Of a DNA stretch of 64,000 nucleotides, positions 1 to 64,000 are shown piece after piece. Positions within the stretch are counted from its first letter, which is position 1; each line of letters starts with the position of its first letter. The notes beneath the pieces were generated by a model. It saw nothing but the letters and a program-made list of their open reading frames with translations, was not told the DNA's origin and ran no database searches. The DNA is from Eledone cirrhosa (Eukaryota): assembly GCA_964016885.1 (NCBI GenBank), contig OZ024743.1, forward strand, positions 167,834,001 to 167,898,000, written 5' to 3'. A program made the position numbers and the translations under genes.

Positions 1-869
1 TTTCAACAGCATGTAGAAATCGACTAAATTCCGTCAACCATACACAATTAGGTATAGAATTACATTTAGAAGAAATGCGTACACTCTTACCATGATTATG
101 TCTCTACTCTCGGGTTTCGTTCGTATTTTGAGATATCCTATTAAGGATAAAATCTCGAGTTTCGAACTCGTCAGGAAACAAACTCATAGGACAGGTAATT
201 TTCCAAAGCGATCCCCGCCAGAAACAGATTCAAATTGGCTAAGAATCGTGACGTGGCAGTGGTCAAGTTATAAAGAATGTGATTGGTTGCTTACGGCGAG
301 TGGGCTGGTTGCTAGAAAGCGCAGTCCAATTTTTGCCCAAATTGTATCTCAAACTAATGGGAGATAATTACATATAAAGATTTACATATACACAAACTAA
401 ACAAAGTCACCGATATATATGTGGCAACCATTCACGATGTGGCTCAATGAAGAATTAATAAATTAAATAATCAGAGCAATATATCATAAAGTATGTCCAT
501 AGAATCATTTGATAAAATATATACACCATTTCCTCTCCCAATTAGCATAATTAACCACATAAAAAATCAATTAGACCAGGCTATAAAATTAAAGGCTCCT
601 ATGAAGAAATATTTGATAAATAAACGACAGCAGCCTCTTCGCGGCCGACCGCAATAGAATATTTACCCAACATTTCAACAGAATGGTTGCCACACATATA
701 TATCTGTGACTGTGTTTAGTTTGTGTATATGTAAATCTTTATATTTAATAATCTCCCATTAGGTTGAGATAAAATTTGGGCAATATTAGGCTGCGCTTTC
801 TAGCAACCAGCCCACTCGCCGTAAACAACCAATCACTTTCTTTCTAACTTGACCACTGCCACGTCACGA
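1..869. mobile_element. Non-coding PLE-terminal-like repeat (unit ~670 bp) followed by an inverted partial copy
   Basis: 246-433 recurs as a reverse complement at 681-869. The window start (tttcaacag) recurs at 673. A diverged rearranged copy lies at ~10830-11425. A hammerhead-like core CTGACGA-gttc-GAAAC-tcga is on the minus strand at ~150-175. Confidence 0.55.
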
Positions 870-1678
870 GAGATACAGAGAGAGGGGAAGCAGTAAAAAA
901 GAAACAGACAATCGCAGCTAAGGAAAAAATATAAATATAAGAAAAATGGAGTGCTGCGTGGTTGCACATGGGTTACATATGAATAAAATTAGTCCTTCAT
1001 TAGTGATCTTCCAACCTTCATTGGTATTTCATCGCTTTAAAAATCATATACCTCTGGTTGGTGCGAGCAATAACTAAATAAAGTTATTGCGACAAGTAAA
1101 ATAGTGTGAAGCGAGCGAGATATGTAAACAAACAAAGATGGTATTGCAACGGAAAGATAGGAAGAGACAAGTACATGATATCTATAAGCTTAAGCTTGGT
1201 GAAATCATGGACGACAGATACAGACCATCCGACATGGGTGAGATGTGAGCGAGAAAAGGATTTCACACAGGTCAAACGGGAGGAAGTGAGAGAGGAGGAG
1301 AAGCAGAGAGTGAGCGAGTGGAAGTATGAGGAAGAGGCCACCTGAGAGAGAGAGAGAGAGTGTGACTGGCAGAGGGGTAAAAAGAAGGTGAGAGATACAA
1401 AGAGAGGGGAAGCAGTAAGAAAGAAACAGACAATCGCAGCTGAGGAAAAAATATAAATATTAGAAAAATGGAGTGCTGCGTGGTTGCACATGGGTTACAT
1501 ATGAATAAAATTCGTCCTTCATCAGTGATCTTCCAACCTTCATTGGTATTTCATCGCTTTAAAAATCATTTACCTCTGGTTGGTGCGAACAATAACTAGA
1601 TAAAGTTATTGGGACAAGTAAAATAGCGTGAAGCGAGCGAGACATGTAAACAAACAAAGATGGTATTGCAACGGAAAG

Positions 1679-1680
<2 letters not shown>
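869..1680. repeat. Tandem direct repeat, period ~520 bp, ~1.5 copies, non-coding; probable PLE-derived element
   Basis: 869-1160 matches 1391-1680 (e.g. gagtgctgcgtggttgcacatgggttacatatgaataaaatt twice). A third partial copy is inverted at ~8485-8572, next to the GIY-YIG remnant. Confidence 0.75.
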
Positions 1681-2424
<744 letters not shown>

Positions 2425-2801
2425 ATGGTGGCTGCCAACTCGTTTTCGAGTACGGCCACTACTTTATATCCATGTAGGAGAACCCCTACCGATGCGCTGA
2501 ACGAATGTGACTTTTTAGTCCAGCCAGCGACTTGAAAACTCTGGTACAAACACTACACTTGCGACAATGATACCATGTGATGACAAGTGCAGAGAGATCT
2601 CCAGATATAAAGCAATGCCTGTGCCGTGAAGCTTTTATAGTGAACAAAGGCACTGCACAAAGCCAGTCCCACTCTCTTAACCAAGATGATATTTACCAAA
2701 AAGAAGAACAAGTCAACATCATTGGATACCATCAGAGTTGCAGGTGTTATATCAGAGTTTTCCTTCTCCTAGAATTCTGCCTTGACAAAGGCTAAGGGGT
2801 C
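2425..2801 (-). mobile_element. Partial copy of the non-autonomous RTE-related element at 16011-16605
   Basis: Closely matches 16011-16400 (tggtggctgccaactcgttttcgagtacgg ... ccttgacaaaggctaaggggtc) and is flanked by CATA repeats. Confidence 0.65.
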
Positions 2802-2855
2802 ATACATACACACATATATACACACGTACACACATATACTTATATATATATATAC

Positions 2856-2902
<47 letters not shown>

Positions 2903-2947
2903 GAGAGTAAAACAAAGAAGCCTTCAATACATCAAAAGTCTTTATTA

Positions 2948-2985
2948 GCCGACAATGTTTCGTCCTATTAAGGACTCATCAGGGC
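2948..2985 (-). ncRNA. Type I minimal hammerhead ribozyme (inverted copy)
   Basis: Exact reverse complement of 5441-5478. Confidence 0.88.
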
Positions 2986-5440
2986 AATTAAAACAACAAG
3001 AAGTAATATCGGCAGATACAAGCCGGAATCTCCGAAGAATATGGAGTGTACATAAACTGAAGTATTACAAAAATATATAATAAAAATATATGATAATAAT
3101 TACTAAGGATGTATATAACATTAAGAACCATATTACAAATATAGTCCAAAGCAAAAACTAGAGCTAAACAAAGGTGGTTATATAGAGCAGGAATTTTATA
3201 TAATACAATATAACATACAATAATATACCTTTACCAACATTAAAATCAAAAATTACAATAAAAATCAAAAGATACAATATGCATATGTATATATGTGCGC
3301 ACACGTACATACACATACACATACAACAATACACACATCCATCTTCCACTGCACAAATTAAACCTTATTAAGAATTTGAATATAAAAATAAGCATGGTAG
3401 GAATGAAAATAATAATAATAATAATACTAATACATGTACCCAATATACATGAGGTAATAATATGATATAATTATAAGTAACACATATAATAATAAATAAT
3501 ACAATTATATACTATATAATACAATATAATAGAATAGATAATCTCCGGTTAATTTACACAAACAAAGTCTGAGATATTCTCTTCTTGCCCCCATGCTATT
3601 TCTAATTCATACTTTTATTATAAACCTAAACGTTCTAGTAGTACACATTGTACCCATTAGGTGATCTATTCCATTACTTAGTTTTTAGTTTAGGTCCTTT
3701 TGTTTGCCAGCATTATTATTATCATCATTGTTATAATTGGTTTTTGATGACTCTTCATTCTAGATCTCATAATCTTTTGGCTACTGTACCGCATCTATCT
3801 TCTTACGCATTAAATTTTCACTGTTACACCTTATGAATGTATATAAGATTATATATTTTACGCTATTTATTTTATTTTACTCTTATTCTTATTCTTATTT
3901 TTATTTTTGATTTTTATCTTTATTCGGATTCTTCTTTGGAATCCCCCCCCCCCTTTCTCCCCCCCCCCCATGCGCACATAAACTTATTGTCAACCCCTCC
4001 AAATTGACTATGATTATATTATATTTAACCCCCCCCCCCCTCTTTTACACTCCTTTCTATTATGTAATATAGTATATCGACTATATTTTATGCCCCTTTG
4101 CATCCTCCATACATTTCTTCTTTTCTGTCCCTATTAGCCTACCTTAATTCTGCTTAAGTCACTTCTTTGGATATCGTTATGTATATGATAATAATAAATT
4201 TTCATTCCTTCTTGTAAACATTTGGAACGAAATATTAATGTTTATAAACTTTAATGACTTAAACTATAGCCAATATTATACTGCCTTATCAGATAGTTTA
4301 AATATTTTTAATATTAATTTATCAAATAGGGTTTTCGAGTCATTTACAGGGGTTGTTTTCCTTAGCTTTTACTTAACTACTTAACTGCATGGGAGACCTA
4401 AATGTATACGTTTGTTTTTGTTTTTTTAAATTTCCGGTTGATTCTATCTATTTATTTATTTTATTCTATATTATAATACTACTGTGCATTATTTTCACTG
4501 TCTGGCACTCACTCACTCATCCATATACATGTCTGTCTACCAACCTTGTAATTATAAGTAATTATATATTATATTGTATTAATTTATTTTATATAATATA
4601 TTATATTGTATTTTTTATTGTAATATTGATCCTTATTACTGACCGTTAATTATATGTAACCTTATGATATGTTAAACTTTATATATCATGTAAGATGTTT
4701 CTACTTCTGTAAGTTTTTTGAGGTATTGTACAATTTATTTTTCCTCACCTACTCTGTAACCCAATATGAACCGATTTGTTAACTTGAGTACATTGATAAA
4801 TGTTAGTATATTGTATATTGTAAATGTTATTATTATTATATTATTATTGTGACATCTATATTGTTTGTGTAAATTAACCGGAGATTATCTATTCTATTAT
4901 ATTGTATTATATAGTATATAATTGTATTATTTATTATTATATGTGTTACTTATAATTATATCATATTATTACCTCATGTATATTGGGTACATGTATTAGT
5001 ATTATTATTATTATTATTTTCATTCCTACCATGCTTATTTATATATTCAAATTCTTAATAAGGTTTAATTTGTGCAGTGGAAGATGGATGTGCGTATTGT
5101 TGTATGTGTATGTGTGTGTACGTGTGCGCACATATATACATATGCATATTGTATCTTTTGATTTTTATTGTAATTTTTGATTTTAATGTTGGTAAAGGTA
5201 TATTATTGTATGTTATATTGTATTATATAAAATTCCTGCTCTATATAACCACCTTTGTTTAGCTCTAGTTTTTGCTTTGGACTATATTTGTAATATGGTT
5301 CTTAATGTTATATACATCCTTAGTAATTATTATCATATATTTTTATTATATATTTTTGTAATACTTCAGTTTATGTACACTCCATATTCTTCGGAGATTC
5401 CGGCTTGTATCTGCCGATATTACTTCTTGTTGTTTTAATT

Positions 5441-5478
5441 GCCCTGATGAGTCCTTAATAGGACGAAACATTGTCGGC
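5441..5478 (+). ncRNA. Type I minimal hammerhead ribozyme
   Basis: gcc-CTGATGA-gtcc-ttaata-ggac-GAAAC-att-GTC-ggc: intact core, 4-bp stem II, short stem III, GUC cleavage triplet, stem I gcc/ggc. This form is typical of PLE pseudo-LTRs. Confidence 0.88.
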
Positions 5479-5647
5479 TAATAAAGACTTTTGATGTATT
5501 GAAGGCTTCTTTGTTGTACTCTCTTAATTTTTCGGCTCTGTTTAACTACATTGAGCTATACCTTTTACTGTCATTTCTATAATACGAAGAGGGTGTTTAA
5601 CTCCAACACACTCCAGTATTTTAACCCTTATATATATATATATATAT

Positions 5648-6479
5648 AGTAATAATAATAAAATTGAAGACTAAAATCCAAAGAGGGCTCGATAAGGAAA
5701 ATATATATCAAATATATAAGAACCGTAGAGCAAATATTTATTAAAATAACAGATTAAAGTTTAAGCAAAGAATAGCTGCTTTCACCCTTAACGGGATCTT
5801 CTGAAACTAACAAAGTCAATCTGTAAACGCAGAACTGGATATTTCAAAAAACGTTGCAACCGGAGGAAGACAGGAAGACGATACTTTGGTTCGTGGTAAC
5901 GTTCGCTGGCAAAGAATGGAAAAAAACGAATATAATACGTCATTAATAGGAGCGGTGAAAAACAATTACGCGCAAAGACAGAACCACGTTTATGGTATAA
6001 TAGAGGTCGTAGACTAATGTTCTCTTAGGTGGTGCATAGAGACGTTCTCTGGCAATGAACGAAAAAACGAAGATAATAAGTCAAATGTGGAGCGTGGAGA
6101 ACAATAGCACGCAAAGACAAAATCACGTAAATGGTAAGCAGAAGTCGTAGACTAAAATTCTAACTAGGAGAATGAGAACGTCTCTATGCACCACCTAAGA
6201 GAACATTAGTCTACGACCTCTTTTATACCATAAACGTGGTTCTGTCTTTGCGCGTAATTGTTTTTCACCGCTCCTATTAATGACGTATTATTCGTTTTTC
6301 CCCGTTCTTTGCCAGCGAACGTTACCACGAACCAAAGTATCGTCTTCCTGTCTTCCTCCGGTTGCAACGTTCTTTGAAATATCCAGTTCTGCGTTTACAG
6401 ATTGACTTTGTTAGTTTCAGAAGATCCCGTTAAGGGTGAAAGCAGCGATTCTTTGCTTAAACTTTAATCTGTTATTTTA

Positions 6480-6487
<8 letters not shown>
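5648..6487. mobile_element. Non-coding foldback element, arms ~5733-6049 and 6174-6487; probable PLE terminal derivative
   Basis: The arms are near-perfect reverse complements and the element is flanked by (TA)n. The same family occurs at 9397-10236. A degenerate hammerhead-like motif cagaaga-tccc-gttaa-gggt-gaaa lies at ~6418-6450. Confidence 0.7.
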
Positions 6488-6519
<32 letters not shown>

Positions 6520-6891
6520 GGAAAAAATGAAACGAAATTTCATTTCCCACTCTTAGTACGGCTGTTACTTAAATATAAGTACGTACACGCACATACTTAC
6601 ATGTATACAGACGTACAGAAGTATGTATATATATATACATACATGCACACATATATATACGTATGGATTCACCGAACATTTATTTTAATGCTCGGTGTGT
6701 TTGTAAACAAACATCCCGTATTAAGCCGTAGTGTCGAGCAACCATCGTTGCTCGTTTGTTCAACACTGACAAAGGAACGCTGTACTAATTTCAAGCTTAT
6801 TAGCTATCGTCAGCAACGTATACCTACCTGCCAGATTGTTGAACGTATATACCCTACCTAATGCATATTAACGGCTGAGTAGCCCAATTTG

Positions 6892-7381
<490 letters not shown>

Positions 7382-7920
7382 CAGTATAGAAATTATTGTA
7401 AGCAAGAAGCCAACAGTATTTCATAATAGTTAACGTAAGAAGTGGGAAAATAATTAAAACTAAATTCAAAAAGAATCAGGGCATAGATTCATCATAGATT
7501 CATCCACATCATTTTGTGAAATCCAGGGAAAAAATCAATAGAGCCATAACTCGGAATAAAACAAAGTTTAAAATACTCATCCATCAATTTGGAAAAACTA
7601 CAATTGCTCTGTATAGTCTTAAAAATGCTATTTCACGAAACTTTCAGTGGGGATGGTCACGGTTGGAATCGATCATCATATATATATATACACATATAAA
7701 CACATAAAAAATACACAAAGGGGGAAATTTAAGGAAACAATCAAGATATGAAAAAGCATCAAATAACATAAATTAAAATTAAGTAACATAAAATACAAGT
7801 AGAGAAAAGTAAAGTATAAGTTATAAGTTTGAAAGGTAACAAGACGTAGGTAGGGTTGGGATGGGAGGGGGCGCGGGGGAGTGTGTTTAATGTTTAATGT
7901 CGATTCCATTGTCTTATGGC

Positions 7921-8450
7921 TCATCGTTCAGGGTGAAGAACTGGTCTATATGACTTGTAAGTTGCATAGTTTTTGTGCATGCAATTCGGGCAGTATTCTG
8001 AGAGTCTATTGAGTAAGGGTCCTTTGGCGAATAGTATTTCGTAACTCTCGGAAATACAAAGGTCACAGCAATTATGGCCTCCTGTGTAAGACCGCGCTCT
8101 CTGAAGTAATTTCCATTTGAGCGTAAAGGGGGTGGAGTTCCTTTTTAGGTCCCAGACATGGGCGGCGAGTGTTGTTTGGTAGGACTTGTCTGGGCATCGA
8201 AAAGAATGGGTGTGTGCGTACCAACGGGTCTTAAAGTTGTTGGAGGTCATTCCGATATACGTCTTTCTCCCTTCATCAGGGCCTGAGATGACATCACATT
8301 TGTATACAATATCCTTTATAAGGCATTTATTGCTGAAGAGGCATGCAGCCTTATCGTGGCAGTTGCACAGGACCTCAGTACCGGATTCTCTTACTCTACT
8401 ACACCAAATATAGCTAGGAACTTAGCCAATATTAATATTACTAAGTTAAA
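7921..8450 (-). pseudogene. 3' remnant of a Penelope-like element: Cys-rich linker plus GIY-YIG endonuclease (Neptune-type)
   Basis: Minus-strand translation reads CNCHDKAACLFSNKCLIKDIVYKCDV...KTYIGMTSNNFKTRWYAH...CDLCISE...LLNRLSE. VY/YIG, Arg, Glu and Asn motifs of GIY-YIG are present; the RT part is absent. Confidence 0.85.
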
Positions 8451-8568
8451 TAAGTCTACTACCTCCGAAACCCATCCCGGTACCGATATCAATGAAGGCT
8501 GGAAGATCACTAATGAAGGATTAATTTTATTCATATGTAACCCATGTGCATCCACGCAGCACGCCATT

Positions 8569-8638
<70 letters not shown>

Positions 8639-8646
<8 letters not shown>

Positions 8647-9331
8647 CGTAAAATAAGAAAATAATTTTTAAAAAATTTTTTAAAAAATCTTTTACTTACT
8701 AACTTAAATTTTCACTCCAACTAATTAGTTTCTGCAATGGGATAAAGACAGTTACGTAATCCAACTGTCGAGAATTCATTGCGTCATCAGGGAGTCTATT
8801 CTCAGCTGAGTCTCCAGGCAATGCGCGGACACTGGCGGCTCATATAAAAATAATAATAATTCGGTAGATAGAACAGCTGGCGAGGACTGGATTCTATGTA
8901 CTGAAATTCTCACTGCTTCTAGTCAAATGGCCGATTCTAAAGAATCAATCACGTGACACAGAGGCTAGTTAGAAGGAATGGGATGGTAAGATGACTGACG
9001 CCTACTAACACCCCAAAAAATTTAGAAGTGGTTTTGGCAGGTTTGCTCGACAAATCAGTGATTTGGAGATAAATATAGATAATTTAATATATCAACTAAC
9101 ATAAGCGCACAGATGCACGTCCATGCCAGCAAATACACAGGTTATGTCATAGTACCTAGGTGGTTCAATGCAGGAGGATTCAGAACAATAATATAAAAGA
9201 CGTAAAATAAGAAAATAATTTAAAAAAAATTTTTTTAAAAATTTTTTACTTACTTACTTAAATTTTCACTCCAACTAATTAGTTTCTGCAATGGGATAAA
9301 GACAGTTACGTAATCCAACTGTCGAGAATTC

Positions 9332-9334
<3 letters not shown>
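8639..9334 (-). mobile_element. ORF-less hammerhead-bearing unit with a ~140-bp terminal direct repeat (period 554 bp); retrozyme-like or non-autonomous PLE
   Basis: 8641-8780 is repeated at 9195-9334. The unit is flanked on both sides by (TA)n and contains a hammerhead at 8714-8795. Confidence 0.7.
8714..8795 (-). ncRNA. Type I hammerhead ribozyme with extended stem II
   Basis: Minus strand: actcc-CTGATGA-c-gcaatg...[gacagtt/aactgtc hairpin]...cattgc-a-GAAAC-taatta-GTT-ggagt. Stem I is actcc/ggagt and the stem III loop is palindromic. Confidence 0.75.
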
Positions 9335-10346
<1,012 letters not shown>

Positions 10347-10736
10347 CGAGGGTAATCCCAAAAGTAAGGTCTCCAAAGCGATGGGGACGCAGAGAAACTG
10401 TTCGTACGGCTGTTGGTAACACTGTTCTGATTGGTGCTTCCTTCACTCCCAAACAAGCATGCGCGCTTCGCTGGGATGCTCTATCCTGGCTTGGCAGCCG
10501 TTGAGAATGGAGCACCTGTTGAACGCTACCGCCAAGAGCGAATTTCACGCAGTTATTATATAGAGGGCAATCCCAAAAGTAAGGTCTCCTTCCGAGGAAA
10601 ACATGCGTAAAGATCGGCGGATCACTATGGATGCTCTCTGCATTTTGGTTCCTGATATTTCCCGAAACACCATCCACAGGATTTTAACGGAAAAGTTGCA
10701 ATATCGGTAGGAGACCTTACGTTTGCGATTGCCCTC

Positions 10737-10737
<1 letters not shown>
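10347..10737 (+). mobile_element. Internally deleted mariner/Tc1 element (MITE-size) with ~28-bp TIRs, inserted in TA
   Basis: TA|cgagggtaatcccaaaagtaaggtctcc ... ggagaccttacgtttgcgattgccctcg|TA. Internal peptide remnants KSEFHAVI, DRRITMD and TIHRILTEKL resemble the mariner HTH region. Confidence 0.8.
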
Positions 10738-10802
<65 letters not shown>

Positions 10803-10829
10803 GAAGTTTACATACTCATAAACTAGACA

Positions 10830-11425
10830 GAGCCATAGATATGTATATATATGTTTTTGAAAACCATTCACGGTGTGGCTCAATGACGAATTAATTAATT
10901 AAATAATCAACAATCAGAGCAGCCTACTCGCCGTCAGGCACCAATCACAAGCTTTCTGACTTGACCACTGGCTATGTGAGAATTCTTAGCCATTTTGAAT
11001 TCGTTTCTGGCGGGGATCATTGAAGAAAAATATTTGTCCAATTGAGTTTGTCTTCTGATGATTTCGAAACTCGTTGATTTATCCATGATCGGATATTTCC
11101 AAAGAGCGAATGAAACTACCGGTGGTAGAGATATGATTTTGGTATGTTTATGTCCATTTTTTCTTCTAACTTTGATTTTTTACCTAATTATGTATGGTTA
11201 ACTATATGTTTAGTCAATTTCTACAGGCTATCAGAAATACTAGGTAAATCTTCTGTGGCTGTGGATCGCGGATAAAAAGCTATCATTTATCTATCAATTA
11301 TTTCTTCATAGGTACATTTTAAACTTATAGCCTTATTTGAATGATTTTTTATGTGGTTGATTATGCTGATTGGGAGAAGAAATACTGTATATATTTTATC
11401 AAATGGTTCTATGGACTTACCTTCT
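10830..11425. mobile_element. Diverged copy of the 1-869 family: short direct piece followed by a long inverted piece
   Basis: 10861-10920 matches 426-478. 10921-11425 is the reverse complement of ~305 to 1, continuing into ~680 to 490, a circularly permuted unit. CTGATGA-tttc-GAAAC lies at 11055-11070. Confidence 0.55.
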
Positions 11426-11444
11426 CATATATATATATGTATAT

Positions 11445-11620
11445 AACGAAGTAGGTATGATAAAGAAGCAGATGGACCATAACGCTCAAGAGTACTCAAT
11501 ACCTAGGGTAGTAGAGTGGGTATTAGGAAAATATTAAAACCCGACGGCAGAGCTCAAGCCGTTTCGACGGCTATTTCTGGACTAAAGTAGAATTTTTAGC
11601 CGAACTTTTCAAGGGGTAAT
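11445..11620 (-). repeat. PLE-terminal-like repeat shared with 27905-28050; decayed hammerhead
   Basis: atggaccataacgc...gagtactcaatac..agggtagtagagtggg...gtttcgacggctatttctggact occurs at both loci. The minus strand shows stem cggcta/tagccg followed by GAAAC. Confidence 0.55.
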
Positions 11621-12455
11621 TCATTGTATGGGAAGATTGTAGTTGTCAAAAGGATTGGTCAAACACAATTAGGTCTTTCTTGGTGGTAGGTGGGAGGTGG
11701 CTGAACTTGCCTGTAGAACAATAAGGGAGTGGGTGGAGCCGGTCAAGCGTTGAAAGTGATTTCTATACAGCGAATTCTAAGGAGTGTAAATGGAATTAGG
11801 TTAGGTAGAAAGCAGGCGAAAAAGAATTCTGGGGCAATTTGAGAGTGGGACGTTATAGAATTAAAAGATTAATAGATTGAAATTAAAAGATAATAAATAA
11901 ATAAAAATAAAAGAATAAAAAATAAAAATTAAATAGTAGCAAATAATAATTAAAAAAAAAAAAAAAAATCTCTAGAGTCTAAAGCAGCTGCTATACATTT
12001 TAGCCCCATCCCAGTAAATTATTTATAGCATTGGCCGAAAACGCACTACCAGCTAAACATTATAGCGTTTTGGAGCAAGGGCGCGTTACGGGGACGTTTG
12101 AAGATTTGGGGGCGCAAGGGGCGCCTTGGAAGGCTCTTTATTTTGGTTAATTTTATAAGCCATATGTGTACGTCTCTGAGACAGCCAGTGTGAATACATA
12201 TGACTGAAGAAAACGAAGAAAATAAATAAAAGAAGCTTGTCAACGACAAGATAAAAGAAAAACGAAAGAAATCAAAGAAATTGAAAATAAGGGCAACGTC
12301 AACTAAGACAACACTTACAAGAACGACATCAACAACTGAAATGACAAGAAAAAGAAGCAATGGCGATGAAAGGTGTGGGTGTATACTTATACATACATAC
12401 GAACATACACACGCATGCATACGTAGATACATACATATATACATACATACATACA

Positions 12456-15400
12456 CTATACAATCAACGCGAACAGTCGCATATTTTGGCGTGGGAGACT
12501 ATTTATTAAATTTAAGATGAATACTATCTCCGACAGTAATGCCACAACTACAGTCAGGTTGAATAACTGGTTATTCTTCTAACTATATCTTCTGAAGACC
12601 CTTTTTATTCGAATTTGTAGTGATATCCGACTAAATACATAATTCATTTTACAAGGATTTTGCTACAAACATGGCTGAACACAACATCAACAATAAAATT
12701 AAGTAAGTATCTTGCTGAACGTATTAAAACGACAATGTTTAATAAAAAACCAAATAATGAAATATTACGTGTTATTGACGAAATAGGGGATGAATATTTA
12801 CGACAGATAAAAACCCCAACATTTTGGCAAATCAACGCCTGTTTATATGCCTTAGCAACGACAGTGAAGCATTATCTTGGTGATAGCAGATATATTAACA
12901 AGAACACCATAAAAAATACCATCATATATAACTAAAATAGAAAAAAAAGATTGCTGAGCTACGAAAAATCATAGGATATATGACAATGCTCCTTACATGC
13001 AAACAAACACAAAAAAGCTCACTCCTCACCAACAAAGAGTGAAAAATAAAATAGAGATGATGTTTGGTAACAGTAGAACCAGAACTCTTCAATATAAGCT
13101 GATCACCCTCAAACAAGAATTGAGAGCTGCTAGCGAAAAACGCCGATACATGAAGAAGGTAGATGAGAGGAATGTGCTTAATAAAAGATTCAGGCGAAAC
13201 CAAACTTATGTCTATAGAGATATGAAGAACAAAATAATAAGTGTCACTGAGGCCCCATCCCAGAAAGACATAGATTCCTTTTGGAGCAAAATATGGGATG
13301 AAAAGAAGAATTTCAACCAAGATGCAATGTGGCTAAGAGAAATCCGAAAGAACTATTGCTCCTACACTACAACAAAAACATACGAAATAAGTGATGGTAC
13401 CCTTGAGACTGTGATAGGAAAACTCCAAGATAAGAAAACACCAGGAAGAGACATGATTGTCCGCTACTGGTACAAAAACTGATATTCTATCGGAGGTATC
13501 TTACTGACCTCTACCAACAAGTTCTTAAGCGAGATACACTTATACCAGAGTGGTTGACATTAGCACACACATTACTGGTCCCCAAGAACAAAGACACCCA
13601 CTTGGCAAAAAACTACCGACACATTGCATGCCAGAATCTGATGTATAAGATGTATACAGCCTACCTGAACCTCTTCCTTCAAGATCACTGTGAAAATAAT
13701 AACATCTTCACAGATGAACAAGCAGCTGGAAGGAAATGGGTTTGGGGACGTGCTGAACAACTCCTAATCAACAAAACTGCGATGTCAGAGGTGCGATAAC
13801 CTAGGAAGAATATGGCTACAGTCTGGCTGGACTACAGAAAAGCTTTCGATTCTGTTCCCCACTCTTGGGTGATAGAGGCCCTCCAACTTGCTAAAGTTCC
13901 AAACATTATTGTCAGAGCCATAGAGAGGCTGCCTTCTTCTTGGGCTACTATCCTAAGGTTAAAGACAGAGAGGGAGGACTCTATTTTCATTGATAAAATG
14001 AAATATTGCAGTGGTATATTTCAGGGAGACAGTCTCTCTGGGATATTATTCATCTTGTCATTAAACCCCTTGTCCTTTCTGCTCAAGAAATGTGAGGGAT
14101 ACATCATTGGCTCACAGGAGGACAGAAATACGAACCTAACCCATAATTTCTTTGTGGACGATCTGAAACTCTATGCCAAGAACATGGATGGGATGAAGGA
14201 AAATGTGGACCTGGTTACAACGTTCTCAAAGATATAGGAATGGAATTTGGCCAAGATAAATGCTCATACGTGACTGTAAAACGGGGAAAAACAACAACCC
14301 AATCTAGCAACATTGTCATCAATGGCCTAACTGTTTCACCAATATCTGATGAGGACTGCTACAGATACCTGGGGATAGATGAAAACATATCCTATAATGG
14401 TGTCTGTAATAAAGAAAGCGTAACCAGGGAATACTACACCCAATTAAGAAAGATCTGGTATTCGGAACTCTCTGCGCAAAACAAAACAGTGGCTCACAAT
14501 GTGTTTGCTTTGCCTGTCCTAACACTAACGTTTGGAATACTCACTTGGACGATAGACGAAATCTGAGCAGTTGATGTTGGAACTCGAAAAATACTAAACA
14601 ACACCGGAAACTTCCACATCAATAGTGACATAGACCGCCTTCACTTGAAACGTAAGCAGGGAGGCAGAAGCCTAACATCAGTCCAGACAACATTTGAATG
14701 TCGCATCATATCTTTCCGACAACATCTACGAACCTCGAAGCGTAGGAGCCCGTTTCTCGAGCAAGTCTATCTGCATGAAACAGATAAGATCATGAGAGTT
14801 GGGAAGGAACTCCTCGAGAGATATTCCCTGTGTGATAATCAAAAACTAACACCCAGGGAAGTCGCTCAACAGTATCGCAGTGAATCCATGGATGAAAAAC
14901 TGCATGCTTATCAGCAAAAAATCTGGTATGGATATGTTGCCGGGAAGCTTCAGAGTGAGAGTAATATAGATAAGGAAAGTAGTCTATCTTGGACTAACAA
15001 CCGCTATATTGGCTTCCACTTTGAAGGATACGCTTTTGCAATCCAAGAACAGGAGATTAACACGAAATACCTGATTCACAAAAGAGATAGGGATGCATGC
15101 AAAACACCCTAAATGGGATAACAAGTGCAGATTCTGCAGAACTAACATCGAGGATATCACCCATGTCATCAGCAGCTGTCCAAATATGTCATCGCGGTAA
15201 TATCTACCTATGAGGCATGATGTAGTGGCCAAAACACTGTTCAATGCAGTTCGTAAAAAAGATGGCTCCGATAATAAACACATTAAAAGCTACAGCAATG
15301 TGGAAGACATCCATGCACTTAATATGAAAGAATACTGGTGGAATGTTCCAGTAAAAACCCCAATAAAATACAGGCATAACAGGCCAGATATTATGATATG

Positions 15401-15945
15401 GGACAGGGAGAAGAAAGCTTGCACAGTAGTAGAAATTAGCTGCCCAGCAGATGCCAATATAATATCAAAGATTAGCGAAAAGGAGAATATTTATGCAGAA
15501 ATGATGACAAATCTGCAGATACTCCACCCTGATTACACCTTCAGATTTATGCCTGTAATTATTGGGGCACTGGGGTATGTTAGTAACTGCCTCAATACAA
15601 ATCTTGAGAAGCTAGGCTTCACAGGAACAGAAAGAACACAACTAGTTCGGAAATTACAAGTACAATCCATTAATGGAACAGTAAAAATATGTAAAACATT
15701 CCAAAAATTTTGCATCTAATAACTGCATATACACATGTACAGATGTAAAGCATATACACATGCACACATACAACTGAAAATATACACATCCACACATACA
15801 ATAACATCCATATCTACACATGCATGCATACATAATCTACCTAGTTGATGTTGTATAAATTCCAATGAGAGAGTCTTGTGTCTATGTTAGAATCCGACTC
15901 TCTCTTTATTGGGAAAATATTTGTGAAATTATAAACCCAGAAGAA
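12456..15945 (+). mobile_element. Decayed R4/Dong-type non-LTR retrotransposon (RT, CCHC, restriction-like endonuclease) flanked by (TACA)n
   Basis: Fragments read KNYRHIACQN, WLDYRKAFDSVPH, GIFQGDSLS, HNFFVDDLKLY, CRFC..HVISSC and HNRPDIMIWD..VEISCP. There are multiple stops and frameshifts; the ORF ends at 15719; CATA repeats lie on both sides. Confidence 0.9.
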
Positions 15946-16010
15946 CATACATACATACATACATACATACATACATACATACATACATACATACATACAT
16001 ACATACATAC

Positions 16011-16605
16011 ATGGTGGCTGCCAACTCGTTTTCGAGTACGGCCACTACTTTATATCCATGTAGGAGAACCCCTACCGATGCGCTGAACGAGTGTGGCTTT
16101 TTAGTCCAGCCAGTGACTTGAAAACTCTGGTACAGACACTACACTTGTGACAATTGTTGACACATAGTTACCATGTAACGAGAAGTTCAGAGAGATCTCC
16201 AGGTACAAAGCAATGCCTGTACCGTGAAGCTTTTATAGTGAGCAGAGGCACTGCACAAAGCCAGTCCCACTCTCTTAACCAAGATGATATTTACCAAAAG
16301 AATAACAAGTCAACATCATTGGATACTATCAGGGTTACAGGTGTTATATCAGAGTTTTCCTTCTCCTAGAATTCTGCCTTGACAAAGGCTAAGGGGTCAT
16401 CTCTCCCGGTGATTTTGGATGGCCATTGACTCTTAAGAGTTCCTTAGCCCTTTGACAGGTTTTGTTTTTAGTCCTGCAGTATGTCCAAAGTCACCCTCCT
16501 CACCAAGAAACCTTGGTGGGGTTGCCAGTTTAGTCGCCAACGACCTGACCATGAGACAGGTTGTACTGGGATACATGTTACCAGTAGCACCAAGTGGTGA
16601 CCTGA
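16011..16605 (-). mobile_element. ~600-bp non-autonomous element, probably derived from an RTE 5' region, embedded in (CATA)n
   Basis: A second copy is at 2425-2801. It contains tctaggagaaggaaaactctga-type sequence resembling RTE 5' leaders (recall, not searched) and has no ORF. Confidence 0.55.
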
Positions 16606-16920
16606 CATACATACATACATACATACATACATACATACATACATACATACATACATACATACATACATACATACACACATATATACACACACAGGCCGGC
16701 GTTGGTGTATGATGAGGTTGAAAAACTGTGGTAGTTAATCTCCCTAGGTAACAAAATCTGGAGGCAAAATTCTCCCCTTACCAAAAAACCCCCCACATAA
16801 ATCAAGTCACATATACACACACTTAAATATATATAAATATAAATGTATGCATATATACAAATATATAAATGTATAGTTATATACATACATATATGTATGT
16901 ACATATGTATGTATGTAGTT

Positions 16921-17006
<86 letters not shown>

Positions 17007-17016
<10 letters not shown>

Positions 17017-18123
17017 TAATTTGAACAACGTCAGTATTCCGTGTGTCATAATTCCCGATTATCATTGGTTCATAGGTTTCAAACGACTCCACCCACCTCA
17101 ACGACGCCAAATCTAAATTAATACGCATAATGAGGGAGTGAGAGGGGAGAGTGAGAAACAGAGAGGCAAAGTGTACGCTGTAACTATTACCATGTGTGCG
17201 TGTGTATGTACATGCGCTTATGTTTATGTGTGTGTGCGTTCGTGCAGCGTTCCACAGAAAGTAAAAACTATCAACATGTGTGAGTGTGTAAGTCTGTGTA
17301 AGTGCCCGAGTGCGCGTGTAAGTTTGCGTGCGTGTGCGCTTTTCCATGCTTGGATGTGTGAGTACGTGGGGCGTTTCACAATCGCCACGCAGTTTATCTG
17401 TCTGTGTGCCTATCTGTTAGTCTAACATACACAGAGTTCTGACGGGAGTAAATAGGGACATTTTTTTACATTGACGGACATCTTTTATATTTATTATTGT
17501 GCCATTTTTTGACAATTGCTCAAAATAAAAATAATTCGACTTTATCAAACAGTGAACTATAGCGGCGACGGCGTGCAGCCAGGAATGAAGAAAAACGGGC
17601 CGAACAGCGCCATCGGAACACCGAACTTCAAAGACGAAGACGTGCCGCCATGAATGAAGAAGAGCTGGCTGAACAACGCCGGCGAAACACTGGAGCCAAG
17701 CAGCGACGGCGTGCTGTGATGGTTGAAGACGAACTGGCTGAGCATCATCTTTTATATTAATTATCTATATCTATATCTACATATATTATAAAAGATTGTA
17801 ACTTCCATCTTCCTTTTGAGAAACGTGGAACAACAACGTCTATGCAATGATATACGTTTTACAGTCAGGCAGAAGATGAACCATCTACTAGAGGTCACTA
17901 TTCTAGGTGGGAGCACCTAGAATTGTTCATATACTATGCACAAACGGTACAACGAAGAATGTGGTATATCTGGAAGATTTTTTTTTACTGTTCTCTGTAT
18001 CACACAAACACCACGGACTCGCCTCATACTGTAAACAGACAAACATCCAATACAGTCATTTTCTCTTTTACCTGTCTTCTCTTATCATCTGTTTACCCGG
18101 GCGAAGCTGGGTACGTCATCTAG
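17007..18123 (+). mobile_element. Non-autonomous Helitron: internal-deletion derivative of the adjacent element
   Basis: 17015-17749 matches 18130-18844 and 17746-18123 matches 23889-24265. It ends in hairpin acccgg-gcgaag-ctgggt followed by CTAG. Confidence 0.88.
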
Positions 18124-18596
18124 TCTATATATTAATTTAAAGAACGTCAGTATTCCGTGTGTCATAATTCTCGATTATCATTGGTTCATAGGTTTCAAAC
18201 GACTCCGCCCACCTCAACGACACCAAACTGAAATTAATATGCATAATGCCAATGAGGGAGTGAGAGGGGAGAGTGTGAACGCTCTGTTAAATAACTATTA
18301 ATATTTGTGCGTGTGTATGTACGTGCGCGTATGTGTATATGTGTGTGTGTGCGTGCAGCGTTCCACAGAACGTAAAAACTATCAACATGTGTGAGTGTGT
18401 GCGTGTGTAGGTTTGCGTGCGTGTGCGCGTTTCCATGCGTGTATATGTGTGGCGTTCCACAATCGCCACGCAGTTTATCTGTCTGTGTGCCTGTCTGTAA
18501 GTCTAACATACACAGAGTTGTGAAGGGAGTAAATAGGGGCCTTTCTTTACATTGACGGACATCTTTTATATTTATTATTGAGTCATCTTTTGACAA

Positions 18597-21500
18597 TTGC
18601 TCGAAATGAATACTGATAACAAAAGCAATTCGACTTTATCAAACAGTGAACTACAGCGGCGACGGCGTGCAGCCAGCAATGAAGAAAAACGGGCCGAACA
18701 GCGCCATCGGAACGCCGAACTTCAGAGGCGAAGACGTGCGGCCATGAATGAAGAGGAGCTGGCTGAACAACGCCAACGAAACACTGGAGCCAAGCAACGA
18801 CGGCGTGCTGCGATGGTTGAAGACGAACTGGCTGAGCATCATCAGCAGATGGCCGGAATTCAGCAGCGACAGTGTGCTGCGATGGATGAAGAGGAGCTGG
18901 CCGAACAGCGCCAGCGCAATACAGAAGTTCAGAGAATGTGTTGCCAAAGTGCTCCTCATTCCAGTAAAGAGGCCAGAACCAATGATATTAAAAATGTATC
19001 ATGGCAACCGTGTCATTTTCAGATTGGTGGACGAGCAGAGTGTCCACATTGTGGAGCATTGCTTTGGAAGCACGAAAAGACGTGGACCACAATGTGCTGC
19101 CATAAAGGAGCAGTTTAACTAGAACCCTTGCAAATGCCGGATGATGAGGAGTCACCGGAGTTTAAAATACTAAGTATGTGGGGTGATCAAGGAGATCCGA
19201 GGTAGATTACTGCGCAAATATTCGCGGCAAATTAACAATTCATTAGCTTTAGCATCGCAGAGAGTTAGTGAGATGTTTGAGAGTGGAGCATGGCAACCGA
19301 ATGTAGTCATTCAAGGCCGTTTGTATCATTGTATCGGTAATTTAGAAGTTACTCCAGGAGAGAGGCCTCGATTCGCTCAAATTTACGTTAACGATCCAGA
19401 TTATAGTGAATTAGAGGAGGATATCAGGATCCGTTGGATGAAGTGGCCGGGAAATATAACTGAACTTGAACGGCAAAGGTTAAGTGATTTGATCCGTGAT
19501 TTGCAATCATGGCTTAGACAGTGTTATCCTTATGTTATGGATTTCATGTTGGTGGCTGAACTGCAAAATGTTCAGCAGCAAACATTGGTGATTAAGGCTG
19601 ACGCAGTGCCAAAGAATCAATACGAACGGCGATATAATGCCCCTGAAGGATTTCGTGAAGTTGCTGTGTTGATGGACGATAAGCCTGGATCGAGAGATAT
19701 CGTTCTCAATCGCAGAGATGGTGGTCTCAAGACAATCAATGAGTCAAATAGGGCATACGATCCATTGCATTATGTTCTTTTATTCCCAAAAGCTGAAAAT
19801 GGATGGAACCTGTCTGTTCATTTAGATGATCATGAGAATCAGCATCATGGGGAAGGTGGCAATAGACACAATAATTCGATTCGTGACTTTTACGAGTTCC
19901 ATTTGAACGAGAGGAATCAACAGAGAAATGCGCTATTTCAAGCCAGTAGATTGTTCCAGGAATACTGTTGTATGGCATTCGCAAAGATCGAAAATCAAAG
20001 GCTAAATTATATAGCTACACATCAGCAACATATCAGAGCTGAATTGTATAATAATATACAGGATGCGATAACGGCCGATGATGCCAATTACAAGGAAATT
20101 GGTCGACGCATCATTTTGCTATCGTCGTTCATTGGCGGCCCAAGATATATGAACATTCGCTATCAGGATTGTCAGAAAGTTTGGAAAGCTAGATTTGTTT
20201 ATTATTACTTGCAATCCTGAATGGACTGATATTAAGGATGCACTTTTGCCAGGACAACAGCCAAAGGACCGCCCTGATATTGTGGCAAGAGTATTCAAAG
20301 GATATCTGAAAAAGATAATGGATGATGTGGAAAAAGAGGGAGTCTTTGGATGTATAGTTGCTTTTACATGCGTAATTGAATTCCTAAACAGAGAGGATTG
20401 CCACATGCACATTTGCTGATCATTTTACATAGAGATTGCAAATTCAGATGTGCTGAGGATGTCGGCAGCTTTGTGTGTGCTGAACTGCCGGAGAATGAGG
20501 CACTACGCAACTTGGTGGCAAAGTTAATGGTGCACAACCAATGCGGAGTGGCAAATCGGAAAGCGCCTTGCATGAAAAATGGCCAATGCATTAAATAATT
20601 TCCGAAATCTTTTGTCACGAACACTTCCTGGAACCTACAGAAGACGGTCGCCTGCAGATGGCGGTTTGTTCAAAAATGTAAACGGTCGACAGGTTAGAAA
20701 TCAATGGGTTGTGCCATACAATCCATATTTGATTATGAAATATCGTTGTCATATTAATGTGGAAATTTGTAGCTCAGTGAAAGCTTGCAAATATCTATTC
20801 AAATATCTTTACAAAGGTCATGATCGGGCAATGATCAATGTCAGGAATGAGGAAGCGAACCAAGGAGATGAAGTTGGCAGGTTCCAGGATGTTCGCTCGA
20901 TTGGATCTAGCGATTTTGATCTCAATGAACGCAACCCAGCGTTCAGAAACTGACGGTTCACTTAGAGAATAGGCAAATGGTCTGTTTTCAGGACACTAGA
21001 AGAAGTGTCAAAAGAATTGCTAACGCACCCCCTCCTAAGACGGAATTGACTGAGTGGTTCAAGCATAATAGGGAACATGCTTTGAACCCGGATCAAAGGC
21101 AACTCTACTGCGATTTCCCTTCGCACTATACGTGGGATAAGAAGGGAAAGAAATGGAATGATAGAAAACAAAAGTTGAGATTCATGACTATTGGACGGGT
21201 TTGTAATGTCCATCCAGCATCGGGTGATGTGTTTTATCTCCGAATTTTGTTGCATAATGATTTTTCGAGAGGTAAACAGAGCTTCGCTGATTTGAAAACA
21301 ATCAATGGCGTGGAATATGAAACATACCAGGCTGTGTCAATATCTGGGACTCCTTCAGGATGACGCTGAATGGAATAACGCCATGGAAGCTGCAGGAACA
21401 ACACAGATGCCAGCTCAAATAAGGCAGTTGTTTGTCACGATTCTAGGATTCTGCAACCCTGCCGATCCAAGAGAGTTATTTGAACGCCATTGGGGAATCA

Positions 21501-23153
21501 TGGCTGATGATTTTAGGCATCATCTTCAGGTCGATGATGAAAATTTGATGAAAGCTATTGTTTTGCTCAATATTGAGAAATTGCTTGAAGTTCATTTCAA
21601 ATGTTTAACAGATTTCAATTTGCCAATTCCTGATGAAGAAATGCGGCAACGTGTCTTAGCATTGAACATGAGATTGCAGCTTAGACGGTTGCCACTCGAT
21701 CGGAGGGAACTATTCCAGTTTGTTTGATCCACTGGGACACCATATTGTGGATGAACGTATGCCAATGTTGACCCAATCTCAGAGAGAATTGGTCGATGGC
21801 GTTCTCCACGCGATTTCCACTAACGAGCAACTTTGTTCTTTTATAGATGCTCCAGGAGGCACCGGAAAGACATTCTGTTTCAACACTATGTTATCGGCAG
21901 TCAGAGCTCAGAGGAAGATTGCTCTCCCTGTGGAAACCAGTGGGATCGCTGCCACTTTGCTGAGTGGTGGAAGGACCTTCCACTCATGCTTCAAGGCTCC
22001 ATTGGCTCCGGATGGGTTGAGTGTCTGTAACATTACAGGACAAAGTGAACTTGCGGGCCTTATACGCAATACGTCTCTGATTATTTGGGACGAGGCTCCA
22101 ATGGCACACAGATATTTGCTGGAGGCATTGGACAGAACTTTGAGAGATATCTGCGGTAGTGACCTGCCATTCGGTGGTAAGACTATCGTTCTTGGTGGCG
22201 ATTTCAGACAGGTGCTACCAATTGTTAGGAATGCTCAAAGAGCGCAAATTGTCGATGCATGTCTGAAAAAGTCCCCGTTGTGGCGCCATTTCAGAGTTTT
22301 GCGATTACACGTTAATATGCGACTTCGTATGTTCGGGCAAAACGAAGAGGCTGAGACATACGGCCGATGGTTGATGCAGTTGGGAAACGATGAATTGCCA
22401 CACGTTGGTGATAATCAGATTGTAAGAATCCCAGACCATTTGGTCATGCCACTGAACCGCCAAGCATTGATTGACTGGGTGTTCCCTAATTTGAATGCTT
22501 TTTGGCAGAATATCTCCTGGATATCGGAACGCGTTATTCTAACTCATACGAATGCAACGGTCGATGAAATAAATTCACAAGTATCCGGAATGTTTCCTGG
22601 AGAATAATGGTTGACCGTCAGTGCGGATGCAATGGAGCCTAATCAGCAGAAAAATATGGATGTTCCGACTGAGTATCTGAATTCACTTTAAATACCCGGA
22701 TCCCCCCCCCCCCACACACATATTTTGAGGTTGAAAAAGGGTATGTCGATTATATTGCTTAGAAATATCAATCATAAAATGCGTCTTTGCAATGGTACCA
22801 GATTAATTGTTGAGAGATTGATTAACGGAAGAGTTTTAGAAGCTAAACTCCTAGGCAGAGAGGAATCGGTTCTCATTCCGAGGGTCATGCTGAGACCAAG
22901 TGAAGATCTGCTGCCATTAATTTGGCAAAGGAGACAGTTTCCCACCAATTTGGTCTTCTCCATGACTGTCAACAAGGCACAGGGACAGACTTTCAAGCGA
23001 GTCGGTGTCTACTTGAATGATCCAGCATTCAGCCATGGGCAACTGTATGTTGCTGCATCTCGAGTGTGCGATCCTGATGGTATAACATTTGCAATTGATA
23101 GCACTAACAGAGGAACAACCCTGAATATTGTCTATAATGAAGCTTTGAGCTGA
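18597..23153 (+). pseudogene. Helitron RepHel transposase (23-aa repeats, Zn finger, HUH Rep, PIF1 helicase), frameshifted
   Basis: CPHCGALLW..CC; Rep motifs FIITCNPEW, PHAHLLI and YLFKYLYKG; helicase motifs DAPGGTGKT, IWDEAPM, LGGDFRQVLP, LCNGTRL, TVNKAQGQT and FSHGQLYVAASR. The reading frame is split over about nine ORFs. Confidence 0.95.
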
Positions 23154-23164
23154 TGTATGCATAT

Positions 23165-23520
23165 CTTTAATGCTATCAATAAGCGACGTAAATGATTCGG
23201 ACATTGGTGTCCTTTGATCAGTATTGTGAGCTTTGACAGAGTTATCATTTATGTTCAATGTCATTTAATGTCGTTATGAGCAATAAAAACAAACAAGTAT
23301 TGGTAAAAATTGCTTTCACTGCTATGTTGCGCAATAAATACCAACAAGTATTGGTAGAAATTGGCTTCACTGCTATGAATATTCGACGTAAATGATTCAG
23401 ACATTGGTGTCCTTTGATCAGTATTGTGAGCTTTGACAGAGTTAGCATTTCTGTTCAATGTCATTTATTGTCGATAATGAGCAATAAAAACCAACAAGTA
23501 TTGGTAGAAATTGCCTTCAA
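23165..23520. repeat. Tandem duplications (~200-bp and ~54-bp units) in the Helitron 3' region
   Basis: cgacgtaaatgattc.gacattggtgtcctttgatcagtattgtgagc occurs at ~23184 and ~23384; gcaataaa..c.aacaagtattggta.aaatt occurs three times. Confidence 0.8.
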
Positions 23521-24560
23521 ATTTATAGCTTCTGATAGCGGTGGTAATAAAACCTCATCATATGCTGAGTCTGACAAAATGTTTGGTGCCTATGGCCGGC
23601 CAGGGCTAGAGTAATATTGAAAAACGATTCTATTTTCGAAGTAGAAGGATTCGCCATTTGGAGTTCAAACCAGGCCACCTCCCCGAGTTGAACTCTGGGC
23701 AATATTGACTGTCTATTACTCAGTGGCTAAGAGCCTGGAAATTACTGAATACATTTTTGTGTCATATAATTTGTTGTTTTATTATTATAGCTGACCTCTT
23801 ATAGATAAGCATGTTATCCATATCCATATTAGTTTGGCATTTATATAAACCATTTCATGTAAATAGAGACCTTTTTTACATTGACGAACATCTTTTATAT
23901 TAATTATCTATATCTATATCTACATATAATATAAAAGATTGGAACTTCCATCATCCTTTTGAGAAACGTGGAACAACAACGTCTATGCAATGATACACAT
24001 TTTACAGTCAGGCAGAAGTTGAACCACCTCCTAGAGGTCACTATTCTAGGTGGGAGCACCTAGAATTGTTCATATACTATGCACAAACGGTACAACGAAG
24101 AATCTGGTATATCTGGAAGATTCTTTTTACTGTTTTTTGTTTCACATAGACACCACGGACTCGCCTCATACTGTACCCATACAAACATCCAATACAGTCA
24201 TTTTCTCTTTTACCTGTCTTCTCTTATCATCTGTTTACCCGGGCGAAGCTGGGTACGTCAGCTAATATATATAATACATACATATATATATATATTTTTC
24301 CTTTTTCAGTGTGGTCTACCTTTGGTAGTAGAATCCGTACCGCAGATATAACTCAATGTAGACCAGTAAAATACATAGAGAAGTTCTGAGTTTCGCTGAG
24401 CTAATTTTATAGATACAGAATCAGATATTAGGTATTAAATTAACAATGAAAATAAAAACAACAAAATAAAAACAGCAAAGTTATAAAGTAACTTATCTTT
24501 GTTGTTCTTATTTTGATTGTTAATTTAATACCATATATATATATATATATATATATCTAT

Positions 24561-27500
24561 CTAAGGCGGGTAAAATTCCCGAGATCCATGGACGAGTTCT
24601 CTCCAGCGGTCTCTGTCCCTCATTATCGCTGCCATATCCTGCATCTCCAACAGACCAGTGTCTGTCCTTAGGGCATCAACATATGTTAACCTTGGTCTTC
24701 CTCTTCTAGTGTGTCCATGTAGGGGCTCCCAAAGGAGCACTGAGTGCAATGTCAACTCTGGATGTCGGTGAGCATGTCCAGCCAACCTCAGTCTTCTCTG
24801 TGTCACTTTTGAGCTGACTTTTGGGATGCTCCATACAGCTCTGAGTTTTTCATCCTCAGTGTATACTGATTAATGTTCAGAGCCATCCTCAGCATTCTCG
24901 TGTAGCACCCATCCACCATCTGAGTGAGTCTCTTGGTCAGTGTCCAAGTCTCAGACCCATACAGCAGCACAGACTCCACTACAGCAATGAAGAGGCGGAT
25001 TTTCAGGTCTCTACGAAGGTCTGACTTCCACACCGATCTCAAGCTGTGACACGCCGCCCAGGCCTTGCTCTTCCTCTCAACCACATCATCTTCCGTATTC
25101 CCAATCTTTGCTCCCAAATACAGGAAGTCCTCAACCAATTCCAGCGGCTTCCCGCCTACATTAGTGATCCCCTCTGGCTTCTCAACATTCTCTACCAGAT
25201 ATTTTGTTTTAGTCTCATTCATTCTCAGCCCCACACTCATCGACACAGTTTCAACCTCCCGCATCAAATCCCCTGCCTCCTTCACTGTATTTGTCACCAA
25301 AACTATGTCGTCGGCAAACTCAGCATCCGATACCTTTTTCGCCCCAACTCTCCTGCTCTGAGCCGGTGCCACAGTAAAGCCAGAGTCCTGGTGTTTCTCC
25401 AGTGCAAGGCGCATACAATAGTCCACTACGATGATAAAAAGGTAGGGAGCCAATGTATCTCCCTGGAGCACTCCAGCCAGTATCTCAAAGAACTCTGTCA
25501 TCCCATCAGGTGTAATGACTTGGGCTTTGGTGTTGGTGTAGAGCAGTGATATCAGGTCCACTATCCTCTTGGGGATTCCATAAGCCTGTAAGATCTTCAT
25601 CAGGCAGTAACGGTCCACAGAATCAAAGGCCTTCCTAAAGTCAATGAAAACCATGACCGCAGGAAGGCACTTTGCTCTAGCTCCCTCTAATATCCTCCCC
25701 AGCATCAGGATGTGACTGGTGGTTGATCTACCCTCTCTGAAGCCGTTCTGGTTGTCCCTGAGCTTCTCCATCTCAGGCTGGATCCTGTTAAGAATCATCC
25801 TGTTGAGGGTCTTTGCCACAAGTGACGTCAGTGAGATCCCCCGGTAGTTGTTGGTGTTAGAGAGATCTCCCTTCTTTGGCACTGGGACGATGTTACTGAT
25901 CCTCCACTGATTCGGGGCAACTCCTTTCTCCAGTGCCCCGTTACAGAACCCCAGGATGATATCATCAAAATCACACCTCTTCATCACCTCTGATGCCACT
26001 CCATCCTCTCCATGAGCCTTGCCCTCCTTGATCTTCTTCTTGGCTCTCTGAAGCTCCTCTCTGGTGAAGGGCTCTGTCTCAACATCCAGTTCCTCAAACA
26101 GCCGCCTGATCTCCCCAGTGCTCTGGGCTGTGGAGGGTGGCTCTCCTAGTAGGGTCCTAAAATGGTCTAGCCATTTCCCCTTCCTATCCTCGGGCCCCGT
26201 TCCCTGGATCTGACTCGAACACCTTTTCTTCCTCCCTGTGATCTCGTTGATGATCATCCAGCTCTCCTTACATCCAGATCTGTCAACCGCTCTCTTCACA
26301 CTTCTGATCTTCTCTATCAGTGCCTCCTCTCTGACCTCAGTGTAAGCGGTACAGAGCTCTTCCCTCATCACCGCCACAGTCTCCATCCTCTCCTCCGTAG
26401 GATCAGCATAGAATTGGTCCCTGGCAGCTTTCAGGTGTTCTCTGGCTGCACACACTTTTGGGTTTGCAGAGCTGACGTGCTTCCCTTTGTTCTTTTTCCT
26501 CGGCACCAGGGTTTCACTTGCTTTCGCCACTGCATTGGTGAAGTGCCCGTACCCCCTCGTCACACTCTCCTCAGTTCATCCAATCTCTCTCTCCTCTGAC
26601 TCTCCACACAGAGCACTAAACCTGTTTCTCACTTCCACTGTGAACCTCTCCTGTAGCTTATCATCTTCCCTGAAAGCTCCCCAGTCATAGATTGTTCTCC
26701 GGGGCTGAGCCTTGCTCTTTCTTAAGCTCACGCGGACCTCACTCATAACAAGCCGGTGGTCACTACCCAGTGTACTGAAATAGCTGTATGGTTCCGTGTT
26801 CAGAACACTATTCCGCCACTTTTTCCTCACCAGAATGAAATCAATCTGGGACTTGGACAGGTGCATATCTGAGATGTAGGTCCACATCTTCCCCAGATTC
26901 TTCCTAAACCCTAGGTTGGTCGCTATCAAGTTCGCCTCCAGCAGGGTGTCTCTCAGTAGTCTTCCATTTCGGTTGGTGTTGTTATGGAAGTACCAGCAAG
27001 GATCTTCACTGCCCTCCTTACTCAGATGTGCATTGAAGTCCCCCAAAACAAGCAGGATATTGTGTGCCTGAGTGGTGTTGACAGCTCTACACACCTCCTC
27101 ATGGAACTCCTCGGCATTCACATCACTGTCCCCCTCGGTTGGACTATAGGCTGAGATGACTGTCAGTCTTGGGTTTCCATTGAAGGTCACCCTCAACACT
27201 CGCGGGGAGATAGGCATTATTTCCCTCACCAACAGATTGGTTTTTGCACTGAACACAAAACCCACTCCTCCTACTGCAGCGTTTGTTGTGTTCTTCACTG
27301 CCGATGTAGTGATGAGCTGGCTCTTCCTCCCGATCATCACACTCCTCACGGGCTCATCGTGTAGAATCCTGTGTTCTTGGATCGCAAGTATCTGTATACC
27401 ACTCTCCTCGAACAGATGTCCCAACTCCTCTCTCTTCTCCAGCGTTCGAATAGTCCTCACATTCAAAGTGCCCATTTTGATGGCTCTTCTGCAGGACAAA

Positions 27501-27860
27501 ACTGCATTCTTTATATTTGTCTCAGAGACAGCTGATCCATCATCCACTGGCCCTCTCTGTGGCTCTAAGCCAGCAGAGTCATAACGACCAGGCTGATCCT
27601 TGACAGTGTAATTAGGGGCTCTAACCCTAGTGCTGTTAGATCGACTCTCCATATTTCTTTTCAATGGCTGACAATACCTTACCGGCGCCACTCGAGTAAG
27701 GTAGTTATTTAACCCATAACTGGAGCCCTAACAGGTACTACCACCCCGGGCCAGGGCAGACCTGGGAGTCATGACAACTAAGGGGTAACTCCACATTCCC
27801 CACATCTCCTGAACTCCCGAACTGGAGCCTTGCCACTGGATGTAGTTTAATGTCATACCC

Positions 27861-27866
<6 letters not shown>
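24561..27866 (-). mobile_element. RTE-clade LINE (single ORF: APE endonuclease plus RT), two frameshifts, inserted in (TA)n
   Basis: APE motifs GTLNVRT, LAIQEHR, LGDFNAH, QIDFILV and SDHRLV. RT motifs NYRGISL, FIDFRKAFDSV, GVLQGDTLAP and FADDIVL. The C-terminus RLRLAGH..RGRPRLTY is RTE-like. (TA)n lies at both ends. Confidence 0.92.
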
Positions 27867-27904
<38 letters not shown>

Positions 27905-27905
<1 letters not shown>

Positions 27906-28096
27906 CAAAGGAATTGTGGTAAGGAATCAAATGGACCATAACGCACCAGAGTACTCAATACTTAGGGTAGTAGAGTGGGAAATAGGAAAAAGTATGACCC
28001 CGACGGCAGAGCTCAAACCGTTTCGACGGCTATTTCTGGACTTAGAAGTCCAGAAATAGCCGTCGAAACGGTTGTCGGCGTCATACTTTTTCCTAT
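27905..28096. repeat. PLE-terminal-like fragment ending in a fold-back hairpin
   Basis: aaccgtttcgacggctatttctggact-taga-agtccagaaatagccgtcgaaacggtt, with outer arms ataggaaaaagtatgac / gtcatactttttcctat. Confidence 0.75.
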
Positions 28097-28117
28097 ATAT
28101 ATATATATATATATATA

Positions 28118-28355
28118 TGCGCAGTGTGACAAGAATCTTGATTCCCAACCACATGTTTCCGGGTTCAGTCCCACTGCCCGGGCCGACCAAAGCCCTGTAA
28201 GTGGATTTGATAGACTGAAACTAAAAGAACCGCGTCGTATATATGTATATATGTCTGTGTGCCTTTGCGTTTCTGGGTTTGTTGACGTCCCCCATAACTT
28301 ACCAATGGGATGCTCCAGCATGGGCGTAGTCCAGAGACAAAAAAAAGTTAAGTGC
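28118..28355 (+). mobile_element. Degraded tRNA-derived SINE fragment
   Basis: B-box-like ccgggttcagtcccactg followed by gggccgaccaaagccctgtaagtggattt; resembles abundant octopus SINEs (recall). Confidence 0.55.
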
Positions 28356-28406
28356 ATATATATATATATATATATATATGTGTGTATGTGTGTGTGTGTG
28401 TAGAAG

Positions 28407-28810
28407 AGGGGTCTCAAACTGAAGGACATAAAAGGGCCATTACGTCTTGGAGGAGAGGCACAGTGGGCCAAACGTGGTGGTGGGTGATGATTTTCACCAA
28501 TTATAATCATTTCTACTATAGGCACAAGGCATGAAATTAGGGGTTTAGGATCCCGTCGATTACATCGATTCCAGTTCACAACTGGTACTTAATTTAGCGA
28601 CCCCAAAAGGATGAAAGGTAAAGTTGAGATCGGCGGAATTTTAAATCAGAACGTAAAAACGGAAGAGGTACCGCTAAGCATTCCACCAAATATGCTAACG
28701 ATTCCACCAGCTCACCGCCTTATTTTCACCAGTTATAATGGAATCTGAAATACTGGTTCTACCACGGGCCATAGAGTAGTAGTTCGCGGGCCGCATGTTT
28801 GAGCCCACTT
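28407..28810. mobile_element. Possible decayed hAT-type MITE interrupted by a SINE
   Basis: Imperfect TIRs aggggtctcaaac / gtttgagcccactt and subterminal gggcc/gcgggccgca motifs. Confidence 0.4.
28505..28721 (-). mobile_element. tRNA-derived SINE with an ~18-bp target-site duplication
   Basis: Minus strand aggcggtgagctggtggaatcgttagc...ctttcatccttttggggtcgctaaattaagtacc...ccttgtgcctatagtagaaatg. TSD attttcacca(a/g)ttataat at 28490 and 28722. Confidence 0.8.
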
Positions 28811-28825
28811 TTAGAGAGATAGATA

Positions 28826-31800
28826 TCTTTCTTTATTTGCCACAGGGGCGTACAAAAATGGGACATTACAAGACGTGACGGCGGGGGTTTTAAATAAAAA
28901 TAACTTTAACATTAATAAACAATAATAAACTATATATAATAAAATAACAATTGAAATCCCCAGTACGGGGGAACGTTACTGCAGGGTTGTTTTACACCCC
29001 GTGGATAGAACAACCCTCAACACAAGGAACACGTGTTGTAGGTGTTCCTGTCTTCCCTCTGTTTATCTTCCTCAACCTACATGTTTATATACAGAGAAGG
29101 CCCATTCACTCGGGCCATTTTTTGCCACATTCACCCACCTTCCAGCGAATTTACTGGGGTGTAGCACATCTCTCTCCACTCCCACCTTCCTTCTGAAGTG
29201 ATACTTAAAGAAGGGGATAAGTTGTTGTCCGGAGAGAAAGGTGTTTGCCCTCAGTCCTTTTAACCTCGTCCACCATATTACCTCTTTCGCCATAGCCACC
29301 AGACAAGAAAGCCGCCTCTCCTTCGTTCTTAAATGAAGGCGGCGGGGTGATCCTCACGATGGGCTCGGCTGACAACTGGATGCGTCCTACACGTGACAGC
29401 AGCTGTTCGACATAATTCCACAGGTCGGTCACCCCTGGGCACTGAACAATTGCGTGCAGAACGGTTTCGATGTCCTGCTCGCATCTTGGACATGTCCTTT
29501 TGGCAGGATCTCTGCCAGGGCGTCCCTGCCTGTAGATTTTGTCTCGAACTGGTAGAGCTCCTCGGTAGCACTGCCAGGCCAGAGACCTCTGGAAGTTATC
29601 CAGACTGGTCAGTTCGTCCTCCTCGATGCCTAGAGTTTCCCCGAGAACGTCGTCGCACTTATCCTCCACTAATACCCTATAGAATGTCGAAGTGGAGTTT
29701 CCGCTGATTGCTGTTTCCGCTTGGTAGAGGGCTGTGAGCGCCTGTAGGTACTGGAGGTGCCAGGCACCCATTTTCGGTCTTCGCTTGACCCAGGACTGTA
29801 GCTCTGTTAGTGAGACGAGTTGTGGAAGAGCTTGTCTCACAAACGACAGCCACACCGGTGCACCGGTCAGGAATACCTGGAGATGGCGTAGCCTCAGCGC
29901 ATGTTTGCGCATCATCAGCCACGGCATGCCTAGCCGTCCGTTAGAAGGGTGTTGACAGCAGATGGATCTCCTCACCAATGGCGCCTGTTTCTTCCAGAGG
30001 AACTTGAAGAGTAGGCGTTCCATTTTGGTAAGGTATTCGCGGGAGCAAGGCACGACTGTCAAGCGGTAGTAGATGACGGAAGCTATGCAAGTGTTCGCCA
30101 CCTCCGCTCGACCTTTCAAGGAGAGTTTGCACTCAACCCACTTCTGGGTGAGTACAAACACCTTCGCCGTGACCTCGTTCCAGTTCTTGTTCACCTGGAG
30201 GTCTGGACCGAACCAGACCCCGAGCAATTTCACCGGCCCTTCCATCCAGCGTCTAACGACACTGTCGGAAGGCATGGGTTTGCCTCTCCATGTGCCGAGT
30301 TGCAAACCGACTGACTTGTTTGGGTTTAGTAGTGCTCTTGTCAACGTTTCGTATATCTGTAATAGGTTGCGATTACCCCGATGTCCGAGGTTTTCGACAC
30401 CATTTAGGTTATGTCGTCGGCATAGGCTGACGCTGCTTTCCGCAGTCCTGGTTCGATCGGGATGCTCTGCAACAGCGCCAATTTCCGCAGTAAGTACAGA
30501 ATCGAGGAGAGAGGTCATCCCTGACGGATGGAACGCATGATTTGGAATAGCTCTGATAGGTAGCCATTCACCTTGACTACCGAGCAGATGCTGGTGTGCA
30601 TGGCAGCGATCCAGCCTCTGAAGACGGGACCGAAGCCGGATGCCTTGAGAACTTCTTCCAAGTATTGATGGTCGACCCTATCAAATGCCTTAGACTGATC
30701 TAAATTGATCAGAGCCCCACCAAAGCCAGGTTTACACCCTACCCTCTCTATGATGTATCGCATGAGGTGGAGGTTGTCGTGTATGGACCTGGTCGGGATT
30801 GCAAACGTTTGGGCTTCCCCTACCAGGTTCTCGATGACAATCGCCAGCCTTGTTGCTAACACCTTGGCCAACATCTTTAACTCTGTGTTGAGCAAAGTTA
30901 TGGGCCTGAAATTGTTTATCTCAACCCCCTTGTTCTCATTTTTCCTGATCAGCGTTACTACGCCTCTGCCTACAGAACTGGGAATCCTCCCGTTCTGCTG
31001 CCAGTTTCGGTAGACCGCTTCGAGGACGCCAGAGAACAAGTATGGCATGCCTATGTAAAACTCATAGGGTAGCCCATCTAAACCGGGTGATTTGCGTTTC
31101 ATGCAGCGACCTAGGGCATTTTCTATTTCGCCGCTGTGATCGGCCTTTCGCAGATCTCCGCATCCGTGTTCGAGAGTCGCGGTACGCCGTCGAGGTAGGA
31201 GCTGAAGTCCATCACCTCGCTCGATGTACCGCTTTGCCCGAACAGTTGTGCAAAATGCTGCTGGAAGGCCGCGCACATCTGCTTGGATTCAAGTATAATG
31301 CGTCCATCTTTGTCTTGCAAAGACCGAATTGTGGATTTGTTGCCACTTTTCGCCTCTGCCACTCGGGCCCAGCTAACAGCTTTGGCTCTCTCGTTTCTTA
31401 GAGCACGTGTTCTACTTCTAACAATACAACCTTCGTGTTTCACGTTGAAGAACTGATCTAGTGCCGTTCTCGCCGCTAGCACGTCAGCTGTACTGCCATT
31501 CCTAAATGCCTCTTCTAATTTAGCTACCAGTTCCTTTTCAGTTTTTTTTTTTTTAAAGCTACTTCCTTGCTAAATGCTATCGATTCTATTCTAATTGCTC
31601 TCTTGAGAGAGCTCCACCACCTGTTGTTGACGATCGCCCTCGTCAACTGGCACTTAACTAAGCTGCTAATCCGTTTACTGTAGGCCTTACGCGCCGGGAT
31701 GACATATTTAGCTTCCAGTATCCGGGTCCCTGTCTATGTGTTCTATCAAGGTTGACTACACAGGTGACTAATTTGTGGTCTGAATAGGCAACCATGTGCA

Positions 31801-34529
31801 TTTGTGGACAGCTTAATGTTTCCTTATCATTCTGTCTAATTAAAAATCTATCTAAATACGATCTAGAAGACCCAGTGCGGTTCCTCCACGTCCACAGTGG
31901 TGCACTTGGGAAGTCTAGTCGATATCTATCAGCCAGTTGGAATTGGCTGATGAGATTTTTGAGTCTATTACACCCCTCTATTATCACAAGCTCCTACATA
32001 CTCCCAACGTGCGTCTAAGATGCCATTCCAGTCCCCCGCTAACACTAAGGAGCGAGACGTTCCCAGGAATGGCTCCAAACGCTTGAAGAACTCTGGTCGC
32101 GATATCCCAGTCGGGGCATATACGGCCACCAGTCTGAAAGCTCCACCTTCATTACCATTCACGTTCAGGACCACCAGGCTGCCCTCCGGGTCCAGGTGAA
32201 TCGTCTGTATTTTGAGATCCAAGTTTTTTCGAAACAGAACAGCAACTCCCCCCCCACCCCCTGGCTTACAGAGAGATGCGTAGATCTCAAAATCATCGAA
32301 CAGGGGGAGTTAGCTGCTGCTTGTCGTGAATCCTGGACTCGGTGATGGCTATCACATCTATACAATGAGACCTGAGATCATTTTAAAGCTGGCCCTGTTT
32401 CCAGGACATGCCCAGGCCACGTGCATTCAAACATCCAGCTTGTATAGTCGCCATGTTGGTAAAGAAGAGTTAAGGAGAGAAAAGACAGGAACACTTACCT
32501 TTTCGTTTCCTGGAGGTCGGGTTGTTCGATCTCTATGTCCAGATTGGTGGTGTTTAGGGATGGATGGAATCCTTTTAGTAGGTCACGGTTAAGGGGCTTT
32601 TGGCAAGGGGGGGGGCACATCATGTGGGAAGTTCTCTTTTAAAGTTTCATACTGTGGGGTTGTTTGAAGTTTGGGGGTGGGTCGTTGGTGGGGAAGGTTT
32701 TCCCTTCCGTTTGTATTGCGGGGTCCTTTCGGACAGTTTTCACCAGTTCTTTGTTTCTTGTTTTTATGTATGTGTAGTGTGTTTTGTTTTTTTATGTGTA
32801 CTGTTTCTGTTTGTAGTTTTATTTTTGTGGTTGGGGTTTGTGATTGTGGTGGTGTGGGTGTTTGTTTTGTTGGTGAAGTGCTTGGTTGTGTTGGTGGGGG
32901 ATTGTGTTGTTGGTGTGTTTGTCGCTTGTGGCGGTGTGTTTATGGTGGGGTTGGGTGTGTGCGTGTTTTCTGTAGATGTTTTTGTGTCTTTTTTGTGTCT
33001 TTTTTTTGGGGGGGGGGGGGATTTTTGGGGTTCCTCTTCATTCTCACTTGGAGATGTAGAGGTTCCCGTGTCTGAGATTTCTGAATCAGGGTTAGATGGG
33101 AGGGGTATGTTGTGTGGTGGAGTGTTTGTGCAGGTGTTTGTGGAAGTATTTGACAGGGGGGAAGAGGCAATGGAGTGTTTTTCAGTGGGATTTTGTGTGT
33201 GGTTGTCTCTGGTCTGTGGTGGTGTGGGAGTGGATGTTGCACGTGTTTGTGTTGTATTAGGTTTGGAGTGTTGATGTTGGGGTTTTGGTGTTGGTAATAA
33301 CACCTTGTTTGTCCTCGGTTTGTTTAAGAGAGGGCAAAGAGCCTTTAAGTGTGTGCTTTTCCCACACTTATGGCACTGAGGTCTTTTCCCCTCCACTAAA
33401 ATGGAGATGACATCTTCCTCAATGACGATCCTGTCCGGTATTTTCTCAACTCTCTCTGGCCTCATTTGTACCAGAACCTCGATGCAGGTTCCAAACCAGT
33501 TATGCCGGTCTGTCCTGTCTACTGATAGGAGGGTGTCCTCATCCTTCTTCAGGATGAAGCGTAGGATCCACCGTATGTTGACCTCTGCTGGGATCCTGGT
33601 TATTTTTATTTTGTAGGATCTTCTTCCCATGTATATGGGGAAGAAGATGTGTTGATCCGTTTTTATTGGGTGAACCGAGTGTTTTTGTGCCAGAGTTTCG
33701 CTACTGTTTACCTCTTTGGAGGTATGCCACGTCTGGCTTGATGTCTTTTATAGTGCTTGTTGGGAGCGTTATGGGTTTTTTGGTAATGATGTCAACTGTT
33801 CTATAAATTAGCTTCTTTTTCTGTGTCATTTATCTTACTTGTGGGGGTATGTGTATGTGTGGGGTGTCTCCCTCAAACGTCACATAGTTGGAAGCTTCTT
33901 CCAAATATTGGGAGTTTTGGGAAATGTCCATGGAGTAGTATTTAAAATCCTGTTGCTGCAAATGAAATTTTGTTATTGTTGTTGTTGGTGGTGATGATGG
34001 TCTCATTCGTTGTGTTGCCACTGATTCTTTTTGTTGTGTTGTTGTTGTTCTCATTTATTGTGTTGTTGTTGTTGCTTGTAGTGGTGTTAGTGTTTGCTAC
34101 ACATACTTCCTTCTGTGTGTGGATACATGTGACGTTTGTGACGTCAGGCGTGTTCAGTTGTTTACAAGCAGATGAAGCTTGTTCCACTTCTAAATGTTGA
34201 GGCGATAATGTTGGCATTCCTTTGTCCATGTCTGCTACTATCTGCTGGTCAAGTAGGCATGGCTTTCCCTTCCCATCTCCTTGTTTTGACGAAGTAGGTG
34301 CCTTTGCTTCAGCCACTTTTTTCAAAATTGAAGTGTTTTGCACAAATCTTTTCGAAAATATTTTGGATGTTTTTGCCCTGATGGGCACGATATTTTGGGA
34401 GACTGACAAGATCAAAATTTGACCTGTCAGTCCCTCTACAAATTGGTATAAAAATAAAAGTTCACAATGACGAATTTCTAAATAAATTTAAACAAAACTT
34501 ACCGGGCAAGTTTAACACATGTGTCCATC

Positions 34530-34531
<2 letters not shown>
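28826..34531 (-). mobile_element. Tx1/L1-clade LINE copy 0 (divergent subfamily), full length but decayed
   Basis: ORF1 remnant with Zn knuckle CHKCGKSTHLKALC. ORF2 (32454-29077) has AGDWNG, YLDRF, SDHK, PGYWKLN, SPGLDGLPYEFY, LDQSKAFDRV, YADD and CPRC..ETVLHAIVQC. The 3' end reads aataaagaaaga and the 5' end abuts (TA)n. Confidence 0.92.
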
Positions 34532-34588
<57 letters not shown>

Positions 34589-34693
34589 GTGTTGTTATTT
34601 GACCCGGCAATAAAAACTGGAGCCAAAATTCTTTCTGTACCACAAACAAGGCACACACACACACTCGCACACAGACACAAGTTTGTGTGTGTG

Positions 34694-34780
<87 letters not shown>

Positions 34781-34781
34781 C

Positions 34782-34821
<40 letters not shown>

Positions 34822-35358
34822 ACAGATATTGTTTGCTCATTGTCATCAAGCATCTCAATTCATTCGTTGTAACTAAGTTTGTGATCGAGGCACTTTATTT
34901 CGCTAGGTACTATTTATCCCTCGAGTTTGTGATTCCAGAAAAATTCTTCATATTTTGCATCTTTTCTATTTTGACTTTACAGTTTGAATTGTAGAATTGT
35001 CTATCCACTCAAAATATTGCCACAGCTAACCGTTTAATATAGAATTTAAAATAAAAGCTTTTTCGACTAATACCAAGTCTTTGAGAACATTCACGTCTAT
35101 TTTTCAAAAATAAATATATAATTTGAAATAGTTTGCTTTTGTTTTGGACTGAAACATTTTGTGTATTTAATTCGTAGGAGTATTTTTTAAAGATTTGTTT
35201 AAAGATTCTAACATAACTTGATTTGGCCCAGTAATCTACTGATATCAAAACCAGTAGTATATTGAAACATGGAAAAATAGTTTAGGGGGCATTTCGGGAT
35301 TTCGAGGGGCAAAAGGAGGCCTTTGGCCGAAATGAGCTGAGAACCTGTGGACTAAATC

Positions 35359-36660
35359 ATTTGATCCAGTAGCCTTGAACTCCATCTAGTCCCGGAGACT
35401 TCCAGTTGCTCATCTCGTTGCTGGCTTCCTTCATGTCTCTAGCTGAAATGACTAGTTCCGCCAGTTATGGGAAAACTGTTGTTTGTTTAAGTTCTTCTAA
35501 CTATTCAGTGTCCTCCTTGTGCCCCTTCTCTTTACTCCAGATGTCACTCCAAAACTTTTGACTTCCAATGTTATCCGGTATAATCACTTCATTTGTACAT
35601 TCTCCATTTATTTCTCGGTAAAATGTCGTTTGGTCTACTCTGGATAGTCTATTTTGCTTATATTGCTTTATTCTTTGTTCGTATCCAGCTATCTTTACTT
35701 TTTTGCTTCGAGACGTTGCTTGAGTTCTTACATTACTACATTTAGGCCTTTTCTCAATGCCATACTATTTTTCCAGTGCTCTGTATTTTCTTTCATTTCT
35801 AAGCTTCCCCTTTTTTTCAGACTTAGACAGAAATGTCCTTCAAGAGCGCATCTATACTGGCGTATTCTCCTTTTCTACAATGGCTCTTTTCTTTGGTCTC
35901 ATTTATAATCTTTTTCCTTGATATCTACACGCATATTTTCTGCTACAACAGTGCTTTCTGATTTTATCAGGTCATTTGTTTCTATGATGCTATTTATTTG
36001 ATGTTTTTCAGAACTTCATTCACCTTATGTTTCTTGGTTCAGTTTGCATTGTTCAAACTTCTTTAGATTGCAAATAAGATTCCTATTGTCCTTCAGTAAC
36101 CTTGTCTTTATTCTGTCGTACAATGCCGTCTGTTCACTTGTCATGTTTTCATTGATTTCATTGTTTTTCATACCATCTACATTTATCTCATCAGACAGAC
36201 TATCTCTACCCTCTTTCTGTGGGTTACCAGACATCTCTTTACCCTTGTTCTCTGCTGTAGTTTTCCTTTCCTCAGTAATCCCCTCATTTTCACTGTTTTT
36301 CTCACTGCTGTTTCCTGATATCCATCTTTTGATAGCTTCGAATTCTACTCTCTCAACCAGTGATTTCTCTTATTGGTCTGGCTTGGTCACATAACCTCTG
36401 CTCTGTGAGTTGAAACGAGCCTCTTTCTCGACATTTATTTTCCATTCGTTGTCGGTATCCTTTGATAGGGATCTCATTTTCATCTATCAGATTGCTCAAG
36501 TAGTAACACTCTATGACTACAACATTTATTTCTTCATCCCAACTCTGTCATGTTTGCTGGTCCATTGCTGAATAACGACCTGCTGGAACCGGAGCAGGTG
36601 CTCCAAGTCTTACCGGCACGATACCTTCACCATCGAGGGTTCCAGTCTTGTTAATGCCAC
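35359..36660 (-). pseudogene. Degraded 5' half of an R4/Dong-type LINE
   Basis: Minus strand reads MSNWKSPGLDGVQGYWIK and KFWSDIWSKE, homologous to the N-terminal part of the 56271..52879 ORF; many stops. Confidence 0.75.
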
Positions 36661-36707
36661 TGTTCTTTCTTTTATTTAACATAATCACTCATATATAGCA
36701 AATATTA

Positions 36708-37026
36708 TGAGTTCAAATCCTGCCGAGGTTAACTTTGCCTTTCATCCTTAGGGGAGGTCGTTAAAATAAAGTACCAGTAATGTACTGGGTAATTGCTAGC
36801 CTTGTGCCAAAAAGTAGAAACAATTATTATGTGGATTGGCAGTATCGGTAGAGGGTCGGATGCCATGCTTTGACGCATAGAGTTACGGCCCTTGCGATTC
36901 TGATTTCAAATCCCGCCGAGGTTAACTTTGCCTTTCATCCTTACGGGGTCGATAAAATAAAGTACCAGTAATGCACTGGGTAATTGCTAGCTTTGTGCCA
37001 AAAGTAGAAACAATTATTATTATTAT
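36708..37026 (+). mobile_element. Tandem pair of tRNA-derived SINEs with ATT tails
   Basis: ttcaaatcc.gccgaggttaactttgcctttcatcctta..ggggtcg.taaaataaagtaccagt occurs twice (36708-36830 and 36831-37026). Same family as 28505-28721. Confidence 0.8.
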
Positions 37027-40000
37027 GGGCGATTTACGTAGGAAAACGTTTTATCGTGAGCTCCATAAAAGTTTGTTGTTTTCAGTTGTTTTGAATTGCC
37101 AGTTATGGAAAATGCTTGTTGTTAACTTTTTATAAGTTCATATATATTGCTTTCTGAAAAGGACATTAAATAATATTAGGGCCTTGAGCCCAAACTTTAA
37201 ACTTTATTTTGTCAAACAAACAATTTATTTTTGAAAAAAAATATGGATGGCATTCGTCTCCCCAAATCTAGCCAGCTGTCACATGACAGCGGCTCTAACA
37301 TTCATACTACTTCCACCACCACCACTGTGAATCTTGCTACAATTGCCAAAGCTGATAAAGTTTTCGCTAACACCATCTGCAGCAATAGCAGTCGCCAAAG
37401 TTTGCCTCGTGCAGAGGTAAACTTCCCACCTTTGGTCGATGTCTGCAGGTGTTAAAGCCACCATCTCCACCACCACAATGTCGAAGAGTACATCCAACAT
37501 CACTAATACCACCACCGCCACCACCACCACCACAGTAACAACTGAAACAAAAAATTATCTCGTGATAACAGAATGGATTCTCCCATAATGGATTCTCACA
37601 AAATGGATTCTCCCACATCGAACGCCACTGACACCACCACCACAACCACAGCAACAACTGAAACAAAAAATAATAATAACAAAAATAACAGTAAAAACAA
37701 CAACAACAATATCAGCAACAATAAGAATAACAACAACATAAACACCAGCGTAAAACCAAATGTGTCTTTTGCTAAAGCAGCGAACAAGAACGAAACGATT
37801 GATGTAAACCAGGAAGAACTGAATGAGGCCAGTCGAATGGTGAGGATAAATGGTTACAGGGTCAGCCTCACCCTCACATTAAATACCATGCAGCATCGCC
37901 ACCTATGAACTGGATCATTCCGCACGATCAATATAAAAACTCGCCGAGTGGTGCGGGCATCTTTGGGATATGTGTAGGTTCAAAAGACCAACTTCAAAAA
38001 ACCCACATGTTCTTTGGAATCTCACAGGAAGCCAAAGAGCACTCATTAAAAAGTGACGACTTCACATTCGTCCTTAGCTACTGTGGACAAAACATCGTTA
38101 GAGTAAGGGTGACCCAGGTTCCGCCGGCCATTAACATTCCTGCTGATAGCTACCGTCCTCACCGAGATCGAGGCCGACACAAAAGTGATCGAGGTGTTTA
38201 GAGTAAAACAGGAAAACTGGTCCGGATCTGGAATGGAGATCCTGATCCAAGCGGACCAAAAAACATCCAAGAGATTCCAGAGGTGATAGACCTCGATGAC
38301 GGCAGCCACCTCACCGTAATCGTTGAAGGTAGAAGGTCTAGGTGTGTCGTTTGTGGCGAGGGAACCCACCTAAAGAACTTCTGCCCTCAGGGGATTGCCA
38401 AAAAATTAAGGCCATATCTGCCCACCCCAGTGACTCAACCATCAAAACCACCAGCAGAAATAGCAGCAACAACTGTAGCAGCAGCGACAGCAGCAACTGT
38501 AACAGCAATGGTAGCAGCAACAGCAGCAACGCCTGTGGAAGACATTCCACTCCCGACCTCTCACAACTGGTGAGGGACCGTGACTAGGGCGAGGGGTGGG
38601 AAACTGTATCTGTACAAAAAAGAAGCCAAAAAGAAAAAAAAACAAGAAAGTTAAGACAGCTACACCACCACCCACACAAGCATCACCGGCCCCATCACCA
38701 CAAACACCAACACAATCACCATCATCAACCCCAACACCGCCATCATCAATACCACAAAAAACACCAACAAGTGAAACAGAAACAATCCACAACAAACACA
38801 AACAAAGCAAAGCAGCCAAACCGAAACACACTACACAGCATTAAACTTGAACAATAAGCAATTATTACACGATGTCCTACACATCACCATACTCAACACA
38901 ACATCACATACACAACACTAAAATCAAATTTCCCCAACGACATCGGAGATTTCCGACAAACACTTTCCATGAGGATATATAAAGAAATCCTTCCGGAGGG
39001 GCCTACAATCAGTCAGAAGGACAGAAAAACCATCCTTCCTCCTCAAGAAATGAGGTAAGTGGTCTTTCCAATGTTTTCCCACTCCTTTTCAACATGACCG
39101 TACTCAGAATAGGCAGCATAAATGCGCGTGGCCTGGGGAAGCATGGTCACCTGCTCAACGACCTCAGGACGATGAACATAGATGTGGTAGCCATCAGCGA
39201 GACCAGAATTTGCGAGGCTCATGCCTTCGCACCCATATTTGGCGGTTACGATGTGTACGCATTCTCCAAGCCGGTCGGGATCGGAATGTGCAGTCGCTGT
39301 GTTGTTTCGGACAGACCTGGATCTCGTAATACGGACCATCAGCCTGGACCCAGAAGGGAAGTCGGTGGTGCTGGACGTGACCAGCAGCGAAGGCTATGCT
39401 TTTAGGCTAGTGGCTGTATATGCCCCGACAGGGGTTGACGGCTTGTTTTCTTCAGGCGACTGGAGACCTTCCTAGGAACGCCCGGCTCTTTAATGTTAGT
39501 GGGCAATTGGAACGGAATCTTGGATGCACGGTGGGATTGTGTGGGATTAGCGGATAGGGAAGGAGGGTGTAAAAGCCTCGCAAACCTGCTCAGACATTTC
39601 CAACTGTCCAACTGGATTTCCCGAATGTGCCAATGTGGACATGGACAAACCGCGAGTAATCAGATCGTATCTAGATAGAGTATTTTGTAAGGACATAGAT
39701 AGTTCTAGCATAGGTTGTCCACAATTCAAAGTAGTCGACTATACAGACCACAAATTCGCGACCTGTGTGGTTGACTTAGATAAGCTTCATAGACAGGGAC
39801 CCGGCTACTGGAAGGTAAACATGCTGTTGACAGTGCGCAAAGCCTACAGAGTCTGGATTAGCGAACTAGTTAAGCGGGCGTTGACGGGGGCAATCGTCAA
39901 CGACAAATGATGGTTTGCCCTCAAAAGTGCGATTAGAATGGAGTCCATTGGGTTTTAAGGTTTATTTAACAATAGAGAAAAATAGAGCAGAGAGAGAACT

Positions 40001-42504
40001 AGTTAAAAATTTGACGAGGCGCTTAGTAAAGGCATCGCGACTGAAGTGCTTACGGCGAAATTGGACCTCGACAAATTCTTCAGTGCAAAGCACGAAGGCT
40101 GCCTTGACAGAGCTAGGGCGCTTCACTCAGCTGTTCGGGGCAGTGGTAGTTCGGATCGCAGGATAGTCTTTAGCGTCTACCTCGATGGACTGCCGCGGCT
40201 CTCGGCTAATGAGGCGGAGCGGCGCGAAAATCCGATAACACCCGCTGAAGTACGGGTAGCAATGACTGACTGCACGATGGTTAAATCACCTAGTTTGGAT
40301 GGTCTTCCCCACGAGCTTTACGTACACATGCCAGACTTGTTCAGTGACCTCATGGCGGACGTCTACTGCAACTGGCAGCAAAACGGGAGAATTCCCAGCT
40401 TTGTAAGCCGAGGAACAGTAGCACTGCTGAGAAAGGACCCGAATAAAGGGGACAACAGATAATTTCAGGCCTATAACACAGTTAAACGCAGAGTTGAAGA
40501 TTTTGGCCAAGGTGCTCGCAAAGAGGTTGGCGCTTGTCGTCGGTCGCCATTCCAGACAGATACATCCATGACAACCTCTACCTCATGCGATACATCGGGG
40601 AGAGGGTAGCTTACGAACCTGACACGGGAGGGGCCTTGATCAATTTAGATCAGTCGAGAGCTTTCGATAGTGTCGACCATCGTTATGATGCGGTGGTCCT
40701 AAGGGCGGCCGGCTTTGGGCCAGTCTTCAGAGGCTGGATTGCTGCCATGCACAGTGTCATCGGCTCGATCCGGCAAGGATGACACCTCTCGTGCCTGTTG
40801 TAAGTATTGACTCTCGAGCCATTACTGTACAAACTGGAGAAGTTGAGGGGGGTCCCGCGCGAACTGGGTGGCGGGAGAATCGTGCCAGCATATGCCGACG
40901 ACGTCACCGTAGTGGTGTTGAGAGCCAAACACATCGAGGCGATAGGCACTGCACTAAGAGAATGCGAGGCGGTGACAGGAGCAATGATCAACCAGGAAAA
41001 GTCGGTGGGCCTGCAGCTCGGCATCTGGAGAGGCAGGTCCATGCAGTCCCACAGCATCGTTGGGCGCTGGACGGACGGACCGGTTAAATTGCTAGGGTCT
41101 GGTTCGGTCCGGACCTCCAGACGGACAAAAACTGGGACGAGGTGACGAGCAGGGTGGCCTCTCTCATCCAGAAATGGGCCGAAAGGAAGCTCTCCCTGAA
41201 AGGTCGAGTGGAGGTGGCGAACGCGTACATCGCATCCCTCATCTACTACCGCCTGACCGTCGTGCCTTGTCCTAATCCTCGCCTGACTGCGTTGGGCGTT
41301 TGCTCTTTCGCTTTTCGTGGAAGGGACGTGATCCGATGGTCAGGCGGTCCATCTGCTGTCAACACCCGCTACGTGGAGGGCTGAGCATGCCGTGGCTGAT
41401 GATGCCCAGACACGCGCTCAGGCTACGACATATCCACCTCTTCCTCGACGGTGATCAGGTGATGTTGCCGTTTGCTAGACGCGTGTTTCCCAGCTTGTCT
41501 CCTTGACGGAGCTGCAGTCCTGTGTCAAGCGAAGACCGAAAGGGAACGCTTGGAGACTGGAATGTCTTCAGGCGCTCACAGCCCTCGACCAGTCGGGAAA
41601 TATCATCGGTGGAAACTCCACCTTGGCGTTCTATAGAGGATTAGTGGAGGGGAAGAGCGGCGACGTACTTTGGGAAACTCTAGGCGTCGACGAAAATCAA
41701 CTAATCAATCTCTTCGGAAGAACTTTCAGGCCGGGGCCTATGGACAACTTCCAGAAATCCCTGGCCTGGCAGTGCTACCGAGGAGCTTTGCCAGTTCGGG
41801 ATAAACTCTACAGGCATGGAGGTGCCGTCAGCCGGGCATGTCCGAGATGTGCGCAGGGCGACAAAACCGTCCTGCACGCACTCGTCCAGTGTCCTAGCAT
41901 TGCTGACTTTTGGATTTATGTCGAACACCTGCTGTCGCGTGTAGGACGGATCCGGCTATCAGCTGAGTCCATCGTGAGGATTTCCCGACCCTCTTCCTTT
42001 AGTCGAGAAGGTCAGGCAATTTTTATCTGTCTGGTGGCCATGGCGAAAGAGATAGTATGGTGGACGAAGTATGGCTGAAGACGAGCACTTACCTCTTCGG
42101 TGATGCCCTGATTAACTTTTTCAAATTTCATTTGAAAAGGAAAATCAGGGTAGAGAGGGAAGTGCTCTCTTCCCAGCATTTTGTTGAAAGATGGGTGAGA
42201 GAGGCAAGTATGAGTCGTGTGAATGGGCCTACTCTGTGTATGTGCCTGTAAATTGAAGGTGGAAAACTGGGAGAGGGCACTTGCCCTGGTTGTCAGGGTC
42301 ACTGTGGATTTTTTAATGGACTTTCTCACGATGGTCCCTCGGAAGTCTCCCTCCTATTGGGGAATTTTTCATTGTTTCTTTTTTGTTATATCCTCTGTTT
42401 TTGTTTTTTTACACGCAGAAATGCCCATTTGTACCTTCCTGTATCGTCCTGTATTGTCCTTAATGTCTTACTTTGTATAAACCCTTGTGGTTAATAAAGA
42501 AATC
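37027..42504 (+). mobile_element. Tx1/L1-clade LINE copy 1, full length, decayed with internal deletions
   Basis: ORF1 knuckle CVVCGEGTHLKNFC. ORF2 runs from 39094 (IGSINARGL, AISETR) through YADD to ~42250. It ends aataaagaaatc+(ATT)n and starts directly after the SINE ATT tail. Confidence 0.92.
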
Positions 42505-42528
42505 ATTATTATTATTATTACTATTATT

Positions 42529-43097
42529 GAACGCCATGGTTGACGGTGGCTCGGCTCTGTAAGGTATTGTAATTGTTAACCGTTATAACAATTGTAAATT
42601 AGATAAAGACACCTTCCCCCTCGTGAGCGGAGTCTTTCTGCCTGTCATTTGGCCCTTCGTGGTTAAATAACTAGTTATTGAGGATTTGTGCCCAATATTC
42701 ATTTTTAAACCGTAAAAAAACATGGTTACAAAAAAGAATTTTCACAAGTCACTCCCACTCCTTCCGTCTTCCTCCTCCCCAATCGTCATTACGTCAGAGA
42801 AAAGATTGGCTCTCTCCCTCCCTTCTCTAAATGTGGTGCCGCCACTGTCGCCCCTTTCGCAAGCGACGCCATTAAAGTAAAAGGAAAATGTAGTTTCTCG
42901 TAGCGTTCTTCATCAAGAGAACGCGCGTACCGTGGAACATTTCTCCACGACGACGACGACAACAACGAAAGATGTGTGCGGTAAATACGGAAAGCCATTT
43001 CATTCGTCTGACGTCATGAAGAATAGCAGCAGCAGCAACAGTGGCGAGGAAAATACTCGTAGCAGCCACAACAACATCAGAGCAGCATAAACAACAA

Positions 43098-43145
<48 letters not shown>

Positions 43146-46080
43146 AAACAACAACAACAGCTGCAGCAACAGCAACAACAACAACAACAGCGGCGGCGAT
43201 CGTAGTACCAGCAGCAACAACAAAAGTAATAGCAGCTCTGACGACAACAACAACAATAAAGAAAAACCAATCTCGTTTCCAAGTATCGCAAAGAACCTGG
43301 AAACCATCTTTATAACAAATGAGGAATTACAGGAAGCATGGAAGATGGTGACGAAAACCGGACACCGAGCAATCTGCAAAGCAGCCGAATAATTTTTCGA
43401 AACCCAACAGCACTGTACGGTCACGTACCGTACAGTAAGCACAAAATCACGTTGGGTTGAAAGAGCCACAGAGGCTCAAATACAAAAAAAGCCTTAGGGT
43501 CAGTGTGGCAGCGGAAAACGCATATCACCGGAGGGAAGAAATATGCCAACGTATGCAAGGTCTCAATCCTTAGTAACCCTAAGGAGCGAGGAAATGGTGT
43601 TGGTTCCCTCCTACTGCGGGCAAAAAATTGTGAGGGTCAAACCGACCCAAGTCCCCCCCGGGATGGCCCTTCTTGGCTGGCCGCGTCTGTTCTCGTCGGA
43701 ATCGAGGACAAAACAACCGTACTGCAAGTACAGAAAAAGTACGAGAAGATTGGGTCGGCGCCTCCATTGACATGTTAATTCAAACCAACCAGGAGTGCAT
43801 CGAAGCTATCCCGGATGTGATAGACTTCGATAACGGCACTCAACTTCCCAGAAGCGTTGAGGGCAAACGCCCGAAATTCTTTCGCTGTGGGTCGAAGACT
43901 CACCTAAGAGCCTTCTGCAATGAGAAGACCCTGAGAAAGGAGAAAACACCCCTCCTACCGAAACCGGTTCCACTGCTACCAGCAACAGGACAGGCGGCAA
44001 GCAGGAAAGATAGGTCCGTGGCACCCATACCCACGCCACGGAAATCAAGAACAGCAGCAGCAGTGGAAGTATTAACAACAACAACAGTAATACCAACTGC
44101 AGCTGCAACAAAGACTTCACTGCAACCATCACCAACAACAACAAGTGAAACAGTGGAGCTGGTACCCCTCCACGACTTCACAGAATCGGACATGGAGTAT
44201 GAGGTGGGAGAGGGATGGCAAAAGGACGCACGAAGGCATAAACGCAGAAGCAGCGCATCGTCGCCTTCGAAAAGGGAGGGAAGAAATGAAAAAAGGGTGA
44301 AGGCTACTGTAAAGAGACTTACAGCAGCAACAACTGCAACACCATCACCACCCGCACCAGCACTATCATCACCACCGGTGGCAAGTCGAACCACCAACAA
44401 CAACAACACCTTCAACAACACCCCCACAAGCACCAACATCGCAAACACAACAAAACACACACACCCAGCAACAACGACAAGAAAATAGCAGAACCACACC
44501 CCACCCCCAGAAACAGAAATGCAATTACTGCAATAAATACACACAATAAATACACACAAGAAACTAATGACTTACATAATTGAACACACAGACATTTCAC
44601 AGCACGATTACATAATACCAGCACCAATGAAAACACCAACGAACATAAGACTGGTAAGAATATCACAGAAACAATACACAAACATTAAATGAAATTCCCC
44701 AACGCAGTTGGTGATTTCAGAGACCTAGGAGGGACACTCAACCGGAGAGTATACTCGGATATACTCACAGAAGAACCGACGACCAGCCGAAGGGACGATT
44801 CAACGGTCCCTTCATCAGACGATCAAGGTAAGTGATCCTTTCTCACTTGTCCCGTTCCTCACCCAGCATGGCCGTATTCAGGATCGGACGTGTAAACGTG
44901 CGTGGCTTGAGCACGGTTTGGAAGCAGGGTCACTTGCTTAACGACCTCAGGTCACTAATTATAGATCTGGTGGCCATCAGCGAGACGAGACTCTCCGAAA
45001 CGCAAGCTTTCGCACCGATCTTCGGCGGTTACGAGGTGTACGCATCTCCGAGCCGTCCGGGAGAGGGGGGCGGAGTGGCTGTGTTGTTTCGGAAAGGCTT
45101 GGTTCTCGCCATACGGACCATCTTCCTGGACCCAGTAGGTATGTCGGTGGTGCTCGCACTGAAGGCAACGCTTTCAGGCTAGTAGCCGTCTATGCCCCGA
45201 CAGGGACAGGACGGCCAGATTTCTTCAGACGTCTAGAGACCTTTCTTGGAACGTCTCGCTCTTTAGTGTTAGTGGGTGACTGGAACGGTATCTTGGATGC
45301 ACGCTGGGATTGTGTGGTGCTAGTGAATAGGGGAGGAGGGTGCAAGAGCCTCACCAACCTGATCAGACGTTTTAAACTGTCTGACAGCTATCGACTGGAT
45401 CACCCGAATGCTCCAATGTGGACATGGACAAAACGCATCGGGTCATACAGATCGTATCTCGATAGGGTATTCTGCAGAGAACTAGATAAGGCTAGTATAA
45501 GTTGTCCACAATTTAAAATAGTCGACTACACAGACCACAAATTTGTGATCTGTGAGATCGACATAGACAGACTTCATAGACAAAGACCCGGTTACTGGAA
45601 GCTGAACGCGTCTTTCCCGGCGCGCAAAGCCTACAGAAACCGGATTAGCGTATCAGTCAAGCGGGCGTTGACGGGAGCGGACGTCAACAATAGGTGGTGG
45701 TTCGCCTGAAAAGGGCTATTAAAGTAGAGTCGATTAGGTTTAGCAAAGGACTAGTGATAGAGGAAAATAGAGTAGAGGGTGAGCTAGTCAGAAAGCTAGA
45801 AGAGGCGTTTATGACAGGCATCGCAACCGAGGTGCTTGCGGCGAGAATGGCACTTGACCAATTCTACAACGCAAAACATGAAGGCTGCGTTGTAAGAGCT
45901 AGAGCTCGTGCTCTGAAACACGAGGGGAAAAAGACGTCCAATGGGCCCGGGTGACAGAGGAGCGACGTGGCAACAAAGCCACAATTCGGTCTTTATCTGA
46001 CCAAAACGGGCGCGTGTTGCTCGAAGCCGAGCAGATGTGTGAAGCTTTTCAGCAGCACTTTGCTGAACTGTTCGGGAGCT
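42529..46080 (+). mobile_element. Tx1/L1-clade LINE copy 2, 3'-deleted (ORF1 plus APE domain only)
   Basis: The 5' UTR and ORF1 closely resemble copy 3. ORF2 starts at 44868 and ends abruptly after FQQHFAELFG. Preceded by (ATT)n. Confidence 0.9.
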
Positions 46081-46185
46081 CCGTCTTCCGCCTCCGATGC
46101 GTGTTCCGCCGTTAAGGCGTGCCCAGTTGGCCGCCTCCGACCCGTGTGGCTGCAGTGGAATCCAGCCGATGTCGACGCCCGGATA

Positions 46186-46758
46186 TTAGCATTCTTTCTG
46201 TAGCCTTTTTAAGGTCTCCTCTTTTCAACCAGTTCCATGTCTGTGGATCTCTGAATTCAGTTTTCTCAAAGAAGGTACTATGAAGGGATTTTTCCTGAAG
46301 GCTGCTCTTTCTCCTTGTTGTTATTTCCTCCTTGGACATCCCCTGGTCTATTGTCCTCTCCTTCAGTACAATTCTGAGCATTGGCTCCTTACTATTAGTC
46401 ACGTATTTGTGTAGGTTGTTTTTCCCATCTGAACACAGTCCTCTATGCTGATAAGACCTCTTCCACCTTCAGATCTCTTTAAGTAGAGTCTATCGACATC
46501 ACTCCTCTTGTGGAACATGTTGTAGATAGTCAATAGCTTCCTAGTCTTCCTATCCATTTCTTTTTGTTCAGCAACATTCCATTTCAGAATTCCCGCACTG
46601 TACCTAATAATAAACACAGCTCGGGAATTCACTGCACTTATGACATTCCTACTATTTAGAAGTGATTTTAATACGCTCCTAACTCTCCTAATGTACTCAG
46701 ATCTTATCAACTCCTTCATTTTTTTGTTCTTGATGTCATCAGCCTTCAGAACACCCAA
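46186..46758 (-). pseudogene. Internal fragment of the Dong/R4-type LINE, 5'-truncated at a (TAA)n tract
   Basis: Closely matches ~53525-54100 (LGVL.AD.IKNKKMKEL...RSDVDRLYL.RSEGGRGLISIEDC). Confidence 0.9.
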
Positions 46759-47000
46759 ATTATTATTATTATTATTATTATTATTGAATGCCATGGTTGA
46801 CGGAGGCTCGGCTCTGTAAGGTATAGTAATTTTTAACCGTTAAAACAATTGTAAATTGTTTAAAACTTGAACCAAATTGTTGATAAAGACACCCTCCTCC
46901 TCGTGAGAGGGGTCTTTCTGTCCGTTATTTGGCCCTTCGGGGTTAAATAACCAGTTATTGGGGTTTTGTACCCAATATTCATTTTAAACAAAAAAACAAC

Positions 47001-49013
47001 ATGGCTACGAAAAAAAAATGTCATACGTCACTCCCACTCATTCCGTCTTCTTCTTCCTCAATCATCACCACAGCAGAGAGAAGATTGTCTCTCTCCCTCC
47101 CTTCTTTAAATGTGTCTCTCTCCCTCCCTTCTCTTTCGCAAGTGACGAAAGAAAAGAAAAGTCTCGTGCAAAGCGTGCAAGGTTTCTCCACGACGACGAC
47201 GACAGCGACGAAACAGGTGTGCGGGAAATACGAAAACCCAGTTCATTCGTCTGACGTCAGGAATAATAGCAGTAGCAGCCGTAATAACAACAGCAACAGT
47301 GACAATGAAAACAACAGTAGCAGCCGCAACAGCATCACCAGCAGCATAAACAACAACAGCATTAGCAGCAGCAACACCAACAACAACCACAGCAACAGCG
47401 GCGGAGGCAGTAGTCGTAGTACTTGCAGCAACAACAAAAGTACCAGCAGCTCTGACGACAACAACAACAGCAGAGAAAAACCAATCTCATTTGCAGGTAT
47501 TGCGAAAAACTTGGAAACAATCCTCATAACAAATGAGGAATTAGAGGAAGCGAAAAAGATGGTGACAAAGAACGGACACCGAGCAATCTGCAAGGCAGCG
47601 GAAAAATTTTTCGAAACCCAAGAGCACTGTACGGTCACGTACCGTACAGTAAGTACAAAATCCCGTAGGGTGGAAAGAGCAACAGAGGCCCAAATACAAA
47701 AAGCCTTGGGGTCTGTGTGGCAGCGGAAAACGCACATCACCCGAGGCAAAAAATATGCCACCGTAGACGTACTTTTTGCCACACCCCAGGAGGCAAAGGC
47801 CCAATCAGTAGTGACCCTAAGGAGCGAGGAAATGGTGTTGGTGCCCTCCTACTGCGGGCAAAAAATTGTGAGGGTCAAACTGACCCACGTCCCCCCCGGA
47901 ATGACCCCTTCTTGGCTGGCCGCGTCTGTCCTCGTCGGAATCGAGGACAAAACAACTGTACTGCAAGTACAGAAAAAAGTAAGAGAAGATTGGGTCGGCT
48001 CCTCCATTGAGATGCTAATCCAAACCAACCAGGAGTGCATCGAAGCTATCCCGGATGTGATAGACTTCGATAACGGCACTCAACTGCCCATAAGTGTTGA
48101 GGGCAAACGCCCGAAATGCTTTCGCTGTGGATCGAAGATTCACTTCAGGGCCTTCTGCAACGAGAAGACCCTGAGAAAGGAGAAAACCCCCCTCCTTCCG
48201 AATCCGGCTCCACGGCTACCAGCAACAGGACAAGCGGCAACCAGGAACGATAGGCCCGTGGCACCCATACCCACTCCACGGAAATCAAAAACAGCAGCAG
48301 CAGTGGAAATATTAACAACAACAACAGCAATACCAAATGCAGCTGCAACAGAGACTCCAGTGCAAACATCACCAACAACAACAAGTGAAAGAGTGGAGCT
48401 GGTACCCCTCCCCGACCTCACAGAATCAGACATGGAGTGTGAGGTGGGAGAGGGATGGCAAAAGGTCGTAAGAAGGCACAAACGCAGAAGCAGCGCATCG
48501 TCGCCTTTGAAAAGGGAGGAAAGAAATGAGAAAAGGGTAAAGTCTACTGCAAAGAGACCCACAGCAGCAACAACACCAACACCATCACCACCCACACTAG
48601 CACCACCATCACCACCGGCGACAACCCCACCGCCAACAACACCTTCAACACCACCACCACAAGCACCAACATCGCAAACACAACAACAAAACACACACAC
48701 CCAGCAACAACGACAAGAAAATAGCAGAACCACACCTCAACCCCAGAAAAACAAATGCACGGCAATAAATACACACAACAAGAAACTAATGACTTACATA
48801 ATTGAACACACAGACATTTCACAACAGGACTACATAATACCAGCACCAATCAAAACGCCAACTAACATAAGACTGCTAAAAATAGCACAGAAACAATACA
48901 CAAACATTAAAACGAAATTCCCCAACGCAGTTGGTGATTTCAGGGACCTAGGAGGAACCATCAATCGAAGAGTATATTCAGACATTCTCTTAGAAGAGCC
49001 GACGATCAAGTGA
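47001..49013 (+). CDS. Tx1 ORF1 (gag-like nucleic-acid-binding protein, 670 aa)
   Basis: Open 670-aa frame with an N/S-rich low-complexity N-terminus, a CX2CX4HX4C knuckle (CFRCGSKIHFRAFC) and a P/T-rich tail; homologous to ORF1 of the other copies. Confidence 0.88.
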   Translation: MATKKKCHTSLPLIPSSSSSIITTAERRLSLSLPSLNVSLSLPSLSQVTKEKKSLVQSVQGFSTTTTTATKQVCGKYENPVHSSDVRNNSSSSRNNNSNSDNENNSSSRNSITSSINNNSISSSNTNNNHSNSGGGSSRSTCSNNKSTSSSDDNNNSREKPISFAGIAKNLETILITNEELEEAKKMVTKNGHRAICKAAEKFFETQEHCTVTYRTVSTKSRRVERATEAQIQKALGSVWQRKTHITRGKKYATVDVLFATPQEAKAQSVVTLRSEEMVLVPSYCGQKIVRVKLTHVPPGMTPSWLAASVLVGIEDKTTVLQVQKKVREDWVGSSIEMLIQTNQECIEAIPDVIDFDNGTQLPISVEGKRPKCFRCGSKIHFRAFCNEKTLRKEKTPLLPNPAPRLPATGQAATRNDRPVAPIPTPRKSKTAAAVEILTTTTAIPNAAATETPVQTSPTTTSERVELVPLPDLTESDMECEVGEGWQKVVRRHKRRSSASSPLKREERNEKRVKSTAKRPTAATTPTPSPPTLAPPSPPATTPPPTTPSTPPPQAPTSQTQQQNTHTQQQRQENSRTTPQPQKNKCTAINTHNKKLMTYIIEHTDISQQDYIIPAPIKTPTNIRLLKIAQKQYTNIKTKFPNAVGDFRDLGGTINRRVYSDILLEEPTIK

Positions 49014-49052
49014 AAAGGGATGTAAAAACCATCCCTCCTCTACCAAAAGTAC

Positions 49053-49106
49053 GGTAAGTGGTCTTTCCCATCTTTTCCACTCTATTTTAAACATGACCTC
49101 ACTCAG
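49053..49106 (+). promoter_or_regulatory. Conserved inter-ORF splice-donor-like motif G|GTAAGT with pyrimidine tract and CAG; also at 39054, 44827, 60301 and 32499(-)
   Basis: A perfect 5' splice-site consensus lies 39-44 nt upstream of the ORF2 ATG in all five Tx1 copies. Function is inferred. Confidence 0.6.
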
Positions 49107-52100
49107 AATAGGCAGCATAAATGCGCGTGGCTTGGGGTCGTCATGGAAGCAGGGTCACCTGCTCAACGACCTCAGGTCACTAAACATAGATGTAGTGGCC
49201 ATCAGCGAGACCAGAATCTCCGAAGCACGGGCCTTCGCACCGATCTTCGGCGGCTACGATGTGTACGCATCTCCCAGCCGTCCTGGATCGGGTGGAGGAG
49301 TTGCTGTGCTTTTTCGGAGAGGTTTGGATCTCGCCATACGGGCCATCTTCCTGGACCCAGAGGGTAAGCTGGTGGTGCTGGACGTGACCAGCGGAGACGG
49401 GCAAGCTTTCAGTCTAGTGGCCGTCTATGCCCCGACAGGAGCAGGGCGGCCTGATTTCTTCCGGCGTCTGGAGACCTTTCTTGGAACGTCCCGCTCTTTA
49501 GTGTTAGTGGGCGACTGGAACGGGATCTTAGATGCACGCTGGGACTGTGTGGGATTAGCGGATAGGGGTGGAGGGTGCAAGAGTCTCACCAACCTGCTCA
49601 GGCGTTTTGAACTGTCTGACAGGTACCGATTGGATTTCCCGAATGTGCCAATGTGGACTTGGACAAACCGCATAGGGTCATCCAGATCATATCTAGATAG
49701 AGTATTTTGTAGGGAAATAGATAGGTCTAGCATAGGCTGTCCACAATTCAAGATAGTCAGCTACACGGACCACAAATTCGTGATCTGTGTGCTTGACTTA
49801 GATAGGCTTCATAGACGAGGACCCGGCTACTGGAAGCTAAACGCGTCCTTACCAGCGCGCAAGGCCTACAGAGACCGGATTAGCGAACTAGTTAAGCGGG
49901 CGTTGACGGGGGCCATCGTCAACAACAAGTGGTGGTTTGCTCTGAAAAGAGCGATTAGAATAGAATCGATTAGGTTTAGTAAGGCTTTAGCAATAGAGAA
50001 AAATAGAGCAGAGGGAGAACTAGTTAGAAAATTAGACGAGGCGCTTAGCAAAGGCATTGCGACCGACGTGCTTGCGGCGAAATTGGCCCTTGACCAATTC
50101 TTCAATGCAAAGCACGAAGGCTGCGTTGTCAGAGCAAGGGTGCGTGCTCTCAGACACGAGGGGACGAAAGCCGTTCAATGGGCCCGAGTGGCGGAGACGC
50201 GTGTGTGGCAACAAAGCCACGATCCGGTCTTTGGTGGACCACGACGGGCGCATGCTACTCGATCCCGGGCAAATGTGTGAAGCTTTTCAGCGACACTTCG
50301 CTCAGCTGTTCGGGGGCAGCGGTAGGCCGGGTAGAGGGATGGAGTTTAGTGTCTACCTCGACGGACTGCCGCGGCTTTCGGCCACTGAGGCGAAGTGTTG
50401 CGAAAAGCCGATAACAGCCGCTGAAGTAAGGGAGGCAATGACTGGCTGCACAAGGGGTAAATCGCCTGGTTTGGATGGTCTGCCCTATGAACTTTACGTA
50501 CAGATGCCAGACTTGTTCGGAGGCCTCTTGGCGGACGTCTACTGCAACTGGCAACAGAACGGGAGAATTCCCAGTTCTGTGAGCCGAGGAGCGGTGGCAC
50601 TGCTGAGAAAGGATCCGAACAAGGGGGATAACATGGACAATTTCCGGCTCATAACTCTGCTAAACACAGAGTTCAAGATTTTGGCCAAGGTGCTAGCAAA
50701 GAGGTTGGCGCCTGTCGTTGGTGATCTGGTGGGAGAGGCGCAGACATGCGCCATTCCCGACAGATCCATCCACGACAACCTCCACCTCATGCGATACATC
50801 ATAGAGAGGGTAGCTAAGGAACCTGGCACGGGTGGGTCCTTGATCAATTTAGATCAGTCGAAAGCTTTCGATAGGGTCGACCATCGTTACCTAGCGGCAG
50901 TCCTGAGGGCGGCTGGCTTTGGGCCCGTCTTCAGAGGCTGGATCGCTGCCATGCACAGCGACATCTGCTCTGTGGTGAGAGTGAACGGTCACCTGTCGGA
51001 ACCGTTCAACATCATGCGCTCGGTCCGCCAAGGATGTCCCCTCTCGTCCCTCTTGTACGTATTGACTCTCGAGCCATTACTGCACAAACTGGAGACGTTG
51101 AGGGGAGTCCCGCGCGAACTAGGATGCGGAAGATCCGTGTCAGCATATGCGGACGATGTCACCGTAGTGGTGTCGAACGCCAAACACATCGAGGCGATCG
51201 GCACTACACTAAGAGAATACGAAGCGGTGACAGGAGCAATGATCAACCAGGAAAAGTCAGTGGGCCTGCAGCTCGGCACCTGGAGAGGCAGGTCCATGCC
51301 GTCCAACAGCGTCGTCGGACGCTGGACGGACGGACCGGTTAAATTGCTAGGGGTCTGGTTCGGTCCGGACCTCCAGACGGACAAAAACTGGGACGAGGTG
51401 ACGAGCAGGGTGGCTTCTCTCACCCAGAAATGGGCGGAGAGGAAGCTATCCCTGAAAGGTCGAGCGGAGGTGGCTAACGCGTACATCGCGTCTGTCATCT
51501 GCTACCGCCTGACCGTCGTACCTTGTCCTAAGCCTCTCCTGACTGCGCTGGAGCGTTTGCTCTTTCGCTTTTTGTGGAAGGGACGTGCTCCGATGGTCAG
51601 GCGGTCCATCTGTTGTCAACACCCGCTACGTGGAGGGCCGGGCATGCCGTGGCTGATGATGCGCAGGCACGCGCTCAGGCTACGACATCTCCACCTCTTC
51701 CTCGACGGTGATCAGGTGTGGTCGCCGTTTGGTAGGCGCGTATTTCCCCAGCTCGTTTCCTTGACGGAGCTGCAGTCCTTGGTCAAGCGAAGACCGAGAG
51801 GGAGCGCCTGGAGACTGGAATGTCTTCAGGCGCTCACAGCCCTCGAGCAATCGGGCAATGTGATCGGTGGAAACTCCACCTCGGCGTTCTATAGAGGATT
51901 AGTGGAGGGTAAGAGCGACGACGTACTTGGGGAAACTCTAGGCGTCGACGAAAATCAACTAGCCAATCTCTTCGGAAGAACTTTCGGGCCGGGGCCTATG
52001 GACAACTTCCAGAAATCTCTGGCCCGGCAGTGCTACCGAGGAGCCTTGCCAGTTCGGGATAAACTCTACAGGCATGGAGGTGCCGTCAGCCGGGCATGTC

Positions 52101-52513
52101 CGAGATGCGCGCAGGGCGACGAAACCGTCCTGCACGCACTCGTCCAGTGTCCGAAAATTGCTGACTTGTGGGTTTATGTCGAACACCTGCTGTCGCGTTT
52201 AGGACGGATCCGGCTATCATCTGAGTCCATCGTGAGGATTGCCCCGCCCTCCTCCTTTAGCCGGGAAGGGCAGGCAGTTTTTATCTGTCTGGTGGCCATG
52301 GCGAAAGAGATAGTATGGTGGACACGTTTGAAAGGGCTGAAGACGAGTACTTACCTCTTCGGTGATGCTCTGATTGACTTTTTCAAATTTCATTTGAAAA
52401 GGAAAATCAGAGTAGAGAAGGAAGTGCTCTCTTCCCAGCATTTTGTTGAAAGATGGGTGAGAGAAGCAAGAATGGCCCGAGTGAATGGGCCTACTCTGAG
52501 TATATATCTGTAA
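49093..52513 (+). CDS. Tx1 ORF2 (APE endonuclease, reverse transcriptase, CCHC) with one frameshift near 50200
   Basis: The 395-aa and 818-aa ORFs join across a 1-nt insertion relative to copy 4 (gagacgcgtgtgtggc vs gaggcgcgacgtggc). Motifs: VGDWNG, YLDRV, TDHK, LDQSKAFDRV, RQGCPLS, YADD, CPRC..HALVQC. Confidence 0.9.
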
Positions 52514-52804
52514 ATTAAAGGTGGAAAACTGGGAGAGGGCACTTGCCTTGGTGGTCAGGGTCATTGTGGCTTTTTACTGGGCTTTCTCCACAAATGTCCC
52601 TCCGAAGTCTCCCCCCTATTGGGGAATTTTTCATTGTTATTTTCATTGTTATTTTTGTTACATCCTCTGTTTTTGTTTTTTACACGCAGAAATGCCCATT
52701 TGTACCGTCCTGCATTGTCCTGCACTGTCCTTAATGTCTACTTTATGTAAACCCTTGTGGTTAATAAAGAAATCATTATTATTATTATTATTGTTATTGT
52801 TATT

Positions 52805-55800
52805 CCTTGAATCTCAGTCATTGATGTTGGTTAACTGGAAAGTCCGTTGGATTGAATATCAAGCCACTACCTGCAGCCTCAGATATTCAGGACGTATCGG
52901 AGGGTTCTTGCTGTTCCAAGCAAGCATGCCTTTTGAAGCGTTCCAAAAAGCGTGAAGGGGCCGATTTTCTTTAACCATCCCTGGAAACTTTTGGAGATAG
53001 TCCCCAGTGCGCCTATGACAATCGGGATCACTTTGACTTCATGGCAGTTCCAAATCCTTTTCACCTCCCACTTTAGGTCCTGGTATCGGTTAATTTTCTC
53101 CCTCTCCTTCTCTTGCACTCTCGTGTCGAACGGGCAGGCCACATCCACAATCAGGCACGATCTTTTTTCTTTGTCCACAACCACCAGGTCAGGTCTATTG
53201 TGTTCCAGGTTTTTGTCCGTCTGTATCCTAAAATCCCACAGCACCTTCACCTGATTGTTCTCCATCACCGCCTCTGGCCTATGCTCATACCATTTCTCAG
53301 AATGTGGTAGATTGTTTACTTTGCACAGGTGCCAGTGGATCACCCTGCCCATCACATCGTGTCTCCAGCCCTTATAGTGGGTCTGGGCTAGGTGTTTACA
53401 CTCGGACACAATGTGAGCCACAGTCTCCTCTCTCTCTCCACAGATCCTGCACAGTGGGCTGGCCTCCTCCTTGTAGATATGGTGCTTCAACCACTTCGTT
53501 TTGAGGGCCTGCTCCTGCGCAGCCATTAGCATTTCTTCTGTAGCCTTTTTGAGGTCTCCTCTTCTCAACCAGTTCCATGTCTGTGGATCTCTAAATTCAG
53601 TTTTCTCAAAGAAGGTACTATGAAGGGGTTTTCCCTTAAGGCTGCTCTTCCTCCTTGATGTTATTTCCTCCCTGGACATCCCCTGGCCTACTGTCCCCTC
53701 CTTCAGTACAGCTCTGAGCATTGGCTCCTTACTATAGGTCACGTATTTGTATAGGTTGTTTTTCTCCATCTGAACACAGTCCTCTATGCTGATAAGACCT
53801 CTTCCACCCTCAGATCTCCTTAGGTAGAGTCTATCGACATCACTCCTCTTGTGGAACATGTTGTAGATAGTCAATAGCTTCCTAGTCTTCCTATCCATTT
53901 CTTTCTGTTCAACAACATTCCATCTCAGAATTCCCGCACTGTACCTAATAATAGACACAGCTCGGGAATTTACTGCGCTTATGGCATTTCTGCTGTTCAG
54001 ATGTGACTTCAATACGCTCCTTACTCTCCGAATGTATTCAGTTCTTAACAATTCCTTCATTTTTTTGTTCTTTATGCCATCAGCCTCCAGAACGCCCAAA
54101 TACTTGTATCCTTCCTCAGAGTCAATTTCCTTTATCATCTCACCTGTTGGTATCTGGATCCCGTTACTTCTGCTCAACCTACCCCTCTTCATCACAATGA
54201 CTCCACATTTACCAATACCAAACTGCATACATATATCACTGCTGAAAATACGGACAGTTTCAACAAGCACATCCAACTCCTTCTCACTTTTCCCGAAGAG
54301 CTTAAGATCGTCCATGAAGAGGAGGTGATTGATGGTAAGCTCTCCCCTTCCCAACTTGTATCCTGCTCTCACTTTTCGCAGCATAATGGTCAAGGGCATC
54401 AGGGCAAGGACAAACAACAGAGGGGACAGGCTATCTCCCTGGAAGATACCTCTCTTGATCTTCACGCTTCCCAAGGATACTCCAGTTGATGTCAACTCTG
54501 TCTCCCAGGACCCCATACTCCTGCCTAGCAACTGTCTGATGTTATCCGCCACCCTGAAGATCTCCAGGCTTTTGGTGATCCAGGAATGAGGCACCATGTC
54601 AAATGCCTTTCTGTAGTCTATCCATCCCATGGCAAGATCAGTGTGTCTCCTCCTGCAATTCCCCATTACCATCTTATCAATAAGCAACTGGTCCTTTGTA
54701 CCACGTGACTTCTTTCGGCATCCTTTCTGTTCGTCCGGTAACAAGTTGTTTGTGTGGAGGTGATGGTAGATTTCCTCAGACACAATGCTCGTCAACAGTT
54801 TCCACATTACGGGCAGACATGTGATAGGTCTATAGTTGGTAGCATCATTACCCTTGATTCGGTCTTTCATTATCAGAACTGTGGTACCTTTTGTCAACCA
54901 CTCTGGCACCTCACCCGACACCAAGCAGTCATTGAACATGGCCGTCAGCTTCGGGTGGAGGGATGTTAGATGTTTAATCCAATACCCCTGCACACCATCT
55001 GGGCCTGGCGATTTCCAGTTGGTTAGTTTTTTGGCTTGTCCCTTAAGAGTTTCAACTGTGATACTCAAATCAGTCTGTTGCTGTGCCTGCTCACCGATCT
55101 CCCTCTGTACTGTCTCAATCCACCCTGCCTGGGCATTGTGTCTAACATCCTGCTCCCATATTCCTCTCCAGAATGTTTTAGTTTGCTCCGCCACAGGGAT
55201 CAAGTCGTTGCCTCTTTCTTTGCCCTCAAGCTGTCCAAACAGCATCTTCTGGTTGTTGTCGAACATGCGGTTCTGTTTATACTGACTGACCCTGTTCTCG
55301 TATCGCCTGATTTTTGCACTCTTTGCTACAATGCGTTGCTTCAATTCCTCTATGATAATATTTAGCTTTTTACTCCTAGTTTTGTATTTTATTTCCAGTC
55401 TATTTTTAGTGCCTATGTTTTTTAGTGTCCCATTCAGTAGTGACTCAAGCTTTCCTATGTCATTTCTCATTTCCCCGATTTGCCCACTCAGTCGCTTCTT
55501 CCACCACGGCTCTGCTCTTTCTTGTCTGTTGTTTCCTCTCGCTTTTATACCAAGTAGTTTCCTCACCGTATTTGCTGTTGCTCTGAGGATATTGTTGCAC
55601 TGGTGAAGGGTCCTCGCCTCAAGGTATGGGATGTCTTTGTTTACCTTAGCTGTTGTTTCTTTTAACTTTTTCCTGTCTACAAATCTTAGGTTCATAGGTC
55701 TCCCACTATCATTGTTCAATTCATCTACCACTAAATTTAGGATGTCAACCGAATCTTGTCCTAGCCCGTCAGCATTCATCTCCTCAGTGGCCGTATCTCT

Positions 55801-56570
55801 GTTCCAGGTATTATTTATCTCAGTACTCAGATCATTGTCTGCTTCGGGTGGTTCCTCCGTTCTCAGGACCTCCTCACCTTCATTTCCCACCGGCTCGCTT
55901 GTCTGGCATACTACACCCGCCATCTCCAAGCCATTCTCTCTGCTCAGTTCCTCCAGTTCCAGCTCGCTTATCCACCCATTAGTTCTTATTACCCGAGCCT
56001 GCCCGGCCAATTTTTGTTCATCTAATTTAAATAAACCAATCTCGTTCCAGATGTTATGCATCCGTCTCCTGTAGCCCCTCTCCTTGGGGTTACTTTTCAG
56101 GTAGCATTGCATAACAGTTCTATTCAATTCTTTCGTCCAGTTGGTTCTGGCCCCTTTCCTTCTTCTCCTTCCTCCAACATCAGCAGTATTTGGTTGACAG
56201 TCAGGTTCCTGCTGCTGAGCCAGGGGGCACCTGTTGGGTGAGAGTCTGTCACATGACGTTCTAGTCTCCATTTCACCGTTATTCGAACTGTTTATGTTCG
56301 ATATTTAAACACTCTTATCGAGGATTGGCGAATGTATGTTTACATAGCCATCTGTGGATCCGCCATCCCACTTGGCCCTTGTGTGGCATTATCACCACGC
56401 TGTATACGAACACACATAAACAAACAAACACACAGGCAGAAAGGGCCCCAGAAATGAATAAGCATAAGTTTCATTGTAATGTAGTGTTCGAATGTCTGAC
56501 TTAGTTTTAGTTTTTTAAGTTTTACTTTTTCCCCCCTCTTCTCTGTCCGTCCGCCTGCTTCTCTCTTCAT
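52805..56570 (-). mobile_element. Dong/R4-type non-LTR retrotransposon, apparently full length, with a (TAA)n 3' junction
   Basis: Single long ORF with a short 3' UTR ending gactgagattcaagg then (AAT)n. The 5' boundary is approximate. Confidence 0.88.
52879..56271 (-). CDS. Intact 1130-aa RT plus restriction-like endonuclease polyprotein
   Basis: NYRPITCL, WIDYRKAFDMVPH, GIFQGDSLSP, HLLFMDDLKLF, CRICGEREETVAHIVSEC and RPDLVVVD..IVDVACP..EKINRY; no internal stops. Confidence 0.95.
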   Translation of the reverse strand: METRTSCDRLSPNRCPLAQQQEPDCQPNTADVGGRRRRKGARTNWTKELNRTVMQCYLKSNPKERGYRRRMHNIWNEIGLFKLDEQKLAGQARVIRTNGWISELELEELSRENGLEMAGVVCQTSEPVGNEGEEVLRTEEPPEADNDLSTEINNTWNRDTATEEMNADGLGQDSVDILNLVVDELNNDSGRPMNLRFVDRKKLKETTAKVNKDIPYLEARTLHQCNNILRATANTVRKLLGIKARGNNRQERAEPWWKKRLSGQIGEMRNDIGKLESLLNGTLKNIGTKNRLEIKYKTRSKKLNIIIEELKQRIVAKSAKIRRYENRVSQYKQNRMFDNNQKMLFGQLEGKERGNDLIPVAEQTKTFWRGIWEQDVRHNAQAGWIETVQREIGEQAQQQTDLSITVETLKGQAKKLTNWKSPGPDGVQGYWIKHLTSLHPKLTAMFNDCLVSGEVPEWLTKGTTVLIMKDRIKGNDATNYRPITCLPVMWKLLTSIVSEEIYHHLHTNNLLPDEQKGCRKKSRGTKDQLLIDKMVMGNCRRRHTDLAMGWIDYRKAFDMVPHSWITKSLEIFRVADNIRQLLGRSMGSWETELTSTGVSLGSVKIKRGIFQGDSLSPLLFVLALMPLTIMLRKVRAGYKLGRGELTINHLLFMDDLKLFGKSEKELDVLVETVRIFSSDICMQFGIGKCGVIVMKRGRLSRSNGIQIPTGEMIKEIDSEEGYKYLGVLEADGIKNKKMKELLRTEYIRRVRSVLKSHLNSRNAISAVNSRAVSIIRYSAGILRWNVVEQKEMDRKTRKLLTIYNMFHKRSDVDRLYLRRSEGGRGLISIEDCVQMEKNNLYKYVTYSKEPMLRAVLKEGTVGQGMSREEITSRRKSSLKGKPLHSTFFEKTEFRDPQTWNWLRRGDLKKATEEMLMAAQEQALKTKWLKHHIYKEEASPLCRICGEREETVAHIVSECKHLAQTHYKGWRHDVMGRVIHWHLCKVNNLPHSEKWYEHRPEAVMENNQVKVLWDFRIQTDKNLEHNRPDLVVVDKEKRSCLIVDVACPFDTRVQEKEREKINRYQDLKWEVKRIWNCHEVKVIPIVIGALGTISKSFQGWLKKIGPFTLFGTLQKACLLGTARTLRYVLNI

Positions 56571-56574
56571 TCTT

Positions 56575-57935
56575 ATTTTCTTTACGTTTTTGGGGTTTCT
56601 TTTTTTTGTTTTTGTTTTTCTCTGTTTGTTTTTCTCGTTTTTTGCTGTTGTTGCTGTGCTGCTTTGGTTTTGTTGTTTGTTTTTTCTTTTTTCTTTTGGG
56701 TCTATCTATATATTTTGATGCCTTCCTCTTTGTTAGTAGTAGGAATTCTATAATGTGGAAGTAGCAGCCAGCAGGGAAGTGGGTGACTGGCGGCGTTAGC
56801 GATACTGAGACAGTGGTGGTGGTGATGTCGATACCGAGGCAGTGGTGGCGGTGATGTGACCGTATTACTGTAGTGATGGTGCTGTAGCGGAGTCAAGGGG
56901 TGGTGGCGGCGGTGCTGGGATAGTGGTGGTAATGATGGCCGTAGTGAGCGGTGGCGGTGAAGGTGAAAATGTGTCGTTATCTGGCTGTTGTGTTTAGTGT
57001 ACACAGATGATGGGGTGGGTGGTGTATCTAGTTTCTGGTGTTGGTGAGTTTAGCTGTCCTATATAGTGTAGCCAGAGGAGAGGAGGGGAGGGGTTCTTCT
57101 TCCATTTATAGCCATTTTTTTATTTTTGGATATACAGTGTACAATACAAAGTTGAATATTTGAATATTTGAGCCTTATAACAATATATTTTCTTTACGTT
57201 TTGAGCCTTATAACAATATATTTTCTTTACGTTTTGAGCCTTATAACAATATATTTTCTTTACGTTTTTGGGGTTTCTTTTTTTTGTTTTTGTTTTTCTC
57301 TGTTTGTTTTTCTCGTTTTTTGCTGTTGTTGCTGTGCTGCTTTGGTTTTGTTGTTTGTTTTTTCTTTTTTCTTTTGGGTCTATCTATATATTTTGATGCC
57401 TTCCTCTTTGTTAGTAGTAAGAATTCTATAATGTGGGATTAGCAGCCAGCAGGGAAGTGGGAGACTGGCGGCGTTAGCGATACTGAGACAGTGGTGGTGG
57501 TGATGTCGATACCGAGGCAGTGGTGGTGGTGATGTGACCGTATTACTGTAGTGATGGTGCTGTAGCGGAGTCAAGGGGTGGTGGCGGCGGTGATGGGATA
57601 GTGGTGGTAAGGATGGCCGTAGTGAGCGGTGGCGGTGAAGGTGAAAATGTGTCGTTATCTGGCTGTTGTGTTTAGTGTACACATATGATGGGGTGGGTGG
57701 TGTATCTAGTTTCTGGTGTTGGTGAGTTTAGCTGTCCTATATAGTGTAGCCAGAGGAGAGGAGGGGAGGGGTTCTTCTTCCATTTATAGCCATTTTTTTT
57801 TTTTTTGGATATACAGTGTACAATACAAAGTTGAATATTTGAATATTTGAGCCTTATAACAATATATTTTGGGTCCGAATTTTATGGGGCTCAAGCCGGG
57901 TGCTTTACGTAGCATTTGTGCTAAGAGTTGTTATT
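56575..57935 (-). repeat. Tandem duplication (period 678 bp) of a probable Tx1-like 5' end and ORF1 start, with a 33-bp triplication at the junction
   Basis: 56575-57190 matches 57253-57870 (twin 100-aa ORFs 678 bp apart). ttgagccttataacaatatattttctttacgtt occurs three times at 57168-57266. Confidence 0.8.
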
Positions 57936-57944
57936 TCACAAATG

Positions 57945-58035
57945 GTTTAAATATGTTAAAAATTCAAAACTTACGGGAGCGATTTCATGACCTCCGTCAC
58001 CTCGTGCGTCTTCTTCCCTTATTATTATAAAGAAA

Positions 58036-58037
<2 letters not shown>
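57945..58037 (+). mobile_element. Short 3'-terminal fragment of a Tx1-like LINE
   Basis: Ends ataaagaaatc+(ATT)n, like copies 1 and 3. Confidence 0.5.

Positions 58038-58133
<96 letters not shown>
58038..58133. repeat. (ATT)n microsatellite, 32 units
   Basis: Seen directly. Confidence 0.97.
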
Positions 58134-61100
58134 GTTGGTGAAGCCACGCTTCTTATCGCCTCCAGTCTTTTTCAACGTTTTACCTCTTTTTCAATCGTTC
58201 TAAACCTTTTATTCAAGTTTTAAATTTGATAAAAGTTTAGAAGAAGTGACCCACCTAATACAGGGGTTCACTAGTAAATAATACGACACCCCTTTACGGG
58301 GTGTCGCATTCGTATTTGTATAAAAATATTTTTTTGAAAAATTTTAACATCGATAACACAAAGAGAGAGAGCGCTATCAGACAACACAGAGAGAGGGAGA
58401 CTTTATCAGCATGTCAACAAGACAGCGTTCCAGCGGAGGTAAATATAAACGAAACATTACAAACGAAAAAAAGATTGTTACAGATTTAAAATTACCAAAT
58501 ATTTCTAACACAAACAACACCAACAATAACACCAACAACATCACCAAAAATAACAGCGGTAAAGTCGAGAACGACAATAACAAAAATAACAGCGGTAAGG
58601 TCGAGAACGACAATAACAAAAATAACAGCGGTAAGGTCGAGAACGACAATAACACTGACAATAACAACAGCCACAATAACAGTAACAGCAGCAACAGTAT
58701 CAACGAAAATAATACCAACAACTGTACCAGCGAAAAGAACAACAATGACACCGATACCTGTAATAGGGACCTCAGCACCACCAGTAAGACCAGTAGCGGC
58801 AGCAATAGTGGTGCTGCTGAAAAAGGGAACACTTCTTTTGCAGGTGTCGCCCTAAATATCGAGACAGTGTTAGTCACAGAGGAGAAGATGGCAGTCGCAA
58901 GGGCCATGGTGACAAGAAGCGCAAATAGAGTTTCCCTGAAACCTCCACCCGATTTTTTTAAGGACCAGCAGCTACGGACGGTGACTTACCGCACCGTAAG
59001 CAAAATCTCACATCGAGTGGAGAGAGCCACGGAGGCTCAAATCCAAAAGGCCTTGGGGTGCGTCCGGCACGCAAAACCCACATCACCCGAGAAAGTACGC
59101 CACAGTAGACGTACTTTTCGCCACCCCCCAGGAAGCAAAGTCTCACTCTTTGGAAACCCTAAAGAGTGAGGAGTTAGTCTTGGTGCCCTCCTACTGCAGG
59201 CAGAAAATTGTGAGGCTCAAAGTGACCCAGGTCCCACCCGACGTGCCCATACCTTGGCTGGTCGCGTCTGTCCTTGCTGGAATTGAGAACAGGGCGACCA
59301 TGCTGCAAGTAGAAAAAATAGGGAGAGAGAACTGGTCAGGTATAGGCATGCAAATGCTTATACAAACTGACCAGGAATGTATCGAGGCTATCCCCGGTAT
59401 CATAGACTTTGAGGAAGGACTCCAACTCCCTATAAGTGTAGAAGGAAGACGGCCAAAATGTTATCTCTGTGGGTCGAAAGGTCACCTCAGGGCCTTTTTC
59501 CCGCAGAAGACACCGAAGAGGGCCCCTCTCCTTCCAATACCTGGTCCGCTGCTACCAAGAGCAGGACAGGCAACAAACCAAGAAGCCCCTTCCACGGTGA
59601 GTAGGAGGGCAACGTCCGTAGCACCCGTACCAAGGCCACGGATAACTAAAGCAGCATCATCAGTAGCGGCAACACCAATAGCTACATTTGAAATAGCTAC
59701 ACCAGCAACAAAATTGCCGAAGAGGGTTCCACTACCACCATCAACAGCCGTGGAGCACATACCCCTCCCAGACGCCACAGAATCCGACATGGAGTTTGAG
59801 GCGGGAGTGACGTGGCAAACAGTTTGCCACAAAAAACAAAAAACAAAAAAACCTTTAGATTCACCCTCCAAAAGCGAAGGCATACAAAGAGGGGTAAAAG
59901 GCAGCAAAGAAACTTGCAGCATAAACACCAACAACGCAAACACAACAAGACACACACACCAAACAGCAACAAGAAGAAAACGGCAACAAAATCACCCCTC
60001 CCCCCAAAAAGTACACAGCCATAAACATAGCAAAAAAAGAACTCATAAAATATATAAAGCAGCACACAGACATCACGGAAAAAAAACTACTACACCCCAC
60101 CAACACCAAGAACTCTCCCGACAAACATAAGCATCATCGAAATCTCAATAGAACAATACAAACCTTTAAAACGAAAATTCTCCAACGCAGTTGGAGACTT
60201 CAGAGGGACGGTTACCAAGAGGATATACTCTGACATCCTCTTGGAAACACCCATGACCAGCGAAAGGGACGGTTCTACTGTCCCTTCACCACACGAACAA
60301 GGTAAGTGACCCTTTCTCATTTGCCCCGTTTCTCATCCAACATGGCTGTATTCAGAATAGGCAGCATAAATGCACGTGGCCTGGGGTCATCTTGGAAGCA
60401 GGGTCACCTGCTCAATGACCTCAAGTCACTAAACATAGATGTGGTGGCCATCAGTGAAACCAGAATCTCCGAGGCGCGGGCCTTCGCACCGATCTTCGGC
60501 GGCTACGATGTATACGCATCTTCCAGCGGTCCAGGATAGGGGGGAGGGGTTGCCGTCCTTTTTCGGAGAGGCTTGGATCTCGCGATACGGGCCATCTTCC
60601 TGCACCCAGAAGGTAAGTCGGTGGTGCTGAACGTGACCGGCAGCGAAGGCAATGCTTTCAGGCTAGTAGCCGTCTACGCCCCAACAGGAGCAGGACGGCC
60701 AGATTTCTTCAGACATCTAGAGACCTTTCTTGGAACATCCCGCTCTTTAGTGTTAGTGGGCGACTGGAACGGTATCTTGGATGCACGCTGGGATCGTGTG
60801 GGGCTAGTGGATAGGGGAAGAGGGTGCAAGAGCCTCACCAACCTGCTCAGACGTTTTGAACTGTCTGACAGGTATCGACTGGATCACCCGAATGTGCCAA
60901 TGTGGACATGGACAAACCGCATCGGGTCATCCAGATCGTATCTAGATAGGGCATTCTGCAGGGAACTGGATAAGGCTAGTATAAGTTGTCCACAATTTAA
61001 AATAGTCGACTACACAGACCACAAATTTGTGATCTGTGAGATCGACATAGACAGACTTCATAGACAAGGGCCTGGTTACTGGAAGCTGAACGCGTCTTTC

Positions 61101-64000
61101 CCGGCGCGCAAGGCCTACAGAGACCGGATTAGCGTATTAGTTAAGCGGGCGTTGACGGGTGCGATCGTCAACAGCAGGTGGTGGTTCGCCCTGAAAAGGG
61201 CAATTAAAGTAGAGTCGATTAGGTTTAGCAAAGGAGTAGTGATAGAGGAAAATAGAGTAGAGGGAGAGTTAGTCAGAAAGCTAGAAGAAGCGTTTAGGAT
61301 AGGCATCGCAACCGACGTGCTCGCGGCGAGATTGGCACTCGACCAATTCTACAACGCAAAACACAAAGGCTGCGTTGTCAGAGATAGAGCGTGCGTGCTC
61401 TGAAACACGAGGGGACAAAATCCGTCCAATGGGCCCGGGTGGCAGAGGCGCGACGTGGCAATAAAGCCACAATTCGGTCTTTGTCTGACCAAAACGGGTG
61501 TGTGATGCTCAAACCCGAGCGGATGTATGAAGCTTTTCAGCAGCACTTTGCTGAACTGAACGGGAGCGGTGGCGGCCCGGATCGGAGCATGGACTTCAGT
61601 GCATTCCTCGACGGACTGCCTTGGCTCTCGACGACCGCAGCACAGTGTTGCGAAAAGCCAATAACAGCCGGTGAAATACGGGAGGCGATGGCTAACTGCA
61701 CAAGAGGTAAATCGCCAGGTTTAGATGGTCTGCCCTACGAGCTTTATGCATTTATGCCAGACTTGTTCGATGATATCTTGGCAGACGTCTACTGCAACTG
61801 GCAGCAGAACGGGAGCATTCCCAGTTTTGTGAGCCGGGGAGCAGTGGCGCTGCTGAGAAAAGACCCGAACAAGGGGGATGTTATTGATTACTTCAGGCCC
61901 ATAACCCTGCTAAACGCAGAGTTCAAGATTTTTGCCAAGGTGTTAGCAACGAGGTTGGCGCTTGTCGTCAAGGGTCTGGTGGGAGAGGCGCAGACATGCG
62001 CCATTCCGGACAGATCCATACACGACAACCTCCACCTCATGCGATACATCATAGAGAGGGTGGTTAAGGAACCTGGCAAGGGTGGGGCCCTGATCAATTG
62101 GATCAATCCAAAGCATTCGATAGGGTCGACCATCGGTACCTGGCGGCGGTCCCCGAGGCAGCCGGTTTCGGGCCCGTTTTCAGGCGTTGGATCGCAGCAA
62201 TGTACAGCGACATCTGCTCAGTTGTGAGGGTGAACCGTCACCTGTCGCAGCCGTTCAGCATCATGCGCTCAGTCCGCCAGGGTTGTCCCCTCTCGTCCCT
62301 CTTGTACGTATTGGCTCTCGAGCCGTTACTGCACAAACTGGGGGCGATGAGGGGCGTCCCACGCGAACTAGGATGCTGGATATCCGAGTCGGCTTACGCT
62401 GACGACGTCACCGTGGTGGTGTTGAGCACCAGACACGTCCAGATGCTCGGCACCGCTCTCAAGGAATACGAAGCGGTGACAGGGGCAAAGATAAACCAGG
62501 AAAAGTCGGTGGGCTTTTATTGTTTATATATATTGGTTATATATATATAGCTAGGCACCTGGAGAGGCAAGTCCATGCCGTCCGACAGCGTCGTGGGGCG
62601 TTGGACGGACGGACCGGTTAAATTGCTCGGGGTCTGGTTCGGACCGGACCTCCAGATGGAGAAAAACTGGAACGAGGTGACAAGCAGGGTGGCCTCCCTC
62701 ACCCAGAAATGGGCTGAGAGGAAGCTGTCCCTGAAAGGCCGGGTGGAAGTGGCGAATGCGTACATCGCATCCGTCATCTGCTACCGCCTCACCGTCGTCC
62801 CTTGCTCCAGACCAACTCTCACCAAAATGGAGCGCCTCCTCTTCCGCTTTTTGTGGAAGGGACGCACTCCCATGGTCAGACGATCCATCTGCTGTCAACA
62901 CCCGTTGCGTGGAGGACTGGGCATGCCATGGCTGATGGTGCCCAAACATGCGCTGAGGCTGCGACATCTCTGGTGCTTCCTTGATGGTGAAGGGGTGTGG
63001 TCGCCGTTCGCCAGGCACATTTTCCCACAGCTCGTCTCCTTGACGGAGCTGCAGTCCTGGGTCAGAAAAAGACCGAGAGATAGCGCTTGGAAACTGGAAT
63101 GTCTCCAGGCGCTCACTGCCCTCTCCCAGTTGGGCACCAGTATCGGTGGAACATCCACCTCGGCGTTCTGTAGAGGACTAGTGGAGGGGAAGAGCGACGA
63201 CATTCTCGGAGAGATCCTGGGCGTCGAAGAAGATCAGCTGTTTGCTCTCTTCCGGAGAACTTTCAGCCCGGGGCCTATGGATAACTTCCAAAAATCCCTG
63301 GCCTGGCTGTGCCACCGGGGAGCGCTGCCGGTTCGAGATAAGCTCTACAGGCACGGAAGTGCCGTCAGCCGAGCCTGTCCGAGATGCGCGCATAGCGACG
63401 AAACCGTTGTGCACGCACTCGTTCAGTGCCCGAGCATTGCTGACTTGTGGAGCTATGTCGAACAGTTGCTGTCACGTGTGGGACTGATCCGGTTGTCGAC
63501 TGAGTCCATTGTGCAGATGGTCTCGCCGTCTTCCTTTGAGGAGGAAGGGCAGGCGGTTTTCATCTGCCTGGTGGCCATGGCGAAAGAGATTGTGTGGTGG
63601 ACAAGGTTAAAAGGATTAAAGACAAAGACTTTCCTCTTCGGCGAATCCCTAATTTACTTTTTCACGTTTCACTTGAAGAGGAAAATCAGGGTGGAGAGGC
63701 AAGTGCTGCTTTCTAGCAAGTTTGTTGAAAGGTGGGTGAATGTAGCGAGAATGGTCCGAGTGAACGGGACCACTCTGAATATACGTCTGTAGTTTGAGAG
63801 ATGGAAAAATTGGGAGAGGGCGCTTGCCCTGGTAGTCAGGGTGGCCGTGGTCTTTTGTGTGGTTTTCGCCACAAGTAACCCTCGGAGGTTTCCCCCTATT
63901 GGGGAATTTTTCATTGTTTCAATTTTCATTTTATTGTTTATATATATATATGTTTTATGTCTTTTTTCTTTTCTTATATAAATAATAAAAATATTTACAC
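58134..64000 (+). mobile_element. Tx1/L1-clade LINE copy 4, decayed; 3' UTR runs to the window end
   Basis: ORF1 starts at 58411 and is frameshifted (CYLCGSKGHLRAF). ORF2 spans 60342-63792 with a stop at ~60537, frameshifts and an AT-rich insertion. It starts directly after (ATT)32. Confidence 0.93.

Follow-up and report, generated by a model that had tools for sequence, protein, structure and literature searches.

A conserved U1-complementary 5' splice-site motif at the end of ORF1 in Tx1-like LINEs of Eledone cirrhosa

LINEs rely on the upkeep of a full-length, A-rich RNA that carries two genes and on the balance between ORF1 and ORF2, both of which are partly understood. In the window analysed here (64,000 nt of the Eledone cirrhosa genome, contig OZ024743.1, positions 167,834,001 to 167,898,000), five LINE copies, numbered 0 to 4, carry a sequence resembling a 5' splice site between these ORFs, which raises the question of whether this motif is under selection and whether it acts in splicing, in translation or in keeping the RNA intact.

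Tx1-like elements and the motif at their ORF border

ORF2 of these elements comprises an N-terminal AP endonuclease (PF03372), a reverse transcriptase (PF00078) and a C-terminal zf-RVT domain (PF13966), and its best matches among solved structures are L1 ORF2 endonucleases (E about 1e-5). It is preceded by a separate ORF1 with a CCHC zinc knuckle, which completes an architecture of the L1/Tx1 clade. As in the Tx1 clade, insertion occurs into microsatellites, with (ATT)n or (ATCT)n flanks, often in tandem with matches spaced about 6 kb apart. The elements are classed here as Tx1-like LINEs on this architecture and targeting, rather than on a reverse transcriptase tree or a named Tx1 reference among the protein matches. 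Among named proteins, the nearest comes from Argonauta hians (68%), which points to an octopod host. A pattern for the ORF2 start has 9,692 matches genome-wide. A protein search with the ORF2 region of one subfamily (F) returned no match, and a first metagenome scan for relatives found none. The features of copy 3, on which the description centers, and the motif in the other copies are as follows:

46786 to 52774, + strand: copy 3, a full-length Tx1-like LINE with (ATT)n flanks
47001 to 49013, + strand: ORF1 of copy 3 (CCHC knuckle), ended early by a 40-nt deletion near 49001-49005
49051 to 49059, + strand: 5' splice-site/U1-complementary motif of copy 3 (exon end 49053, GT 49054-49055), overlapping the ORF1 stop of the subfamily
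49054 to 49092, + strand: pyrimidine-rich ORF1-ORF2 spacer of copy 3, with a strong start context at its end
49093 to 52513, + strand: ORF2 of copy 3 (AP endonuclease, reverse transcriptase, zf-RVT), with one frameshift
32493 to 32501, - strand: motif of copy 0 (phase 2; ORF2 ATG begins at 32454)
39052 to 39060, + strand: motif of copy 1 (phase 2; ORF2 ATG at 39094)
44825 to 44833, + strand: motif of copy 2 (phase 1; ORF2 ATG at 44868)
60299 to 60307, + strand: motif of copy 4 (phase 1; ORF2 ATG at 60342)

Other features of the window are a single 1,141-codon reverse transcriptase frame which has no Pfam AP-endonuclease match and represents a different LINE type (52879-56304, - strand), a tandem duplication of about 620 nt with 98% identity upstream of it (56574-57870), a fragment of this single-frame LINE type that interrupts copy 2 (46185-46760), an endonuclease-reverse transcriptase LINE of another family with a DUF6451 match (24803-27727, - strand) and broken Helitron-like helicase/PIF1 frames (19174-22607, + strand).

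The sequence GGTAAGTG occurs at all five sites given in a preliminary description of this DNA, namely 32499 (- strand), 39054, 44827, 49053 and 60301, with its GT located 44, 39, 40, 39 and 40 nt upstream of the ORF2 ATG in copies 0 to 4, respectively. Equally accurate were the GT..AG spans of 53 nt (copies 1 and 3) and 54 nt (copies 2 and 4) and the ORF1 frames at the motif (agg-TAA-gt in copies 0 and 1, caa-ggt-aag-TGA in copies 2 and 4). What had been taken for a 2-nt indel in copy 3 is really a 40-nt deletion between short repeats, found in that copy only among 13 close copies aligned (one other has a different deletion); most of the subfamily keeps the 40 nt, and its ORF1 ends on the motif in phase 2. 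The motif is the top-scoring donor within the 6-kb copy 3. As a bare 7-mer, it occurs 12 times in the window (7.6 expected), a count reached in 6 of 100 shuffles and hence unremarkable, so that its significance derives from position and from conservation across subfamilies.

Conservation, pairing with U1 and a possible role in RNA integrity

Copies were read from the first 30 genome-wide matches and from 40 of the next 70, the latter favoring rarer pattern variants; a further sample consisted of 30 of the 76 matches of a divergent-subfamily pattern and 12 more stretches. By a lenient count that allows wobble, a GT site with at least 8 of 11 U1-paired positions is present in 67 of the 70 copies, the misses being two 5'-truncated copies and one deletion, and in 27 of the 30 from rarer subfamilies. 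The wider conservation that had been proposed as a check thus extends over several subfamilies. The motif had been called invariant, which does not apply to the family as a whole: GTAAGT, GTGAGT, GTAGGT and GTAATT all occur, and the GT lies 25-52 nt before the ORF2 start.

Among 19 single-copy representatives, motif columns -2 to +6 account for 6 parsimony changes (1, 0, 0, 0, 1, 2, 1 and 1), where about 30 are expected from the 3.73 changes per column at 56 four-fold ORF2 sites multiplied by 8 columns; the flanking columns show 2-7 changes each. These representatives share 32-95% pairwise identity at four-fold ORF2 sites, and all 19 have the GT as well as an invariant G at -1. The ORF1 frame is not conserved at the motif: its phase is 2 in subfamilies A, A', B, D, E, G, H and J, 1 in C and I, and 0 in F (those of I and J read by eye from the conserved Met rather than from intact ORFs). 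The earlier view that selection acts on the nucleotide motif and not on the protein is upheld by these three frames together with the deficit of changes.

The proposed match to U1 also holds, as U1 genes of the same genome pair with 8-10 of the 11 positions from -3 to +8 in every representative. A>G wobbles occur at +3, +4 and +7 with compensating gains at -3 or +8, and in D and H a C is gained at -3 where 3' pairs are lost. The motif ranks first by donor score in 13 of the 19 representatives, second in 5 and third in 1. Scores of at least 8 are reached by 15 of the 19 representatives in E. cirrhosa compared with 5 of 494 background windows, and among distant L1/Tx1 relatives (the 39 of 80 metagenome loci having an ORF2 start and upstream DNA) by 1 of 39 junction windows compared with 2 of 1,004 background windows; the motif is therefore not clade-wide. 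The donor/U1 motif is real, selected and, as far as the comparison extends, lineage-specific. In one of the distant relatives (metagenome locus L277), a donor-like site precedes the ORF2 start by 38 nt; as an isolated case, it may be due to chance.

The reading preferred here, which we place only a little short of probable, is that the motif is an orphan U1 site suppressing premature polyadenylation in the A-rich tail of ORF1. ORF1 would end in a conserved 5' splice site that is complementary to U1 and likely has no regular partner acceptor. U1 snRNP would bind it on the nascent RNA and block cleavage at cryptic AAUAAA or AUUAAA hexamers situated 140-350 nt upstream in the ORF1 tail; the two-gene RNA would thereby stay full length, and ORF2 would be made from unspliced RNA through termination-reinitiation. 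Candidate signals in copy 3 are:

48764 to 48911, + strand: cryptic poly(A) hexamers in the ORF1 tail (at 48764 and 48906), preceding the donor by 290 and 148 nt

The A content of the ORF1 tail is 38-45% (roughly 41%). In 15 of the 19 representatives, against 10.7 expected, the donor is preceded at 100-400 nt by a poly(A) hexamer, and the hexamers total 22 against 15.5 expected from shuffles, a weak enrichment among representatives that are related. Their positions are not conserved, and C1, C1b, J2 and B3 have none within 400 nt; given this and the weak enrichment, the hexamers could be by-products of Asn-Lys/Ile-Lys codons.

A precedent is found in HIV-1 and foamy virus, whose major splice donor suppresses polyadenylation (PMC3694450). 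As in these viruses, a U1-complementary donor is located in a retroelement RNA which must stay full length, and the distances to the signal are comparable, being 195 nt in HIV-1, where the donor lies downstream of the signal (PMC3694450), and 140-350 nt for the candidate signals here. The viruses have a real LTR poly(A) site and a donor that is also regularly spliced (PMC3694450), whereas the present case concerns a non-LTR element, a site in the middle of the RNA and cryptic, unconserved signals, and a protective role would be deduced by analogy. A splicing-dead G/C donor mutant of foamy virus retained most activity (PMC3694450). The invariance of the -1 G and the GT in the Eledone elements differs from this tolerance, and splicing competence itself may matter.

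The conservation and the complementarity to U1 would equally serve a binding site with another role, such as nuclear retention or stabilization, help in elongation or self-limiting expression, and the weak enrichment of poly(A) signals leaves room for such roles. Positive evidence for them is lacking, however, and, given that 5' splice-site motifs can block RNA export, a block of this kind would hinder translation; this explanation is considered improbable.

Possible splicing from the donor

The preliminary description proposed a mini-intron of 53 or 54 nt that takes in the ORF1 stop and the ORF2 ATG and whose excision would yield an ORF1-ORF2 fusion:

49054 to 49106, + strand: proposed 53-nt mini-intron of copy 3, of which no retrocopy lacking it was found

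Subfamilies of phase 2 (A, A', B, D, E and J) do have an in-frame AG, and J shows a branch-like TTAAC and an in-frame CAG just before the ATG. In C, F, G, H and I, however, splicing to the first AG would not keep the frame. The acceptor reads AAG in B, D and E, an Arg codon at the beginning of the endonuclease supplies the in-frame AG, and the lengths amount to 34-54 nt. The fusion RNA would encode the reverse transcriptase, and retrocopies are consequently expected, yet intron-less copies number 0 beside about 6,460 counted intact donors. The search retrieved exon ends followed by anything but an intact donor, a design that catches mini-intron products and misses some other junction starts. 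It produced 9 and 8 matches in A/A' (against 4,452 intact donors) and 2 and 1 in B (against 1,482), none of them an intron-less copy; all were small indels, microhomology deletions, one fragment and one inversion. The mini-intron product was also absent from the 29 matches in J (against 526 intact donors) and from the 19 and 46 matches in C (30 of the 46 were read and the rest seen as matched letters), while D, E and F gave 0 matches and I gave 3, all point changes. Several loci that resembled splice products were discounted: L102/L131, L212, L222 and, less clearly, L220 have lost sequence between short repeats, L134 and L202 are small pieces surrounded by unrelated DNA, and L136 contains an inversion. 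Contigs from sequencing runs of unrecorded type, four runs compared with copy 3 and three with the junction of locus L029, continue through the donor, and no joint or loose end at it is among those listed; as contigs lose rare forms, this observation is given no weight. The disagreeing frames, the lengths of 34-54 nt and the absence of intron-less retrocopies among the matches searched lead to the rejection of the fusion as a regular route, and it is regarded as very improbable.

Signs of donor use come instead from three chimeric junctions which end exactly at the donor of one element and continue after a CAG of the partner; they suggest that the motif can act as a donor, as earlier supposed. 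The first is present in copy 3:

49010 to 49011, + strand: junction 1, C-type ORF1 end at its donor joined to A-type sequence; candidate fossil splice junction
49011 to 49053, + strand: 43-nt A-type segment from the junction to the copy 3 donor; a like segment follows CAG in A-type copies

The subfamily of copy 3 (A') resembles C2 at 92% in the 120 nt that precede 49010 and A1 at 96% after its own donor, with one base extra in the 43-nt segment relative to A1, the known candidate parent. By hand count, the A' form makes up about 44 of the first 100 A-type donors among the matches listed, which corresponds to roughly 2,000 copies. Junction 2, observed 19 times, connects a J-type exon end to B sequence after a CAG situated 23 nt before the B donor, and ORF1 of the product runs through the B donor and stops 38 nt beyond. 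Junction 3, at 3 loci, connects a J-type exon end to an element of the event-2 type, after a CAG that precedes the same point by about 76 nt. Copies taken without selection revealed events 1 and 2, and event 3 came from a donor-directed search.

All three junctions join two different subfamilies or copies rather than parts of one element; the partners share a target repeat and can thus sit in one array. CAG occupies 1.6% of positions in ORF1 tails and 31% of their AGs; at two control sites with a non-donor CAG, the search gave 1 point mutant and 0 matches, and no chimera. A 2-nt AG microhomology at each junction offers template switching as a rival origin. Judged by their sequence, the junctions would fit rare true splicing across tandem arrays, and rare splicing from the donor into a neighboring copy likely founded the subfamily of copy 3. 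In the preferred mechanism this would be a side effect: in read-through RNA from a tandem array, the donor would occasionally splice to a CAG before the donor of the next copy, and the product, which would keep an intact ORF2, could retrotranspose and found a subfamily. That the lineage depends on the U1-bound donor and also swaps its ORF1 in this way, array splicing joining promoter and ORF1 to the next ORF2 and founding successful subfamilies, is a serious possibility, though we lean against it. Two loci (L058 and L088) are in-register J/B chimeras in the ORF1 tail and reflect ordinary recombination between subfamilies. In a search of uncalibrated sensitivity for donor cleavage that leaves 5'-truncated copies, 0 A-type copies had the target repeat at most 30 nt from the spacer motif.

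Human L1 SpIREs are likewise retrotransposed copies of spliced LINE RNAs, marked by exact donor-acceptor junctions (PMC5860796). In SpIREs, splicing takes place within the 5'UTR of one element or from it into ORF1 and yields dead ends (PMC5860796); the junctions described here unite two elements at the end of ORF1 and keep the promoter and both ORFs. No retrocopy lacking an intron internal to a single element was found, and the products differ from dead ends in that the A' junction heads roughly 2,000 copies, the other two events being represented by the 19 and 3 junctions mentioned above.

Alternatively, the donor could be joined to a remote acceptor, located within ORF2 or near the 3' end, giving an ORF1-only mRNA and a high ORF1:ORF2 ratio, and such RNA would rarely be retrotransposed without ORF2. 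The donor coincides with the end of ORF1, its -1 G and GT are invariant, and the chimeras suggest that it is competent for splicing. YAG sites preceded by pyrimidines are common to 14 of 15 representatives at about +450, +570, +2,320 and +2,830, and a synonymous-invariant block at +1,720-1,760 has a branch-like hexamer and tandem AGs. Nevertheless, no retrocopy with such a junction was found beside about 5,900 A/B donors (with two patterns that miss some junction starts), the YAGs of ORF2 fall within background invariance (invariant third positions number 16 of 89 for Leu and 9 of 47 for Arg), A types have TAA in place of the acceptor-like TAG that ends ORF2 elsewhere, and the donor phase varies, so that ORF1 would have no fixed ending. 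A strong 3'-UTR acceptor at 52689 looked ideal for copy 3 and was rejected because it is confined to A types. No conserved acceptor stands out among the 15 of 19 representatives with long 3' sequence. Cis-preference would make ORF1-only RNA a poor substrate for retrotransposition, and a lack of genomic copies is thus compatible with its existence; on balance, a distant acceptor appears unlikely, though clearly less so than the fusion.

Three observations touch on the same region. A block of about 35 nt in the reverse transcriptase region (50765-50814; also 40563-40610 and 62015-62061) is nearly invariant at synonymous sites, with an observed/expected synonymous change of 0.29-0.35 across 15 representatives, and possibly represents an RNA structure or a branch point with tandem AGs. 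A second strong donor-like site occurs about 310 nt into ORF2 (about 49364 and 60612) in A, C, H and I types and is absent from B, D, E and F. In B, D, E, F and G (L108, L109, L110 and L113), the ORF2 stop TAG follows a pyrimidine run and precedes GT, and is thus both acceptor- and donor-like.

Translation of ORF2, related systems and significance

The motif might also be a translation signal that only resembles a donor, acting as stop context or ribosome tether for ORF2 reinitiation, with the chimeras produced by template switching at the AG microhomology. It contains the ORF1 stop in 8 of the 11 subfamily groups, its three main variants read TAA, TGA and TAG, and subfamily F resembles a stop-start overlap. 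However, subfamilies of phases 1 and 0 retain the motif although it does not form their stop, and the conserved positions coincide exactly with the U1 footprint and show compensating changes; all three junction partners have CAG, and the control sites yielded no chimeras. Tethers of the calicivirus type lie 40-90 nt upstream of the stop and not on it (PMC5972666). A purely translational role is judged about as improbable as the other U1 functions, and if anything slightly more so.

Subfamily F has 622 matches. ATA replaces the ORF2 ATG in 100 of 100 copies among the matches listed and overlaps the ORF1 TAG, and copies with both ORFs intact exist. No in-frame ATG lies upstream (L117, L050, L068 and L075), and the next Met is past the first endonuclease motif. 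From its sequence, this subfamily appears to start ORF2 at ATA, and ORF2 is probably made by reinitiation. L1 ORF2 reportedly tolerates loss of its AUG. Termination-reinitiation in SART1 and L1 also operates on a bicistronic RNA, and the ATA/TAG of subfamily F resembles a stop-start overlap of this kind (PMC3894237, PMC5972666); caliciviral reinitiation accepts non-AUG codons (PMC5972666). In contrast to the present elements, which have a spacer of 25-52 nt, no splice-donor motif takes part in the SART1/L1 process as set out in the portions of these papers used here (PMC3894237, PMC5972666).

As regards the distribution of such donors, among the accessible papers covered by title and abstract opening, none dealt with an inter-ORF donor in Tx1. 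Kibi and Koshi have been placed in Tx1. They are APE-type LINEs that insert into simple repeats, as do the elements of E. cirrhosa, their targets being TC or TTC compared with (ATT)n and (ATCT)n here, and the consulted part of their description mentions no inter-ORF donor (PMC3812793). Active L1-Tx1 families are given in a repeat study of Octopus vulgaris, the portion of which used here does not mention splicing (PMC13282606).

A strongly selected donor exactly at the ORF border provides a single mutable handle on RNA upkeep and ORF balance in a non-mammalian LINE, and nature offers a test of non-AUG reinitiation in the 622-copy subfamily F, which lacks an ORF2 AUG. Should the three junctions have arisen by splicing, splicing across tandem arrays would constitute a route to the replacement of ORF1 and the birth of LINE subfamilies, and the founding of subfamilies would, if true, be the opposite of the dead-end spliced copies of L1. 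Subfamilies that were probably born by splicing are the most surprising by-product of the conserved donor.
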